Origin: a virus
Taxonomy: Duplodnaviria; Caudoviricetes
Direction: 5' to 3' (one strand)
IMG/VR virus record: IMGVR_UViG_3300027754_004594
Span: 1 to 54,551 of that record
DNA: 54,551 nucleotides
In this document: piece by piece, positions 1 to 54,551 of the stretch
Layout of the letters: every line of letters starts with the position of its first letter
Numbering within the stretch: position 1 is the stretch's first letter
Made by a program: the position numbers and the translations under genes
The notes under the pieces: model-generated
What the model saw: only the letters and a program-made list of their open reading frames with translations
Database searches by the model: none
What the model was told of the DNA's origin: nothing

Positions 1-1541
1 AATTTAAGATAAATAGTGCAAGCCGCTAAAGCCGCATAACTAACGGAATGTGATTTATTAAACGAATAATTTGCTGAGTTCTCAAGGATCCTCCACAATA
101 CGTCGCCTATTTCAGGATTTAATTTATTTTCTTTAATCTTCTCTGCGATTTTCTCTTTCCAAACTTTGACTTCTTCGACTTTCTTTTTCCCGACAATTCG
201 GCGTAGCACCTCTGCTTCGTCAAGGGTAAAACCTATTTTGTGAGCCATTTGCATCAACGTTTCCTGATACAAACACACACCCCCAGTGTTTCCGACGATG
301 TCGTCGAAGAAAGGGTGGACGCTATCACGGGTGCCAGTCGTTGTAAAATTAGCATATTGATCTACGAACTCTAAAGCTCCGGGTCTAGCTAAAGCTAAAA
401 CGCCACTTAATTCATCTAGGTTTTTAGGTTTAACCTTCTTACAAACTTTAAAGTTGGTATCAGCTTCAATTTGGAATATTCCGTGCGGAGTTTTAAGGTC
501 TTGCAACTGCTGGTAAATCATCGGGTCGGTAAAGTCTATGTCTTCGACTTTAATGCCGACAAGCGAACAAACTCTGTGAACGATAGAAACGCTCCTCAGC
601 CCGAGAAGGTCGAGTTTAACGTTTGAGATCGAAACCCAGTTCATGTCGTAACTAGAGACCTGTTCTTTGTCGGTGGTAAGTTCGGTAGGACAGCCTTGTT
701 CAATCGGGAGGTATGAAAGCATCATTCCGGAAGGATGAACGCTCTTATTCTTGATTAGACCCCTCAGCTTCAAAGCTGTTTGGTAAGACCTTGGATTCTT
801 ATCGCACCATCTTTGGAAATCAGCTACTTCAACATACGTCTCTTTCAGGTCTTTAATCTGCCCGAAAGTCTTTGGAATTAAAGAAGTAATCTCGTTCATC
901 TCAGACTCCGGCCTCTCGTCGATAATCTTACCACACTCTTTTATGAGGATTTTTCCGCTCAAAGTCGTCAGAGTTAATATCTTAGAAGTCTTTCCAAGGA
1001 AGGACTCGTCTAAGAATTTAATAACCCTTTGCCGATTATAGTAGCAGATGTCGATGTCAACGTCGCACATCAAAGATCCATCTAAATAAGTAATCCCATC
1101 TACTATTTGCTTTTTGGCTCGGATTTTAGAAATAAAACGTTCAAAAAATAAATCATATTTAATAGGATCTACTCTTGTGACTCGAAGCAAATAAAGAATC
1201 AAGCTGCCCGCCGCAGATCCCCTTCCTGGCCCAACTGGAATAGAGTTCTCTTCGCAAAAATTAATAACAGTCCAAACTAAAAGAATATAATCAAGAAATC
1301 CTAAATCTTTTACCGCATCTAGTTCGTATTTTATTCTTGTTGTGTATTTGCCGCGTTCTTCTTGTGGTATTTTTAATTTCTTAAAATTAGTTCTGCAAAC
1401 TTGAATCAAAAAATCATAATTTGTTGCAGAGTCTGGTAAATCGTATTTCTTCTTCAATCGGCTCTCGATGCTGAATTCGGGAAGCCTTACTCCGTGAAGG
1501 GGAATTTTTAGGTCTTCAAAAAAGGAATCAAAATCACTCAT
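1..1541 (-). CDS. dnaE: DNA polymerase III alpha (DnaE) catalytic core lacking the PHP domain; runs off the window edge
   Basis: Not in the ORF track. Manual translation from the ATG at 1541 (ATGA overlap with the upstream stop) gives MSDFDSFF...GPGRGSAAGS...FERF...CDVDID...HPSG...KLDLLGL...GIFQIE...RPG...LYQE...YSFNKSH, all C-family polymerase motifs. Confidence 0.95.
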   Translation of the reverse strand, partial: MSDFDSFFEDLKIPLHGVRLPEFSIESRLKKKYDLPDSATNYDFLIQVCRTNFKKLKIPQEERGKYTTRIKYELDAVKDLGFLDYILLVWTVINFCEENSIPVGPGRGSAAGSLILYLLRVTRVDPIKYDLFFERFISKIRAKKQIVDGITYLDGSLMCDVDIDICYYNRQRVIKFLDESFLGKTSKILTLTTLSGKILIKECGKIIDERPESEMNEITSLIPKTFGQIKDLKETYVEVADFQRWCDKNPRSYQTALKLRGLIKNKSVHPSGMMLSYLPIEQGCPTELTTDKEQVSSYDMNWVSISNVKLDLLGLRSVSIVHRVCSLVGIKVEDIDFTDPMIYQQLQDLKTPHGIFQIEADTNFKVCKKVKPKNLDELSGVLALARPGALEFVDQYANFTTTGTRDSVHPFFDDIVGNTGGVCLYQETLMQMAHKIGFTLDEAEVLRRIVGKKKVEEVKVWKEKIAEKIKENKLNPEIGDVLWRILENSANYSFNKSHSVSYAALAACTIYLK

Positions 1542-2176
1542 ATATCTATTTGGAATTTAATCTTATTCCACACTTTAAGGTTTAACTCTAAATCAACAAT
1601 TGCATTATGCAAGTTGTCGTAATCATGTTCTATGCTATAATCTTTGCCTAGGGCTTGTAAATTTGTTTTAATGCCTTTCCTGCGGGTGTGTGATAATTTA
1701 TATTGATATTCTATTAATGGTTCATTCTCCATTTTCTGAATACCATATTTAAGGCCTTTAGCTAAGCAATTCGTGTCTATGAATTTATGAACCAAGTGAT
1801 TCATCCTTTTGCCTTTCAGGGCATACATTTCTTTAATTAAATAAATATCAAACTGAAGAGTATTATGCCCAAGGATATAGTCGCTGGATTCGAGCCAGTT
1901 TTCAATCTCAGGGAAGACGTCTTCGAATTTCTTGCCATGACTTAGAATTTTTGCTTCTGGATAGTTTGTAATTCGCTTTGCTTCTTCAGATATCTTCAGC
2001 TCGGTGTCCCATTTTATGAGGAAGTCTCTTTCGTCAGTCTTACGTCCTCCTACTGTTTTAATCATTGCGACTTGCCAAGGAAGGTTCTGGCAAAAATTCA
2101 AACATAGATTTAGAGTTTCGCAATCGATAAAGACAAGACTTTTGGTTTTATCAAACCTCATTAATTCTTCAGACAT
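1538..2176 (-). CDS. DEDDh 3'-5' exonuclease (DnaQ/epsilon-like proofreader)
   Basis: ExoI FIDCET, ExoII GHNTLQFD, ExoIII LHNAIVD; overlaps the dnaE start. Confidence 0.9.
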   Translation of the reverse strand: MSEELMRFDKTKSLVFIDCETLNLCLNFCQNLPWQVAMIKTVGGRKTDERDFLIKWDTELKISEEAKRITNYPEAKILSHGKKFEDVFPEIENWLESSDYILGHNTLQFDIYLIKEMYALKGKRMNHLVHKFIDTNCLAKGLKYGIQKMENEPLIEYQYKLSHTRRKGIKTNLQALGKDYSIEHDYDNLHNAIVDLELNLKVWNKIKFQIDI

Positions 2177-2930
2177 ATTTTTCCTTAAATGATTCAGCGC
2201 AAAATTCGTTTGAAGAGCAGTGATCTAAGTTGGGTTTGTTTAAAGTCGTCCTTTGGGAGATGCACCTGAAAGTGAGATAGGCTACAAAGTCAGCCTTATT
2301 TTCGTAATAGATTGATTGAGTCTTTACAATTTTAGAATTCGATCCGGCAGACTCTTTAATTCGGCGATTCAAAATAGAATCAAATGGCAAATTATTATCT
2401 TCAGAAAGAAAAATGGGATCGCAGAAGCTGAAGTCGGGAACGCAAACTCCGTAAGTTAGATTATTCTTAAAAATATAAGAATCGTAAAACGGAATAGCAA
2501 GCAGTAAATTTTTGTTATTCCACAGGTCTTTGAGCACTTTGGAGTCTACCCTTGGGTAGTAGTAGAAACCTTGCGAGCAAGCAGCGGTAGAAATTTTGAT
2601 AAGATCTGTATATCCGTCCGTATTCTTAATAAAGATAACGATCTTATGCTCTCTCACTCGAGATTCAGCGGTTTTATTGTCTATAGAATCACAAACCGTA
2701 AGTCTTAACCCGAATCTTAAAGACATCTTAGCCGCTTCGCTTGACTTGTAGGCTTCGAGGAAGCCTGAAATGGAATCTTCAACGAGTGTGACTTTGTTTA
2801 GAGAAAGCTTTGTCGCTATATCGAAAACAGAACTTGGCTCATCCGGCTCGGATTCTCCAGCCTTAGACAAAGTCAGGACGGATTTACCGAGACTGTAATG
2901 AGATTTAAAAAGCGGCTCAGCCGAATACAT
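2169..2930 (-). CDS. Stand-alone, degenerate PHP domain of Pol III alpha
   Basis: PLFKSHYSLGKS resembles the DnaE N-terminal HxHSxYSLxDG; KNTDGYTDLIKIST...GFYYYPRVD resembles KNxxGYxNLxxLxS...GFYYxPRID. Confidence 0.8.
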   Translation of the reverse strand: MYSAEPLFKSHYSLGKSVLTLSKAGESEPDEPSSVFDIATKLSLNKVTLVEDSISGFLEAYKSSEAAKMSLRFGLRLTVCDSIDNKTAESRVREHKIVIFIKNTDGYTDLIKISTAACSQGFYYYPRVDSKVLKDLWNNKNLLLAIPFYDSYIFKNNLTYGVCVPDFSFCDPIFLSEDNNLPFDSILNRRIKESAGSNSKIVKTQSIYYENKADFVAYLTFRCISQRTTLNKPNLDHCSSNEFCAESFKEKYV

Positions 2931-2935
2931 ACGAA

Positions 2936-2964
2936 ATCATGAACTGGCTAGCTGCAAATGTCAA
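2936..2964 (-). promoter_or_regulatory. Sigma70-like promoter, probably giving a leaderless transcript
   Basis: TTGACA-N17-CATGAT; ATG 5 nt downstream. Confidence 0.55.
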
Positions 2965-3930
2965 CTAAAATCCGAAATCAGTTGTCCGCCAATATGGACA
3001 CCCATTGTATTCGATTTCATTAATCATCTCAACCGATGGAATGCTGACTAGATCGTCCCTATTAAATGCTGATTTGATAAATTTGTTATTTTTGTCAACC
3101 CCCGTATAGTAAGTTTTTGACAATCTAGATGGGCATATCCACTTACCTTCCTTATCGCTGCCGCACATCCATTTCTTCTTCATTGAATTCGCAGCTAAAT
3201 TAGACAAAGCATCTTTATCGCTAAAGGAAGATATATATCCAGCAATGTAAGCTAGGTAGGTTTGAAATCCGTCTAATTGTTCCTTTGTTGGCTTCGGAGC
3301 TTCTTGGATTGGCTGCTTCCTGAATTTAACAAAGATAAATGAAACATCAGGAATATGACCCTTTTCCTTAAAAACAGCAAGAGAATACATTAAATTTTGC
3401 AAATTAAAATCTAGCTCTTCTTTAGAAAACTTTCCTTTGCTTGATTTGTAATCGTATATCTTAAAGCTCTCGTCGTCAAACTGAGCTAGCTTATCAATAA
3501 AACCATTAATAATATAACCCTCTTCTTCAATGAGAAATTCTTTTTCTGGTTCTACTTTAATACACCCTAGGCAAAAAAAGTCATTTTGTAAACCTGTTTG
3601 AATCATTGAGTAAATAAGCTCAAGATTTTCTTCGTCATCTACTTTTAACTTCTTAGCGGTTTTTAAAATGAGTCGGTGAACGGCTGGGCATTTTAGAATA
3701 CCAGGCTTGCCCTCGCACAGCTTATCAAAATACTTTTTGTGCCGATCTCTAAGCAGCAGCTCAAAAATTAAATGAACACAAGTCCCCCTCGAAGCTCCTG
3801 AATTACTTATGTCTGGATATTTTAAAACGTATTTAGAATAGTAAAGCCAACTGCAACTTTCCACTGTTTTGATTTTGCTGGCACTTAATTTTACTTTTTC
3901 TTTTTTTACAGGTTTGTTGTCTTTAGCCAT
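2965..3930 (-). CDS. PD-(D/E)XK nuclease (RecB/AddB/Cas4-like)
   Basis: LSASKI..C, GTCVH, GFIDKL, IYDYKSSK, QNLMY, C-terminal cysteines (WMC, WICP, GCP). Confidence 0.85.
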   Translation of the reverse strand: MAKDNKPVKKEKVKLSASKIKTVESCSWLYYSKYVLKYPDISNSGASRGTCVHLIFELLLRDRHKKYFDKLCEGKPGILKCPAVHRLILKTAKKLKVDDEENLELIYSMIQTGLQNDFFCLGCIKVEPEKEFLIEEEGYIINGFIDKLAQFDDESFKIYDYKSSKGKFSKEELDFNLQNLMYSLAVFKEKGHIPDVSFIFVKFRKQPIQEAPKPTKEQLDGFQTYLAYIAGYISSFSDKDALSNLAANSMKKKWMCGSDKEGKWICPSRLSKTYYTGVDKNNKFIKSAFNRDDLVSIPSVEMINEIEYNGCPYWRTTDFGF

Positions 3931-4844
3931 TCTGAAATTTTTAATTTGTTTGTTTGATTTAGGTCTCCAAAATCGTTATCGTCAACGGGGAGCCTGATTA
4001 GGATTTGGCTATAGTCAAAATAATTTAGTAATTTGTCTTTTGCCGCTACGGCAGCTTTATTCCCTGCGTTATTATTGTTTGAATCATTGTTAAATGCTAT
4101 TATTATTTTCTCGGGATTTAAAGCTATTAAGCTATATATAATTTTAGATGATACATTTAATCCAAAAGTTACTATAGAATTTCTAATGCCATTCTCTCTT
4201 AGAGCAAGCATATCTCCAATACTCTCAACTAAGATGACGGATTTTTGCTCTTTTAAATCTTTTAAATTTACTTTAAGGGGATAAACCCATTCACTTTTGT
4301 CGCCAATAAGTTTCCATTTAGGTCGAAGCTCGTTGTCCGAGTTCGTAACGTCTCTTCCTGCGAATCCGATGATGTCGTCTTTATTGTCGAAGATGGGGAA
4401 TGTGTATCTATTAAACATCTTGCCGCTTCTTGCCAACCCCCCTTGAAAAGGTGTAACTGTAGAGTCTGATACGCCCCTAGAGGCCCAGTAGGAATGGTCT
4501 CTTAACAGCTTGATTAGCAAGGACTTATCAAAAATTTTCACTTGTTTTGTTAAGGCTTTGGGTTTTTCTACTTCTAAAGCAGAATAATCTACGCCTTTGC
4601 TTCTTACCCAATCTTTAGCTTCCCCGACGCTTTTTAACTTTAACGTTAACTTAACCAGCTCTTCCAAGGATCCGCTTATATTCTCCTTGAAGTCAACCCA
4701 TCTTCCTGAGTCTTTCCATATTCTCAAACAAGTATTACTGTCTGAATCTCGATATAAAGGCTTAGCTCGGAATTCTTTCCCGTTATCGGAGAGAACGTAT
4801 CCGATGTCCTGGAGAATCATCTTGACCGACTCGCAGTCCATCAT
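3906..4844 (-). CDS. DNA primase, DnaG-like TOPRIM
   Basis: RYTFPIFD..IIGFAGR, PKW, LVESIGD, DFGD; adjacent to DnaB. Confidence 0.85.
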   Translation of the reverse strand: MMDCESVKMILQDIGYVLSDNGKEFRAKPLYRDSDSNTCLRIWKDSGRWVDFKENISGSLEELVKLTLKLKSVGEAKDWVRSKGVDYSALEVEKPKALTKQVKIFDKSLLIKLLRDHSYWASRGVSDSTVTPFQGGLARSGKMFNRYTFPIFDNKDDIIGFAGRDVTNSDNELRPKWKLIGDKSEWVYPLKVNLKDLKEQKSVILVESIGDMLALRENGIRNSIVTFGLNVSSKIIYSLIALNPEKIIIAFNNDSNNNNAGNKAAVAAKDKLLNYFDYSQILIRLPVDDNDFGDLNQTNKLKISEWLKTTNL

Positions 4845-6328
4845 AAAATGCTCCCGTCGCCCGACTTTTCTTTTTCGTCATCGCCCGAATCGTCCAGCTC
4901 GGGTCTTAAAGCTCTAGCTTGTGCGATTTCAGACAGCGTTCCACGTTCTTCTACGTTAAAGTTAGAGATGTTAAAGCTAATGAAGTTGGGAACGTATTTG
5001 ACAGATCGGCCTTCTTTAATTCTAACCAAATCGTGATGCCCCTGAGCGTCCTGACCCTGAAACCGAGTTGCTAAAGGAATCAGCTTGTGCGAGCCGAACT
5101 CTTCCCCATCTAAAGCCATTTCCTCAGCGGTCTTCCTTCTGAAGATGCCTACGAAAGAAGCGAACCATTGCAATCTGTCCGATTGAGAGATTGCGCTACT
5201 GTCGTCAACTCCATTTTCTGCACTTCTGTTTAATTGGCAAGCGGTCAGGATAGGGATATCCAACTCCAAAGAAAGCTCTTTTAAAGCATTCACTTTTTCG
5301 CCAATTAATTCATATTCTTTTTTATTGCCCGACATCTCTCCGGTTAATTTAATGTAATCATAAACAATGACACAAGGATTACCTCTTCCGACTTTAGAAA
5401 AATACCACCTCTTAACAATGGAGACAACTTCCTCGATTGGCTTTCCAGACACTTGTAAATGATCAACTTGATTTTGAATTTTTAAGATGTCTGATTTCTT
5501 TTCTTGAAATTTCTTATATAGCTCATTACTCTTTTTCCAGTTACCTGTCTCTAGATGCCAAACTGAAATCCCCGTTAGAGACGAAGCTATCCTAAACTTC
5601 ATATCTAAAGTGGTCATTTCTGTGTCTAAAACTAAAGCCCTACATCCTTTGTTTAAACTTGTTACCTTAATAGCTAGATCATTGAGAATAGTCGTTTTTC
5701 CATGTTTTGGCCGACTGACAAAAGCGTAAATGTTTCCGGGCCTGATTCCGCCATAAAACCTATTAAAGTTGGGGTGAGGGGTAATTAATCCAGTTTCTAA
5801 GATCGGATTGTTTCCCCGTTCTTCGATTATCTCGATGACGTTGGAGGTGATGTCTTCCGGCTTGTTATTGGCGCTAGTGTATGCGCAAATTTTATTATTA
5901 TATATCTTATCAGACTCAGTGATGATTTCTTCAATTGGTTTGTCGGCGCAATTATTAGCAAACTTTTTAATCGACTCTCCGGTTTCTTCAATCTCTCTCC
6001 TAATCCTAAATTTTAATAACTCCTTAGACCCCTCTATTAAGCCAGGCCTTGTAGTGGGAATAAGACAAATACTATTAACATAATTAAAAATATCAATAGC
6101 TTGATCTTTAAAAGTAATTCCTAAGTTTTTAGCTTTTTGAGCTATAAGGATTTTATCTACTGATTCTCCCTTATTAAACGTCTCTTTAAAAACGCAAAAA
6201 ATAGTATAATGAACTTCATTAACAAAATCATTCTCATTGATAAAACTTTCAATATCTGAAAAAGCATCTGGATGTTTGATCAGTCCAGAGAGGACATACT
6301 TTTCTATTTGGAGCGAGTAGATTGACAT
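4841..6328 (-). CDS. dnaB: Replicative DNA helicase
   Basis: Walker A SRPKHGKT, DTEM, VYDYIK, ACQLNR. Confidence 0.9.
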   Translation of the reverse strand: MSIYSLQIEKYVLSGLIKHPDAFSDIESFINENDFVNEVHYTIFCVFKETFNKGESVDKILIAQKAKNLGITFKDQAIDIFNYVNSICLIPTTRPGLIEGSKELLKFRIRREIEETGESIKKFANNCADKPIEEIITESDKIYNNKICAYTSANNKPEDITSNVIEIIEERGNNPILETGLITPHPNFNRFYGGIRPGNIYAFVSRPKHGKTTILNDLAIKVTSLNKGCRALVLDTEMTTLDMKFRIASSLTGISVWHLETGNWKKSNELYKKFQEKKSDILKIQNQVDHLQVSGKPIEEVVSIVKRWYFSKVGRGNPCVIVYDYIKLTGEMSGNKKEYELIGEKVNALKELSLELDIPILTACQLNRSAENGVDDSSAISQSDRLQWFASFVGIFRRKTAEEMALDGEEFGSHKLIPLATRFQGQDAQGHHDLVRIKEGRSVKYVPNFISFNISNFNVEERGTLSEIAQARALRPELDDSGDDEKEKSGDGSIL

Positions 6329-6331
6329 TGC

Positions 6332-6748
6332 TTAAAGGGTGATGTTATATTTATCTTTAAAAAACTCAGGGCTTATGGACTTAACTTCGTGATCGTAAAT
6401 TTCAACTAAAGTAAATTGATTTAAAGTAAGCCAAGCTTCTTTAGCGACGTCTCTCTTGATAGACCGCAAGTAATTGAGCCTAGACTCTCCGTGAAAAAAC
6501 TTATTAAATTTTGAATGTTGAGATCCGTTAACTTCTACGGCAACCTTGCTCGTAAAGTCTAAAATGTCAACTTTCATTCTTGATCCGAACACGGGGAACT
6601 CTTCGTAGACAATATGATTTTTCCAATATTGTTTTAAGAATTGTTTTATTTGAAATTGAATCTTTGACCTAGACGGGCTGTCCCATTTTATCAAATAATT
6701 AGAAACATTTTTACTTACGGTCTTTCCATAAATATTTAGCAATTTCAT
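6332..6748 (-). CDS. Vsr/DUF559-like endonuclease
   Basis: EEFPV...KVDI...AVEVNGSQH...RDVAKEAW. Confidence 0.65.
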   Translation of the reverse strand: MKLLNIYGKTVSKNVSNYLIKWDSPSRSKIQFQIKQFLKQYWKNHIVYEEFPVFGSRMKVDILDFTSKVAVEVNGSQHSKFNKFFHGESRLNYLRSIKRDVAKEAWLTLNQFTLVEIYDHEVKSISPEFFKDKYNITL

Positions 6749-7860
6749 CTTTTTAAGACGCTAATGAATTTGTTAAATAGATACTGGGTAATTTTAGGGT
6801 TTTCTTCTAAGAAATTCTTAAGGTGAGTTTCTCCATTATGCTGCTTTGGAAGTTCTAACCCATTGTCAGCAAGCTCTTTAACAATCTCGTCGGTAATTGT
6901 AATCCACGCCCCCTTAGCGTGAGCAAATTCCCAAGCTAGAAGCTGATCGACGATTTCGTATTCTATCCAAACACTGGTTCCGCTAGTCCGGCTGTATTTA
7001 ATCGGATACCGGACTTCTCTCCCAGACTTTTCGTTGGGGGTTTTTTTAAAGATAATCTTGCACCAGTGCCCAATCGGGTTGCCGTCTTTGGCGGCTCCAG
7101 CGTAAATGAGATCGCTTTTCCAACGTTGTTGGAATTCCATTATCCAATCAGAGTAATGCAAAGCTGCGTTACCGCCGCTAGCGTTTGTGACTTTAGGATC
7201 ACCCTTCTCGTATTGATTGATTTTGATTGTAGCTCTGACTTGAGACACTAAGAAGCAGATGTGGCCGCGAGAAGAGAAAGCTGCGGCCATTTTCCGGAGC
7301 AAGTCTGCCGTAAGCAGTGCCGCTCCGGCAGTTTTGTTTGCTTCTATAGCTGATTTTTGCAAATCGTTTCTCGGCACGAGGGCGTCGAGACTGTCGATAA
7401 TAAAAAAGTAAAGTAACTTATCATCATTGTCTTTAATGAGTTCTCTCATCATGTCTGTGACAAATTCGTAATCGTTAGTGGGAACGACTTTCCACTTTGC
7501 GGGGTCAGTGTCTACTCCAGATCGTGCGATCATAGAGTCGCTCAGCCTACCTTCCGATTTAATGTAAACGACGCAGCCTTTTTCTGGGTGGACTTGTTGA
7601 AAGTTTTTAGCAAAAGCAAGTGCGTTGCTGGTTTTGCCACCTTCGGTAACTCCAGAAGACCTTACTATCCCAGGCCTGATGCCGCCACCCATTTCAATAT
7701 CTAAAGTTAAACTACCGCTACTAACAGAGTAGTCTACAGGCACATCAAAAGCGTAATGATGATCTTTGTTCTTTTGAAGAATACTATCTAAGACTTTTAG
7801 TTTATTATTCCCCGATGGGGAACTGCTCTCGTCTTGAGCTTCTCTTTTTTGTTTTGCCAT
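6745..7860 (-). CDS. recA: RecA/UvsX-like recombinase
   Basis: SSGSLTLDIEMGGG, Walker A GVTEGGKT, IIDSLDALVP, SQVR, SGGNAALHY. Confidence 0.88.
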   Translation of the reverse strand: MAKQKREAQDESSSPSGNNKLKVLDSILQKNKDHHYAFDVPVDYSVSSGSLTLDIEMGGGIRPGIVRSSGVTEGGKTSNALAFAKNFQQVHPEKGCVVYIKSEGRLSDSMIARSGVDTDPAKWKVVPTNDYEFVTDMMRELIKDNDDKLLYFFIIDSLDALVPRNDLQKSAIEANKTAGAALLTADLLRKMAAAFSSRGHICFLVSQVRATIKINQYEKGDPKVTNASGGNAALHYSDWIMEFQQRWKSDLIYAGAAKDGNPIGHWCKIIFKKTPNEKSGREVRYPIKYSRTSGTSVWIEYEIVDQLLAWEFAHAKGAWITITDEIVKELADNGLELPKQHNGETHLKNFLEENPKITQYLFNKFISVLKR

Positions 7861-7871
7861 ATTATTTTGAA

Positions 7872-7900
7872 ATACTGCTGCTCGAACAGAAGGGTGTCAA
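7872..7900 (-). promoter_or_regulatory. Sigma70-like promoter upstream of recA
   Basis: TTGACA-N17-CAGTAT in a short intergenic gap. Confidence 0.5.
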
Positions 7901-7931
7901 GAAAATTACAAGGCTACCTGAATAGAATGTG

Positions 7932-9098
7932 TTATATTTTGTTTAATTTATCTGCAAGTTCTAACAGATTGGCAACTTTAACCTGAGAGTGGATTCCTAC
8001 ATAAGTACCATTATTGTGTAAAAAAATAGAATTGGGATAATTGGAATGGTCTGAGAAATACTCTTTAACGCACGTCTGGTAACCTAAAAAACCAGAGACT
8101 ATTGGTCGGTATTCTATTCCCAAGCTTTGACATAGTTTGATGATTTCTGATTTATTTGAATGTTTTGAAATGATAGGCAAACAAAACGGGACATCTAAGC
8201 TAAGGGGTCTCTCTTCGCAAAAATAAAACTTGTCTTTGTCAAGACTTTCTTTGAATATTTTATATAAATTTATTCTTTTTTCTTTGTATTTATTTATTCT
8301 ATTAAAGTCTAAGATCCCAATAAACGCATTGAGGTCGGTGCTTCTAAAATTGTTCCCTAGAGAATAAAAATCAAAAAGAGCATCTACCGAATCGTTCCTA
8401 TATTTAGTATCATCTACGCCGTAGGGAGCTAAGCTTCTTGTCATCCCGTGATTTCTTTGCATTAAAAAATATTCAAACTCCTCCTTTGAGTTCGTGAATA
8501 TAAACCCGCCCTCAATAGATTGCAATTGGTGCCCGAAGTAGGTGGATGTGGACGACGTGAAGTAAGATGAAACATTTTCTTGATTAAATTCTCCCAGCGT
8601 ATTCTCGCAATTATCAAAGTAAACCCTAACGCCATACTTATCTTGAAGTCTTTGGTAGAAACCCATGTCGGGAGAAAACCCAATTAAAGAAGTTGGGAAA
8701 ATGCAGGCAATTTTTTTTTGGTTTTTTACAACGAAGTTTTCTAGCGTAACCTTGTCTATAGAGAGGTCTTCCATCGAAACATCAATAAAGTGAGGCTCAA
8801 ACCCCTCTCTTATCCAAGGAGAATAGGAGGTTTGCCAAGTCGTAGACGGAAAGATGACTAGATTTTTTTTTGCGAAATGTTTTGATGAGTCTTTTACGTA
8901 TTGAGCCATCAACATGTTAGCTGTCGAACCACTAGAGACAAATACTGCATACTTGCTTCCAACGTATTCCGCCATCAACTTTTCAAATTCTATGACTTTG
9001 GTATTTTGAGTCCATTTATTCTTCCTATCCAGAATGAAAGAGGCGATTCTAATCTTATCCCAAAAATTAAAATTATTAATATTAAGAGGCCAATTCAT
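7932..9098 (-). CDS. DegT/DnrJ-fold PLP enzyme, ColD-like 3-dehydratase
   Basis: VSSGSTAN, DNCE; STYFGHQLQSIEGG has His at the usual catalytic-Lys position. Confidence 0.8.
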   Translation of the reverse strand: MNWPLNINNFNFWDKIRIASFILDRKNKWTQNTKVIEFEKLMAEYVGSKYAVFVSSGSTANMLMAQYVKDSSKHFAKKNLVIFPSTTWQTSYSPWIREGFEPHFIDVSMEDLSIDKVTLENFVVKNQKKIACIFPTSLIGFSPDMGFYQRLQDKYGVRVYFDNCENTLGEFNQENVSSYFTSSTSTYFGHQLQSIEGGFIFTNSKEEFEYFLMQRNHGMTRSLAPYGVDDTKYRNDSVDALFDFYSLGNNFRSTDLNAFIGILDFNRINKYKEKRINLYKIFKESLDKDKFYFCEERPLSLDVPFCLPIISKHSNKSEIIKLCQSLGIEYRPIVSGFLGYQTCVKEYFSDHSNYPNSIFLHNNGTYVGIHSQVKVANLLELADKLNKI

Positions 9099-10131
9099 GT
9101 TTTTTGAGAATTCTTATTAAGTTTTCAGCCGTGTCAGACCATTTCCACTGATTTATTATAGGACTCCTTAAATCTAAATTCTGATAAATACTCCAATTTA
9201 CATATATATTTTTTAGTAATGAGGCGTATTCTTCAACATCAAAATCATAAAACCTAGGCTGCTCAGAGTAGGAGAAGCTGCCGTAGCTATTGATTAAGCC
9301 CCACTCGTCGCATAATTCAGGAAGTTTTTCTGAAATATTAACTTCTTTTGAAGGTTTGATTAAAATTCCATAATTTTTATTTACTAAAATATTAGTCGGG
9401 GAAAAGTCTCCCGTTACAACCAAAGCCCCACACGCGGACATTTCGTGAAGTGGAAATCCCCAAGAGGTCATTCTCAACAGATTCAGGCCGACGTGAGAGG
9501 AGGAGTATAGGTCTCTAATTTCTTGTCTTGTGAATCTTCTTGAGACGTAAACGATTTGAGACCCTTTGTCTTGGAATTCTTTTATTTTATTTATTAAGGT
9601 GGGATTGTTCTGGTTTGTGTCTTTTATAATTAGTTGAATATCGGGATTATTTTGAAAAGCTGAGTGAAAAGCTCTCACTGTTAAATCCAATCCAGATCTA
9701 ACGTTACTGTTGTTTACGTGAATAAAAGTAAATTTTTTATTTTTTACAATTGTTGGTTTCCAAAAGTCTGTGTCGCATCCGCAATGCAGCGTCTCGCACT
9801 GAATTCCTTCTTTTTTATACAAATCAGAAACTTGATCACTCATTCCTAATAGTATTTTATTCTTTCCCTTCAAGGATTCAATATGAAAGTTAGTTAGCTT
9901 ATTGATTGTTTCCCATACTGTGATGTAAAACATTTTTTTTCCAGAGAACTCTTGCGTAAAATTGAGACTGGAGGGAACGCCAACCCACTCCGAGCCTCTT
10001 AAGTCGGAGTATTTATTTATTTTTTTTAACTCGTTGTTTATTCCGTAGTTGATGACGGAAAAAGATCCGTGATCGTCCGAAAATATCGGGTCGGACATAA
10101 ACCTTGGGTCGTCTTCATAAAGATGAATCAT
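9082..10131 (-). CDS. Glycosyltransferase, GT-B (GT4-like)
   Basis: GCDTDFWKP, RSGLD, LYSSSH, SWGFPLHEMSACG. Confidence 0.8.
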   Translation of the reverse strand: MIHLYEDDPRFMSDPIFSDDHGSFSVINYGINNELKKINKYSDLRGSEWVGVPSSLNFTQEFSGKKMFYITVWETINKLTNFHIESLKGKNKILLGMSDQVSDLYKKEGIQCETLHCGCDTDFWKPTIVKNKKFTFIHVNNSNVRSGLDLTVRAFHSAFQNNPDIQLIIKDTNQNNPTLINKIKEFQDKGSQIVYVSRRFTRQEIRDLYSSSHVGLNLLRMTSWGFPLHEMSACGALVVTGDFSPTNILVNKNYGILIKPSKEVNISEKLPELCDEWGLINSYGSFSYSEQPRFYDFDVEEYASLLKNIYVNWSIYQNLDLRSPIINQWKWSDTAENLIRILKKHELAS

Positions 10132-10817
10132 ATTCTAGGAATTAAAATTATATTACCTGACCTCGTTGAAAAATCTTTCCTCCTTGCTTCGCGACGGTTA
10201 TCGTCTCTCACGGCGTCATAATCCATTTTTTCAATTACATCAAATAAAAGCTCCGACACTAGCCTCTCATGCCACCATTCGATAAAGTATACTGGCTTAT
10301 ATTCTTTCGAAAATGAAAGTAGATTTTCTAAAATCAAAAAATCCGTTCCCTCAGTGTCTATTTTTATGAATCGGATTTTAAAAAGATTTTCCTTATAATG
10401 GTTGTTTAAAAAAGAATTCCCGTTTACGAACCGGAGCCTGCAATTAGTAAACCTGCCTTCGTTAGCAAAAAGATGTTCGTCTATTATCCCCCCGTTATCT
10501 AAAGAGGGACTTGTGCAAAAATCTTTTTCACAATCGCGATCTAGTATTCCAAAATTGTGAATCTCAAAATTTGATAAATGAATGTTATTATCGATGTTGT
10601 GTTTTAGCCAGGCTATCACTGGGGAAGGTTCAAATGCTATAACTTTACCGCTTTGCCCCGCAAGATAACCCATGGCGAGAGTCGAGTCTCCAGAACTTGC
10701 CCCCACGTCAATTACCCAATCCCCCTCTTTAATAAAGTCGGTAAATTTCTGCCCGAACTCCTCAAGCTCTCTTTCGTAGTTGCTATGAATTGGGTGTTTA
10801 TAATTGTTGAATTTCAT
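10128..10817 (-). CDS. FkbM-family methyltransferase
   Basis: IDVGASSG, VIAFEP, FIKIDTEG. Confidence 0.88.
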   Translation of the reverse strand: MKFNNYKHPIHSNYERELEEFGQKFTDFIKEGDWVIDVGASSGDSTLAMGYLAGQSGKVIAFEPSPVIAWLKHNIDNNIHLSNFEIHNFGILDRDCEKDFCTSPSLDNGGIIDEHLFANEGRFTNCRLRFVNGNSFLNNHYKENLFKIRFIKIDTEGTDFLILENLLSFSKEYKPVYFIEWWHERLVSELLFDVIEKMDYDAVRDDNRREARRKDFSTRSGNIILIPRI

Positions 10818-11833
10818 AACGTAACGCTGTTCATAAGGATCTGTAATCTTGAAACACTATTTTCCCAAGTAAATTTTTGAGCCTCAACAGATCCGAGCTT
10901 GCTGATTCTATCTCTAAGAGCCTTATCTTCTAACATCTCTCTCATTTTTTCTTTTACGCTTTGTTTTTTAGGTATGGACCACTTGGGCGGTTTTACACAA
11001 TAGGATGGATGAAATAAATGATTTCTTAACCCGATTTGGTCCGCTTGAATTATATCGTTTTCAGTGAAGAATTCCAAACAAAAGTCAACATGGAGAGCTG
11101 ATAATCTATCTACCGTGTAGTCTCTTGGGCCAGCGTAAGGAATAACTATCAATGGAGTCCCAGAGCTCATACACTCTATAGTTCTCAAGTTCCACGTACT
11201 GCTTTTGTTTAAACAAATTGCAGCATCGGCACTGTAGTAAATATTTTTTTCTTCCTCGAAGTCTTCTAGGTCTCTGTCGTCATGAAGTATTTCGACGCTA
11301 TATTGCAAAGCTTTGTTCTGAACCCAAGTCTTAAACGTCGCACAAGCGCCTCGATCACGAAGGTAAAGTTTTATAGATTTTTCATTTTGGAACTCTTCGC
11401 AAAAACTTTCGACAACGAGCTCCAGTCCGCCTCTCGAATTCGATTCACCCACGCCAAGAAGCGTAAATTTGTCAGTTGGTTTTTTTTCTCGATATTTCCA
11501 AATCTGAGCGTCTACCCCTAGTGGGAAATAAGCAGACAATGCAGCGGGATAACCAGACTCTAATATAAAATTTAAATTATCCCTTGAAACTCCAAAAATT
11601 GGTTTGGGATACGAATTTTCAAGAATAAATCTGGGGAAAATCATTTCATAAACAATAATAATTGCATGTGGATTATGTCCGTGGTGATTACCGACACAAT
11701 CGTAGACAATCCTGCGAGCTTTGTCGCTGTAAATGTCTAATTTTTTAGCGGCGTTATTTAAGCTTGATATGATAACGTCGCTACTGCAAAATTTTTTATT
11801 ATTAGGATCCCCTAAGATTTTAATTTTTTCCAT
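10814..11833 (-). CDS. Glycosyltransferase, GT-B (GT4-like)
   Basis: PLGVD, RGGLE, TIECMSSGTP, FTWE. Confidence 0.8.
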   Translation of the reverse strand: MEKIKILGDPNNKKFCSSDVIISSLNNAAKKLDIYSDKARRIVYDCVGNHHGHNPHAIIIVYEMIFPRFILENSYPKPIFGVSRDNLNFILESGYPAALSAYFPLGVDAQIWKYREKKPTDKFTLLGVGESNSRGGLELVVESFCEEFQNEKSIKLYLRDRGACATFKTWVQNKALQYSVEILHDDRDLEDFEEEKNIYYSADAAICLNKSSTWNLRTIECMSSGTPLIVIPYAGPRDYTVDRLSALHVDFCLEFFTENDIIQADQIGLRNHLFHPSYCVKPPKWSIPKKQSVKEKMREMLEDKALRDRISKLGSVEAQKFTWENSVSRLQILMNSVTL

Positions 11834-11834
11834 T

Positions 11835-12821
11835 TTAAGATTCTCGGCAAATACTAGTGAGGCAACCTAATACAGAGTTAATCATATTCTCTTCGCAATG
11901 ATCTAACCCTGCGTCATAGCAATCTCGTTGGGAAATTTTATCCCTCGCTTCCCAAGCTTTTACAAAATCTGATTCGTTTCTTATGAAAAATCCATTTACG
12001 TTTTCCTTAATGAAGTAGTTCCAGCCTCCAACGGGAGAGGCTAATATCCCACACCCGTAGCTGGCAGCTTCCTTCCCTGCTAGCGTAGCGGAAATAGGAT
12101 AATTTTGAAGCTGCGTGTTCAGTTTGGCTCTCTTGTAAAATTCAGATTTAGTTTCAGAATTTATGACTCCTAAATAAAAAGTATTTTTATTGTCTATGTA
12201 ATTCATTAATGGATACCCAAGCTCAATTGGTCCAGCAAAATAAGTTTTAATGCTGTATTTTAAAGCAAGTTGAGCCACTTCAACTGACCGGTAACTGGAG
12301 AAATTTCTGGAACATTGGAAGACTATATCTTCCTTGGGAAACTCTTTAAATGGTTCGAATTTAGGTCCAATAACGATTTTAAAAATCTTATGTGGACCTG
12401 TCATTTGAGGTTCTTGACAAACGGTGTCAAAAAGTAATACGTTTTTATTTTTCGGATTAACAAATTCCCGCCACCCGACGGGCCACACCGCTTGATTCTT
12501 GCTTCTGCACTCACTCAAATTTAAATAAACATAAGAAAAGTGATGTAAAAATATATCATATTCATCAGCATTAGAGATGTATTTTTTGATACTTTCTCCA
12601 TTTTTAATAGCTTGTCTAGAGTCGCTGTCTAATGCAAAGCATTGATTTTGCTTTGATAGATCAATATTCAAAAAAGATTTAGGATTCGAGTATATATCGA
12701 ATGTTTCAATTTTATACAATAAAGCTGACGCGATGACTCTGCCTCCTCCGTATTTTTTAGGCGAATGATGATAATCCTCTACGGTGTCATCAAAATTCAT
12801 ATCGATATAAGCTATTTTCAC
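11835..12821 (-). CDS. Glycosyltransferase, GT-B (GT4-like)
   Basis: YGGG, YLGVI, EAASYGCGILAS..GG...ENVNGF. Confidence 0.75.
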   Translation of the reverse strand: MKIAYIDMNFDDTVEDYHHSPKKYGGGRVIASALLYKIETFDIYSNPKSFLNIDLSKQNQCFALDSDSRQAIKNGESIKKYISNADEYDIFLHHFSYVYLNLSECRSKNQAVWPVGWREFVNPKNKNVLLFDTVCQEPQMTGPHKIFKIVIGPKFEPFKEFPKEDIVFQCSRNFSSYRSVEVAQLALKYSIKTYFAGPIELGYPLMNYIDNKNTFYLGVINSETKSEFYKRAKLNTQLQNYPISATLAGKEAASYGCGILASPVGGWNYFIKENVNGFFIRNESDFVKAWEARDKISQRDCYDAGLDHCEENMINSVLGCLTSICRES

Positions 12822-12832
12822 TTTCGCTAATG

Positions 12833-13468
12833 CTATTTTCTTCGAGAAACTAGGTCCATAATTATATCATTAGGATTCATTTCTTTATAGAAAAGGTTTT
12901 CTATATCTTTAATTTGATAATCATTGTAATATTTAGGGTTAATATACCAATCTTCGAGATATTTCTTACCGGCGAATGCTAAACCAACATTCTCTACTAT
13001 CATTTTATACGGTTTGTTTTTCATAAAAGAGACTAGAGCGTCTTTTTGATATTGACCGTGGGGGTTATATAAATCATGTTCGATAGTTAAAATCCTAAAG
13101 TCGAAGTCTTCGAATGGAAATCTTGACAAAGCTTCGACGCAAGGGTCTTGAATTGAGCCAGTGGGGTCGATATCTATAGAAAGATAATCAATTACTTTTG
13201 GGCAATGTAATGCAATAAAAAGCTTTTTATAATCAATATCGAACGCATTAGCCTGTATGACGTGAGACTTCGGTCTAAACCTTGTAGCTTCTTGAACGTA
13301 ATCCGAGCGCATTTCGAGTAAGATTCCCGTCCACCCAATTTCTTCCAACCATGCGTTGTTAGACGCGCAGGGTTCCCCCTCTCCATTGCCGGCTCCAATG
13401 TCAACGTAATAACCGTTCCGAGATGGGAGCAGCAAGTTGACGAATAAATCTTGTTGTGATAGTGCCAT
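12833..13468 (-). CDS. SAM-dependent methyltransferase (FkbM-like)
   Basis: YVDIGAG, GWTGILLE, IDYLSIDID, TIEHD, EDWY. Confidence 0.75.
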   Translation of the reverse strand: MALSQQDLFVNLLLPSRNGYYVDIGAGNGEGEPCASNNAWLEEIGWTGILLEMRSDYVQEATRFRPKSHVIQANAFDIDYKKLFIALHCPKVIDYLSIDIDPTGSIQDPCVEALSRFPFEDFDFRILTIEHDLYNPHGQYQKDALVSFMKNKPYKMIVENVGLAFAGKKYLEDWYINPKYYNDYQIKDIENLFYKEMNPNDIIMDLVSRRK

Positions 13469-13471
13469 AAA

Positions 13472-14743
13472 TTATTTTCCTTCTATTAAAAACTTAGGTA
13501 AGGGGAAAATAAATTTGGTGCCATTGTTAATTGCGTCAGTTTCTCTTTGCAGGATTTCGTTTTTAAAATGCCAAGGACCGACTAAGTAATAATCCGGTTT
13601 CATTTGTTTACTTTCCTCTTCTGAAATTATTTTTATTCCGTTTAAGGTCTCCGCACCAAATTTTTCAGAGCTTCTTTCGGCGGCGTATTTTATATATTTA
13701 CTCGTATCGTCCCCAAGGCAATACCCTAAAAGAACATTAACCTTAGTTGAGGCTCCATATAAGTGTATTGTTTTTTTATTCTTTAAGACTTCTTGATTTA
13801 AGAATTTAACTAATTCATTTTTTTGATAAATTATTCTATTCTTAAAATCTTCGTAAATTTTATCCTCATCAAGAGCCATATCAAACTCCTTAAACCGCAA
13901 ACGCATCAGAGCGTCGCTTCTCTCTTGAGTATCGTAGTCGAAGTTATTATTTTTAACTGCGTAACAGCAAATGCTTCCGCCGTTTATGTCGTTTGTTTCT
14001 GCGTATATAAGCCTAAGACCAGCTTTTTTTAAAAGATGTTCAATTGGAGCAATATGATAATGTTCGAGATGCTCGCTGCAAAAGGTGTCGTAACATAAAT
14101 TTTCAATAACGTCTACGAGGTATGCCATTTCAAAAATCCACACACCTTTATCAGATAAAAGCTTTTCAATGTTTACACAGAAGTCTAACGGATCATCTAA
14201 GTCATAAAAACAAGCTATCGAAGTAATGATATCAAAAGACTTGAGTAAGTTATCTTTTTCCATCTCTGGGCAGGGAAATAGATCGTTGTAAATTTTAATG
14301 TTTGGATATTTTTCTTTAGCTTTCTTGGTAATGTCTGAGGGATCTACTCCGTATAACGAGACTCCCTCTCCGTAATTTAAAAGCAGGGTGGCGTCGTTCA
14401 TCGCTATGTCCAAAACTTTCCGAGGACTCTTTATCATCCTTGTCGCTTTATCGACAATAGACTTGAGGTGGTCTCTCATCGTTTTGCTGATATTTGACTC
14501 GTACCAATAATTTGAATACATGATTTTCGGTGGAATGGTGTGTAAGGTCTGAACCAGTCCGCAGGCATTTTCGTTTTGAGATACGTCACACCTCGCAATT
14601 TTATTAGGAATCTTACGTAGAGAGGTTTGGCCTTTTCCTTCTTTGATAAAAGACCCCTGTAGGTGTTGATAACCTAAATCAATAATTTCTTTAAGATGCG
14701 AATTACCGCAAATCCTACAGGTTTGTCTGTATTTGATATTCAT
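13472..14743 (-). CDS. NDP-hexose C-methyltransferase
   Basis: N-terminal CRIC zinc site, DIAMNDA, EHLEHY, NGGSI, YGASTK, PDYYLVGPWHF. Confidence 0.88.
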   Translation of the reverse strand: MNIKYRQTCRICGNSHLKEIIDLGYQHLQGSFIKEGKGQTSLRKIPNKIARCDVSQNENACGLVQTLHTIPPKIMYSNYWYESNISKTMRDHLKSIVDKATRMIKSPRKVLDIAMNDATLLLNYGEGVSLYGVDPSDITKKAKEKYPNIKIYNDLFPCPEMEKDNLLKSFDIITSIACFYDLDDPLDFCVNIEKLLSDKGVWIFEMAYLVDVIENLCYDTFCSEHLEHYHIAPIEHLLKKAGLRLIYAETNDINGGSICCYAVKNNNFDYDTQERSDALMRLRFKEFDMALDEDKIYEDFKNRIIYQKNELVKFLNQEVLKNKKTIHLYGASTKVNVLLGYCLGDDTSKYIKYAAERSSEKFGAETLNGIKIISEEESKQMKPDYYLVGPWHFKNEILQRETDAINNGTKFIFPLPKFLIEGK

Positions 14744-16100
14744 TACGTTTAGATAAAATTTGATTTTTCAGTTGTTCATCCACAAGAATATAGGAAATAG
14801 TATGAGTAACTCCATAATTTTCATGCTCTCTCTCTCCTCTGACTAAGTTAAGAAAAATCGAGTCTTCAAGAAATACCATTGCGTGAGCAACGTTTGGTTT
14901 AATGACAGCGATGTCCCCAGCTCTAATGACGCGAGTTTCTATATCTGTGTTTTTGTAAGATAAATCTTTAACAACGCTAACGTAGGAACCTTTGATCAGA
15001 AGACATTTCTGCTCTTGGATTGGGTGGTAATGATTCGCCCTCACTGATCCAGATTTAGATTCAATATAACCAATAAGATTAATTGGTTCCGGAAGTTCGT
15101 AATTGCTAATTTTTCCCCGGTCATCTACAAATTCTTTTTGACCATGCATGACATATTCAAGGTCTGAATTTTGTGTTTTTTCAGACCACTTTTCTATCAT
15201 TTCCTCTATAGAATCTTTAAGGTTATAAAGAAATTTGAAACCTGTATTTAAAAGCTTCTTGTTTGAGAGTGTGTATCCAGCATTGGGAATTTCGTCATTG
15301 GTTGTTTGTATCTTCGTTTCAGGCTTATAATTTTTACATATTTCAGCAACGTCTTTCACGGTAACATTCTCACTTGTTAAATGGAACGTCTCGTTTAGAA
15401 TGCTTGAATCTGCCATAAACTTAAAACACCTAGCTGCATCAATCAAAGATACGAGACTTTTATATTGGACTCCACCTGAGAATAGTTTAATGGTTTGATT
15501 TTGAGACGCCATTTTAGAAAAAAGATTTGGCATAATCCCAATCCTCATTGTGTCGGTAGAGTATCCATAAACCGAACCTAGTCGGAGAATGATATATTTT
15601 TTACCAGATTGCTTAATGTCTTGTTCGTTTTGGCATTTACTTTTTGAATAAGTTAGAATGGGACAAGTTAGTTCATCTTCAAAAATATTAAATTTAGTTT
15701 CAGCAAACCCTTCGTAAACTACATGGGTGGAAGGGAAAATGAATTTACAATTATCAGAAATAGATTCTAAAATATTGTTTACACCGACCAAAGCGGTGTT
15801 AATGATTTGTTCATCTTTTTCAGGATCGGCGTCCGTTCTTGTATAGGCAACATCTGTTATTCCAGCTAAGTGAATGACTATGTCAGCACCTTTTACAATA
15901 GACTGGATAACATCTTTATTTAAGATGCTTGTTTGAATAAATTTAAAACCCCAACTCCTAAGTTGGTTCACTCTCTCGGAAATAAAACGATTGTCTATGA
16001 CGGTAACGTCTTTATATCTGGTTTCGCCAGAGTAAATCTTACACAGTTCGGATCCAATATATCCCAAACCGCCAGTGATGATAATTTTTTGCCTATTCAT
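14715..16100 (-). CDS. NAD-dependent epimerase/dehydratase fused to a C-terminal cupin
   Basis: TGGLGYIG, YSKSK, RLGSVYG; C-terminal DDRG...RANHYH...VAHA cupin motifs. Confidence 0.85.
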   Translation of the reverse strand: MNRQKIIITGGLGYIGSELCKIYSGETRYKDVTVIDNRFISERVNQLRSWGFKFIQTSILNKDVIQSIVKGADIVIHLAGITDVAYTRTDADPEKDEQIINTALVGVNNILESISDNCKFIFPSTHVVYEGFAETKFNIFEDELTCPILTYSKSKCQNEQDIKQSGKKYIILRLGSVYGYSTDTMRIGIMPNLFSKMASQNQTIKLFSGGVQYKSLVSLIDAARCFKFMADSSILNETFHLTSENVTVKDVAEICKNYKPETKIQTTNDEIPNAGYTLSNKKLLNTGFKFLYNLKDSIEEMIEKWSEKTQNSDLEYVMHGQKEFVDDRGKISNYELPEPINLIGYIESKSGSVRANHYHPIQEQKCLLIKGSYVSVVKDLSYKNTDIETRVIRAGDIAVIKPNVAHAMVFLEDSIFLNLVRGEREHENYGVTHTISYILVDEQLKNQILSKRNEYQIQTNL

Positions 16101-17017
16101 TTCATTAATCCTCTTGGGTTTCTGTCTAAAAATTCATTTTTCCATTTTGGGGAGATTACAAAAGTTGATCCTTCTGGAACAATTTTCCCATTGATACCGC
16201 CGCCGCAAACATGTTCAGAGATACTGAAGTCGGAAATGCTAACCATTGGAAACTCTTTTGAGATATCTCCATCAATAGCTTGAATATAAAGCTCTCCGTA
16301 TTTTGATATTGCGCTAGTCATCCACCCATCTGAAGCGGTCTTCCTTGCGTCGCGAGTCATTCCTTTGTGAAAAGATCTATCAATCTTTTTCCAAAAATCT
16401 CCCCTTGGCACAATGTCGTGATCTTCGAGATAGGAAATTGCTATTTTAAGTCTTTTCCAATTAATAATCATACAACCACAACTATTGCTGACGCCTTGAA
16501 TATTAATATTGCCGTTTTCCGTGCTTATGTCAAATGGTTTATATAGATATTCTCTTGAGTCTAAATCTTTACCAGTTACTTCTACCATTATTTTTGGAAA
16601 TGTATTGTGAGTCTGGTTTCGATTATACATGTCTGGATGATCTGTTCCGGCGATAGCCAAAGTATTTGGGCAGGCGTTGAAAACCGAAACGCAGTCTTTA
16701 AGCCAGTCTTTTCTCCAAATGTAATCTGATTCAATTACGCAGGCAATATCCAATTCGTCGTTTTGACGTATTAAATTAAATATTCTTTCAAAGGAATAAC
16801 CGACTCCATAATTGCACCCGTGAATTAAAAGATTGATTGGAAATTTTTTAGAAGAGCATGATAAATCAAGAAGGGAGGATTTTAACTCCTTTTCTGATCC
16901 ATCATCTATTATCCAAACTTCATTTGGGGAAATTTCCGTATTTGCAAATAAGGAATTAATGCTTTGACTAAGAATTTGTGGACGATTAAAAGTGAGAATG
17001 TAAAATGAAATATTCAT
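16097..17017 (-). CDS. Glycosyltransferase family 2
   Basis: LTFNRP, IIDDGS, IESD. Confidence 0.8.
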   Translation of the reverse strand: MNISFYILTFNRPQILSQSINSLFANTEISPNEVWIIDDGSEKELKSSLLDLSCSSKKFPINLLIHGCNYGVGYSFERIFNLIRQNDELDIACVIESDYIWRKDWLKDCVSVFNACPNTLAIAGTDHPDMYNRNQTHNTFPKIMVEVTGKDLDSREYLYKPFDISTENGNINIQGVSNSCGCMIINWKRLKIAISYLEDHDIVPRGDFWKKIDRSFHKGMTRDARKTASDGWMTSAISKYGELYIQAIDGDISKEFPMVSISDFSISEHVCGGGINGKIVPEGSTFVISPKWKNEFLDRNPRGLMK

Positions 17018-18252
17018 ACTATTTTAATAGATGGCATTGGTATAATAAATTTTCCCTTGTAGTCTTGATTATTTTTAATAATCGTATCCGACATATTCCA
17101 AACGGATACTATGCAAAAATCTGTTGGATTTTCTTGGAAAAATTTCTTGCTGACAATCGGTATTTTAAATCCTGGGGAATATTTCCCTTGTTTGAGTGGC
17201 GAATCTTCAACAACGTATTTAATTATGGAACTGTTTAATTTAAAGACTTTGCTAAATAAAGTAAATTTAGCAGGGCACCCATAACAACAAATAGTTTTAT
17301 TATTTTCAATTGCTTCTTTTAAGATGCATTGAATTGCATCTGATAAATCTTTGATTTTTTTATCAAACTCTACATATGTCTGGTCGTCGTAAAGACCAAA
17401 CGACTCTTCTGAAGAAAGAAACTCGTAGACAGAGCTTTCGATTGGTATTGATTTATTACCTTGTCTTTTCGCAAAAATTCTAAAAGACCCTCCCTGAGTA
17501 GATACTCTTTGTATGGAGAAAATCTCTAATTGGTAATTATTTAAATACTTGATAAGGGGTTTGATGCCGTAGTATTGAAGATGCTCATGGTATACTTGAT
17601 CAAAATATAATCCCTTAATCGTATCGAGAAGGTAAGCGTTCTCGAAAATAAAAATACCATCATCTGTGAGGAGTTGCAATACCCCCTTAGTCATGCTGTC
17701 AATTTCTGCGACGTGAGCGAATACGTTATTCGCGCATATCACACTCATCTTCCCGTTTTTTTTCCCAATGTCTCTAGCGGTCTCTTCATTAAAAAAATTA
17801 TTTATAATCTTAGCCCCAAACCCTTTAGATCTCTCCGCTATATTCGAAGCAGGGTCTACGCCGTAAAGATTAATTAAACCCAGCCTAAGGAACTCCCTTA
17901 ATAAGATTCCGTCATTAGATCCAATCTCTAAGACGCTCGAGGACTCCCCCAGCCCCAGCTTTAAACAAACTGTAGATGCGTATTCAGAAAAGTGTTTAAT
18001 TAAACTCGGAGAGTCTGAACTAGCGTAAGAATAATTTGAAAATAAAATTTTTGGATCAACAGTCTCTTTCAGTTGGACATGCCCGCACTCGTCGCACTTA
18101 ACGACAGTAAGTGGGTATTGGTTTTCCAATTCTTGCTTCTCTGACGGGTAAGAATTTGCAAGCGGGGTTGACCCAAAATCAATAACAGTCTTAATCTTTT
18201 CACTCTTACAAAGTCTGCAATGGGTGATATCTTGATAATTTTTATTAGTCAT
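17014..18252 (-). CDS. NDP-hexose C-methyltransferase (second paralogue)
   Basis: CRLC, TPLAN, CDECGHVQL, EIGSNDG, ANNVFAH, YHEH, QGGS, YGCPAK. Confidence 0.9.
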   Translation of the reverse strand: MTNKNYQDITHCRLCKSEKIKTVIDFGSTPLANSYPSEKQELENQYPLTVVKCDECGHVQLKETVDPKILFSNYSYASSDSPSLIKHFSEYASTVCLKLGLGESSSVLEIGSNDGILLREFLRLGLINLYGVDPASNIAERSKGFGAKIINNFFNEETARDIGKKNGKMSVICANNVFAHVAEIDSMTKGVLQLLTDDGIFIFENAYLLDTIKGLYFDQVYHEHLQYYGIKPLIKYLNNYQLEIFSIQRVSTQGGSFRIFAKRQGNKSIPIESSVYEFLSSEESFGLYDDQTYVEFDKKIKDLSDAIQCILKEAIENNKTICCYGCPAKFTLFSKVFKLNSSIIKYVVEDSPLKQGKYSPGFKIPIVSKKFFQENPTDFCIVSVWNMSDTIIKNNQDYKGKFIIPMPSIKIV

Positions 18253-19024
18253 AGCTTAAGATTGGTCTAGAGACGTTGTATTTTAAATAAAAGCTATCGT
18301 TTAATTTTAAACAATTATTTAATTCATCCCACTCGTAAGAACAGGGTCCATATCTTAAAGCTTGAAAGCGTAATTTTCTTTGTAGATACTCTTTCGTGCC
18401 GACCCAGCTATAGTGCTTCGGAAAAACGAGAGCTCTAGGGATAGTCAAGGATGAACATTCGATATCTTTTTTTCCATTATCGTATTCTACGAGTTCGTCT
18501 CGATAAAATTTTTTTAATCCTTTGTTTCTATTAACAAACCAAGCTCTAGGAACAATGAAATCATCAACCCATGTAGAGTAGTTGATGCAATAATTTTTGA
18601 AATTAACTTTAAAATAATCTACTAAATTGTTTCGTTCAACAAATTTAATAAACTTTTTAATTTCTTCAATTTCCCACAGTTCGTCAACATTCACCATTAT
18701 GAGCAAATCTACGCCGTGCTTTTTGAGCTGCGTTAAGTTATTCGTCCACATATCGTATTCTTTTTGTGGTGAATCGTAAATTATCAAATCGTCAATTTTG
18801 CCAGCCTCTTGCATTTCTCTTGCCAATTCGCAAGTTCCGTCTGTCGAGTAAATCGGGAAACCCAACTTGTGGGTCTCATCGAAACAGCCATGACTAAAAC
18901 AAATTTTTATATCTGAAATTTCTGGACATAAAGACTTGTCGTTTTTAATCTCATTCCACGGATCGAAACATCTCGATAAAAGATCTTTAGACTCGTAGCC
19001 AATTGAGGTGATTCCAATTTTCAT
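18245..19024 (-). CDS. Putative GT-A fold glycosyltransferase
   Basis: STDGT, VNVDE, HYSW; cluster context. Confidence 0.6.
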   Translation of the reverse strand: MKIGITSIGYESKDLLSRCFDPWNEIKNDKSLCPEISDIKICFSHGCFDETHKLGFPIYSTDGTCELAREMQEAGKIDDLIIYDSPQKEYDMWTNNLTQLKKHGVDLLIMVNVDELWEIEEIKKFIKFVERNNLVDYFKVNFKNYCINYSTWVDDFIVPRAWFVNRNKGLKKFYRDELVEYDNGKKDIECSSLTIPRALVFPKHYSWVGTKEYLQRKLRFQALRYGPCSYEWDELNNCLKLNDSFYLKYNVSRPILSYD

Positions 19025-19026
19025 CT

Positions 19027-19947
19027 CTAGATTATGATATTGGAAGCGTTCCTATCTGACGCAAGTTTTACTCGAGAAAAATTATTTTTCAAATCTTGAG
19101 TAATTGATTCTGGAGATCCTGAAAATTTAAAATTAAATATTCTGCAAAATTTATCACAAGAAATGGCAAAATCATAAACTTTAGATGCAGACTGTTGAGC
19201 CTCAATGACCTTAATTTTAACTCCAAGAACTTCCGCCGTTTTCCTTCCTATAGTCTCGACGTTAGAGTTGAATGAAGCTAAATTGTAAACGCCTCTCTTA
19301 TTGAAGTTTCCAGTCTGGATAATCAGCTCCATCGCCCGACATAAGTCTTTAATGTCGAGGATCGGTCTTCTTACCGTGGGGTTCGATATCACCACCTCTT
19401 GATTCGCTTGAGCAGAGTAGAACATTGCATTTATCATAATGTCGTTCCTGACGTGAGGAGAGAAACCGTTAACTGTTCCAAACCTAAGTCCATAATAATT
19501 AATCTTATCAAAAATTCTAATATAATGATCAATTTCCGACTTAGATAAGTCGTAAAAACTTCCAGCCACATACTCTTGGCAGTCTTCTGAAACGATGTTG
19601 CGATTAACGTTACCGTAAACGCTTGAACTGCTAGCGTAAATAAACTTTTGCTTTTCAGAAATCTTGGTCATTAAATCAACGAAATACTGAACATTATTTC
19701 GGAAACACCCTATTAAATTCGACTCGCACATCTTAACGCTAGAATGCCCCGCCAGCAATATGACGTCAGAAAATTTAGAGAGGTATTCTTTAGTTAAGTT
19801 TTTAAAATTTTCTTTTAAGTTTAGAACTTCGGGGTTGCCAAATATCTCTAAGTCTACTGAGGTGATATCCATCCCTTTTTCTTTTAGATATCCATAGACT
19901 CGACTTCCGATGTAGCCGCAGCCGCCTAATAATAGAACTTTTTGCAT
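19027..19947 (-). CDS. NAD-dependent epimerase/dehydratase (likely start MQKVLL at 19947)
   Basis: GGCGYIG, YASSSSVYG, YDLSK, LRFGTV. Confidence 0.88.
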   Translation of the reverse strand: MQKVLLLGGCGYIGSRVYGYLKEKGMDITSVDLEIFGNPEVLNLKENFKNLTKEYLSKFSDVILLAGHSSVKMCESNLIGCFRNNVQYFVDLMTKISEKQKFIYASSSSVYGNVNRNIVSEDCQEYVAGSFYDLSKSEIDHYIRIFDKINYYGLRFGTVNGFSPHVRNDIMINAMFYSAQANQEVVISNPTVRRPILDIKDLCRAMELIIQTGNFNKRGVYNLASFNSNVETIGRKTAEVLGVKIKVIEAQQSASKVYDFAISCDKFCRIFNFKFSGSPESITQDLKNNFSRVKLASDRNASNIII

Positions 19948-19948
19948 A

Positions 19949-20860
19949 TTAAAATTTAAAATAAAGGATCTCGTTCCATTTATTATATCCACTTTCAATG
20001 AATTGAAGAATAATTTTCCTATCTACCATAGCCGTTTGTGGGCATGTTAAATTATGATAAACTAAACTAGCGACGTTTTTTGCAGCGGTCTGCATCGGAA
20101 CGCATTCCTCATAATCTTCTTTCCACCTCGACATCCACAGGATATTTTGAAATTTAGGATCTAAGATCAGCCTTGGAATCCCCAAGTGGTAAGCTAAGTG
20201 ACTAGGCCCATTGCATGAGAATATCCCATAAGAACTTTTCTTCAGAAGGTCTAGCGAATCATTAAAACTCAACACTTGATCTATAACAACGTTTTTAAGA
20301 AAAGAAACTGAAAAATCTGATTGATACTCTATCTGTTTTACCCATTTTTTAATAAACGGAAAGTATATAGTATAATCAGGGAGTTTCTCAGCTAATGAAT
20401 TAAGAAGTAATGGAATGTTTTTATACATATGATCTGCTCCATTACTGCTTAACCCGCAGTAAATGATCTTTTCTTTGATGAGCGGGTTGTCGGCGAAAAC
20501 TCTTGTTTTTTTTATTATTTGTGGAGTTAGTCCGTATTCGTTATATTTAAAACTCAACGGATTCAAGAAGAGGAGATCGGGAACATTAAATGTGACGGAG
20601 TTTGAATTATATTTATTTTTTATATAATTTAAAACTTTAAGATCGTGTTCGACAGCGTTGTGATTGGCGACGCTTTCGTCTACATTCTCCAAATTAAAAA
20701 TTTTTCCGGCGACGTGATTCAATGGGTTAAAGACTTCTGGTCTGGCAGATATTAAATTTTTATGAAGCACTCCTTGCCGCGTTAGTAGATAGGAGATTTG
20801 CAAAGATAGGCAGCAGTCTCCGATACCGTGTCCGCCAATATTTAAAAGGGCTTCACTCAC
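19949..20860 (-). CDS. GT9 (heptosyltransferase)-like glycosyltransferase
   Basis: GHGIGD, NGPSHLAYHLGIP. Confidence 0.65.
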   Translation of the reverse strand: MSEALLNIGGHGIGDCCLSLQISYLLTRQGVLHKNLISARPEVFNPLNHVAGKIFNLENVDESVANHNAVEHDLKVLNYIKNKYNSNSVTFNVPDLLFLNPLSFKYNEYGLTPQIIKKTRVFADNPLIKEKIIYCGLSSNGADHMYKNIPLLLNSLAEKLPDYTIYFPFIKKWVKQIEYQSDFSVSFLKNVVIDQVLSFNDSLDLLKKSSYGIFSCNGPSHLAYHLGIPRLILDPKFQNILWMSRWKEDYEECVPMQTAAKNVASLVYHNLTCPQTAMVDRKIILQFIESGYNKWNEILYFKF

Positions 20861-21408
20861 GTCGATAGTAGTTGCATTATAGCGTTAGAGATATCTTCGG
20901 GTTTATGTTGGTTGATATACTCTTGAGCCGCATCGGGATTGTAGAACGGAGACAATCCAGCCATGTCGGGGATAAAAATTTTATACATGTTTAAATCTCC
21001 AAAATACGGCCTACAGTTATTAAAATTGATACTTCCACCGAATAAGATTACCATGGGCTTTCTATAATGGTCAGAGAGGTGCATGCAAAAACTATCAATC
21101 CCCAACAAAAGGCTACATTTATTTATTATGAAAGCTGTTTGACTAAAGGATGAAGTTTGTATTTTTAAGCAATGATTATAACTTATATCAGATGAGTCTA
21201 TTTGAATTATTGATATTTCTTTAGACTGCAAGAATGGATGAATTAAATCAATAACCTCTTGCCATTTATTATAAAATTTTCCTAAGCCTTTCGAGTGGGG
21301 ATTGAATACAATAAACTTTTCTGGTAAATTAGGACAATGACATTCTTTAATTAATGGTTTTTCAATTTTAAGCCCGCAAGACAAAGCGTATATTTCAACA
21401 ATGTGCAT
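20857..21408 (-). CDS. GT9-like C-terminal domain protein
   Basis: FIVFNP, WQEVI, GIDSFCMHL...PMVILFG. Confidence 0.7.
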   Translation of the reverse strand: MHIVEIYALSCGLKIEKPLIKECHCPNLPEKFIVFNPHSKGLGKFYNKWQEVIDLIHPFLQSKEISIIQIDSSDISYNHCLKIQTSSFSQTAFIINKCSLLLGIDSFCMHLSDHYRKPMVILFGGSINFNNCRPYFGDLNMYKIFIPDMAGLSPFYNPDAAQEYINQHKPEDISNAIMQLLST

Positions 21409-21410
21409 AG

Positions 21411-21737
21411 TCAGTATTTAAGATCCAAAGCAATTCTATCTTTACCGTTATGCGTATAAGTTATTATTCTTTGAGTTTGGATATGTGGAATTAGGCAAAT
21501 TTCAAACAGTCTAGGGCGCGGCCCAATCCCTTCCATAGCAAATATATTATCCATTTCCGGCTTGTAGTCAATAATAAAATCTATATAAGGATTGCCTTCA
21601 AGTATGCATTGATACATTGGGTTGGTTGCAAAATATATCTTGTAATCAGGATACGTTTCTCTTAAACTCCTAAGAAGAGATGTGCAAAGTAAAACGTCAC
21701 CAGCTCCCTCGGGCATTACAAAGAGCAGATTGTTCAT
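21411..21737 (-). CDS. GT9-like N-terminal domain protein
   Basis: GAGDVLL...LRETYPDYKIYF...ILEGNPYID. Confidence 0.7.
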   Translation of the reverse strand: MNNLLFVMPEGAGDVLLCTSLLRSLRETYPDYKIYFATNPMYQCILEGNPYIDFIIDYKPEMDNIFAMEGIGPRPRLFEICLIPHIQTQRIITYTHNGKDRIALDLKY

Positions 21738-22117
21738 CTCGAATTGAAAAGACCCAAGAAATCTTTTAAAGAGTTTGGTTTTTTATTAATAGATACTTGC
21801 TCCGCCACTGGGCGGTCTTCCAATTCTATACGGTCTTTTCGAAAAGATGTTGATTGGTATCTTTTAACGTCGTCAATGAATTTCTTCCCAGCTCGCGAGA
21901 TAAACCAAGCCAAAGAATTTAATCCTATCATTCCCTTCATGGACATGAAAAACTCAAAATTGTATTTTTTAACAAGGCTCGTTGCGAGCTTCATCTCTCT
22001 CGGCCAGTCAATTTTATCATAATTTTTTTCTATGATGAAAGCCGCAATGATTTGTTGCTGTTTCGAGATAGCCCTCTTCTTTAAGATTTTCGCAACTTTG
22101 GTTTTTTTAGGCTCCAT
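21734..22117 (-). CDS. Hypothetical protein
   Basis: Overlaps both neighbours in the same orientation. Confidence 0.6.
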   Translation of the reverse strand: MEPKKTKVAKILKKRAISKQQQIIAAFIIEKNYDKIDWPREMKLATSLVKKYNFEFFMSMKGMIGLNSLAWFISRAGKKFIDDVKRYQSTSFRKDRIELEDRPVAEQVSINKKPNSLKDFLGLFNSR

Positions 22118-23213
22118 GTTTAATGGTGAGGGGTCTTTCTTCAGAAGTCAAGATGCTTATATCATTTTTAACCATTCTTGAGACGAGTTCTTGGAAAGAG
22201 ATTTTGGGTTGCCAGTCAAGTTCTTTCCTGGCTAAAGAGGAGTCTCCTAACAAAAGATCTACTTCCGCCGGTCTGTAAAATTTAGGATTTATTTTAACTA
22301 AAACAGAAGACTTTACGTCGTGTTCTTCAACTAAATAGTTAGCAATAGAGAACTCTTCGCTTGACCCGTTTCCATGCCAACAGCCTTCAATATTTGCGTT
22401 TTTAAACGCTAAGTTAACGAACTCTCTGATTGAATGACTTTCGTTACTAGAGAGGATATAGTTTTTAATTGGAGTTTTTTGATTAAGCATCTTCCAAATC
22501 CCCTCTACGAAATCTTCAGCGTGACTCCAGTCTCTTTTAACGTCTAGGTTGCCAAGTTCTATCGGACTGAATGAGTGTTTATTTTTTATAGCTTGATTGA
22601 TTCGAGCAACTCCTTTTGTGATTTTTCTCGTCACGAACTCTTCCCCTCGTCTTTCTGATTCGTAATTAAAACACCAACATTGAATAGCGTATAAGTTATA
22701 GCTTTCTTTATATACTTTAACAATTTGTCTTGCTGCGACTTTTGACGCTCCGTAAGGACTTCTGGAAGAGGGCGGGTGATTTTCGTCTTGAGGCGTATAC
22801 TTAACGTCCCCGAACTCCTCGGAAGATCCAAAATTTAAATACTTTGTGTGTGGGGAGCATTTTCTTATAGACTCCAACTGCCTTAGAACACCGAGACAAT
22901 TATATTCAAAGTGTTGTTCTGGGCATTGCCAACTTGTTCCCACGAAGCTATTGGCGGCAGAATTAATAAAATAATTTGGTTTATATTTTTCAATTAATGA
23001 GGATATAGAGTGGGAATCTCCTAAATCCATTATCTCTAAAATAAAATTAGAATTTACTATATGCTTAATATTCTGAGTATTGGGGACGCTTAATCTTCTT
23101 GTAGCTCCGATGACTCGAATGCCTTTTTTTAATAAAAAATCAGCAAGATAAGAGCCCATTTGTCCCGTTACTCCGGTGACTATTGCGACTTCATCTTGTT
23201 TAGTTTTATCCAT
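22107..23213 (-). CDS. gmd: GDP-mannose 4,6-dehydratase
   Basis: TGVTGQMGSYL, SSEEFG, PYGASK, EFVTRKIT, LGNLD.KRDW, FYRPAEVDLLLGD. Confidence 0.93.
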   Translation of the reverse strand: MDKTKQDEVAIVTGVTGQMGSYLADFLLKKGIRVIGATRRLSVPNTQNIKHIVNSNFILEIMDLGDSHSISSLIEKYKPNYFINSAANSFVGTSWQCPEQHFEYNCLGVLRQLESIRKCSPHTKYLNFGSSEEFGDVKYTPQDENHPPSSRSPYGASKVAARQIVKVYKESYNLYAIQCWCFNYESERRGEEFVTRKITKGVARINQAIKNKHSFSPIELGNLDVKRDWSHAEDFVEGIWKMLNQKTPIKNYILSSNESHSIREFVNLAFKNANIEGCWHGNGSSEEFSIANYLVEEHDVKSSVLVKINPKFYRPAEVDLLLGDSSLARKELDWQPKISFQELVSRMVKNDISILTSEERPLTIKHGA

Positions 23214-23241
23214 ATTATTGATTTTTAAATTTTACTAGTGA

Positions 23242-23973
23242 CTATAGCATTAATAATTCACTAGATGAATATATTTTAGGTAAGTCCAGAACGATTTCAA
23301 GAATATTATTTTCTTTACAGAATACGGATTCTGAGGGTTCTAGGTTTCCGGCTTTTCGATCTCCGCTATTAAAAAGGGAGATGGTTGAATTGGGATTTTC
23401 TAGTTTAATTTTTGCTAAAGTGTTGACTTGAGCTTTGTCCGAATCTATAGAGATTATGCATTCGTCAACAGCTTTTAAATTTTGCATTATTTGTTGTCTA
23501 TGAGCTTCATTCATGAACGGTTTGCTTTTCTTTAAGCCTACCTGTAGGTCGCTATTTACTATAACTATCAAATACTTACATCGTTCTTTAGCCTCGTTAA
23601 GGTATTGTAAGTGCCCTAAATGTAGTGGGTTAAAGTATCCAGAAGCTATTCCAATTTCTGATTTGTTTTTTATTTTAGCTCGCCAATCTAAGGCGTTTAT
23701 AGCCTTGTCGTCGATGAAGAGATCGACATTGGGTTTACCTTCATCAACTAGCTCATGATACTTAACACCCCAATTGCTTAGTTGGCTAATCGTAAGGTCG
23801 TGATAATCTCGGCCAGATCCGCGACCTCTAGCTGTAAATATGATTATATAATGCCCGTGTTGATGTAGAATATTTATATTATCTACAACATCTTGGAACG
23901 GAAGACTTTTAGCATACTCCCCGCTGTTAGTTAAGGAGCAAATTGTTCCGTCTATATCAAACGCATATCTCAC
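23242..23973 (-). CDS. Fusion of a HAD-like phosphatase and a cytidylyltransferase-fold (HldC/RfaE-II-like) nucleotidyltransferase
   Basis: FDIDGT...FTAR...FIDDKA, then SGYFNPLHLGH...VNSD...GD...SSS. Confidence 0.8.
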   Translation of the reverse strand: MRYAFDIDGTICSLTNSGEYAKSLPFQDVVDNINILHQHGHYIIIFTARGRGSGRDYHDLTISQLSNWGVKYHELVDEGKPNVDLFIDDKAINALDWRAKIKNKSEIGIASGYFNPLHLGHLQYLNEAKERCKYLIVIVNSDLQVGLKKSKPFMNEAHRQQIMQNLKAVDECIISIDSDKAQVNTLAKIKLENPNSTISLFNSGDRKAGNLEPSESVFCKENNILEIVLDLPKIYSSSELLML

Positions 23974-24704
23974 AACGACACGACTCCTTTTAATCGAACA
24001 ACTTTAGACCCACACTCGTTGGCGAACGCAATCGCAGACCGGACATCCTCAGAAAGCCCGTATTTATAAATAAGACCGGCAAAAAAAGAATCTCCAGCGC
24101 CAGACACGTCTCTTACCTCAACCTTTTCAACTGGAAAATTCTCCCCGTTAAAAAAACATCCTTCTGATCCTTTTGTGTAGATTGTTTTATTAAATAAATT
24201 TTTAGGCATTGTGTTTTTTGATCTATCGAATTCTTCTTCGTTTATTTTTATATATTTGCAATTATTAGCCCATTCTCCGAGTCTTTTTTTGCTATCTAAA
24301 AATACATTTTTGTGATTGTTACATATATATTCCACGTCTTCTTCTTTAAGGAATCCTTTATCATAATCTGAAATAGCAATTAAATCATAATCTAAAGATA
24401 GCTTGCTAACATCGCATCTTTGCACGTCGCCCTCCCCGGCGTCAACCCTAATAAACATGTGATTAGTTTGGCTGTGCATGTATCTTGTTTTTGTGTAGCT
24501 TTGCCAATTGGGGTTAGTGACGATGTCGCAATGAACATTTAAAGAAGCAATATTTCTTTGAAGGTTTTTAGCCATGCCCGGATTCTGAGTCTTGGATAAG
24601 ATGTTCAGAACAGGGACGGGGACGTCTGGGCAAAGTCTGCTCACGGAACAGTAGACAAACACGTCCCGGCACGAGTCTCCTATTACAAGAATCCTTTTAC
24701 TCAT
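23970..24704 (-). CDS. PfkB-family kinase (HldA/RfaE-I heptose-kinase-like)
   Basis: VIGD, RLCPDVPVPV, KTR, SDYDKG, DVSGAGD. Confidence 0.85.
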   Translation of the reverse strand: MSKRILVIGDSCRDVFVYCSVSRLCPDVPVPVLNILSKTQNPGMAKNLQRNIASLNVHCDIVTNPNWQSYTKTRYMHSQTNHMFIRVDAGEGDVQRCDVSKLSLDYDLIAISDYDKGFLKEEDVEYICNNHKNVFLDSKKRLGEWANNCKYIKINEEEFDRSKNTMPKNLFNKTIYTKGSEGCFFNGENFPVEKVEVRDVSGAGDSFFAGLIYKYGLSEDVRSAIAFANECGSKVVRLKGVVSL

Positions 24705-25489
24705 TGGTTGATTGCTTGCTTGAAAAACGTAACAACCTCAGAACCTTGCTGAGAGATATTTTTAAATTTAAGAATCTTCATCACCCCATCGCGAATATAT
24801 TGATTAATAAACATCACGTCTCTTGTGTGATCCTCAAAGTCTCCCACGATACAGAAAGTCGGGATTCGCAACATAGAAGACTGAGTTTTGTAACAGCTAT
24901 CTGTCCCCAAAAACTTAGAACAGTATTGTACGCAGGCTAAGCAGCAAACAACATCGTCAAAAGAACAAAATTTAACATTATCACTTTCTTTTAGTCCGTA
25001 ATTAGATAATTCTTTTTCAGAACCAAAGATTAGATAATTAAAATCTTCACTAATTATCTCACTGACGATTGAAGAAGGAATGAATTTCTGCGGCAGGTTG
25101 AACGACGAATAGACGTTAGTAGAGAATTGGCTTCCGAATGGGTGAATTCCTATGATTTTTTTCTTTTCCTTAAAAGAATTTACTAAGCGTTCAGCTATCA
25201 AAACAGCTTCATTTTTAAAAATTAAATTATTATAAAAAAACCTAGGGCAAACTTCAAAAGGCTTCTCCTCTTTGGAGTCGGCACAAGAAAGAATTTCATC
25301 CGTCTGACTGTCGTGATCAGCAATTGTTTCAAAATTATATATTTTTATATTTTCAACACCGAATTCATTGAAAAATTCTTTAGCTTTGCTGAAATGGGTG
25401 TGAATATAATACTCTCGATCCAAGTGAGTCATTGCAAAAGGGATAGTTTGTAAAAAGTCCCCAATTCCACCTCTTATGTATACTTTCAT
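24701..25489 (-). CDS. GT9-like glycosyltransferase
   Basis: RGGIGD, IGIHPFGS, FLGTDS. Confidence 0.65.
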   Translation of the reverse strand: MKVYIRGGIGDFLQTIPFAMTHLDREYYIHTHFSKAKEFFNEFGVENIKIYNFETIADHDSQTDEILSCADSKEEKPFEVCPRFFYNNLIFKNEAVLIAERLVNSFKEKKKIIGIHPFGSQFSTNVYSSFNLPQKFIPSSIVSEIISEDFNYLIFGSEKELSNYGLKESDNVKFCSFDDVVCCLACVQYCSKFLGTDSCYKTQSSMLRIPTFCIVGDFEDHTRDVMFINQYIRDGVMKILKFKNISQQGSEVVTFFKQAINQ

Positions 25490-25505
25490 ATTATTATATT
25501 ATTTG

Positions 25506-26564
25506 TTACAGGGTAAAATTATCAAAAGCATTTTCATTAAAAGTATTGTCTATTCCTTTAACGTAGCTGCTTAATTCCGTTTCTTGCGGCGCGACTTGGA
25601 GCTTTTTACTGTCGTAAAAGCTGTCCAGCCACCCATTGAGTGGATTAGTTTTAGAGTTAGGATATAGTTTTTTATATCCTATGCTAGTAAGCCTATTGTT
25701 AGCGAGCCACTCTACGTAGCTTTTGAGGCTTTCCGCCGTTAGCCCGACTAGGCTTCCCTTACTAAACAAGTAGTCAGCCCAATCCTTTTCGGCTTCGACT
25801 GCAATTCGGTAAGCTTCGTAGACTTTATCCTCGTTTTTCTTGACGATATCTTGGAATCCTTCTTCTGGGTTATTAGCCCAATTCTTCATAATTTGCTGAG
25901 TGATAGCGACGTGAAGGTTCTCGTCTCTACTGATGAACTTGATGATTTTACTATTGCCTTCCATCTTGCCTCTGTAGCCGAAGTAGAAGCTGCAAGCGAA
26001 AGACACGTAAAAAACTAACCCTTCGGTAATTTGAGTAGCTAAAACCGCATCAAATACTTGTTGCTTTACGTCTGCCGATTCTTTTAGAAGAGCGTCGTAT
26101 TTTTCAGAGATGCAAGTCGCTCGCTTGAGGATTTCTGGATCGTTTAAAACCCCGTCGAAAAATTTAGTTGCATCTGGATAAACGTTGTTGAGAATGTATG
26201 TATAGCTGTTGCTGTGAATAGTCTCGAAAAAACTCCACGCATTCATGCAAATCTCCAACTCTGAATTGGTGACGTGCTTCATAAGCTCGTGGATACTCCG
26301 ACTCAACATGCTGTCAACCATCGTCTGGAACTTGAGATTGCTGTCAAAAACAAACCTTTCAGGGTCTGACAAATTTTTATAATCGCTAATATCTTTAAGC
26401 AGCGAAACCTCTTGAGGACGCCAAAAATAATTTAGCTGCTGGTCGTATAGGTCGTAAAACTTTTGATATTTAATTTTATCATACCTCTGAAGAGCCAAAT
26501 CATCCCCAAGAAACATTGGGTTTCTTAGTTGGTCTATATTTTTTTTATTTAGGACTGTTTTCAT
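25506..26564 (-). CDS. nrdB: Ribonucleotide reductase class Ia beta subunit
   Basis: FWRPQEV, ETIHSNSY, EGLVFYVSF, RDENLH, VAPQETE. Confidence 0.95.
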   Translation of the reverse strand: MKTVLNKKNIDQLRNPMFLGDDLALQRYDKIKYQKFYDLYDQQLNYFWRPQEVSLLKDISDYKNLSDPERFVFDSNLKFQTMVDSMLSRSIHELMKHVTNSELEICMNAWSFFETIHSNSYTYILNNVYPDATKFFDGVLNDPEILKRATCISEKYDALLKESADVKQQVFDAVLATQITEGLVFYVSFACSFYFGYRGKMEGNSKIIKFISRDENLHVAITQQIMKNWANNPEEGFQDIVKKNEDKVYEAYRIAVEAEKDWADYLFSKGSLVGLTAESLKSYVEWLANNRLTSIGYKKLYPNSKTNPLNGWLDSFYDSKKLQVAPQETELSSYVKGIDNTFNENAFDNFTL

Positions 26565-26567
26565 AAC

Positions 26568-28859
26568 TTATAAAGAACAAGCTCCTCCCGCGCAATTAGT
26601 GTCATTTTCTATTCTTTTTTCTTTTACCGTTGAGTCTTTTGAATCCATCACTGTCTGTTTATCTCCGTCGTCTGTGTTTGCATAGTATAAGTTCTTGATT
26701 CCGTATTTGTAAGCCAACAAGATGTCTTTAATAACAGTCTCCACGGGCACTCTGTTCTTTTCATATCTAGAAGGAACATAATAAGTATTAACACTAATGC
26801 TCATGTCTGTAAATTTTTGAATTGCTGCTGCTACTTTTAAATAGCCTTCATTACTTGGCATGTCAAAAGCAAAGGTATAATTATCTTTATATTTATCAAT
26901 ATTTGGAACTACGACTGGTAAAATATTACTTTTGCTTCCTTTAAAACTGATAGCGCTACGCGGGGGTTCAATGCCATTAGTGCTACTCTGTATAACGCTG
27001 CTCGATTCCACCGGCATACATGCTGTTAACGTGCTGTGTCTCATGCCATATGTCGAGATATCTTTTCTAAGACCTTCCCAATCGCAGTGCAATTTCTCAG
27101 TAATAAATTCATCAACATCTCTTTTATAAGTATCAATTGGTAAAATACCTTTACTGAATTTTGTTCTTTCAAATTTTTCGCATTTGCCAAATTCTTTAGC
27201 TAGTTCGACGCTGGATTTAATTAAGTAATAACTCATTTTCTCCATCCATTTAGCGACGAAGTTGGGAGCGTTTTTATCCCAATACTTTAAACCTTCTTTT
27301 GCTAATAAGGCTGCGAGGTTACTTACTCCAACTCCAAGACTGCGGCGTTTCTTTGCAAAATTTTCAGCGGCAGGAACAAAGTAATTTTGATGATCAATTA
27401 ATGCATCTAACATTCTTACAATGATGTCACATACATTTTTTAGTTCCTCGTCGTCTTTGATCTCCAACCAATTAACGGCAGCTAAAATGCAAACCCCAAT
27501 TTCTCCATCGGGATCATTTACGTCATTAATTGGAATAAGCGGGTGTGTTACCTCGAGGCACAGATTGCTCGTATCAACCTGATCTAACCAACTGCCATGT
27601 TCATTGGCGTGGTCTACATGCATTGTGTAAATCCTGCCTGTCTCAAGTCTTTCTTTAGCGAGCAGTCCGATCAGTTCCCGTGCTGGAATTTTCTTTTTAA
27701 ATTTTAAGTTTTTGTTGGCTTCTGCTTTTTCATATTTCTCTTTAAAGTCAGGCAGTCCAAAGCTATTCCAAAGTTGAGGAACTTCATGGTAGCTAAAGAG
27801 CGTTACGTCTTGATTCTTTAAAAACCTTTCAAAAATTAGTTTATCTAAGCCGATGCAGTAATCTAATTTGCGAACTCTATTATCATCTGTTCCAGCGTTA
27901 TTCTTTAACACCATGATGTCCATGATGTCGTAATGGAACCAAGCGAAATTAACAGTGGCCGAGCCGCCTCTAATTCCATTTTGGTGACAGCTTTTTACAA
28001 TACTTTCAAATACTTTGCTAAACGGAATGGGTCCGGTATGAACGACTTCGCCGTTCCTAATCGGTGCGTTCGTAGCTCGAAGTCTGCTAAGATTCAGGCC
28101 GATCCCGTAACGGCTTGCTGTCGCAAAGCCAACAGCACTGCTATTGGCAAAAATGCTGTGAAGAGTATCGTCAACAGAGAACAGAGCGCAAGAGGCGTAG
28201 CTTTTTAACGAAGTCCTAACTCCGGCCATGATTGGCGTGGGCAAATTGATTTTGTGCTTACTAAAGTAATTGTATGCTTTTTTAATGTATTCTAATCTAT
28301 TTTCTTTATACCCCTTAAAGAAAGTCATTGCAATTAATACATAAGCAAACTGTGGGGTTTCGTAAATTTGTTTATTGACTCTGTTTTGAATTAGATATTT
28401 GTCGCACAGCTGCTTGATTCCGGCGTATGTGAAATCAAAATCTCTATCATGTTTTAGAAATTCATCAATCTTATCAAATTCATTTTTAGAATACCAAGAG
28501 AGAATATTCTCATCATACATCAATCTATCTATATTGGATTTAATGATGTCGTACAATTTGGGTGCATTTTTTCCTCCCCAAACATTTTTTCTCAATTGAT
28601 AATTTAGCAATCGAGAAGCTACAAATTGATAATTTGGTTTTTCTTCAGAAATTAAATTTGCTGCTGATTCTATAAGCATCGAATGGATGTCTTTAGAGTC
28701 CATTCCTTCAAAAAAAGATAAGTGCGCGTTCATAGCGACTTCCTCGAAAGAAACTCCTTTCAGCCCCTCAACTGACCATTGTAAAATTTTATTGATTTTA
28801 TCTGCGCAAAACTTTTCCAATTTACCGTTGCGTTTTTTAATTGAAATTTCTTTGTTCAT
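26568..28859 (-). CDS. nrdA: Ribonucleotide reductase class Ia alpha subunit
   Basis: ATP cone KKRNG, PTP, SNLCLE, MPVESS, NGIEP, LYY, C-terminal CAGGAC. Confidence 0.96.
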   Translation of the reverse strand: MNKEISIKKRNGKLEKFCADKINKILQWSVEGLKGVSFEEVAMNAHLSFFEGMDSKDIHSMLIESAANLISEEKPNYQFVASRLLNYQLRKNVWGGKNAPKLYDIIKSNIDRLMYDENILSWYSKNEFDKIDEFLKHDRDFDFTYAGIKQLCDKYLIQNRVNKQIYETPQFAYVLIAMTFFKGYKENRLEYIKKAYNYFSKHKINLPTPIMAGVRTSLKSYASCALFSVDDTLHSIFANSSAVGFATASRYGIGLNLSRLRATNAPIRNGEVVHTGPIPFSKVFESIVKSCHQNGIRGGSATVNFAWFHYDIMDIMVLKNNAGTDDNRVRKLDYCIGLDKLIFERFLKNQDVTLFSYHEVPQLWNSFGLPDFKEKYEKAEANKNLKFKKKIPARELIGLLAKERLETGRIYTMHVDHANEHGSWLDQVDTSNLCLEVTHPLIPINDVNDPDGEIGVCILAAVNWLEIKDDEELKNVCDIIVRMLDALIDHQNYFVPAAENFAKKRRSLGVGVSNLAALLAKEGLKYWDKNAPNFVAKWMEKMSYYLIKSSVELAKEFGKCEKFERTKFSKGILPIDTYKRDVDEFITEKLHCDWEGLRKDISTYGMRHSTLTACMPVESSSVIQSSTNGIEPPRSAISFKGSKSNILPVVVPNIDKYKDNYTFAFDMPSNEGYLKVAAAIQKFTDMSISVNTYYVPSRYEKNRVPVETVIKDILLAYKYGIKNLYYANTDDGDKQTVMDSKDSTVKEKRIENDTNCAGGACSL

Positions 28860-28912
28860 GGAATTAAATACTTATAACCTCCCTTGGGGATGGAAAGGTT
28901 GGTCTCTGCGGG

Positions 28913-29290
28913 TCAAGAGTCAAGTCTAACTTGCGGCACTTCGCTTGGTTTCATTTTTTCTTTATACTTCATGCCTCTTCTCTTCTTGGAATATTTATTT
29001 TCAGCTTTTGTTCTGACGTCGTCTTGGCCGTTTGTAGACTTTGCCCGTTTATCGCTCAGCTCCTTCGAATAGTCCCAAATTTCGCCAAGCGTTCCTTTCA
29101 TTGTTCCGGTTTTTTCAACGAATTTCTGAGAAGAAAAAGGGTCTATCTGGGAATCAATAGTAGCATTCGGAACAGTGTAAACCCTTTCAAACACGACTCC
29201 GTCTTCGGAATAAGCATGCTCAGCGTTCATCTCTTGAAAGATGTGCTTAATTTTATTAGTTTTAGGATTAGAGAACAGATAAATTGGCAT
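28913..29290 (-). CDS. FmdB-like phage protein (no Zn-binding cysteines)
   Basis: MPIYLF N-terminus; in the nrdA operon. Confidence 0.5.
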   Translation of the reverse strand: MPIYLFSNPKTNKIKHIFQEMNAEHAYSEDGVVFERVYTVPNATIDSQIDPFSSQKFVEKTGTMKGTLGEIWDYSKELSDKRAKSTNGQDDVRTKAENKYSKKRRGMKYKEKMKPSEVPQVRLDS

Positions 29291-29291
29291 A

Positions 29292-30374
29292 TCAAAGTAA
29301 AGATAATAATTTTCTGGCTGTAGTTGAATATTTGAATTCTTCTTGAAGTTTTAAGCCTTCTTCGTTTACGTTGATCTTCTCAAATCTAGAAATAGCCGAT
29401 TCGCAACCTGCGATGAATTCGTCGTCATTAAAATCAAAGATATTGCCTTGACTATAAGGGGCTCCTTTCGAGAAGAATTTCCCATCGTAGACTTCTATTT
29501 TTCCACAAGGATTAACTAAAACAGCGTTTTCTTGATTAGCCCATTCTTTGTAGGCTGACGCATTTAAAATAACAGCATGTTTACCCAAAGCGACTGATTG
29601 GAACTCCGGAAGTCCCCAGCCTTCTCCGCCAGACATTCCGATGACGATATCGCCAGAGTTAAGATAGTCATTATATATGGAATTTTTTGGCATTGTTGAG
29701 AGAAAAGAAACGTTGAAAACGTTTACCCCCCCAAGGATTTGGGCGAATTCGGCCTTTAAAGCATTTGGATCTTGATAGAAAGGATTGTGAAGAGAGCATT
29801 GCAAGGAATATTTTTTATTATTTCCAAATTTTTTTATCCAAGCTTTGATTACTCTCTCGTGATGCTTTCTCTTTTCGAATTTGCCGCAAAGATTAAAGGT
29901 GATCCTGCCGTCGTCAAAATATTTTTTATTTGTTCTGAAGAAATGCTTAGAGTCAAAGCCAAGAGGAATCAATGTCGCGTCTATGCCATTGTCGGCGAAT
30001 ATAGATTGAGAACTTTTAGAAGAAACGCAGCAAGTGCTTGATTTTAAAATATTTACTTCTGCTTTTGTTAATTGATCTGTTTCGTGGAAAGTAAATAGAA
30101 CCTGCTTGTCAGAAAAGCTTTTTAAAGAACCATTAATATGCCAAAGTCTGATTGTTGGTATTTTTCTATTGTGTTTCTCAATAGCATTTTTTTGGTTTTT
30201 GCCGATCCAATCGGTGAAACCTTGATCGAAATCGCAAGCAGAAAAATCTACAGGGTGCTCGCTTTCACTAAAAATAGATGGGTTTAATCCCATCGTATAA
30301 TATTCGTATAATAAATTAAAACTAACTTGCCCAAAACTCAGGCTATTCAATGGAACGTTTACGGCGAATTGCAT
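29292..30374 (-). CDS. Glycosyltransferase, GT-B (GT4-like)
   Basis: PLGFD, GKFEKRK, EGWGLPEF. Confidence 0.85.
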   Translation of the reverse strand: MQFAVNVPLNSLSFGQVSFNLLYEYYTMGLNPSIFSESEHPVDFSACDFDQGFTDWIGKNQKNAIEKHNRKIPTIRLWHINGSLKSFSDKQVLFTFHETDQLTKAEVNILKSSTCCVSSKSSQSIFADNGIDATLIPLGFDSKHFFRTNKKYFDDGRITFNLCGKFEKRKHHERVIKAWIKKFGNNKKYSLQCSLHNPFYQDPNALKAEFAQILGGVNVFNVSFLSTMPKNSIYNDYLNSGDIVIGMSGGEGWGLPEFQSVALGKHAVILNASAYKEWANQENAVLVNPCGKIEVYDGKFFSKGAPYSQGNIFDFNDDEFIAGCESAISRFEKINVNEEGLKLQEEFKYSTTARKLLSLL

Positions 30375-30405
30375 AAAAAAAACCTACCCATATGATAGGT
30401 AGGCT
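30375..30405 (-). terminator. Rho-independent terminator
   Basis: Minus strand CCTACCTAT-CAT-ATGGGTAGG followed by T8. Confidence 0.7.
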
Positions 30406-30426
30406 TATGGTGTTTTCTATTTTTTA

Positions 30427-30759
30427 TTACAGGATGTCGTCAACTTCCGCAAGCACTTCTTTCGTTGATGCTTTTGCTGATGTTTTTGCCGGAGTTGAAG
30501 TCTTCAATCGAGTAGGCTCCACTGCGGGAGTTGGGATAGAGGACCTGACCTCTGTCTTTTCAGAGATGTAAATTCTAAAATCAGGAGCTTTATCGTTCTT
30601 CTTGTCTCTGCTGGGGAAAACGATAACGTCGATTTTTCCCTCGAGAGATGTCTTGATGGTTCCAGTCATGAATTTTTGACCGCTACCTTTGGCTGTTTTC
30701 AACCAAAGAGCTCCGATTTCTCGGTTGTCCCACTTGCTGTCTGTTTTGATTTCACTCAT
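30427..30759 (-). CDS. DUF736-like protein with an acidic C-terminal tip (possible ssDNA-binding protein)
   Basis: EIGALWLK...FMTG...KAPDFRIY; low-complexity tail ending EVDDIL. Confidence 0.6.
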   Translation of the reverse strand: MSEIKTDSKWDNREIGALWLKTAKGSGQKFMTGTIKTSLEGKIDVIVFPSRDKKNDKAPDFRIYISEKTEVRSSIPTPAVEPTRLKTSTPAKTSAKASTKEVLAEVDDIL

Positions 30760-30795
30760 ATATGTATCGACAGTGTTGATCTAAGATTAGTTAAG

Positions 30796-31413
30796 TCAAA
30801 CTAAATCGAAAGAATTTTTGCTTTGCATCTTTGTTTTTAAGAAAACTCTTGCTTTTTCGTGCAAATTGATAGCGGTTTGAGTGCTCATGTTTAGCTTTTT
30901 TGCAATGACTCCCCAAGTTGTCAGCTTCTCATTGTCGGAAAAGTATCTTAGTTTATAAACCTCGCACACTCTATTGTCTTTAAATAACAAAAGTAAAGAT
31001 TTTAAATAATCAATTAAATCATTATCTTTATCTACAGGCGAAGCTACGTCCTTGATGTTTAAAAAGTCTATAGTCTTTTCGTCTGCCCTGATATACTTCT
31101 TATTAGAATTAATGTAATTAAGAAAATGATATCTGGCGCAATTACAAAACCAAGTAGAAAATTTTGTATCTCTATTTGAATCGAACGAACTGACTGCTTT
31201 ATATAAGATAAAGTCTTTTTCTAACTTAATATCTTCTCTACTCATCCCCATTTTCATGAGTGTGTAGACGTATTTTTTAGCAATAGAAAAGTAAAAATTA
31301 TCATAACCACTAGATAGTTCTTTAAAACTGTCACTACAGTTATCGCTTTTAATCTTTTTGACTATTGCCAAATCCTTATCCTTAACCTTACTAACACATT
31401 TGCCTTTTTTCAT
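30796..31413 (-). CDS. Phage sigma70-family sigma factor
   Basis: Region 2-like KAVSSFDSNRDTKFSTWF; region 4-like HTH TWGVIAKKLNMSTQT. Confidence 0.8.
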   Translation of the reverse strand: MKKGKCVSKVKDKDLAIVKKIKSDNCSDSFKELSSGYDNFYFSIAKKYVYTLMKMGMSREDIKLEKDFILYKAVSSFDSNRDTKFSTWFCNCARYHFLNYINSNKKYIRADEKTIDFLNIKDVASPVDKDNDLIDYLKSLLLLFKDNRVCEVYKLRYFSDNEKLTTWGVIAKKLNMSTQTAINLHEKARVFLKTKMQSKNSFDLV

Positions 31414-31599
31414 AACCCTTTGAGTCTAAGCTTACGAAGCTTTGTGACTCTAAAATCTATTACACATTTAATCTTGAAATTGTGCAAAAACAATATGAGT
31501 TTAATTATTGGATAATCAAGTATTATGTTTTCTAATACAATTAAGATGCCGGAATTATCTTAATTAATGAAATTCCCTGTATTTAAACAAAACTTTGTT

Positions 31600-31684
31600 T
31601 TTCGTTAGGGTTCCGTCTTTTAGAAAAATGAAGGTTCAGTAAGTTTCGACATTTTTCCAAAATAAAGTTTCGTTAAGGTTCCGT
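31600..31684. repeat. Two 17-nt direct repeats TTTCGTTA(G/A)GGTTCCGT
   Basis: 31600-31616 and 31668-31684, 16/17 identical. Confidence 0.85.
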
Positions 31685-31717
31685 ATAATTTTGCGGAAAG
31701 AATCTTTTAGATTTAAG

Positions 31718-32222
31718 AAGGGAGACTGAGCTTTTGTTGTCAATCTCTTGCAAGCTTACTACATCCTTTTGAGTTGAATCTAGAAATATAGCAGGTCAAT
31801 TGGAGACTTTAACTCCATTTTTGCTTTCGCACGATCTCGCAACACCTACGTTAGTCTTTGCATCTCCGGCTTTAGCAAGTCCGTTTAGCTAGTAACTGTT
31901 GCAGTCTATTTACCGATTACCTATCTGACTGGGTGACTTATTTCACTGTGATCTGCCAAGTTTTTACTTTTTATCCTTTTTGAGAGTAATCGTAGTTTCT
32001 TTTGCAGCCGATCCACTTTACCTATTTCAGGTTCTGTTTCTTGGTATAGATGCCCATGTTTCAGGACGCCGCTTCTTCCGACAAAAACGTTGGACTTCAG
32101 AAGTCTCTGCATCTACAGTCTTTTAACGGACTTATTGTGTCTAATGTTTAAAATAAATATGTTTAGTATTTAAGTAACCGCGATATACGGTCCAGCTATC
32201 TCCCATTTGGTAATGTTTAACT
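31718..32222 (-). ncRNA. Candidate large structured ncRNA, ~490 nt (GOLLD/ROOL-like size class; family unassigned)
   Basis: Upstream TTGACA promoter; terminal pairing GGGAGA/UCUCCC; several 5-9 bp long-range helices; GAAA and UGAAA loops; no credible ORF. Confidence 0.65.
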
Positions 32223-32228
32223 TTAAAT

Positions 32229-32258
32229 AGTCTTAGCTCGGAAGGGTAGAAATGTCAA
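32229..32258 (-). promoter_or_regulatory. Sigma70-like promoter for the candidate ncRNA
   Basis: TTGACA-N18-AAGACT (or N17-TAAGAC). Confidence 0.55.
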
Positions 32259-32259
32259 A

Positions 32260-32667
32260 TTATTCTTTTAAAGATTTTGGATCAACCTTAGAAGCAAGAA
32301 AAATTAAATTTTTTAAATCTTTTTCCGTGATGCCCCTGCTATTACACTTATCATCTTCATTGTTGAGAGTCTCGCACGCGGAATTAATAACGCTTGCGAT
32401 CCCAGCGGCGGTCACGCTATTGATTTCTAACGTCTGAGAAAAAGTCGTCAAGGGCTTGAAAAGCGTCCAATACATTTGACCGTCGATAATGCAAGACCTT
32501 AAAAACCCTGAGATTTCCATTTCCTTGAGAGCGCACGTTAAAGACGCATCCTCTGCCGGTTCATTTTCTGATACTAAAATTACCTCTTTTCTATTCTTTT
32601 TTAAATTAAAAGAAGTGTGGGTGAAAAAGTATTCATCCAATAATCCGTAAGAGTCTAAAATTGTCAT
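32260..32667 (-). CDS. Hypothetical protein (likely start MTILDS at 32667)
   Basis: ORF; TTGACA-N17-AACATT ends 7 nt before this ATG. Confidence 0.65.
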   Translation of the reverse strand: MTILDSYGLLDEYFFTHTSFNLKKNRKEVILVSENEPAEDASLTCALKEMEISGFLRSCIIDGQMYWTLFKPLTTFSQTLEINSVTAAGIASVINSACETLNNEDDKCNSRGITEKDLKNLIFLASKVDPKSLKE

Positions 32668-32674
32668 TCTTTTT

Positions 32675-32740
32675 AATGTTAGCCTTGAATATAAAAATGT
32701 CAAATCTACTCTTGACTTTCTTATTGTTAGGCATCATCCT
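32675..32740. promoter_or_regulatory. Back-to-back divergent sigma70-like promoters
   Basis: Minus: TTGACA(32703-32698)-N17-AACATT; plus: TTGACT(32712)-N17-CATCCT. Confidence 0.55.
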
Positions 32741-32745
32741 GAGAC

Positions 32746-33102
32746 GTGAGCCTTGAGACATTCTTAAACAGCGCGTCAATTGCCGCCGGCTGTGCGGCAT
32801 TTTCTTTTCTGCTTTACAAAACGGACTTCATCGCGGAATACGCAAGACTATTTAAACTTAATCGTTTATTTAAAATAGAAGAGTATTATTGTGAAAAAAT
32901 TCTCAACGATGAAGATTTTTCTTACTTTGATTTCTTAAATAAAAGATATCACAATTTCCTATCTAAATTGGCTTCTTGCCCTTACTGCCTTGGATTTTGG
33001 CTTTGTATTATTTTCAATAGCTTTGAATTAAAAGCTTTGTTTTCTTATTATGTATATATCGTAGCGTATAAACTAATAACTATTAAAATAAAATGGAACT
33101 AG
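32746..33102 (+). CDS. Membrane protein, DUF1360-like
   Basis: KLASCPYCLGFW plus hydrophobic segments. Confidence 0.6.
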   Translation: MSLETFLNSASIAAGCAAFSFLLYKTDFIAEYARLFKLNRLFKIEEYYCEKILNDEDFSYFDFLNKRYHNFLSKLASCPYCLGFWLCIIFNSFELKALFSYYVYIVAYKLITIKIKWN

Positions 33103-33398
33103 AAATAAAAGGATTTATTGAATTTTGTAAGGCTTTGTCAAAGCATCCCGATCTCATAATTAAAACACCAAGCCTTCCAGATGTTATAATATTTTGTCAT
33201 TCTTCAATTGGTAATTGTAATTGCGGCAACAAAGAACTCTCAAAAAGAGTTGAATTTGAAAAAACATTTCACGAAAAGATGACAAAATTACCCCCAGAAG
33301 TATTAAAAGAACTCGGAACAGCATTTGATCCTGAGAATACTTATGAAATTATTAACGTGTCTTTCCCTGAAAATGAAGGTTTAGTTAAACTTAAATAG
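33093..33398 (+). CDS. Hypothetical protein
   Basis: Overlaps the upstream stop; contains CNCG. Confidence 0.6.
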   Translation: MELEIKGFIEFCKALSKHPDLIIKTPSLPDVIIFCHSSIGNCNCGNKELSKRVEFEKTFHEKMTKLPPEVLKELGTAFDPENTYEIINVSFPENEGLVKLK

Positions 33399-33405
33399 AA
33401 AAAAT

Positions 33406-33528
33406 ATGTTATTTGAGCAAATGGAATTTGATTTTATGTTGGCTCAGTCGCCAAAAGACGCAATTCCGTCGAGATTTGAGCAAATGGAGTTTGATTTTGA
33501 GGCTCCCGCTTTAGAATCTGTCGGCTAA
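33406..33528 (+). CDS. 40-aa peptide with two FEQMEFDF repeats (sliding-clamp-binding-motif-like)
   Basis: Manual translation MLFEQMEFDFMLAQSPKDAIPSRFEQMEFDFEAPALESVG; fills the gap between two genes; the repeat copies differ only by a synonymous change. Confidence 0.75.
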   Translation: MLFEQMEFDFMLAQSPKDAIPSRFEQMEFDFEAPALESVG

Positions 33529-33532
33529 GCGT

Positions 33533-34534
33533 ATGCAAAAAGCGAAACTAGAGCCCGTTCAGTTATCGCTGGTTTCTCTATTCGCTGGGGCAGGCGGCAT
33601 GGATATCGGATTTGAAAAAGCTGGCTTCAAAACGGTATGGGCAAATGAATATGACCCAACCATTTCTCCCTCATATCAAAAATACTTTCCGAATACCCAG
33701 TTTGATGGGCGTTCAATCCGTAACATTCCAGATAGCGATTTGCCTGAAACAGTTACTGGCGTCATCGGTGGACCCCCGTGTCAATCGTGGTCAGAAGCAG
33801 GGGCAAGGCGTGGCATTGCTGATCCTAGAGGTGAATTATTTTTTGAATACTTGAGAATAATTAAAATTACTAAACCAAAATTCTTTGTTGCTGAAAATGT
33901 TCATGGCTTAATTCATTCACGTAACATAGAATCGTTTAAACAAATAATAAAATTGTTTGAAAAAGAAAAGTATGTTGTTAGTTGGAAGTTGTTAAAAGCC
34001 AGTGATTACGGCGTGCCGCAGGATAGAGAGCGAGTGTTTATAGTTGGCTATCATCAATCATTAAATAAAACTTTTAAATTCCCTGCCCCGCTTAAAACCA
34101 AAAAAACCTTGCGCGACGCCATTGGAGACTTGGCTGAGCTGGAAATCGGGTCAACTAAAAAGGTTAAAAACCATGAGTTTATGGATAGCGGGTATTCTCC
34201 CATATTCCTCTCACGCAATCGCGTGAGGAGTTGGGACGAGCAGTCCTATACAATACTGGCTACAGATAGGCACATACCATTCCACCCCCAAGCTCCTAAA
34301 ATGGTGAAGGTGGCAGGTAAAGAGTTGCGAGAATTTGCCAAAGGACACGAAAGCAAATACAGACGCCTAACTATCCGCGAGTGTGCGAGAATCCAAACTT
34401 TCCCTGATAACTATGAATTTGTTTACGCCCACATGCGTAATGCCTACAAGATGATAGGAAATGCTGTGCCTGTTGATTTAGCCTATTGGGTGGCAAAAAC
34501 GATTAAAGAAGACTTGTCAGGTGAGTTCTCTTAA
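33533..34534 (+). CDS. C5-cytosine DNA methyltransferase, M.HaeIII-like
   Basis: SLFAGAGG, GGPPCQSWS, AENV, QDRERVF, SRNRVR, RECARIQTFP, GNAVP. Confidence 0.93.
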   Translation: MQKAKLEPVQLSLVSLFAGAGGMDIGFEKAGFKTVWANEYDPTISPSYQKYFPNTQFDGRSIRNIPDSDLPETVTGVIGGPPCQSWSEAGARRGIADPRGELFFEYLRIIKITKPKFFVAENVHGLIHSRNIESFKQIIKLFEKEKYVVSWKLLKASDYGVPQDRERVFIVGYHQSLNKTFKFPAPLKTKKTLRDAIGDLAELEIGSTKKVKNHEFMDSGYSPIFLSRNRVRSWDEQSYTILATDRHIPFHPQAPKMVKVAGKELREFAKGHESKYRRLTIRECARIQTFPDNYEFVYAHMRNAYKMIGNAVPVDLAYWVAKTIKEDLSGEFS

Positions 34535-34538
34535 ATTA

Positions 34539-34546
34539 AGTGTAAT
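34539..34546 (+). promoter_or_regulatory. AGTGTAAT candidate late promoter
   Basis: 9 nt before ATG 34556; the motif recurs upstream of several starts. Confidence 0.6.
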
Positions 34547-34555
34547 TGAATTTAT

Positions 34556-34756
34556 ATGCCAATTCCTAAGCTAGATAAAGGTGAAGCTGAAAAAGATTTT
34601 ATGTCGAAATGCATGACTGATAACTCGATGCAAAAAGATTTTCCGAATCAAAACCAAAGAGTCGCCATCTGCATGAGCCAGCTCAAACGAAAAAAGTCCG
34701 AAGCTAGTGGTTTGGATTGGGAAGATGTGGCTGCCGAACCCTTTATAGTCTATTAA
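34556..34756 (+). CDS. Small phage protein (MPIPK...DFMSKCM...QRVAIC type)
   Basis: Pattern I recall from phage head-associated genes; preceded by AGTGTAAT. Confidence 0.7.
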   Translation: MPIPKLDKGEAEKDFMSKCMTDNSMQKDFPNQNQRVAICMSQLKRKKSEASGLDWEDVAAEPFIVY

Positions 34757-34777
34757 TAAATAACACACAAATACAAT

Positions 34778-36247
34778 ATGCCAAGTACAATACCATACGA
34801 TCCAACATTAGTAATGGGTAACCTAGTAGACCCAAAAGACATTGACAACTTAAAAGTTATTTCCGCTGCGGAAAGACCGGTTGACGTCGCTCAAGATACG
34901 TTAAATGATACTATCAGAGCAAAACAACAACTCCAAATGACGTATACTGAATTAGCAAATTTAGGATTGAGTCAAGCACAATTAACGGCACTTGACACGC
35001 AAATGACTGCTCTTAATACAACTTTGGGTCTAAATGCCGGTGATTATGCTAAAGCGGTATTAGACTCTCAAACGGCGATAGCTGCTGGCAAAAAAAACAT
35101 TGCTACACTTAGTGAACAACCAGAAAGTCCAGTTGATTGGAATAAGACAGAAATTAAGAAGATTGAATTGAGTTCAAACACAATGAATATGGATGTTCAA
35201 TACATTCGTAATGAAGATGAAGATGATGGAAGCAACGCTCATGCTGATAATGTCGCTGCGAGTGTTTCGGCAGCGGTAAGCTGTGTTTTCGGATTCAAAG
35301 CAGCTGCGAGTGTCGCAACCAATGTTACTAATACAACACTAGCAACTACATCAGCACATAATATTGTTGGAACTTTAGTTATTACCGCCGCTTGTACACA
35401 TAAGATGGCAACTGAATTAGCTCCTTTTATTTTGGATCCGGAAAAAGCAATTGATGCGTGGAATCAAACATATCCATCTGATATTATTCCCAGTGATCCC
35501 ACTGCAATGGCTGCATTAATCAATGTGGACACTAAGAATAAACTACATATATTGTCAGGTAAAACTATAGGAAGTTCTTTTGTTGGTCTGGTTCACTTCG
35601 AACAACATGAAAACACCAACTCTACCCAAAATTCGAATGCATCAACTAAAGCTGCAAATGCTTCATTTGAATATGGTGGATGGTTTGCGGATTATGAAGG
35701 TAAGTTTGGCGTTACCAAAGATGTTAGTGATAATGTTAAAAAAATGTTTAGCACAACAAATGTGACATCACATTGTTCTTTAATTACAATGGGAATTATT
35801 CCTAGTATTAAAAGCAATCTTATAAAAACAACGGTTAATACATTAAAACCAGATGCAAAAGAAGTGATGGGTCAATTGGCGGCTATTCAAGGTGCGACTG
35901 ATTCAACTGTTAAGACAATTGGATCTTCCGCATCTGACGCTAAAGTTGGTAGTCAATACATCGAATTAAACAATAGTTATATAAGCAATGTCGTTTCTAA
36001 CTTGGGGGTTATTGAAAATAATAATAATCAAGTCATTGATACCAATTCTTTAATGACTGCTTTTGATGACTATGTTCAACAAGCAACCAAAGGTGAGGAT
36101 GGAGTCCCAATCAACTTCTTCATACGAGAAATTACTAAATCTGCGATTGCTAAAGCGTGGATGAAGAAATTCAATCCAAGAGCAAATTGGCAATTTTCTT
36201 CAGGCGACGACAGTGAAACAGGCACTGATAAACCTAAGTCTGCTTAA
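34778..36247 (+). CDS. Hypothetical 489-aa protein (N-terminal coiled coil, Ser/Thr/Ala-rich core)
   Basis: Long ORF followed by a terminator. Confidence 0.85.
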   Translation: MPSTIPYDPTLVMGNLVDPKDIDNLKVISAAERPVDVAQDTLNDTIRAKQQLQMTYTELANLGLSQAQLTALDTQMTALNTTLGLNAGDYAKAVLDSQTAIAAGKKNIATLSEQPESPVDWNKTEIKKIELSSNTMNMDVQYIRNEDEDDGSNAHADNVAASVSAAVSCVFGFKAAASVATNVTNTTLATTSAHNIVGTLVITAACTHKMATELAPFILDPEKAIDAWNQTYPSDIIPSDPTAMAALINVDTKNKLHILSGKTIGSSFVGLVHFEQHENTNSTQNSNASTKAANASFEYGGWFADYEGKFGVTKDVSDNVKKMFSTTNVTSHCSLITMGIIPSIKSNLIKTTVNTLKPDAKEVMGQLAAIQGATDSTVKTIGSSASDAKVGSQYIELNNSYISNVVSNLGVIENNNNQVIDTNSLMTAFDDYVQQATKGEDGVPINFFIREITKSAIAKAWMKKFNPRANWQFSSGDDSETGTDKPKSA

Positions 36248-36255
36248 TCTAAATT

Positions 36256-36295
36256 AATAAAAACCCCACTATTAATTTAGTGGGGTTTTATTTTT
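36256..36295 (+). terminator. Rho-independent terminator, potentially bidirectional
   Basis: AAAACCCCACTA-ttaatt-TAGTGGGGTTTT with flanking A and T tracts. Confidence 0.8.
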
Positions 36296-36315
36296 AATTA
36301 GTTAAATGTTTAAAT

Positions 36316-36337
36316 AAGCCCAGCTTTCGCTGGGTTT
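36316..36337 (-). terminator. Hairpin terminator
   Basis: Minus strand AAACCCAGC-GAAA-GCTGGGCTT downstream of the 36356..36553 ORF. Confidence 0.6.
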
Positions 36338-36355
36338 GTTTTTTTCTATTGAAGA

Positions 36356-36553
36356 TTAACCCCTTCGACCAGCGTTCCCAGAGTTGCTTATGCTGCCTGT
36401 GTTTCCTGTGTTTCCCACTACCTTAGGCTTGGTGGGCGGAGTCGTTTTCGACTTGCCTGTGTTGCCGGTTGATCCAGCGTTTCCGGCATTACCGGCGTTC
36501 CCCGCTGCCGGGCTCTTTGCCGCGTAGCGAACCTTAAGTTTTTGATTTCTCAT
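36356..36553 (-). CDS. Small basic protein with GNA/GNT tripeptide repeats
   Basis: GNAGNAGNAGSTGNTG...GNTGNTG...NSGNAG; codons vary while the amino-acid repeat is kept. Confidence 0.6.
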   Translation of the reverse strand: MRNQKLKVRYAAKSPAAGNAGNAGNAGSTGNTGKSKTTPPTKPKVVGNTGNTGSISNSGNAGRRG

Positions 36554-36670
36554 GTTTCTTATCTTAAGCCTTAGCTTTTAAATTTCCAAATAAAAACACA
36601 AAAATAATCTTGACTCACAAGAGCTTGCTTCTCATCATCAATAAGTCTGTTGATTGATTTCGCCAAAAAT

Positions 36671-37288
36671 ATGAACAAAATAATAGGAATTTCCGGCTTA
36701 GCCGGAGACGGAAAAGATTCAGTATGTAATATTCTTGAAAAGTTTTTTAAAAAACATTCAGGATATTCTTTCCGAAGGATGGCTTTAGCTGACGAACTAA
36801 AGCTTGATAGCAGAGATGCTTTGATAGATATGTTTGGTATTGATGCTGTTAAGTGTTCAAGATTAGACAAAGAGAAGATTAGGCCATTCCTTGTATTTTA
36901 TGGTAAGTTATTAAGAATTAAATCTAAAGGACAGCATTGGACAAATATCCTCAATAAAAAACTCTCTGCATTTTATTCGGAAAAAAACATTTTTTGCATT
37001 CCAGACATCAGGTATGCAGAGTATTCTGAGGATGAAGCTCAATGGGTTAAGAGTCATTCTGGAGTAATCATTCACGTTAAGAAGTATTCCGTAGTGGAAG
37101 ACTTTCCTCCGAGGAGGGTTTATACTACTCCGGTTAATAGGGAGGAGCGAGAAAATGATCCTAGAATCCAAGAACTTGCAGATTATTCAATAGAGTGGCA
37201 GGACTCTAAATTGTCAAATCCCGAAGAAGATCCGAATTGTATCGCGGCAGTAGAAGTTGTTGCTAGAAAAATTCTTGAAACTATTTGA
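36671..37288 (+). CDS. Deoxynucleoside monophosphate kinase-like P-loop protein
   Basis: IGISGLAGDGKD, ALADELK, IPDIRY; likely start MNKIIG. Confidence 0.8.
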   Translation: MNKIIGISGLAGDGKDSVCNILEKFFKKHSGYSFRRMALADELKLDSRDALIDMFGIDAVKCSRLDKEKIRPFLVFYGKLLRIKSKGQHWTNILNKKLSAFYSEKNIFCIPDIRYAEYSEDEAQWVKSHSGVIIHVKKYSVVEDFPPRRVYTTPVNREERENDPRIQELADYSIEWQDSKLSNPEEDPNCIAAVEVVARKILETI

Positions 37289-37313
37289 CTTTTTTACAGT
37301 CACGACTTAAAAT
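37285..37313 (+). promoter_or_regulatory. Sigma70-like promoter
   Basis: TTGACT-N17-TAAAAT; ATG 8 nt downstream. Confidence 0.7.
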
Positions 37314-37321
37314 TAGTTGTA

Positions 37322-37537
37322 ATGAATAACACTGAATACACATTAAATGTTAGTGAGAGTCCTTCTGGGAAGCTTTCCGTTTCCCGAGTGAGCAAGTTGG
37401 TTAGACTGAATCAACATCGAGCCGACTACCGAGTTCTCGATGCGGAGACGTTTGGGTTTGCTGATCCTGCAAATCCCGCGACTCTAATTAAGCGAGCTGC
37501 TCGAAAGACTCGCCGCCTTCCGGTAGGCAAGAAGTAG
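37322..37537 (+). CDS. Small hypothetical protein with a basic C-terminus
   Basis: Has its own promoter and terminator. Confidence 0.7.
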   Translation: MNNTEYTLNVSESPSGKLSVSRVSKLVRLNQHRADYRVLDAETFGFADPANPATLIKRAARKTRRLPVGKK

Positions 37538-37545
37538 GGGATACT

Positions 37546-37579
37546 AGACGGGGAGGTTAGCCTCCCCGTCTTTTTTTTT
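37546..37579 (+). terminator. Rho-independent terminator
   Basis: AGACGGGGAGG-TTAG-CCTCCCCGTCT plus a T tract. Confidence 0.9.
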
Positions 37580-37584
37580 AACTT

Positions 37585-38088
37585 TTAACGATACAAGCCT
37601 CTAACAGAAGCGTATTGATCTAAGTAGAATCCCGCCACCGTATCATCCCCCACAACGTGAGTCGGGGCTGAATTTTTTGCCCTATAAGCGTTTATTAAAA
37701 AGTTCAAAGACGCTTCTTCTTCTTTCTTTTCTTGGCTTATTGTTTTTATTATTTGATTTTTATCTAATTTTCTAACTTTTGTATCTTGGTCTTGTATTTC
37801 TACTATTTCATCTGTGGCTATTGCTGAGATTTTTGATCTGATTATTACAGCATACCTATGAACCATATATAGCTTTTTTAAGACGGATACAGCATTTATG
37901 TCTATTTCTGTGTCTTCGTTATCTGAATCGACTATCTCGTAACTACTGTTTATTGCAAAATTTGAAAATAGTAAATTGTTTAAATGACCGATGTTCGCAC
38001 GGACCCAGTAGGCTATCGCAGCCACGCTAATGTCGCTAGGACTTCCAATCTCTGAAAAAATTTCGCTTGCACAATCTACTACTTTCAT
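37585..38088 (-). CDS. Hypothetical, possibly virion structural protein
   Basis: ORF preceded by AGTGTAAT (38096-38103); downstream of the tail-fibre cassette. Confidence 0.65.
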   Translation of the reverse strand: MKVVDCASEIFSEIGSPSDISVAAIAYWVRANIGHLNNLLFSNFAINSSYEIVDSDNEDTEIDINAVSVLKKLYMVHRYAVIIRSKISAIATDEIVEIQDQDTKVRKLDKNQIIKTISQEKKEEEASLNFLINAYRAKNSAPTHVVGDDTVAGFYLDQYASVRGLYR

Positions 38089-38126
38089 ATCTGTAATTAC
38101 ACTAGATTTTAGCTACTTGAAATTAA

Positions 38127-39893
38127 TTAAGTATATAAGGGTATATATCTAACAGTTGTTGAGTTTATTTGAATAGGCAACCATTCAGAAAAAGTCTTTG
38201 ATCCAATATTTGCAGATGAAACTAATCCACAATTTTCAAATCTTAAAGCTGCAATGTTTGATCCTACTCCTCCATTTACTTGGAATCTAACGCCACTAGT
38301 CCCAGTGGGTATTGAATTTATTCCTACATTTCCGCTGTCTGAAATGAAGATTCCTGAAAGATTAGTTCCCGCGCTGAGTCTTAAGACGCTATTATTGCTG
38401 ACTATTAAACCTTTTTGAGCTCCTCCTTGGAAGAACCTGAGAGCTGCGAAGTCTGTGGTCGCGTCGTTGCCTGATGTCGTGATCCTCATGCCGACGTCTC
38501 CTGTGCCGAAGACTTCTAGTTTGCCTGTTGGCGTCGTCGTCCCGATGCCGACGTTGCCAACAGAATCGATCCTCACCTTCTCGCTCTCGGCAATATTAAA
38601 TCGGAATGTGCCGCCTGCTGGGACGTTGTGATAGAAGTTAGTTGTTGACCCACCCGCTCCAATATATCGAGTCGCAGCTGAACTCCCGGCATTAAGTCCG
38701 ATAGGGCCGCCGGGATTGCCGCCCAATACCCAACCTCCCGACGAAGAGAAAGCTCCGGCAATATCAAGGAATTGACTGGGGCTTGCAATACCTATGCCAA
38801 CGCTTCCTACGGAAGTTACGTAAACTCCAGAGGTGGCGCCGATACCATCTCCGGCTCCGATTCTCAAGACTCCGCTATTCGCAATCACCGAACCTTTTTG
38901 ACTTCCTCCTTGGAAAAACCTGAGAGCTGCGAAGTCTGTGGTCGCGTCGTTGCCTGATGTCGTGATCCTCATGCCGACGTCTCCTGTGCCAAAAACTTCT
39001 AGTTTGCCTGTTGGCGTCGTCGTCCCGATGCCGACGTTGCCGAGACTATTTATACCCATCGCAAAAGTTTTCGTAGAGCCAATCGTAGAATACATGGCCA
39101 CGCCACCAACTCTGCTCGCGTCGTTATATGGAAAAATTAAGGCGTCCGCACTACTACCAGCCATAACGTTATCAGCGCCGATAGCAGTTCCGCCTAAGGC
39201 TCCAGCTCGTCTCATAATCATAACTGGATTTAATCCCCCGACAGAGGACTCAACATATAGAGCTGTTGCCGTCCCAGATTCAACAATGTGTAGTTTAGCA
39301 GTTGGGCTTCCTGTTCCAATGCCAACGTTTCCTACGGAAGTTACGTAAACTCCAGAGCTAGCACCAATGCCGTCTCCGGCTCCGATTCTCAAGACTCCGC
39401 TATTCGCAATCACCGAACCTTTTTGACTTCCTCCTTGGAAAAACCTGAGAGCTGCGAAATCTGTAGCGGCAGCACTTCCCGTGGTTGTGATCCTCACGCT
39501 AACGTCTCCTGTGCCGAAAACTTCTAGTTTATTTGCTGGTGCGGCAGTTCCTATTCCTATTTTATTTCCTGTAGATACGAAGTCTTTTGATCCATATTTT
39601 CCTAACACAACTGTGTTGTCGCTGAAAACTTCAAAGACGGGGAATCCTGCGATGGTATTTATGCTCATTAAAGAGCCGGACATTTGATCGTAAGCGCTGA
39701 ATAGCCGACTACTCGAGCCGTCTATCGTAAACCTATTTAAATTTCCAGTGGCGTAACTTGCTAAGTTCAACTCTCCGTTGTCGAAGGTGAGTCTGGACGC
39801 GCCGCTTAATGTTGTGTCAACAGCGGATCCAGCCGCTACGCCGGTGTTGAATTCTAAAGTCCCCGAGGCTGGTTTTATTACGATATTTGCCAT
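38127..39893 (-). CDS. Tail fibre protein with repeated GNVGIGTxxP modules
   Basis: Multiple G(N/S)VGIG...P..KLEV repeats; Gly-rich; ends RYIPLY. Confidence 0.85.
   Translation of the reverse strand: MANIVIKPASGTLEFNTGVAAGSAVDTTLSGASRLTFDNGELNLASYATGNLNRFTIDGSSSRLFSAYDQMSGSLMSINTIAGFPVFEVFSDNTVVLGKYGSKDFVSTGNKIGIGTAAPANKLEVFGTGDVSVRITTTGSAAATDFAALRFFQGGSQKGSVIANSGVLRIGAGDGIGASSGVYVTSVGNVGIGTGSPTAKLHIVESGTATALYVESSVGGLNPVMIMRRAGALGGTAIGADNVMAGSSADALIFPYNDASRVGGVAMYSTIGSTKTFAMGINSLGNVGIGTTTPTGKLEVFGTGDVGMRITTSGNDATTDFAALRFFQGGSQKGSVIANSGVLRIGAGDGIGATSGVYVTSVGSVGIGIASPSQFLDIAGAFSSSGGWVLGGNPGGPIGLNAGSSAATRYIGAGGSTTNFYHNVPAGGTFRFNIAESEKVRIDSVGNVGIGTTTPTGKLEVFGTGDVGMRITTSGNDATTDFAALRFFQGGAQKGLIVSNNSVLRLSAGTNLSGIFISDSGNVGINSIPTGTSGVRFQVNGGVGSNIAALRFENCGLVSSANIGSKTFSEWLPIQINSTTVRYIPLYT
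38421..39530. repeat. Near-identical in-frame internal repeats in the tail fibre gene
   Basis: 38421-38558 matches 38904-39041 (offset 483); 38794-39005 matches 39319-39530 (offset 525). Confidence 0.9.
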
Positions 39894-39911
39894 ATTTTTT
39901 TTCTTTTTTCT

Positions 39912-40568
39912 TTAATTTAACTTGAATCTTGGTTTTAGTGCCTTGTAATTCTGGAGAACTTCTGCTGCGGTTAATGCTTTATTATATATTTGAGCAACCG
40001 CTATATTCGTTACGGATGGCGCATCTTCACCGCCTGTAGTATATCCCAATGTGATAGCTCCTCCCCATACTGGTGCTCCTGTTTTCACAGAGTTCACATC
40101 CAAAACTCCATTTATATATCCTTTGACAAAATTCTGATCATATGTCAATACAAGATTATACCATACGTTACTGCTTAATGTTATATTTCCATTAACAAAA
40201 ATCCAACTGCCAGTATAAACATCACATCTTATGGTTGACGATGTAATTCTTAAAAAGAATGGAGGATTTGAGCTAAATATGTTTTGTGCTTGAGATATGT
40301 TACTTGATCTTACCCATGCGCTTAGTGTAAATATCGATGGCGCTCCTAAATTACCAGATATAGCAACTGCATCATCAATATAATCAAAAACTATGACTCC
40401 GCCATTCGCATTGCTAAATGTGGGCCCACCCGTTAGAGTTCCATTATTACTATTATTGCTTAAATCATTCCACGTTGTGCCAGTTCCGAGATAACTAGCT
40501 AAATCGGCTGCATCTAATGCTAATACCAATCCATCTCTAATTATTGTTGGGCCTGTTTGTATTGACAT
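39912..40568 (-). CDS. LamG/concanavalin A-like lectin domain protein
   Basis: GLVLALDAA..SY.GTGTTWNDLS, WYNLVLTYD, YINGV, IYNKALTAAEVLQNY. Confidence 0.9.
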   Translation of the reverse strand: MSIQTGPTIIRDGLVLALDAADLASYLGTGTTWNDLSNNSNNGTLTGGPTFSNANGGVIVFDYIDDAVAISGNLGAPSIFTLSAWVRSSNISQAQNIFSSNPPFFLRITSSTIRCDVYTGSWIFVNGNITLSSNVWYNLVLTYDQNFVKGYINGVLDVNSVKTGAPVWGGAITLGYTTGGEDAPSVTNIAVAQIYNKALTAAEVLQNYKALKPRFKLN

Positions 40569-40589
40569 ATTTTTTTTCTTTTTTTTTAT

Positions 40590-41339
40590 TTAATTTAACT
40601 TAAATCTTGGTTTTAGTGCGTTGTAATTTTGAAGCACTTCGGCTGCGGTTAATGCTTTGTTGTATATTCTTGCCAATCCCATGTTTCCATTTAATTTATA
40701 ACCAGTGTCGTTTGGATTGTTGCCTATTTCAACGTTCATGGTGCTGTATTTAGTTTTACCCGACCAAGCTCCTCCTCCGGATGTGGATGCCCTCGAGATT
40801 CCATCAACATAAATCACAGCGTCAGCGCTGTTTCTCGTGCATACAATATGATGCCAACGATTATCAAAACAATTTACACCATTTGCACTAGTGCTAAAGG
40901 CAGTTAAACTTACCAGCGTCACGGCAGTCCCAGTGCTGTCAGTACCCGGCGGATTGTCTGTGCTTGCTAATACATATGTCATCGAACCAGTAGCCGGCCC
41001 CGAGTTTCTTATGTATGAAACTTGCGCATAGTCGGGACATATCAATCCGGCGTAGTTGTTTGGCCCCAAACCAGAACTTTTCATCCAGATTTCAAATGTC
41101 TGATTTGGGATAGCTCCCATCGTATTTACAGAAGGAACCGTTATTTTATCATCTACGCCATCAAGAACCATAGAACCAAAGCCTGTATTACTATACCCAA
41201 CTCCGCCTACTAAAGTTCCGTTAAAGCCGTTGCTGCTTAAATCATTCCACGTCGTGCCGGCGCCGGGATAGCTACCTAGATCAGCCGCGTCCAGTGCGAG
41301 TATCAATCCATTTGTAATTATCCTAGGTCCCATTTCCAT
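40590..41339 (-). CDS. LamG/concanavalin A-like lectin domain protein (paralogue)
   Basis: GLILALDAA..SYPGAGTTWNDLS, WHHIVCT, IYVDG, IYNKALTAAEVLQNY. Confidence 0.9.
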   Translation of the reverse strand: MEMGPRIITNGLILALDAADLGSYPGAGTTWNDLSSNGFNGTLVGGVGYSNTGFGSMVLDGVDDKITVPSVNTMGAIPNQTFEIWMKSSGLGPNNYAGLICPDYAQVSYIRNSGPATGSMTYVLASTDNPPGTDSTGTAVTLVSLTAFSTSANGVNCFDNRWHHIVCTRNSADAVIYVDGISRASTSGGGAWSGKTKYSTMNVEIGNNPNDTGYKLNGNMGLARIYNKALTAAEVLQNYNALKPRFKLN

Positions 41340-41368
41340 TTTTATTCCTTTTGTATATTATATATATA

Positions 41369-41830
41369 TTATCCATACCTTAATTGATATTCTACTTCAA
41401 GCGGCGGAACGTCTTTTCTTATCGCTGTAAAACTCCAATAAAATTCACATTCACTAGAGAGCAAACAAGAAACACCAACAGTAAAATTATTTTCTTTTAT
41501 GTTGATTTGTTTTACATATAAGACTTTATCGTGATTGATGTTTGTTATTTGAATATTTATCCCTTCTTCACTGACAAGATTAGAGATATAAGAAGGAAGA
41601 TTTATGATGATTGAGTTGTTTATTAATTTACTTTTGCCTGTGAGTCTTATTCCGTGATAAGGGGATTCTAAACTCCCATATTGCAACATCTTTCCTTTTT
41701 CAGACGGATGACAAATTAAGAACGACTTCGTGGCTGCTGACAAGTGATTCGTGACGGTTAAATTTTGAGCGACGATTAGGTTTCCATCCCTCTTAGCGGT
41801 GGAAGCAGCTCTTCTATAATAATCCGGCAT
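41369..41830 (-). CDS. Stand-alone tail-fibre C-terminal-type domain (possible chaperone)
   Basis: ATKSFLICHP...LQYGSLESPYHG.RLTG...FTAIRKDVPPLEVEY resembles C-termini of phage fibre proteins (from recall). Confidence 0.6.
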   Translation of the reverse strand: MPDYYRRAASTAKRDGNLIVAQNLTVTNHLSAATKSFLICHPSEKGKMLQYGSLESPYHGIRLTGKSKLINNSIIINLPSYISNLVSEEGINIQITNINHDKVLYVKQINIKENNFTVGVSCLLSSECEFYWSFTAIRKDVPPLEVEYQLRYG

Positions 41831-41835
41831 AATAA

Positions 41836-42174
41836 TTAAGTAGTTACTTCTGGATTAATTGTAAAAGATCCATTCAAAACTTTAATAACTGAAGCATCTC
41901 CAGACGAATACCTTTCTACATCATAAACAGCAACAGTAATTGGCAAATTGGATGTTTGGGTTGAAGTTAAATTTATTGCAATTATTCCACTAACTGAACT
42001 AGTAATTGAAGGCGCTAGATTTATTAAAGCCGCTCCAGTCGCTCCGTAAGAGTATTTGGCAGACCCTCTTAGGCTGTAACCAGTTAAATTTACAGCAGTA
42101 CCCGCAGAGCCGGTTACAGTAGCTACTAAATCAAAACTTTCCCCTTGGTTGACGGATATATTATACAAACCCAT
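41836..42174 (-). CDS. Tail/baseplate adaptor-like protein (likely start MGLYNI at 42174)
   Basis: YNISVNQGESF...VNLTGY...AVYDVE...VLNGSFTINPEVT; AGTGTAAT 7 nt upstream of this ATG. Confidence 0.65.
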   Translation of the reverse strand: MGLYNISVNQGESFDLVATVTGSAGTAVNLTGYSLRGSAKYSYGATGAALINLAPSITSSVSGIIAINLTSTQTSNLPITVAVYDVERYSSGDASVIKVLNGSFTINPEVTT

Positions 42175-42238
42175 ATTAGTCATTACACTGATTTTAAATT
42201 TTAGTTAGAGTTTCGACAGGATTTGTGTATTAGTAGAT

Positions 42239-42382
42239 ATGGAAGCTGGAAAAGGATCCAAACCAAGAAATTGCTTTAGCCGAAGTTTTAAAAAAAATTA
42301 CACCCAAATTCTTTGGGAGACGAAGAAAAAAAACAAATCAAATGAGAAAAAAATTAACAAAACTAATAACCCAAGAGGATGA
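42239..42382 (+). CDS. 47-aa basic peptide (GKGSKPR...NY..I.W type)
   Basis: Manual translation MEAGKGSKPRNCFSRSFKKNYTQILWETKKK...; TGTGTATT 7 nt upstream. Confidence 0.6.
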   Translation: MEAGKGSKPRNCFSRSFKKNYTQILWETKKKNKSNEKKINKTNNPRG

Positions 42383-42887
42383 TCTTTTAGTAATTGATAG
42401 TGGCCCTTGGATAAGGATCAGCGCGAAATGGGATAACATTATCAATCATACTCCTTTTGGCTGGTGTTTCTATAATAAGATCGCCAGTCTTAAAATATCA
42501 ATAAAATCATTTTTTCAAAAAATTATTTACGGAGTTAGTGATGAAGAATGTCGTAATTTAAATGATGAAATTGCAAAATTTATTCTCAAAAGACTTTTGC
42601 GTTTTAAGAAAATAGAGAGATTTAATTCTCCGATTTTTAGCGAAGAGGACTCTTTAGGAAAGGAATCCGCGCAGAAATGGGACGACGTCTTAGACGAGAT
42701 GATTTTTGCTTTTGATTTCACCTGCCACCCTCTTAAGTATAATAATATCCCCGGCACGCCGTTTGAAAAGGCTGGCAACACTCCTGAAGCTTGGGATGAT
42801 TACTTCAAGCAAGAGTTGGAGTTGGAGATCCGGCAAGCAAAGGGATTAGCTTTATTTGCTAAACATTTTGATTCTTTGTGGGCTTAA
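42342..42887 (+). CDS. Hypothetical phage protein
   Basis: KWDDVLDEMIFAF...GLALFAKHFDSLW pattern. Confidence 0.7.
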   Translation: MRKKLTKLITQEDDLLVIDSGPWIRISAKWDNIINHTPFGWCFYNKIASLKISIKSFFQKIIYGVSDEECRNLNDEIAKFILKRLLRFKKIERFNSPIFSEEDSLGKESAQKWDDVLDEMIFAFDFTCHPLKYNNIPGTPFEKAGNTPEAWDDYFKQELELEIRQAKGLALFAKHFDSLWA

Positions 42888-42889
42888 TT

Positions 42890-43246
42890 ATGGATACTGA
42901 CAGAATACATTTTGTTTCAAAGGGGTGGGGCTACGAGAAGTGGATAGTAAATAACGAAAAGTATTGTGGTAAAATTTTACATTTTGTAAGAGGTCGGCGC
43001 TGTAGTTTTCATTTCCATAAAATTAAAGATGAAACATTTTATCTTTTATCTGGAAAACTTATGTTAAGATACGGATTTGATCAGGATATAAACAAAGCTG
43101 CATTTATTACACTTCGACCCGGAGATAAATTCCACATCCCAGTCGGTTTGTGCCACCAAATGGAAGCTTTTGAAGACTCAGAATTGTTAGAATTTAGCAC
43201 CCAACACTTTGATGAAGATAGTTATAGAATAGTTTTTGGAGATTAA
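42890..43246 (+). CDS. Cupin (sugar isomerase-like)
   Basis: KGWGYE, CSFHFHKIKDETFY, GLCHQM, EFSTQH. Confidence 0.85.
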   Translation: MDTDRIHFVSKGWGYEKWIVNNEKYCGKILHFVRGRRCSFHFHKIKDETFYLLSGKLMLRYGFDQDINKAAFITLRPGDKFHIPVGLCHQMEAFEDSELLEFSTQHFDEDSYRIVFGD

Positions 43247-43247
43247 C

Positions 43248-43445
43248 ATGAAGACTTGCGCGTCATTATTGATTTTATTAACGAGCTGTGCGGTTTACGA
43301 ACCGATTCCGGTGATTTACGGGCCGCCTCGAGTCATTGTTATGCCCCCTCCTCCCGTCTACATCTACCCCCATTACAACGCTGGGGTTTTTCTCTATCGT
43401 CCTTATCCTTACAGACCTTTCTCGACTAACCCTAGAAGATGGTGA
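43248..43445 (+). CDS. Small Pro-rich putative lipoprotein
   Basis: MKTCASLLILLTSC lipobox-like; PPPP-rich. Confidence 0.55.
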   Translation: MKTCASLLILLTSCAVYEPIPVIYGPPRVIVMPPPPVYIYPHYNAGVFLYRPYPYRPFSTNPRRW

Positions 43446-43455
43446 TTTTAACAAC

Positions 43456-43680
43456 TTAACCCCCACTTTTCCATTTAGTAATTATATAACTTGAAAAAGT
43501 ACTAATAACAGCAACAATACCAGCTAAATAGTATTTAAAATTTTCTAAGCTAGAAACTCTTTTTTCGAGACCTTCGTTTTTATCCTTCATTTCTTTGACA
43601 TCTGACGCAATAATCGTCAGATTTTGATCTATTCTGGATAAAACAGAGTCGTAGCTTTTGTCGTTGTATTGTTCTGGCAT
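43456..43680 (-). CDS. Small coiled-coil protein with a C-terminal TM helix (XhlA/holin-like)
   Basis: Likely start MPEQY at 43680 (TGTGTAAC 10 nt upstream); RVSSLE then YYLAGIVAVISTFSSYII. Confidence 0.6.
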   Translation of the reverse strand: MPEQYNDKSYDSVLSRIDQNLTIIASDVKEMKDKNEGLEKRVSSLENFKYYLAGIVAVISTFSSYIITKWKSGG

Positions 43681-43721
43681 ACTAAAGTTAGTTACACATT
43701 TTTTTAAACGATTTGCTTTGT

Positions 43722-44678
43722 TTACTTTTTCCATTTTTGCTCGATTAAGATTTCGTTAATTAAAGCTTTGTCACCATCGTTCATTTCTCTATCAAGGCAA
43801 CTTAAGACGTCTTCTAATGTGTATGATTTTTCTGAGTTTTGTTCCTTCTTTTCTCTGAGGGTTTGGATGGCGTCTACGACTTTGACTAAAGCTCCCTTAT
43901 ACTTATCTCGGCTAGTAGATGAGACAAAGTTGCACATTTCAAACGCTTTTGGAACTAATGCCTTTAACAAGCTAATAATTACAGATCCAACCATATTAAA
44001 TATAGAAAATACAGCACCCGCAATCGGATTCATTGTAGAAAGCAATCTCAATATGATAAAAATTACAGAACCAACAATCACAAACGTTAAAGCGCTAAAG
44101 AAAAACTTTTTAATTCCCCAAAATACAGCATTTAAACCAAACATTCCGCCCATTTGATTTATAATCATTTGTTTTTCGTCTGAACTTGTTGCAATTTTTT
44201 CAGCAGTTGCAGTCATGTTTTCGACTTCGTCGTCGTATTTTTCTTTTAATTCAGATTTTTCTTTTTGCAATTTTGCAATCTGAGCGTCTCTTAAAGTTAG
44301 CAGAGACTCGCCTTTCTTGCGTTCTTCGGCAACTTCGGAGTTGAGAAGGTCTACGGTAGCTTTAATTCTCTTAATTTCATCAATGTGCGGGGATCCAACG
44401 ATGGAGACGACTCTTTCGTTTAAGGTCTTGGCCGTCTCTACTTGAACTGGAGGATTAGTTACTTGATTTAACGAATGTTGAATGCCAGCGGAAAGGGCTG
44501 CGGTTTGAATTTTTTTATCTTTTTCATTTTTATCAATCTTTTCTAAGATAACTTCTGTTTTTCCTTCTTGTTTCGTGATGGCGTCTTGGGCTGGGGTTGC
44601 TATTTTTTTAGTTCCGAGCGTCGTCGAGCATCCTGACAGAATCAGAATGACTAAAGCCAAAGAGAGATACTTGATCAT
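43722..44678 (-). CDS. Lipoprotein with a long coiled coil and two TM segments (spanin-like candidate)
   Basis: Lipobox LSGC; heptad-rich middle; FFFSALTFVIVGSVIFIIL and IAGAVFSIFNMVGSVIISLL; AGTGTAAT 7 nt upstream. Confidence 0.7.
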   Translation of the reverse strand: MIKYLSLALVILILSGCSTTLGTKKIATPAQDAITKQEGKTEVILEKIDKNEKDKKIQTAALSAGIQHSLNQVTNPPVQVETAKTLNERVVSIVGSPHIDEIKRIKATVDLLNSEVAEERKKGESLLTLRDAQIAKLQKEKSELKEKYDDEVENMTATAEKIATSSDEKQMIINQMGGMFGLNAVFWGIKKFFFSALTFVIVGSVIFIILRLLSTMNPIAGAVFSIFNMVGSVIISLLKALVPKAFEMCNFVSSTSRDKYKGALVKVVDAIQTLREKKEQNSEKSYTLEDVLSCLDREMNDGDKALINEILIEQKWKK

Positions 44679-45015
44679 ATCTTCTATTACACTTGACTTC
44701 TGGATTAAGAAGCCTCAAAGTTTTCTTGATTCAAGGCTGTCGGAGTGTAAAGAACCGCCTGATAAAGGAGGTCTTTGACTCTATTAATTGAAATTATACG
44801 ATAATCTTCAAAGCACATGCACTTTAAAAAAACAAAATTTTCTTTTATTACAGTCTGAGTAGAGCAAGATGAGCAATATATTTCCATATAATTATATTAA
44901 AAGACGGATCAGCGAAGACGATCCGGTTGCTTTCTGGCGACAAAATTGTAACAAATGTTATAAGCTGTCTATTGTAAGAAATCTTTTTGGAAAAAGCTGA
45001 GTCAATATACAGATA

Positions 45016-45195
45016 ATGATAACTATGCATCCACTATTGAGAGATTTTTCTGTAAATGATAAAGAGTTATTAGAAGTATTTCAAAAGCACGGAATTGTTT
45101 CGCAATTTCCTATCGATGAAAAAGCTTTTGTGGCGGATGTTTACGCAACGATGTCGTTCATCGTCACTGAAGTCGTCGCAGAATGTCAGATTTAA
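45016..45195 (+). CDS. Small hypothetical protein (59 aa)
   Basis: Manual translation MITMHPLLRDF...VVAECQI; ends 3 nt before thyX. Confidence 0.5.
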   Translation: MITMHPLLRDFSVNDKELLEVFQKHGIVSQFPIDEKAFVADVYATMSFIVTEVVAECQI

Positions 45196-45198
45196 ATT

Positions 45199-45822
45199 AT
45201 GCAAAATTCAGTAGAACTAATTGGTTACTATGGCAACGATACAACTCACGCATGTTCAGCTTGGACATCGACAAGTAGAGACTTAACGGAAGATAAGAAA
45301 AGCAGGACTCCGAAGTTGCTTAAAATGCTTGCTGACGAGGGTCATCATACTCCATTCGAAAAGTCTTTGCTACACTTCTTGGTGGATTCTGACATCGCTA
45401 GCCATATCCACCTTTTAAAACATAGAATTGGTGTAAGCATTAACGGTGAGTCGGCTAGGTATAAGGAAATTAAAGAGGATAAATATTTAACTCCCAACGA
45501 TTGGCCGGAGGATTGGAAGACTTTACTCGAAAATCACAATAAAGAAGGGAATAGACTTTATCATAAATGTCTTTATGATTTAGTTGAGGCGGGCTTCACT
45601 AAGAAAAGAGCGAAAGAAACGGCTCGTTTTTTTAAATCTTACAGCTCCCAAATTCAAGCGGACATATCGTTTAACTGGCGGTCATTCTACCACTTCTTGA
45701 ATTTGAGAAACAAACCCGAATCTCAAAAAGAAATTAGAGAAATTGCCGCTCACATGCTCCAATTAGTAAAAGATATCGAAGGAAACCCCTTCGAGCATAC
45801 AATTAAAGCTTTTAATTTGTAA
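45199..45822 (+). CDS. thyX: Flavin-dependent thymidylate synthase
   Basis: GHHTPFE, KHR...ESARY, KETAR, NWRS..HFLNLR, QKEIR. Confidence 0.92.
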   Translation: MQNSVELIGYYGNDTTHACSAWTSTSRDLTEDKKSRTPKLLKMLADEGHHTPFEKSLLHFLVDSDIASHIHLLKHRIGVSINGESARYKEIKEDKYLTPNDWPEDWKTLLENHNKEGNRLYHKCLYDLVEAGFTKKRAKETARFFKSYSSQIQADISFNWRSFYHFLNLRNKPESQKEIREIAAHMLQLVKDIEGNPFEHTIKAFNL

Positions 45823-45828
45823 AAAACC

Positions 45829-46368
45829 ATGTCTAAAAACATCGATATAAAAGAAAAAGATCTAATTAAATTATTAGGACTAGCCAAGCAGCGTCACGAC
45901 GCTAAGCCTAAAAATATTAGAAATACAGGCATTCTAATAAAAGAAAGTAAAAACAATATAGAAGAACAATATCTTCCGCATTTCATTGGACTGATTGGCG
46001 AGTTCGCATGGGGACAGCATTCGGGGCAAGTTGTCGATGAGAAGATCCTTAAGAAAGGAGACTCCGAAGACTTCCAGGGAGAGGAAGTTAAAACAATTAC
46101 TTATTTCGGAACTGGCGAACCAGAGTTAAAAATAAAAATTGCAGAATTTAAAAGCAAATTTCCTAATAAATACATATTAGCTCGAGTTAAAGGAGATCAG
46201 GCTCTTGATTTCCTTAAAGGTTTAACTGTCGCTGGATTAAATGTTGAGGTGGAGTTGTTGGGGTTAATTTCAAGGGAAGATTTTGACGAGAAGAAAAAGG
46301 TTAAAAAATACGGAATAAATAATCCATTTAATTACGTAGTTCCTCTCTCTAAGATGATTCAATTGTAA
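45829..46368 (+). CDS. Hypothetical protein, possible PD-(D/E)XK-like fold
   Basis: GLIGEFAW...GDSEDF...EVKT. Confidence 0.55.
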   Translation: MSKNIDIKEKDLIKLLGLAKQRHDAKPKNIRNTGILIKESKNNIEEQYLPHFIGLIGEFAWGQHSGQVVDEKILKKGDSEDFQGEEVKTITYFGTGEPELKIKIAEFKSKFPNKYILARVKGDQALDFLKGLTVAGLNVEVELLGLISREDFDEKKKVKKYGINNPFNYVVPLSKMIQL

Positions 46369-46452
46369 TGGTTTAACTTTTTTTTGATTTTTGCTTTATT
46401 GTTAGTATATTATACATAGGGTGAATAATAAAAACTCAAAGCCGGATTAGAT

Positions 46453-46695
46453 ATGATGAAAAATTTATATATAAACGACAAGACGGGCAAGATTATTGTC
46501 GCTGTTGATGATTTAAAGTTTGATGGTAAGAATTTAATAGTTCCTTCTTATTGGACTTCTGTTCTTATTGATTATTTGGATGCGACTAATTGTGATAAAA
46601 TGAAGGCGGCAGATCGAGAAGATTTTAATATTTTTAAAAAGTTTCTTTGCGCAGTTCAAGACCACAAGGACGAAGCAGCTTCCAAAGGAAATTAA
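46453..46695 (+). CDS. Hypothetical protein
   Basis: ORF in a co-oriented run. Confidence 0.6.
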   Translation: MMKNLYINDKTGKIIVAVDDLKFDGKNLIVPSYWTSVLIDYLDATNCDKMKAADREDFNIFKKFLCAVQDHKDEAASKGN

Positions 46696-46697
46696 AC

Positions 46698-46817
46698 ATG
46701 AAGGCTAAGAAATACAGCAAGAAGAGTCTTTCGGATAAAGACTCTTTTAATAAGGTAGACATCGAGCGAAAAAAGAAGGCTAACAAGCCTCAGCGCAAAA
46801 AGCAAACAGATTTTTGA
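46698..46817 (+). CDS. 39-aa Lys-rich peptide
   Basis: Manual translation MKAKKYSKKSLSDKDSFNKVDIERKKKANKPQRKKQTDF; fills the gap. Confidence 0.5.
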   Translation: MKAKKYSKKSLSDKDSFNKVDIERKKKANKPQRKKQTDF

Positions 46818-46833
46818 TAGTGTAATTTATAGA

Positions 46834-47352
46834 GTGAAGAAGTATGTCGTATCAACAGCGGATTGGAAAAGAAAGATAGAGATTCAAGAGAAAGATAACC
46901 TTGAAGACACGATCTTTGAGGTTGCCACTCAAGCTATTGAATGGGCTTTGAATAGCGGGAAGTCTGTAGGTATATTAATTTATTTAGTTGACCCTAAATA
47001 TCCTGGTAAAAATTATATTTCTCTTACTTATAAAGTTTTAATAAATGCGGGTTTTCACGCTATCGCTGAAGAGCAAAGAGCTTTAGTTCTAGAAGAGTTT
47101 GGTTTAGACGTCTCAGAGCATCCGTTAAATAAGTTAATTACAAAACTTCAAAGAGCCTCTTTAAAAAAATCTTTTTGCATCGCAAAGCTTCTGGAGATTC
47201 AATCTGACGGTAGAGTTTCTAAAATTCCTGTCGTTTGCATTAGCTTGGGGCTTTTCGAAGAGCAGACTTTCGCTAAAGAGCGATGCAAAGAATTAAATAA
47301 AACCTCTAAAGATAAAACATTTGTTGTTCGACAAATAACTTACAACGTCTAA
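46834..47352 (+). CDS. Hypothetical protein
   Basis: GTG start 7 nt after AGTGTAAT (46819-46826). Confidence 0.7.
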   Translation: MKKYVVSTADWKRKIEIQEKDNLEDTIFEVATQAIEWALNSGKSVGILIYLVDPKYPGKNYISLTYKVLINAGFHAIAEEQRALVLEEFGLDVSEHPLNKLITKLQRASLKKSFCIAKLLEIQSDGRVSKIPVVCISLGLFEEQTFAKERCKELNKTSKDKTFVVRQITYNV

Positions 47353-47381
47353 AACTTTTCTTTGTTTTCCTATTTATTGCC

Positions 47382-47410
47382 TTGACAATCAATTGTCTAC
47401 AGACGATAAT
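47382..47410 (+). promoter_or_regulatory. Sigma70-like promoter
   Basis: TTGACA-N17-GATAAT. Confidence 0.7.
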
Positions 47411-47430
47411 ATCTGACGATTGATTACGGC

Positions 47431-48138
47431 ATGAAAAAGATATTTATTCCAGTGATTTGTTACAATCACACAGCAAATACAGAATACATGTTGAGTTTAA
47501 TGAAGCTAACTCATCATCTGAGAGATAAAGAGATTGGATATATACTATTTCCAATAGTATTTGAGAGTCTGGTTTCGAGAGCCAGAAACGCAGCAGCGGC
47601 GCATTTTATTGCTTCTGATTGCACTCATATGCTTTTTATTGATTCTGATATAGAATTTGAATCCGAAAGTGTAATTAAACTTCTTAATCTTGATAAAGAA
47701 ATCGTCGCTGGAGTTTATCCAAAGAAATATTATGTATTTGAAAGAATTTCTGTTGGAGAAGAAATCGTAGATTATCCCATCGCCGGTCAAATTAAATTGA
47801 ATGAAGAAAATCTTTTAGAATCTGAATATCTCCCTACAGGCTTTTTAATGATTGCAAAAAGTGTTTTTGTAAAAATGATGCAAGCTTATCCAGAACTTAA
47901 ATATCGTAATGATATTAATGGTTATGGAGATTTGGATACTTTTTATGATTTCTTTAAGGTGAGTGTTCGTAATGGTATTCTCGAAAGCGAAGACTGGGGT
48001 TTCTGCACTCATTGGCGAGACTTGGGAGGCGTGGTTCTTATTGATCCGACTATCCAGTTAGGTCACTCTGGGTGGAATACGTATTCGGGCAATCCTTTGA
48101 AGTGGTGCGGAGAAGCAGTCGCTAGAAATACTCCGTGA
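47431..48138 (+). CDS. GT-A fold (GT2-like) glycosyltransferase
   Basis: ESLVSRARN, HMLFIDSDI, GVYPKK, TGFLMI, SEDWGFC. Confidence 0.8.
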   Translation: MKKIFIPVICYNHTANTEYMLSLMKLTHHLRDKEIGYILFPIVFESLVSRARNAAAAHFIASDCTHMLFIDSDIEFESESVIKLLNLDKEIVAGVYPKKYYVFERISVGEEIVDYPIAGQIKLNEENLLESEYLPTGFLMIAKSVFVKMMQAYPELKYRNDINGYGDLDTFYDFFKVSVRNGILESEDWGFCTHWRDLGGVVLIDPTIQLGHSGWNTYSGNPLKWCGEAVARNTP

Positions 48139-48434
48139 AGACTCTCGAAAAAACATTCACCTCTAGAGGTTACCAATTCAAACAAATCCATCGCGACGGT
48201 CATTTCGCAGTGTATGAACGATTTCAAATTGGAATAAATAAAAAACATTACGAAGTAATAAAAATATTAAATCATAATGGTTATTCAATAGCAGGAAAGA
48301 AATATCCAGCAAGTGAATATTATCCCAGCGGAAACACTTGGGGAAGTAGCGGGTTCACTCTAGCCACTAAAGAAGATGCTTTTAAGAAAATTGATGAAAT
48401 GGTTCTTAAAGAAGCTGGTGATGGTAATTGTTAA
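48135..48434 (+). CDS. Hypothetical phage protein
   Basis: GTGA overlap; HYEV...EYYPS..WG. Confidence 0.65.
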   Translation: MKTLEKTFTSRGYQFKQIHRDGHFAVYERFQIGINKKHYEVIKILNHNGYSIAGKKYPASEYYPSGNTWGSSGFTLATKEDAFKKIDEMVLKEAGDGNC

Positions 48435-48447
48435 TATAATATTTTTT

Positions 48448-48524
48448 ACTCTGATAGCTTAATTGGATAAAGCCTCGAATTTCTAATTCGGCGACTGTGG
48501 GTTCAAGTCCCACTCGGAGTACCA
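48448..48524 (+). tRNA. tRNA-Arg(UCU)
   Basis: Acceptor ACTCTGA/TCGGAGT, anticodon loop TTTCTAA, T-arm GTGGG-TTCAAGT-CCCAC, encoded CCA. Confidence 0.88.
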
Positions 48525-48560
48525 TTTTTGTTAGAAAGATCTTTGAAATTTAGTCTAAAT

Positions 48561-48648
48561 GCAAGTGTGGCGGAATGGTTTACGCAAGGCGCTTAAGACG
48601 CCTCGGGCTTTAACTCCCATGCACGTTCGAGTCGTGCCACTTGCACCA
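48561..48648 (+). tRNA. tRNA-Leu(UAA)
   Basis: GCAAGTG/CACTTGC, AGGCG-CTTAAGA-CGCCT, long variable arm, TTCGAGT, ACCA. Confidence 0.93.
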
Positions 48649-48655
48649 ATTTCGC

Positions 48656-48736
48656 TGTTGAGGGTCGTTCCCTCAACACATATTGTATGGGGTAAGTCTG
48701 CGAAAACTTTCCCGCTAGACTCTAGCAACATACAGT
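48656..48736 (+). ncRNA. Structured spacer RNA (9-bp hairpin plus three-way junction)
   Basis: TGTTGAGGG/CCCTCAACA; ATTGTATG/CATACAGT enclosing GGGTAAGT/ACTTTCCC and GCTAG/CTAGC. Confidence 0.4.
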
Positions 48737-48745
48737 CAATTTAAT

Positions 48746-48839
48746 GCTCCGATAGCATAGCGGTCAAGTGCGACAATCTTATACATTGGAAGCTCTAGAT
48801 TTGAGCAAGACGTAGGTTCGAATCCTACTCGGAGTACCA
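48746..48839 (+). tRNA. tRNA with UAU anticodon (nominally Ile) and a 22-nt variable region
   Basis: GCTCCGA/TCGGAGT, D-stem GCAT/GTGC, loop CTTATAC, V-arm GCTC-TAGATTT-GAGC, GTAGG-TTCGAAT-CCTAC, ACCA. Confidence 0.88.
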
Positions 48840-48874
48840 TTTTAATTGCGTAATGGAATGTTAAGACGCAATAT

Positions 48875-48955
48875 TGACCTGAAGCTTAAACCTTTGCATA
48901 AGCCCTCGCCTCATAAGCGAAAGATAGCCGGGACGAGTGCCGGCCAGGTCAACCA
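48875..48955 (+). tRNA. Atypical tRNA with CAU anticodon (Met or Ile2)
   Basis: TGACCTG/CAGGTCA, TCGC-CTCATAA-GCGA, GCCGG/CCGGC T-stem, ACCA; non-canonical D- and T-loops. Confidence 0.7.
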
Positions 48956-48962
48956 ATTTCAT

Positions 48963-49499
48963 TCATAAAATAATTAATCCAGCGTGCAGTTCTCCGTGGC
49001 AATTCCTGCATACTAAAATGCATTTATCTAATTCTTTTTTTATTTCGGTAATTGAATAAGATCTGAGGTTTGATATATTGTATTCTTTTTTACTGGGATC
49101 TACGTGGTGAAAATCTAATGACCCCACGTATTTATTGTAGCCGCAAAAAATACACTTTCCACCTTTTAAATCAACGCATTGTCGTTTTCTTGTTTTTTGC
49201 TTTTCGTAGGACATTTTATTACTGCATTCTTTGCACCAACCGTGAGCTTTGCCTTTGGAGTTTATGTAATGATTTTCTTTGTTTAATTCTTTTTGCAATT
49301 TACATTGCGGACACGTCCTGCAAGTAATTCCTTTCTCGTTAATCATATCTTGATTTTTTCGAAATCTAAGGCTATTTGTTTTCAGTCCAAATTTTTTCAA
49401 CCAATGTCTTGTGGTTGTTTGTGATTTGCCCATCTTTTTTGCGATTTGATAGGTGCTTAGTCTTAGTTTGATTAACGTTATTAAATCTGATTTATTCAT
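48963..49499 (-). CDS. HNH endonuclease with N-terminal HTH and zinc fingers
   Basis: STYQIAKKMGKSQTTTRHWLKK, CPQC, CKEC, CIFCG..LDFHH, VCRNCHGELH. Confidence 0.9.
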   Translation of the reverse strand: MNKSDLITLIKLRLSTYQIAKKMGKSQTTTRHWLKKFGLKTNSLRFRKNQDMINEKGITCRTCPQCKLQKELNKENHYINSKGKAHGWCKECSNKMSYEKQKTRKRQCVDLKGGKCIFCGYNKYVGSLDFHHVDPSKKEYNISNLRSYSITEIKKELDKCILVCRNCHGELHAGLIIL

Positions 49500-49608
49500 A
49501 GCTTAATTAAATTACACTTATTAATATAATATTATTGAGCTACGCAAAAATTAAAAAAAATATTGACATATTGAAATTTTTGAGAGATATAGATGATACC
49601 AATTTTTT

Positions 49609-49677
49609 ACTCGCGTAACCTAGTTAAATAGAGATTGAATTCAAGAATTGTAAATTCGAGTCTTGCCGAGGATACCA
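49609..49677 (+). pseudogene. Degenerate tRNA-like element lacking an anticodon loop
   Basis: T-arm-like GTAAA-TTCGAGT-CTTGC, 3' ACCA, CTCG/CGAG partial acceptor, TTGAATTCAA in place of the anticodon arm; TTGACA at 49563. Confidence 0.5.
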
Positions 49678-49688
49678 TTTTGGAAAAT

Positions 49689-49717
49689 TTGACTTTTCAA
49701 CTCCCAAACCCTACAAT
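49689..49717 (+). promoter_or_regulatory. Sigma70-like promoter of dnaK
   Basis: TTGACT-N17-TACAAT. Confidence 0.7.
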
Positions 49718-49735
49718 AAGAAAAATAATATACAT

Positions 49736-51646
49736 ATGTCAAAAGTAATCGGAATCGATTTAGGAACCACAAATTCGTGCATGGCCGTCATTGATGGCGG
49801 AGATCCCATTGTGCTAGAAAATTCAGAGGGGAAGAGAACAACTCCGTCAGTTGTTTCGTTCAGTAAAACTGGAGAACGTCTAGTTGGAGACTCGGCTAAA
49901 CGTCAAGCTGTAACTAACCCCAAAAACACTATTTACTCTGTCAAGCGCTTCATGGGTCGTAAATTTGATGAAGTTCAGGAAGAGATTAAACGTGTTCCCT
50001 ACAAAGTAGTTCGAGCGTCGAATGGTGACGTTGCTGTCGAGGTTGAAATCAATGGAGAAGCAAAACAATTTAGTCCACCCGAAGTCTCTGCGATGATTCT
50101 TTCTAAGTTGAAGGCTGACGCCGAGATGCGATTGGGCGAGTCTGTCACCCAAGCTGTGATTACTGTTCCCGCCTACTTTAACGATTCTCAAAGGCAAGCG
50201 ACGAAAGACGCGGGGAGAATTGCTGGCTTAGAGGTTCTTCGTATTATTAACGAACCTACAGCCGCTGCTCTGGCGTATGGTTTGGACAAAAACAAAAACG
50301 AGCAAATTGCCGTTTACGATCTTGGGGGCGGAACCTTTGACATTTCAGTTCTAGAAATTAATGATGGCGTTTTTGAAGTTAAGGCTACAAATGGAGATAC
50401 TCACTTGGGTGGTGATGATTGGGATAACGCCATTATGGATTGGATTCTTAACGAGTTTAAGCGAGAAAGCGGAATGGATTTACGCAAACAGCCAGACGCT
50501 TTGCAACGCATTAAAGAAGAAGCTGAAAAATCTAAAATTGCGCTTTCGAATACTCAGTCTTATGAGATTAGTTTGCCGTTTATTACCGCTGACGCTAGTG
50601 GCCCAAAGCATCTTAGTTTGAAATTGACTAGGTCGAAGATGGAGCAGCTTTGCGAAAGTTTGTTCAACCGGACTATCGAACCTACTAAGAGCTGCTTGCG
50701 AGATTCTGGGATTGCCATTGAAAAACTTCAGGAATTAGTCCTTGTTGGAGGTATGACTCGAATGCCGAAAGTTGTTGAGACTGCTGGTTCTCTTGTCAGT
50801 AAGGCTCCAAATCAGGGAGTGAATCCAGATGAAGTTGTTGCCGTCGGGGCTGCTGTTCAAGGCGGCGTCCTTAAGGGCGATGTTAAAGACGTTCTGTTAC
50901 TCGATGTGACCCCGTTGTCTTTAGGCATTGAAACGGTGGGTGGTGTTTTCGTAAAGCTGATCGAACGTAATACGACCATTCCTTCAAAAAAGTCGGAAAC
51001 TTTTTCGACTGCTGGAGATAACCAAGTTGTCGTAGAGATTCACGTCTTGCAAGGAGAACGGCAGTTCTGTAAAGATAATAAAACAATCGGACGATTCCAA
51101 TTGGCGGATATCCCACCCGCTCCACGAGGTGTTCCTCAAATTCAAGTTACTTTTGATATTGATGTTAATGGTATTTTAAATGTCAGCGCAAAAGATTTAG
51201 GAACAAATAAAGAGCAAAAAATAGTTATTACTGCCAGCGGCGGATTATCTAAGGACGAAATTGAGCAAATGAAGAAGGATGCTGAAGCCTACGCAGAAGA
51301 GGACAAGAAGAAGCTTGAAGAACTGCAATTGAATAACGAAGCTGATGATTTAGTTTATAGGTCAGAAAAAATAATCAAAGATAGTTCTGACAAGCTAACT
51401 CCAGAAAGTAAAGTTAAATTAGAACAATGTTTAGCTACTCTTAAGGAAGCCTTAAAGAATAATGATTATACTGCAATTAAATCAGCCAATAGTGAATTGA
51501 GCGCGGTTCTACAAGCAACCAATTTCTTATTAAATAAAGATAATATGGAAAAAGAAGCACCAACAGGCTCATCCGCGAATCCAAAACCAGAAGATATAGA
51601 CCCATCCATCTTTGAGGAGCTTTTAAAGCAAAAACCCAACCCCTAA
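49736..51646 (+). CDS. dnaK: Chaperone DnaK (Hsp70)
   Basis: [38 protein letters not shown]. Confidence 0.97.
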
Positions 51647-51659
51647 TCAAGAAAATCAA

Positions 51660-51884
51660 ATGGAAGAAAAGATTGATTTAATAATTCGAGATCATTGTAA
51701 ACAATTTAAAAAAATCAATAAAACCCAAAGCATTTCAAAAATAATAAAATCTTTAGATTGCATCGTTCAGGATTTATACCTTGAGATTTACACTCTAAGA
51801 GATGAAAGAAAAGCTGTCGATTTTCTAAAACAAAGAGCTGAAGACAAAAAAGCAGCAAAATTACAAAAATGTAATCATTGTTAA
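51660..51884 (+). CDS. Hypothetical protein
   Basis: ORF directly after dnaK. Confidence 0.5.
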   Translation: MEEKIDLIIRDHCKQFKKINKTQSISKIIKSLDCIVQDLYLEIYTLRDERKAVDFLKQRAEDKKAAKLQKCNHC

Positions 51885-51959
51885 TCTCAAAGCGAAATAT
51901 CAGAAAATGTTTTTTAGAAGACTTTAAAATAGTTATCGTTATAACTTCGATAAAATTAC

Positions 51960-52091
51960 ATGAAATATATAAAATTGGATTTAGTCTTACAGGGCCCTTT
52001 ATACGAATACACTCCACAAATTGTAGATGAATATTTTAAACTTCCATTAATGGTCCGTCAGGCAACTGACGAGTTTGTAAAAAACTTTTAA
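51960..52091 (+). pseudogene. 43-aa ORF resembling the N-terminus of WavE-family proteins (probable remnant)
   Basis: Manual translation MKYIKLDLVLQGPLYEYTPQIVDEYFKLP... Confidence 0.4.
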
Positions 52092-52092
52092 T

Positions 52093-52422
52093 ATGCGATT
52101 AAATCAGATATTTTTAATATTAGTCGGTTCATGTGCCTTGGCTCTTGGGGGTGACATAGTGGTTTCGTGGGATAAAGTAAAAAATGCAGAAGAATACTAC
52201 ATCCAATACGGAACGGAAAATGTAATAACTAGTTTAACCACCGCCAGTAATCAATTTAAAATAGAAAACGTAACGGAGGGAAGAGTTTATTTCGTAAAAG
52301 TAAAATCAATAAATAAATCAGAAACAAGCAAAGATAGTCAAGTTTTAAAATTTAAAGTTCCAAAAGCAAAACAAAATAAACCATTGCAAGCTCCTGATCC
52401 AAAATTAGTATTTAAAAACTAA
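52093..52422 (+). CDS. Secreted fibronectin type III-like protein
   Basis: Signal-like N-terminus; VSWDKV..AEEYYIQYG...GRVYFVKVKSIN. Confidence 0.75.
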   Translation: MRLNQIFLILVGSCALALGGDIVVSWDKVKNAEEYYIQYGTENVITSLTTASNQFKIENVTEGRVYFVKVKSINKSETSKDSQVLKFKVPKAKQNKPLQAPDPKLVFKN

Positions 52423-52425
52423 AGC

Positions 52426-53472
52426 ATGAGTAAGCGCGATTATTACACAGTATTAGAAATAGCTCGATCAGCTTCTGAGGAGGAAATTAAGAAGGCTTAT
52501 CGAAAAATGGCTGTTAAATATCATCCAGATAAAAATCCTGATGATAAAACCTCAGAGGAAAAATTTAAGGAAGTTAATGAAGCTTATGAAGTTTTAAGCG
52601 ATAGTCAAGAACGAGCCGCTTACGATTTGCACGGTCACAAAGCGTTTGATCCTCGTGCTCGGTCTAATGGGAACTCTCATAATCCATTCGGGGGGTTTCA
52701 TGAGACCTTTCATGATTTTTTTAGCAGCGGGAGTCAGAGACCTAGTCCAACTAGTCCGCAGCGTGGATCGGATCTGGAATGCAATATTGAAATTTCACTG
52801 GAGCAGGCGGCTTCTGGTTTTACAAAAGAAGTTGACATCACTAAGTTGGAGTCGTGCGAACCGTGTAAAAATTCTGGTGCAGAAGCGGGGTCTGGTCTTA
52901 CGCAGTGTAAGGCTTGCGGCGGATCCGGCCAAATAGTGTTGTCCCAAGGCCCGTTCAGAATGGTTCAATCTTGCTCTCCTTGTAAAGGCTCTGGTAAGGT
53001 TATTGAGACTCCTTGTCGAGTCTGTAAGGGATCTGGCCGCAATCAAAAGCAGTCTAAACTAAATATAATAATTCCTAAAGGTGTTGCCACAGGTAACCGA
53101 TTGTGCTTGACTGGGCACGGAGAGGGTGGTCTTAATAATGGCGGAAATGGAAATATTTATTTTGCGATTCACGTTAAGAAGCACGACATTTTTGATAGGG
53201 ACGGAGACGACTTATTTTGTGAAGTTCCTATCCCATTTACGGACGCGACATTAGGCGGCGAAGTCGAAATCCCCACCTTAACAGGGAAGGTGAAAATTAA
53301 TGTTCCTTCAGGATCTCAGCAAGGATCCGTGTTGCAAGTCCAAGGACTTGGCATGCAAAATACCCAAAGCAATAAAATTGGAAATCTTAAAGTTAAATTG
53401 AAAATTAAAGTTCCTACTAATTTAAACGCTTCCCAAAGAGCGAAGTTGAAAGAATTCGCTGAGTTATGTTAG
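52426..53472 (+). CDS. dnaJ: Chaperone DnaJ
   Basis: J domain with HPD, four CxxCxGxG-type repeats, C-terminal substrate domain. Confidence 0.95.
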
Positions 53473-53519
53473 CGTAAATAACTGTAAGATCGCTTACAAA
53501 ACCCAGATTGCTGATGGAT

Positions 53520-54245
53520 ATGGATTTAAAATACAAAAAAGTTGACGGTGGTATTACTATTACTCATGGCGATATTAGTGCAACTGGTGAGTTGATCATC
53601 CCTGACCAAATCGACGGGTTCCCGGTCACCTCCATCGGCGGCAGCGCGTTCTGGTATTTCACTAGCCTAACGAGCGTGACCCTCCCTAGCAGCATCACCT
53701 CTATCGCCGCCGCAGCGTTCTTAGGGTGCAGTGGTCTGACGAGTGTGACTCTCCCTAGTGGCCTCACCTCCATCGGTAACGAAGCGTTCTATGGGTGCAG
53801 TGGCCTGACGAGCGTGATACTCCCCAGCAACCTCACTTCCATCGGTGACGAAACGTTCAGTTCGTGCAGGGGATTGACGAGTGTGACCCTCCCCAATAGC
53901 CTCACCTCCATCGGTAACGATGCGTTCTCGTGGTGCCCTGCTCTGACGAGCGTGACCCTTCCCGACAGCCTCACCTCCATCGGCGACTATGCGTTCTATG
54001 GGTGTAGTGGGTTGACAAGCGTAATCCTTCCCAACAGTCTTACCTCCATCGGCAACTATGCGTTCTATTGGTGCAGTGGATTGACAAGCGTAATCCTCCC
54101 TAGTGGCCTCAAGTCTATCGGCAACAATATATTCTACGGCTGCGCTGGGTTGAAGAGTGTGACGACGTCTAAAGCTGCCGTCTCAGCCCTAATAAAAAAC
54201 GTGTTCCCTCCTGATGTCGAAGTAATCTATGATATAGAAAATTGA
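53520..54245 (+). CDS. BspA-type (LRR_5) leucine-rich repeat protein; start uncertain (53508-53520)
   Basis: About 7-8 repeats of LTSVTLPxxLTSIGxxAFxxCxx (23 aa). Confidence 0.9.
   Translation: MDLKYKKVDGGITITHGDISATGELIIPDQIDGFPVTSIGGSAFWYFTSLTSVTLPSSITSIAAAAFLGCSGLTSVTLPSGLTSIGNEAFYGCSGLTSVILPSNLTSIGDETFSSCRGLTSVTLPNSLTSIGNDAFSWCPALTSVTLPDSLTSIGDYAFYGCSGLTSVILPNSLTSIGNYAFYWCSGLTSVILPSGLKSIGNNIFYGCAGLKSVTTSKAAVSALIKNVFPPDVEVIYDIEN
53625..54165 (+). repeat. 69-nt tandem coding repeats
   Basis: Recurring ctgacgagcgtgaccctccc...ctcacctccatcgg units. Confidence 0.85.
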
Positions 54246-54310
54246 AGGAAAGAGTGAATGTGCAAATTTAGCCTAGTATCCATTGACCAAGTGTAATTAT
54301 AAGAGATGCT

Positions 54311-54551
54311 ATGGAAAACTATTATCTGTTTTTAGATGACCTGAGGAATCCAAAAGACGTTACTTGGATCACAATTCCTCAAGAAAACTGGACTATTGCG
54401 CGAACATACAAGGAATTTGTAGAATTAATCACAGAAAAGAGTCACGCTCCATCTTTTGTTTCTTATGATCACGATTTATCAGATTATACCTACGTAACGA
54501 GACCTCGTATTGATAAATTCGGAATAATACAAACGGATCAGCATAAAATTG
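54311..54551 (+). CDS. Cyclic-phosphate-processing receiver-domain-like protein (partial)
   Basis: Manual translation MENYYLFLDDLRNP...ARTYKEF...VSYDHDL; AGTGTAAT at 54290-54297. Confidence 0.7.
   Translation, partial: MENYYLFLDDLRNPKDVTWITIPQENWTIARTYKEFVELITEKSHAPSFVSYDHDLSDYTYVTRPRIDKFGIIQTDQHKI

Follow-up and report, generated by a model that had tools for sequence, protein, structure and literature searches.

A large, multiply pseudoknotted RNA upstream of a phage sigma-factor gene looks like a new class of phage RNA

Natural RNAs of more than 400 nt that adopt intricate, conserved folds are rare, and every new class has led to new biology, as with ribozymes, ribonucleoproteins, and the OLE, GOLLD, and ROOL RNAs, which still await explanation. 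GOLLD and ROOL have often been reported with tRNA neighbours. Two shorter RNAs also invite comparison with the locus described here: 6S RNA, which is co-transcribed with a downstream gene (E. coli ssrS-ygfA), and the put RNA of phage HK022, which comprises ~70 nt in two hairpins. A sequence-only reading of the 54,551-nt stretch of phage DNA analyzed here (the window) had proposed a large, highly structured non-coding RNA on its minus strand, either a compact relative of GOLLD and ROOL or a new class. Comparison with homologous sequences supports the second description: the RNA seems to represent a large phage RNA of a new class, while the proposed kinship with GOLLD and ROOL found no Rfam 15 match.

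The RNA lies in a gap of 846 nt (31414-32259, minus strand); the window's version measures ~470 nt, and most relatives have a shorter one of ~415 nt. Contigs of uncultured phages yielded 61 distinct homologues. They form two deep clades, with 38% identity between the sigma proteins of one and the other, and belong to a lineage of ~175-kb phages from freshwater samples. Two alignments were used, one of 35 clade-1 sequences (A1) and one of all 61 family members (A4); the window's closest relative is L164. Records of cultured phages gave no match either to the gap by blastn or to the sigma protein by tblastn, and a 16-mer pattern scan of viral contigs added no new sequence among the matches listed. 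A 23-nt core pattern matched once (L190) in the bacterial and archaeal genomes of 185,579 species, which was treated as chance because nhmmer gave no line at E <= 1e-3. Literature listings and abstracts contained no published description of the RNA.

None of 15 sequences (the window and 14 homologous loci) matched any Rfam 15 family, using cut-offs of E <= 10 for positions 31400-32400 and E <= 1 for eight clade-2 and six clade-1 loci. This included the covariance models for GOLLD, ROOL, OLE, raiA, HEARO, and other large RNAs, as well as riboswitches and T-boxes, and a scan of the whole window at Rfam gathering thresholds returned tRNAs only. By this comparison, the RNA very probably lies outside every Rfam 15 family. 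Individual candidates were also rejected on other grounds. RNase P RNA had no model match, and the 5′ end of the present RNA pairs with the middle of the molecule instead of its 3′ end. For tmRNA, ARAGORN gave only three tRNAs (48448-48839) and no Rfam model matched. 6S RNA lacked an Rfam match and the fold is multi-branched with three pseudoknots. No group I or group II intron model matched and no joints were present in RNA contigs; as the flanking genes are complete and separate, with the upstream ORF having its own stop and the sigma gene its own ATG in 28/28 loci, the RNA is no intron. RNA-guided transcription by dCas12f and sigma-E, as far as the available account describes it, was considered as well, and no Cas12f-sized gene adjoins the RNA.

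The structured RNA itself is almost certainly real. About 15 helices, including three pseudoknots, hold their pairing through compensatory changes. Across clade 1, 106 base pairs were paired in 90.4% of cells, compared to 35-44% with partners slid, and 55 of these pairs changed on both sides. The clade-1 covariation score of 0.304 (0.055-0.079 in controls) was reached by 0/500 shuffles. For the family core, 96.8% of cells were paired compared to 32-42% when slid, with a score of 0.486 against <=0.106. With slid controls at 32-44% overall, the earlier claim of a large, highly structured non-coding RNA was borne out; judged from the alignments, this is a structured non-coding RNA, with compensatory pairing beyond controls and no conserved frame. 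Folding better than shuffled sequences, proposed earlier as a check, was not seen. Minimum free energies were no better than those of shuffles (z = -0.79 for the minus strand and -0.57 for the plus strand), so that energy lends no support and covariation carries the case. The fold model was obtained by covariation-driven helix search and manual modelling, replacing the muddled structure given by RNAalifold on the raw MAFFT alignment.

Table 1. Features of the RNA locus in window coordinates, in order along the minus strand; pairing support gives the share of cells paired and the pairs changed on both sides.
Feature	Position	Strand	Composition	Pairing support
Upstream gene, predicted winged-helix protein	32260..32667	-	135 aa from ATG 32667	
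Sigma-70-type promoter	32229..32258	-	-35 TTGACA 32258-32253; 18-nt spacer; -10 AAGACT ~32234-32229	
Whole conserved structured RNA	31750..32222	-	ends approximate; based on alignments A1 and A4, pair counts, metatranscriptome contigs	
P1 5′ strands	32202..32214	-	AUUACC 32214-32209 (P1b); UGGG 32205-32202 (P1a)	
Hairpins P2 and P3	32154..32193	-	P2 GACCG/CGGUU 32192-32176; P3 UAAAUA/UAUUUA 32173-32154	P2 100%, 3/5; P3 95.6%, 5/6 (A1)
P5 5′ strand, pseudoknot 1 (crosses P1)	32134..32137	-	CAAU, pairs with AUUG 31800-31797	
P6 5′ strand, pseudoknot 2	32127..32130	-	UCCG, pairs with CGGA 32080-32077 in loop of hairpin P9	
P7 domain	32046..32116	-	GUAGAUGC 32116-32109 with GCAUCUAU 32053-32046; contains P8, P9, P6 3′ strand	90%, 5/7 (A1)
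P8	32108-32092	-	inside P7	96.7%, 4/4 (family alignment)
P9	32090-32086 with 32070-32066	-	ACGUU with GGCGU; inside P7	96.3%, 2/4 (family alignment)
Insert with hairpin	32012..32045	-	ACCU-GAAAU-AGGU 32032-32020; window and L164 only	
Module 1	31953..32009	-	loop motif CUCUCAAAAAGGAU 31986-31973; conserved CUCAA(A)GGAAAAG	stem P10a 77%, none (A1)
P15 5′ strand, pseudoknot 3 (crosses P1 and P11)	31934..31938	-	AGUCA, pairs with (A)GACU 31857-31853	
P1 3′ strands	31916..31933	-	CCCA 31933-31930 (P1a); GGUAAU 31921-31916 (P1b)	
P11 domain	31838..31903	-	UGCAACAGUUAC 31903-31892 with GUAGGUGUUGCG 31849-31838; contains core, P12, P15 3′ strand	96.3%, 10/11 (61 sequences)
P12 (putative)	31883-31878 with 31871-31867	-	CGGACU with AGCCG	almost invariant, clade 1 uninformative
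Peripheral hairpins	31801..31832	-	GUGCGAAAGCA 31832-31822 (window and L164 only); P13 UGGAG-UUAAAG-UCUCCA 31817-31801	P13 93.3%, 4/6 (A1); missing in clade 2a
P5 3′ strand, within second 'TTGAC' box	31797..31800	-	AUUG, pairs with CAAU 32134-32137	
Module 2	31754..31796	-	loop motif AACUCAAAAGGAUG 31775-31762; stem P14	P14 91.9%, 3/12 (A1)
Variable spacer	31414..31749	-	window and L164 only; direct repeats D2, D3	
Phage sigma-factor gene	30796..31413	-	205 aa; Pfam Sigma70_r2 E 6e-06; PHROG 'RNA polymerase sigma factor' E 1.7e-08	

The 5′ end of the RNA is joined to the middle of the molecule by helix P1. In each of its 19 sequence types, the strand matches its own partner (on average -15.8 kcal/mol, compared to -9.1 when partners were swapped), and a swapped partner was as good as the own one in 23/342 combinations. 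This differs from the fold drawn from the window sequence, which was closed at 32204/31720: the conserved part stops near 31750. The proposed closing helix, GGGAGA..CUG with CAGUCUCCC, has a 3′ arm that is unalignable even with L164 and missing from all other homologues, and its GGG pairs instead with CCC in P1a. Similarly, the 3′ arm of the proposed CGAUUAC/GUAAUCG helix has the 5′ end of the RNA (P1b) as its covariation-supported partner. L164 keeps a 5-bp version of this helix, which may form as an alternative pairing in the window/L164 subclade. The proposed AAGUCCGUU/AACGGACUU helix is perfect only in these two sequences and has a C.A mismatch in 33/35 clade-1 sequences, its 5′ arm covarying instead with CGGR at 32080-32077 (P6), and both GACUG/CAGUC and CCAAG/CUUGG proved to be window-specific.

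Other helices of the same proposal were recovered. UAGAUGC/GCAUCUA and UGCAACA/UGUUGCG correspond to P7 and P11, each with compensatory changes, and the UGGAG/CUCCA hairpin is P13, which covaries. The hairpin ACC-UGAAAUA-GGU belongs to an insert missing from 33/35 clade-1 sequences; L164 has GCCU..AGGC at this position, a single compensatory change from A-U to G-C. The most conserved core of the RNA (31891-31850) is enclosed by P11, and many unpaired purines are invariant, e.g. AAAGAC, GA.A.G, and AUAG.

Three pseudoknots, P5, P6, and P15, each show 3-5 distinct complementary sequence pairs. P5 was paired in 35/35 sequences of A1, and its family pair sets were CAAC/GUUG (25), CCAC/GUGG (14), CAUC/GAUG (9), CAAU/AUUG (2), and CAGC/GCUG (1), a count from which 10 sequences escaped the search pattern. 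P6 was paired in 61/61 as CCCG/CGGG (58), UCCG/CGGA (2), or CUCG/CGAG (1). P15 forms 4/5 pairs in the window and was 98.7% paired in A4, occurring as AGUCA/UGACU (20), AGUCC/GGACU (17), AGUCG/UGACU (10), AAUCC/GGAUU (9), and others (5). Pseudoknots therefore exist as had been suggested, but the one originally drawn, in which CGAUUAC/GUAAUCG crosses GACUG/CAGUC, is unsupported. P5 also accounts for a second 'TTGAC' box. In clade 2, this box reads UGGAC or AUGAC and changes in step with the P5 5′ strand, so that the second 'TTGAC' represents RNA pairing and no -35 box.

The upstream TTGACA (32258-32253) had been read as the RNA's own promoter, and this reading held. TTGAC is invariant in 35/35 clade-1 sequences, and a promoter of the form TTGnnn-N16-18-nAnnnT is present in 60/61 family members. 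The end of the -10 element lies a median of 20 nt (range 17-51 across the family) from the end of the P1 5′ strand, and the RNA probably starts near 32222, at helix P1. G.U is the commonest pair at 10/106 positions in A1; since these would be C.A on the other strand, the minus strand is the one that encodes the RNA. Coverage of 31791-32232 comes from metatranscriptome contigs of four studies. No RNA contig spans 31434-31790 in four runs, which is not evidence of absence there. In two studies the contigs end at 31791/31792, immediately ahead of module 2. As 31790 is the first difference between the window and L164, strain variation may have broken the assembly there. A search of the RNA strand from the RNA to the sigma gene gave no intrinsic terminator (L007), nor was a conserved terminator found after module 2.

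The genes around the RNA follow a fixed order: winged-helix protein, RNA, in some loci a dNMP kinase or tRNA, and sigma factor. A homologue of the winged-helix protein lies directly upstream of the RNA in 28/28 clade-1 loci and 24/27 clade-2 sequences. Its AlphaFold2 model (pLDDT 89.5) best matched the folds of MecI/BlaI/MarR-type repressors, only at E >= 0.013. Downstream, the sigma gene noted earlier is a real one by its Pfam match, and the RNA occupies the same strand <= ~1.1 kb upstream of it. The next gene after the RNA is sigma in some clades and dNMP kinase in others, at a distance of ~45 nt in most of clade 1 and ~340 nt in the window, and one homologue (L256) has a tRNA gene within ~25 nt. 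The window's spacer, missing from all homologues other than L164, has no alignment with L164 over 31755-31536 and holds a third copy of CUCAAAGG at the sigma ribosome-binding site (31432-31416). A hairpin masking the ribosome-binding site was present only in the L020 subclade; no conserved helix hides this site. Genes run leftward from 31413 to base 3 with no strand change, and the locus adjoins a gene-orientation switch. GC skew tracks gene strand only and is uninformative on an origin.

The repeated CUCAAAA(A)GGAU seen in the window turned out to be a conserved loop motif carried by each of two duplicated modules. The 13-18-nt 3′ strands of the modules are direct repeats ~200 nt apart, identical within one genome and different between clades. 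A string common to both modules was found in 60/60 genomes tested (median 15 nt, range 8-18), compared to a shared string of median 7 and maximum 11 across 90 subclade pairs. In a complete 174.5-kb genome (G005), the exact repeat occurs only twice, both times in the RNA, with further copies only at one mismatch. A search of the window for additional occurrences of the module motif gave about what chance would produce (12 found, 10 expected). In the main clade, an AUG follows a Shine-Dalgarno-like AAGG in both modules; it is missing in module 1 of the window and in clade 2. A resemblance between the main-clade repeat and a loop sequence of 5S rRNA was set aside as chance, given that clades differ in this repeat.

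The best overall explanation, which we hold with about even confidence, is an uncatalogued family of large, multiply pseudoknotted RNAs that form the leader of the sigma operon. Action in cis as an operon leader is a narrower proposal that we favor, with slightly less confidence, over a processed trans-acting RNA. The RNA would be transcribed early by host RNA polymerase and form the 5′ leader of the operon supplying the phage sigma factor. Its folded core, made up of P1-P13 and the pseudoknots P5, P6, and P15, would bind a protein or a small ligand, and the two duplicated modules would be the effector part. Their 3′ strands and similar GCUA-containing 5′ strands could pair within a module, or the 3′ strand of module 1 could pair with the 5′ strand of module 2, an alternative that would act as a 1-2-3-4 attenuator-like switch setting expression of the downstream operon. 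The position of the RNA is that of a cis leader, with a promoter directly upstream in 60/61 and downstream genes on the same strand. Several observations count against it. No expression platform was found, the stretch separating the RNA from the next gene varies in length and content, and the module stems covary more weakly than the core. Additionally, the RNA-library contigs may contain carried-over DNA and show no transcript ends.

Possible, with a lower probability than the cis leader, is a stand-alone trans-acting RNA or RNP that is cut from the operon transcript and acts while the phage takes over its host; its target could be RNA polymerase, a sigma factor, or another host factor. To our knowledge, every RNA so large and so pseudoknotted acts in trans (RNase P, tmRNA, OLE, GOLLD, ROOL). 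The varying spacing to the next gene fits this reading, as does the sigma linkage, which is fixed across clades with 38%-identical sigma proteins. In L256, 5′-end processing of the nearby tRNA would free the RNA. Concerted evolution of the modules would be expected if both bind one partner, and module 2 on the remaining mRNA could mimic module 1, allowing the same partner protein to feed back on the operon. The contig stops at 31791/31792 give a weak hint of an end there, set against their coincidence with the first window/L164 difference. Also against this reading, neither a terminator nor a mapped 3′ end was found, and the fold is unlike the 6S rod with its central bubble. We consider it rather unlikely that the RNA is a subunit or regulator of phage transcription takeover whose direct partner is RNA polymerase or a sigma factor, be it the phage's or the host's. 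If true, it would resemble 6S RNA in function though not in structure, or would serve the phage sigma as an RNA cofactor, with module 2 on the operon mRNA copying module 1 for feedback.

We regard a ribozyme, such as one that processes itself out of the operon transcript, as improbable. The compact fold with three pseudoknots and the many invariant unpaired purines would suit one, and the RNA contigs hint weakly at discrete ends. Against these points, no Rfam 15 ribozyme model matched, the covering RNA contigs carry neither a joint nor a cleavage signature, and the complete, separate flanking genes speak against an intron. Similarly improbable, if not more so, is conservation at the DNA level, where the repeats would be winged-helix operators or part of a replication origin and RNA structure would be secondary. 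Repeats that are identical within a genome and clade-specific are what operators coevolving with a DNA-binding protein would show, the adjacent gene is predicted to encode a winged-helix protein, and the locus lies beside an orientation switch. However, repeats cannot explain ~100 covarying base pairs with G.U asymmetry, they are direct and ~200 nt apart, the G005 genome has exact copies only within the RNA, and GC skew follows only gene strand. That a small protein is encoded, by the window's 63-aa ATG ORF (31921-32112) or as short leader peptides from the main-clade module AUGs, is scarcely credible: this ORF, whose codon conservation had been named as a check, is not conserved in the family, the homologous segment of 134-192 nt has lengths over all modulo-3 classes (16, 22, and 23 of 61) and stops in all three frames in 29/61, the longest ATG ORF has a family median of 17 aa, no Pfam match was found, and the module AUGs are not universal.

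For a metagenomic RNA, the family is unusually well defined, with 61 sequences, ~15 helices, three pseudoknots, a promoter context, and a fixed sigma partner, and structure probing or cryo-EM could already proceed from the alignment. The RNA's link to the sigma gene gives a concrete lead to function in the early-to-middle transcription switch of large freshwater phages. The within-genome identity of the modules, as yet unexplained, suggests that they bind a specific partner or act as a conformational switch.

Among known systems, the RNA shares with GOLLD, ROOL, and OLE a length above 400 nt, an elaborate fold revealed by covariation, a phage-borne or environmental source, a non-coding nature, and an unknown biochemical role. 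The tRNA gene beside the RNA in L256 adds to the likeness with GOLLD and ROOL. The present RNA is smaller than these two, matches none of the three covariance models, and differs from all three in its fixed site behind a promoter and ahead of a sigma operon, and in duplicated modules that evolve in concert. A tie to sigma factor and RNA polymerase would parallel 6S RNA, here through strict linkage to a phage sigma gene, whereas 6S is a ~185-nt rod-like hairpin with a central bubble and the present RNA is multi-branched. Operon leaders (T-box, cobalamin and other riboswitches, and attenuators) share its layout of promoter, RNA, and first gene on one strand, and its repeated complementary segments could pair in two ways as in 1-2-3-4 attenuators. 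In contrast to riboswitch leaders, there is no conserved terminator or RBS-masking helix, and the downstream gene is not constant. With >400 nt and three pseudoknots it also exceeds any riboswitch aptamer known to us, by two to three times in size. Leaders of ribosomal-protein operons mimic an rRNA binding site, and the two modules may be analogous as binding-site-like copies, one in the large RNA and one nearer the mRNA, kept alike in each genome for a putative partner protein. Finally, like the HK022 put leader of processive antitermination, this is a promoter-proximal structured RNA heading a long same-strand phage unit, although at ~six times the size of put.

The single-sequence folding energy of the RNA was no better than that of shuffled controls on either strand (z = -0.79, minus; -0.57, plus), a result that counts against the finding by the folding test set in the sequence-only reading, so comparative data had to decide. 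Retrieval by the sigma protein yielded 28 related viral loci, all of which matched the window gap by blastn at one common core. A 23-nt core pattern gave 31 metagenome loci, each also matched by the gap profile (E 1.6e-146 to 4.5e-55). The union of both sets comprised 35 distinct sequences (clade 1). L164, the nearest relative of the window (79% identity), shares two inserts with it, and its spacer ahead of the sigma gene cannot be aligned with that of the window. A sigma-protein profile led to three loci of a second, deep clade (clade 2) with sigma proteins only 38% identical, and the RNA was present there as well (nhmmer E 6.8e-17). Searching with a pattern on pseudoknot P6 returned 69 viral loci, or 46 distinct extracts: 16 previously known, 27 new family members, and 3 judged unrelated from the alignment. 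The resulting family set contains 61 distinct sequences.

Among 185,579 bacterial and archaeal species (one genome each), the 23-nt core pattern had a single match, taken as chance because the gap profile did not match it. Neither the RNA nor the sigma protein was found in cultured-phage records. The record of one relative (88,816 bases; G004, carrying L241) is classed as a provirus by IMG/VR, and its flanks might reveal a host.

Helices were found by searching for stacked column pairs that change yet stay complementary, followed by manual modelling, giving a fold of about 15 helices. Across the clade-1 alignment (35 sequences, 106 pairs), standard pairs occupied 90.4% of cells, compared to 35-44% when the 3' partners were slid by 1-3 columns, and both sides had changed at 55 pairs. 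The covariation score was 0.304 against 0.055-0.079 and was reached by none of 500 shuffles. For the 32 well-aligned core pairs of the family alignment (61 sequences), 96.8% were paired vs 32-42%, with a covariation score of 0.486 against at most 0.106 (0/500 shuffles). Helix P1 joins the 5' end of the RNA to the middle of the molecule and exists in 19 unrelated sequence versions. These paired with their own partners at a mean of -15.8 kcal/mol and with the partners of other versions at -9.1 kcal/mol; a swapped partner was equally good in 23 of 342 comparisons. P1 is broken (-7.3 kcal/mol) in L172, a metagenome contig (2,914 bases) among the 35 clade-1 sequences; this copy is chimeric, with a 5' half of L179 type and a 3' half of L005 type, and arose either by misassembly or by recombination.

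Three pairings (P5, P6, and P15) cross other helices and are therefore pseudoknots. P5 occurs as CAAC/GUUG (25), CCAC/GUGG (14), CAUC/GAUG (9), CAAU/AUUG (2), and CAGC/GCUG (1); the search pattern missed 10 family sequences, and the clade-1 alignment pairs in 35 of 35. P6 is CCCG/CGGG in 58 sequences, UCCG/CGGA in 2, and CUCG/CGAG in 1. P15 is AGUCA/UGACU (20), AGUCC/GGACU (17), AGUCG/UGACU (10), or AAUCC/GGAUU (9), with 5 exceptions or misses; the window is one exception, forming 4 of 5 pairs. The RNA has a conserved pseudoknotted fold, bearing out the highly structured RNA proposed from sequence alone, with pseudoknots other than the one drawn there. G·U outnumbered every other pair at 10 of the 106 clade-1 positions, which fits an RNA read from the minus strand of the window and not from the opposite strand.

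The window is the record of an uncultured virus (54,551 bases; estimated completeness 33%), and its features are collected in the table. Gene order around the RNA is constant throughout the family. In clade 1, all 28 loci retrieved by the sigma protein have the small gene first, then a gap of 459-490 nt, then the sigma gene. A homologue of the upstream protein is encoded ahead of the RNA in 28/28 clade-1 loci and 24/27 clade-2 sequences. The true start of this upstream gene is the ATG at 32667 (135 aa), as opposed to the listed TTG. Its product is a predicted winged-helix protein: the structure model, a confident one (pLDDT 89.5), has a winged-helix layout with a helical C-terminal half, and the best solved-structure matches were MecI/BlaI/MarR-type repressors, at E of at least 0.013 only. 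A dNMP-kinase gene comes after the RNA in 25 of 27 clade-2 sequences. Three of four searchable clade-2 records contained the sigma gene, either immediately behind the RNA, with the kinase gene intervening, or, in L256, with a tRNA plus the kinase gene intervening; the fourth (33% complete) gave no match. The L256 tRNA gene (1257-1329; Rfam, 71.6 bits) lies ~25 nt past the RNA.

Features of the window
Feature	Position	Strand	Details
Gap holding the RNA	31414-32259		846 nt
Upstream small gene	32260-32667	minus	
Sigma-factor gene	30796-31413	minus	205 aa; Pfam Sigma70_r2 E 6e-06; PHROG sigma-factor families
Module loop motif, copy 1	31986-31973		CUCUCAAAAAGGAU
Module loop motif, copy 2	31775-31762		AACUCAAAAGGAUG
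DNA polymerase, apparently split	3-2930	minus	
N-terminal part	2169-2930	minus	PHROG 405
C-terminal part	3-1541	minus	PHROG 405
212-aa ORF between the parts	1538-2176		matches 'DNA polymerase exonuclease subunit'
Sugar-modifying gene run	7932-25489	minus	
tRNA genes and HNH endonuclease gene	48448-49499		Arg-TCT, Leu-TAA, Ile-TAT
HNH endonuclease gene	48963-49499		
DnaK (Hsp70) homologue	49736-51646	plus	PHROG 22485 E 2.6e-250

Elsewhere in the window, the long sugar-modifying run shares a leftward unit with the sigma gene and encodes an aminotransferase, glycosyltransferases, a methyltransferase, nucleotide-sugar epimerases, and heptose-pathway enzymes. The phage-encoded DnaK homologue is 55-60% identical to DnaK-annotated sequences in several records. 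The three tRNA genes adjoin the HNH endonuclease gene, and two of them are recovered at the Rfam curated threshold.

Immediately upstream of the RNA, 60 of 61 sequences carry TTGnnn, a 16-18-nt spacer, and nAnnnT, in agreement with the promoter of its own that the sequence-only reading assigned to the RNA. The -35 box is TTGACT or TTGACA in 49 of these 60. Counted from the end of the -10 box, the P1 5' strand finishes a median of 20 nt further on, and transcription would therefore be expected to start about where P1 begins. A second TTGAC was rejected as a promoter box: it forms the 3' strand of P5, varying to UGGAC or AUGAC in step with its partner. No terminator-like site was found on the RNA strand of L007 over the interval from the RNA to the sigma gene. 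The homologous locus L235 has one on that strand, within module 2 and with a poor U tract.

Part of the stretch is present in seven metatranscriptome runs from six studies. Contigs from four runs (four studies) cover 31791-32232 and the sigma gene, with strand, ends, and level not readable from contigs. The RNA is present in RNA libraries, where DNA carry-over is possible. Contigs of two studies end at 31791/31792; as 31790 is the first difference between the window and L164, an assembly break at strain variation accounts for these stops no less well than a true 3' end would.

The loop motif CUCAA(A)GGAAAAG, which resembles a Shine-Dalgarno sequence, occurs in two hairpin modules of the RNA. 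Within the same genome, modules 1 and 2 share an identical string of median 15 nt (range 8-18, n = 60), e.g. GCGAUGGUAG, GCAAAUGGUGGA, AUAAGCAGU, CUGGCAGUUC, and CUGACAGUCAA, whose 5' partners retain a GCUA core. Compared across ten subclade representatives, the longest string in common had a median of 7 nt (maximum 11). In the complete genome of a relative (G005, 174,551 bases), the exact repeat occurs only twice, both times within the RNA. Covariation of the module stems was weaker than that of the core. Independent hairpins would not be expected to show such identity, which could reflect partner-swapping strands (an attenuator-like switch), one coevolving partner bound by both modules, or homogenisation by recombination.

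A third CUCAAAGG copy at the sigma ribosome-binding site of the window repeats the module motif. The spacer 31414-31750, which the window shares with L164 alone, has direct repeats, TTTCGTTAGGGTTCCGT and TTTCGTTAAGGTTCCGT, at a distance of 68 nt from each other; it also contains a palindrome (31551-31576) and, right ahead of the sigma ribosome-binding site, a strong hairpin. In the 35 nt leading up to the sigma ATG of L020, L027, and their relatives, and only in this subclade, the sigma Shine-Dalgarno AAGGAAAC belongs to the 3' side of a hairpin with GUUUCC, possibly a local translational control.

The RNA lies on the strand of the sigma operon. We tentatively favour an early operon leader made by host polymerase, whose folded core would sense a factor and whose two modules would then set expression of the operon. 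A processed, trans-acting RNA tied to transcription takeover is a close second reading; the large size, the variable spacing, and the tRNA that follows the RNA in L256 point in this direction. We consider a ribozyme unlikely and an element acting at the DNA level marginally more so. A coding region is highly improbable: the segment homologous to the 63-aa ORF of the window (31921..32112) spans 134-192 nt, with lengths modulo 3 split 16, 22, and 23 (n = 61) and stops in all three frames in 29 of 61, so the conserved ORF that would have spoken against the sequence-only reading did not emerge. Taking the longest ATG ORF per sequence on the RNA strand, the family median is 17 aa, and the 63-aa ORF region is judged not to be coding.

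We rate the RNA as a new class. With Rfam 15, curated thresholds returned only tRNAs from the whole window, and a permissive scan of 31400-32400 produced three chance-level rows (best E 1.3). None of 4,227 Rfam 15 families matched any of 15 family members scanned, so the suggested kinship with known large RNAs found no backing there; ARAGORN detected no tmRNA. No description of the RNA was found in the literature covered, and an earlier one is possible in supplements or subscription journals. The RNA is large, ornate, and unexplained, as are GOLLD, ROOL, and OLE, and its likeness to 6S RNA lies only in a tie to sigma-factor biology.

What the first reader, a model, noticed from the sequence alone, without database searches (positions are those of the whole stretch)
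33406..33528. Unannotated 40-aa peptide with two QMEFDF motifs: possible bivalent sliding-clamp ligand
Seen: MLFEQMEFDFMLAQSPKDAIPSRFEQMEFDFEAPALESVG. The 25-nt DNA repeats (33411-33435, 33474-33498) are in frame and differ only by synonymous GAA/GAG. Established: six-residue beta-clamp-binding motifs have the form Q-hydrophobic-x-hydrophobic-x-hydrophobic (E. coli DnaE C-terminal QVELEF, Hda QLSLPL), and the clamp is a dimer with two pockets. Inference: two motifs joined by a 15-residue linker could occupy or cross-link host clamps, either displacing host polymerases or bridging the clamp to the phage's own DnaE.
Basis: partly seen in the sequence, partly recalled or inferred. Interest (0 to 1): 0.75.

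Follow-up and report, generated by a model that had tools for sequence, protein, structure and literature searches.

The report
Phage peptide with two clamp-binding motifs
A 40-residue peptide gene in a large uncultured freshwater phage consists of little more than two copies of a motif that Bacteroidota repair polymerases use to grip the DNA sliding clamp, so it probably plugs both binding pockets of the host clamp ring.

Summary
In detail: ORF 33406-33528 (+) encodes the stated 40-aa peptide, and the two 25-nt repeats differ by one synonymous base. The ORF looks like a real gene. Four other predicted proteins of 35-53 aa keep both Q[MI]EF[DN]F motifs and the 13-residue linker, while the linker sequence and the tail vary.

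The clamp reading gained independent support:
- Pol IV (DinB) of Pedobacter psychrotolerans ends in QLEFDF. All 21 Bacteroidota DinB orthologues examined end in Q[LM]x[LFI]x[FL]-type motifs or the QLxLF pentapeptide form, 7 of them with the F-x-F form.
- In related phages a conserved 218-aa protein starts with QxEFDF in 23 of 23 close homologues.
- Four near-complete relatives show no clamp gene.
- A fold of the peptide with a Bacteroidota DnaN dimer scored 0.62 against a best control of 0.01. Motif 1 sat in the canonical cleft of one protomer and motif 2 in the other. Similar complexes are solved, so this pass may come from memory.

Still open: the host is unknown, translation and binding are unmeasured, and inhibitor versus adaptor is undecided. 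I rate it a new variant of a known kind, interest 0.66.

The parts
33406..33528 (+). Gene for a 40-aa acidic peptide (9 D/E, 2 K/R, 6 Phe) with two clamp-binding hexapeptides
   Evidence: ORF; composition. It fills the gap between neighbouring genes: 7 nt after the stop of 33093-33398 and 4 nt before the ATG at 33533. Its A-rich, Shine-Dalgarno-free upstream region resembles the other gene starts of this phage. Homologues of 35-53 aa.
33418..33435 (+). Motif 1, QMEFDF (residues 5-10), at the extreme N-terminus
   Evidence: Q[MI]EF[DN]F in 5 of the 5 homologues that cover it. In the fold, residues 2-10 and 12 touch DnaN copy 1 at 172, 174-175, 177, 242-247 and 364-371.
33436..33480 (+). Linker between the hexapeptides, residues 11-25. 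The 13 residues between F10 and F24 keep a constant length in all homologues while their sequence varies.
   Evidence: Alignment A3: no gap in this stretch in 6 of 6 rows; substitutions at positions 11, 13-16, 18-21 and 23.
33481..33498 (+). Motif 2, QMEFDF (residues 26-31)
   Evidence: FEQMEFDF is invariant in 6 of 6 rows. It makes the lowest-error contacts of the fold, with DnaN copy 2 at 172, 174, 175, 177, 247, 366 and 367.
33411..33435 (+). 25-nt DNA repeat, copy 1 (encodes FEQMEFDF)
33474..33498 (+). 25-nt DNA repeat, copy 2, with one synonymous difference
33533..34534 (+). Orphan C5 cytosine DNA methyltransferase immediately downstream. It starts 4 nt after the peptide's stop, so it is probably co-transcribed and translationally coupled. 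Together with the peptide it stands where relatives carry a 59-aa gene.
   Evidence: PF00145 E 1.9e-92. GC is 0.44-0.46 here against 0.26-0.33 upstream. Gene order in relatives L028 and L029. The methyltransferase also occurs without the peptide.

Best explanation
The ORF is a real accessory gene of a large uncultured freshwater phage. That phage has a DnaE-type polymerase, and no clamp or clamp-loader gene was detectable in its relatives. The product is a 40-residue, acidic, probably disordered peptide. Its only conserved features are two beta-clamp-binding hexapeptides of the form used in Bacteroidota (Q-[MI]-E-F-[DN]-F) held 21 residues apart. Each hexapeptide is predicted to insert into the hydrophobic cleft between domains II and III of one DnaN protomer. 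One peptide would therefore occupy both clefts of a single host clamp ring and gain avidity. Inference: with both clefts blocked, host clamp clients (replicase, Pol IV, mismatch repair and others) are excluded, which would be a host-takeover function expressed together with the neighbouring orphan DNA methyltransferase.

Shown from sequence: the ORF, the repeats, conservation of the motifs, and identity of the motif with Pol IV C-terminal motifs. Modelled only: docking in both clefts. Inferred: the host phylum, expression, and the physiological effect.
For: 1. Coding. Homologues P0001, P0002, P0003, P0004 and P0005 keep E7, F8, F10 and FEQMEFDF (24-31) invariant. Q5 is present in all 5 rows that cover it. 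The linker length is constant and its sequence varies. The indels in the tail are in frame (13 aa in P0004, 8 in P0005). The gene packing and start context match other genes of this phage.
2. The motif is a clamp-binding motif. Pedobacter psychrotolerans DinB ends ...NQLEFDF. A second Bacteroidota DinB (G285) does too. Of 30 DinB-like loci from 61 Bacteroidota genomes, all 21 with at least 45% identity carry a motif at or within 13 residues of the C-terminus: Q[LM]x[LFI]x[FL] in 17, QLxLF in 3, and QLELDLF in 1. They include QLEFDF, QLQFDF, QLKFDF, QLKFAF (2), QLKFTF, QLSFTF and QMELEF (2). The review PMC11139829 (passages read) gives the canonical motifs Q-phi-x-[L/M]-[F/L] and Q-phi-x-[L/M]-x-[F/L]. 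It says Pol IV carries its motif in the C-terminal tail and that flanks are mostly acidic.
3. The phage family uses the motif. In 4 near-complete relatives the pattern Q-x-E-F-[DN]-F occurs twice, with 0 hits for the reversed-pattern control, and both are at protein termini. All 23 close homologues of the 218-aa protein begin M-x(0-2)-Q-x-[EQ]-F-[DE]-F, with synonymous codon variation; none of the 56 distant homologues does.
4. Dependence on a host clamp is plausible. No PF00712, PF02768 or PF02916 match was found in 4 of 4 relatives, 2 of them at least 91% complete. No clamp-loader match exceeded the cut-off.
5. Fold of 2 x Pedobacter DnaN (24-row alignment) with the peptide (5-row alignment): score 0.62 (runs 0.62, 0.61, 0.62), best of 3 controls 0.01. 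This mark was reached by 116 of 157 solved complexes and 2 of 215 mismatched pairs. The runs agree in at least 76% of contacts, and the partner's pLDDT is at least 55. Peptide residues 2-10 and 12 touch one copy and 23-31 and 33 the other, at 172, 174-175, 177, 242-247 and 364-371. R152, T172, H175, L177, P242 and V247 are invariant in the 24 Bacteroidota DnaN sequences. The first five (Arg152, Thr172, His175, Leu177, Pro242) are named as subsite I residues in the review passage read.
6. Precedent. Phage Mu MuC has two clamp-binding motifs, both are needed, and overexpression is lethal through the clamp (PMC12867686, passages read).
Against: - No measurement of translation or binding exists.
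- The host is unknown. Bacteroidota is inferred from the absence of Shine-Dalgarno sequences and from the motif type. DnaK identity of 58-64% does not discriminate. The clamp used in the fold is therefore a stand-in.
- Clamp-peptide complexes are solved, so the fold may pass from memory. The tool also states that its calibration does not cover this 3-chain job with user-supplied alignments.
- Position 4 is Phe, outside the published [L/M] consensus.
- The family is tiny: 3 clusters at 50% identity among 1.84 billion representatives. The genomic contexts of the homologues could not be retrieved, so no dN/dS could be computed.
- Relatives of this phage lack the gene.
- If the phage replisome itself needs the host clamp, a strong blocker of both clefts would also hinder the phage. 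An adaptor or timing role therefore cannot be excluded.
- One contig from an RNA library carries E25K at depth 4.3.
Confidence: 0.55

Rival explanations
1. The peptide is a clamp adaptor rather than an inhibitor. It binds the clamp through one or both motifs, and its tail or linker recruits another protein to replicating DNA, for example the co-expressed C5 methyltransferase or a phage replisome part. That would resemble the way eukaryotic DNMT1 rides on PCNA (recalled, not from a call).
For: The peptide's stop lies 4 nt before the methyltransferase start. The two genes share a higher GC than the surrounding phage DNA and together replace a 59-aa gene of relatives. EAP...ALESVG is kept in 5 of 6 rows, and L12, K17 and S22 in the linker are invariant. 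Relatives attach the same motif to a folded 218-aa protein.
Against: The tail is replaced in P0005. Methyltransferase relatives of 81-91% identity have no such peptide upstream. In run X16 the methyltransferase sits in other flanks, with breakpoints at 33538 and 34516. The fold uses both motifs on the clamp, leaving few conserved residues for a second partner.
Confidence: 0.17
2. The motif is a short linear motif for a different hub, such as a phage protein or an SSB-tail-like acidic/aromatic site. The resemblance to clamp-binding motifs would then be coincidental.
For: Acidic, Phe-rich tails also serve other interactions (recalled). EQMEFDF occurs in C-terminal acidic tails of 4 unrelated phage protein families, and inside 2 proteins that are probably folded. 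So the string alone is not specific.
Against: The identical hexapeptide type sits exactly where Pol IV has its clamp motif. SSB-tail recognition needs a free C-terminal Phe (recalled), whereas both motifs here are internal or N-terminal. The control in which DnaN was replaced by an unrelated protein scored 0.00.
Confidence: 0.1
3. The repeats act at the DNA or RNA level, or the ORF is only an upstream reading frame that delivers ribosomes to the methyltransferase start. In either case the peptide sequence itself has no function.
For: The 63-nt spacing equals six helical turns. The methyltransferase has no A-rich leader of its own and starts 4 nt after the peptide's stop.
Against: Amino-acid conservation of both motifs comes with conservative replacements (D9N, M6I) and in-frame indels. 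The same motif is kept in a relatives' protein through synonymous codon changes. No regulator gene lies nearby. The RNA fold is unremarkable, z -1.0 with 31 of 200 shuffles folding at least as well. There is no Rfam match and no excess of promoter- or terminator-like sites.
Confidence: 0.1
4. The ORF is a chance open frame created by a recent 63-nt duplication and has no function.
For: The two repeats are nearly identical and the gene is absent from most relatives.
Against: Homologues down to 55% identity retain the start, both motifs, the spacing and an open frame. Sequence outside the 25-nt cores has diverged while the cores have not. The region is held in 20 listed runs from 17 studies.
Confidence: 0.05

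Closest known systems
C-terminal clamp-binding motif of DNA polymerase IV (DinB), Bacteroidota form
   Same: The hexapeptide is nearly identical: QLEFDF in Pedobacter psychrotolerans DinB, and QMELEF, QLQFDF and QLKFDF in other Bacteroidota, against QMEFDF here. Both lie in an acidic, unstructured context.
   Different: In DinB there is one motif at the end of a roughly 360-aa enzyme. Here two motifs make up most of a 40-aa peptide with no catalytic domain.
Phage Mu MuC/Mor late transcription activators (PMC12867686; passages read)
   Same: A phage protein with two clamp-binding motifs, one N-terminal and one C-terminal. Both are needed for binding to DnaN, and overexpression is toxic through the clamp.
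   Different: MuC is a roughly 140-aa DNA-binding transcription factor with pentapeptide motifs (QHDLF, QPDLF) flanking a folded domain. The peptide here has no folded domain (no Pfam or PHROG match) and uses hexapeptides.
Staphylococcus phage Twort Gp168 (PMC8565349, title and listing only; described in review PMC11139829)
   Same: A small phage protein that targets the host beta clamp to arrest replication.
   Different: According to the review, Gp168 binds the DNA channel and not the protein-binding cleft. No sequence comparison with Gp168 was made here.
N-terminal QxEFDF motif of a 218-aa protein (phrog_11543-like) in related phages
   Same: Same phage family, same motif, placed directly after the initiator Met as in the peptide (MSQQLEFDF against MLFEQMEFDF).
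   Different: It is a single motif on a folded protein of unknown function. The window's own homologue (42342-42887, 32% identical) lacks it.
Toxins of toxin-antitoxin systems that target the sliding clamp (SocB of Caulobacter, recalled; a pneumococcal system, PMC12795458, listing only)
   Same: Small proteins that block replication by binding DnaN.
   Different: These are chromosomal toxin-antitoxin modules with an antitoxin partner. Nothing like that stands beside this gene, and no sequence comparison was made.

Membership tests
Beta-clamp-binding motif (CBM) ligands | Gln at motif position 1 | tested here: met
   Q5 and Q26. Q26 is present in 6 of 6 rows and Q5 in all 5 rows that cover it. 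The importance of Gln is described in PMC11139829.
Beta-clamp-binding motif (CBM) ligands | Hydrophobic residue at position 2 (usually Leu) | tested here: met
   Met in both motifs, Ile in motif 1 of P0005. Met also occurs at this position in 2 Bacteroidota DinB tails, QMELEF.
Beta-clamp-binding motif (CBM) ligands | Position 4 = L or M, as in the published consensus Q-phi-x-[L/M]-x-[F/L] (PMC11139829) | tested here: inconclusive
   The residue here is Phe, outside the consensus as written. That consensus is drawn from known, mostly E. coli, ligands. At the homologous C-terminal site of DinB, 7 of 21 Bacteroidota orthologues have Phe at position 4, against 1 of 21 tails printed from the phylum of a Eubacterium genome (last 40 residues only).
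Beta-clamp-binding motif (CBM) ligands | Phe or Leu at the last position (5 or 6) | tested here: met
   F10 and F31 are invariant in all rows that cover them.
Beta-clamp-binding motif (CBM) ligands | Motif lies in a terminus or disordered stretch with acidic flanks | tested here: met
   Motif 1 starts at residue 5. The peptide has 9 acidic and 2 basic residues. The partner's pLDDT is 55-59 in the complex. It has no domain match.
Beta-clamp-binding motif (CBM) ligands | Docks in the cleft between DnaN domains II and III (subsite I/II residues) | tested here: met
   Model only. Contacts at 172, 174-175, 177, 242-247 and 364-371 of both DnaN copies; score 0.62, best control 0.01; the mark was reached by 116 of 157 solved and 2 of 215 mismatched pairs; at least 76% contact agreement; partner pLDDT at least 55. 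Like complexes are solved, so the pass may be from memory.
Beta-clamp-binding motif (CBM) ligands | Measured, motif-dependent binding to DnaN | not testable with these tools
   Needs ITC, fluorescence polarisation or pull-down with motif mutants.
Mor/MuC transcription factors | Folded DNA-binding domain between the two clamp motifs | tested here: not met
   Only 15 residues lie between the motifs, and there is no Pfam or PHROG match. The peptide is not a member; it shares only the two-motif principle.

The most novel reading that the evidence does not exclude
The peptide is a natural 'clamp staple': the smallest dedicated protein ligand of the bacterial sliding clamp. It acts by occupying both protein-binding clefts of one ring at once. 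It would be one expression of a wider, unrecognised habit of a large clade of uncultured freshwater phages. These phages carry a DnaE polymerase but no detectable clamp or clamp loader, and they address their proteins to the host clamp with portable QxEFDF tags copied from the host's own polymerases.
Probability: 0.4. Interest if true: 0.8.

Novelty: new variant of a known kind. Interest (0 to 1): 0.66.

Why it matters
The beta clamp is an essential hub and an active antibiotic target (review PMC11139829). Known peptide ligands occupy a single cleft with micromolar affinity. A natural peptide that evolved to fill both clefts of one ring would be a template for high-avidity inhibitors. It would also show how a phage can silence every clamp client of its host with 40 residues.

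The finding also defines an F-x-F form of the clamp-binding hexapeptide in Bacteroidota, which the published consensus does not cover.

It makes a question about a very common but uncultured group of lake phages directly testable: how a DnaE-type phage replisome without its own clamp deals with the host clamp.

Tried and rejected
- Structured RNA or riboswitch: the fold of 33380-33560 has z -1.0, and there is no Rfam match in 32600-34700 at E up to 1.
- Promoter and terminator scan of 32500-34900: counts equal those of shuffles, and there is no site between the 101-aa gene and the methyltransferase.
- Fused or longer forms of the peptide: none among proteins of 94-2000 aa. Lengths of 71-93 aa were not searched.
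The metagenome scan gave 338 pattern hits, none of them a relative. The 2 genome-contig hits are chance FEQMEFD strings inside an epimerase and GyrA. tblastn against 50,697 phage records found nothing. The alignment search of 4 relatives found nothing.
- Host from DnaK: 60% identity to Pedobacter, 58% to a Eubacterium MAG, at most 64% among 201 Bacteroidota genomes. This does not discriminate.
- Cultured relatives: DnaE is at most 32% identical to any phage record.
- A clamp motif on the phage DnaE: none by pattern in L111, and none at the 65 full-length C-termini printed.
- Other window proteins: loose pattern hits only inside proteins that are probably folded.
- Exact Q-x-E-F-D-F-stop in 301 Bacteroidota genomes: 5 hits against 3 for the reversed control, and only 2 of the 5 are DinB. 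The exact string is therefore rare, and the class was established from DinB tails instead.
- EQMEFDF in viral contigs: 20 loci in 6 protein families of mixed kinds, so not decisive.
- RNA-library contigs leave 33419-33446 without cover in the three RNA runs laid. Contigs cannot show transcription level or strand.
- Literature: no paper contains QMEFDF, EQMEFDF or QMEFNF.
- I considered and dropped a RiPP precursor, an SSB-tail mimic and an N-degron. No modifying enzymes stand beside the gene, the motifs are not C-terminal, and Met-Leu is not processed (the last point is recalled).

Full report
**What is there**

The window is an IMG/VR virus record of 54,551 bases, estimated 33% complete. It belongs to a large phage. 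The window carries:
- a DnaE-type polymerase split from its PHP and exonuclease parts;
- DnaB, primase and a RecA-like protein;
- ribonucleotide reductase and ThyX;
- a long sugar-modification cluster;
- a sigma factor, Hsp70 and DnaJ, and tail-fibre-like genes.

The 25-nt direct repeat at 33411-33435 and 33474-33498 is real. It has one mismatch, which is synonymous (GAA/GAG, codons 7 and 28), and a spacing of 63 nt. It is not a chance feature: the repeat occurs only at these 2 places, and no match appeared in any of 100 shuffles.

**Is it a gene?**

The ORF fills the space between two genes. It starts 7 nt after the stop of the 101-aa ORF 33093-33398 and ends 4 nt before the ATG of a C5 DNA methyltransferase (33533-34534; PF00145 E 1.9e-92). 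Genes of this phage have A/T-rich upstream regions without Shine-Dalgarno sequences. The peptide's upstream region (…aaatagaaaaaat-ATG) is of that kind.

A word-indexed search of 5.8 billion proteins found four clusters of 35-53 aa. A full profile search of 1.84 billion representatives found six proteins at E up to 0.001. Three belong to the family, including a new 48-aa member, P0005. The other three are weak hits in long repeat proteins.

In the six-row alignment:
- E7, F8, F10 and the whole of FEQMEFDF (24-31) are invariant.
- Q5 is present in all five rows that cover it.
- Motif 1 varies only as Q[MI]EF[DN]F.
- The 13 residues between F10 and F24 never change in number, while 10 of them vary in identity.
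- The C-terminal tail carries an in-frame 13-residue insertion in P0004 and is replaced in P0005.

This is the pattern expected of a translated short-linear-motif protein. The metagenome scan gave no relative. The two genome-contig hits are chance strings inside an epimerase and GyrA. No phage record matched. No longer, fused form was found among proteins of 94-2000 aa.

**Population and RNA data**

The 2.1-kb region is held in 20 of 24 listed public runs from 17 studies, labelled freshwater or lake water with one marine; six are RNA libraries. I laid one DNA run and three RNA runs.
- In the independent DNA run X2, a 1113-nt contig spans 32980-34092. None of the differences listed for X2 falls within the ORF.
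- RNA-library contigs cover 33244-33418 (X17) and 33447-33642 (X15). The second bridges the ORF into the methyltransferase and carries G33478A (E25K) at depth 4.3.
- The tool warns that contigs from RNA libraries do not prove transcription. I treat this only as compatible with co-transcription.
- In X16 the methyltransferase is joined to unrelated sequence before 33538 and after 34516. The methyltransferase therefore also travels on its own.

**Genomic setting**

Relatives with a 93% or 79% identical copy of the 489-aa protein (34778-36247) have neither the methyltransferase nor the peptide.

Two relatives that share the 118-aa and 101-aa genes have the order 143-aa, 103-aa, 59-aa, 66-aa genes. 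In the window, the peptide plus methyltransferase stand where the 59-aa gene is.

The insert has 44-46% GC against 26-33% upstream. Methyltransferase relatives of 81-91% identity in other viral contigs have no such peptide upstream. The peptide is thus a rare accessory gene in a variable island.

**What the motif is**

I looked for independent evidence.

*DinB tails.* The C-terminus of Pol IV (DinB) of Pedobacter psychrotolerans, a named Bacteroidota genome that happened to be in hand, reads …ETESNQLEFDF-stop. According to the review PMC11139829 (passages read), Pol IV carries its clamp-binding motif in the C-terminal tail.

I then searched 61 Bacteroidota genomes with this DinB. Of these, 34 had a match at E up to 1e-50, and 30 loci were fetched and all printed.
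- The 21 loci with at least 45% identity all carry a motif at or within 13 residues of the C-terminus: QLEFDF, QLQFDF, QLKFDF, QLKFAF (2), QLKFTF, QLSFTF, QLELEF (3), QMELEF (2), QLELAL, QLGLGL, QLEIPF, QLKIPF, QLMLPF, QLKLF (2), QLDLFG and QLELDLF.
- Seven of the 21 have Phe at both positions 4 and 6.
- The 9 remaining loci (33-37% identity) are longer paralogue-like proteins without such an end.

In a sample from the phylum of a Eubacterium genome, I printed 21 of 29 fetched loci. I left out one with an internal stop and the seven weakest. The last 40 residues mostly show QLSLF-type pentapeptides followed by an extra domain. The F-x-F form appears once.

QMEFDF is therefore a Bacteroidota-style clamp-binding hexapeptide. 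It departs from the published consensus Q-phi-x-[L/M]-x-[F/L] only by Phe at position 4. The exact string Q-x-E-F-D-F-stop is rare: 5 of 301 Bacteroidota genomes, 2 of them in DinB, against 3 hits for the reversed control.

*The phage family.* The phage family itself uses the motif. DnaE relatives are numerous: 120 confirmed, 80 kept. Four are near-complete records of 128-203 kb.

In these four, the pattern Q-x-E-F-[DN]-F occurs twice, with no hit for the reversed control. Both occurrences are at protein termini:
- MSQQLEFDF… at the start of a 218-aa protein (phrog_11543, E 1.5e-14);
- …AEQFEFNF-stop at the end of a 69-aa protein.

Of 79 loci with relatives of the 218-aa protein, the 23 close ones (49-100% identity) all begin M-x(0-2)-Q-x-[EQ]-F-[DE]-F: QLEFDF 11, QLQFDF 3, QFEFDF 3, QLEFEF 2, QKEFDF 3, QQEFEF 1. 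The 56 distant ones have nothing of the kind in their first 40 residues. The codons vary synonymously (CTA/TTA/TTG, TTT/TTC, GAT/GAC, CAA/CAG), so selection acts on the peptide and not on the DNA. The window's own homologue (42342-42887, 32% identical) lacks the tag.

*No clamp of their own.* None of the four relatives has a match to the beta-clamp domains PF00712 or PF02768, or to the T4-type clamp PF02916. Two of them are at least 91% complete. None has a clamp-loader match above the cut-off; there is one weak hit of 16.5 bits. These phages therefore either use the host clamp or none.

I found no clamp motif on their DnaE.

**The fold**

I built a 24-row alignment of Bacteroidota DnaN with Pedobacter first. 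R152, T172, H175, L177, P242 and V247 are invariant in it. The first five (Arg152, Thr172, His175, Leu177, Pro242) are named as subsite I residues in the review passage read. I folded two DnaN copies with the peptide, using the five-row alignment of the peptide.

Result:
- The model supports binding; it does not show it.
- The score was 0.62 (runs 0.62, 0.61, 0.62), and the best of 3 controls scored 0.01.
- The mark was reached by 116 of 157 solved complexes and 2 of 215 mismatched pairs.
- The runs agree in at least 76% of contacts, and the partner's pLDDT is at least 55.
- Peptide residues 2-10 and 12 touch one DnaN copy and residues 23-31 and 33 the other. Both contact the same set of residues: 172, 174-175, 177, 242-244, 246-247, 275-280, 321, 345, 347, 364 and 366-371.
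- One peptide is thus modelled across both canonical clefts of a single ring.

Caveats:
- Complexes of clamps with motif peptides are solved, so the pass may be from memory and shows likeness rather than binding.
- The clamp is a stand-in, because the host is unknown.
- The tool's calibration used pairs of single chains with its own alignments.

**Most likely mechanism**

The peptide is a disordered, strongly acidic (9 D/E, 2 K/R) bivalent ligand of the host beta clamp. Occupying both clefts would exclude the host replicase, Pol IV and the repair proteins that all use this site. That amounts to a host-takeover function expressed with an orphan methyltransferase.

Phage Mu offers the nearest precedent. 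MuC has two clamp-binding motifs, both are needed, and its overexpression kills through the clamp (PMC12867686, passages read). Twort Gp168 also targets the clamp but binds the DNA channel (review; PMC8565349 seen in listing only).

I put 0.55 on cleft-dependent clamp binding by both motifs. What follows from binding (inhibition, clamp hijack or tethering) is inference.

Rivals:
- an adaptor that brings the methyltransferase or another protein to the clamp (0.17);
- the same motif serving another hub (0.10);
- a DNA-level or RNA-level element, or a mere coupling frame for the methyltransferase (0.10). This is weakened by the amino-acid-level conservation, the unremarkable RNA fold, and the absence of Rfam matches and nearby regulators;
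- a functionless recent duplication (0.05).

**Novelty**

No paper in the held library contains the strings QMEFDF, EQMEFDF or QMEFNF. Searches for phage clamp ligands returned MuC, Gp168 and toxin-antitoxin toxins, but no free-standing two-motif peptide. Clamp-binding motifs and phage proteins that carry them are known. A 40-residue protein that is essentially two motifs and a spacer is a new variant of that kind, as is the F-x-F hexapeptide form in Bacteroidota.

**Limits**

- The host phylum is inferred.
- All homologues come from short contigs whose DNA I could not see.
- The family is very small.
- Nothing has been measured.

Noticed in passing
window 34539-34546, 38096-38103 (-), 42182-42189 (-), 44686-44693 (-), 46819-46826, 49511-49518 (-), 54290-54297 and 3 more: The octamer AGTGTAAT occurs 10 times against 1.9 expected (none of 100 shuffles reached 10). 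At least six copies lie within about 10-20 nt upstream of gene starts. It is possibly a phage-specific promoter or translation signal. The peptide and the methyltransferase lack it.
   Followed up: partly
L263:874-1527 (-) in G001; L267-L289; window 42342-42887: A conserved 218-aa protein (phrog_11543-like, function unknown) in related phages starts with a QxEFDF clamp-type tag in 23 of 23 close homologues. The window's own homologue lacks the tag.
   Followed up: yes
L264:1501-1707 (-) in G004: A 69-aa protein of a related phage ends in ...KAEQFEFNF-stop. This is a second terminal copy of the motif on an unrelated small protein. It has no family match.
   Followed up: partly
L004, L005, L011, L013, L017 (91-aa HTH-like protein); L006; L007 and L018; L022: EQMEFDF also sits in acidic C-terminal tails of four unrelated protein families in other viral contigs. 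Examples are ...PEMEQMEFDFNSDEDF-stop on a small helix-turn-helix-like protein, and a lysine-rich 142-aa protein with an acidic tail. These may be further clamp-tagged phage proteins.
   Followed up: no
window 33533-34534; run X16 contig, breakpoints 33538 and 34516: The C5 methyltransferase occurs in another population flanked by unrelated sequence on both sides, with the breaks at its ORF limits. It also occurs at 81-91% identity in unrelated viral contigs. It behaves as a single-gene mobile cassette.
   Followed up: partly
window 3-2930 (-): The replicative polymerase is split. The DnaE core (3-1541, running off the window), an RNase T-type exonuclease (1538-2176) and a PHP-domain protein (2169-2930) are separate overlapping ORFs. 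Full-length DnaE of relatives is about 855 aa.
   Followed up: no
window 48448-48839: A cluster of three tRNA genes: Arg-tct, Leu-taa and Ile-tat. All three read A-ending codons, in keeping with the low GC of the phage.
   Followed up: no
window 7932-25489 (-) and 49736-53472 (+): An unusually long block of sugar-nucleotide and glycosyl/methyl-transferase genes: aminotransferase, GDP-mannose dehydratase, C-methyltransferases, epimerases and glycosyltransferases. There is also a phage-borne Hsp70 (856 bits) with DnaJ.
   Followed up: no
window 36356-36553 (-); L028 931-1107 (-); L029 4731-4904 (-): A small ORF rich in Gly, Asn, Ser and Thr repeats (GNAGNAGNAGSTGNTG...) is conserved in position in two relatives, between the 66-aa gene and the dNMP kinase side.
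   Followed up: no
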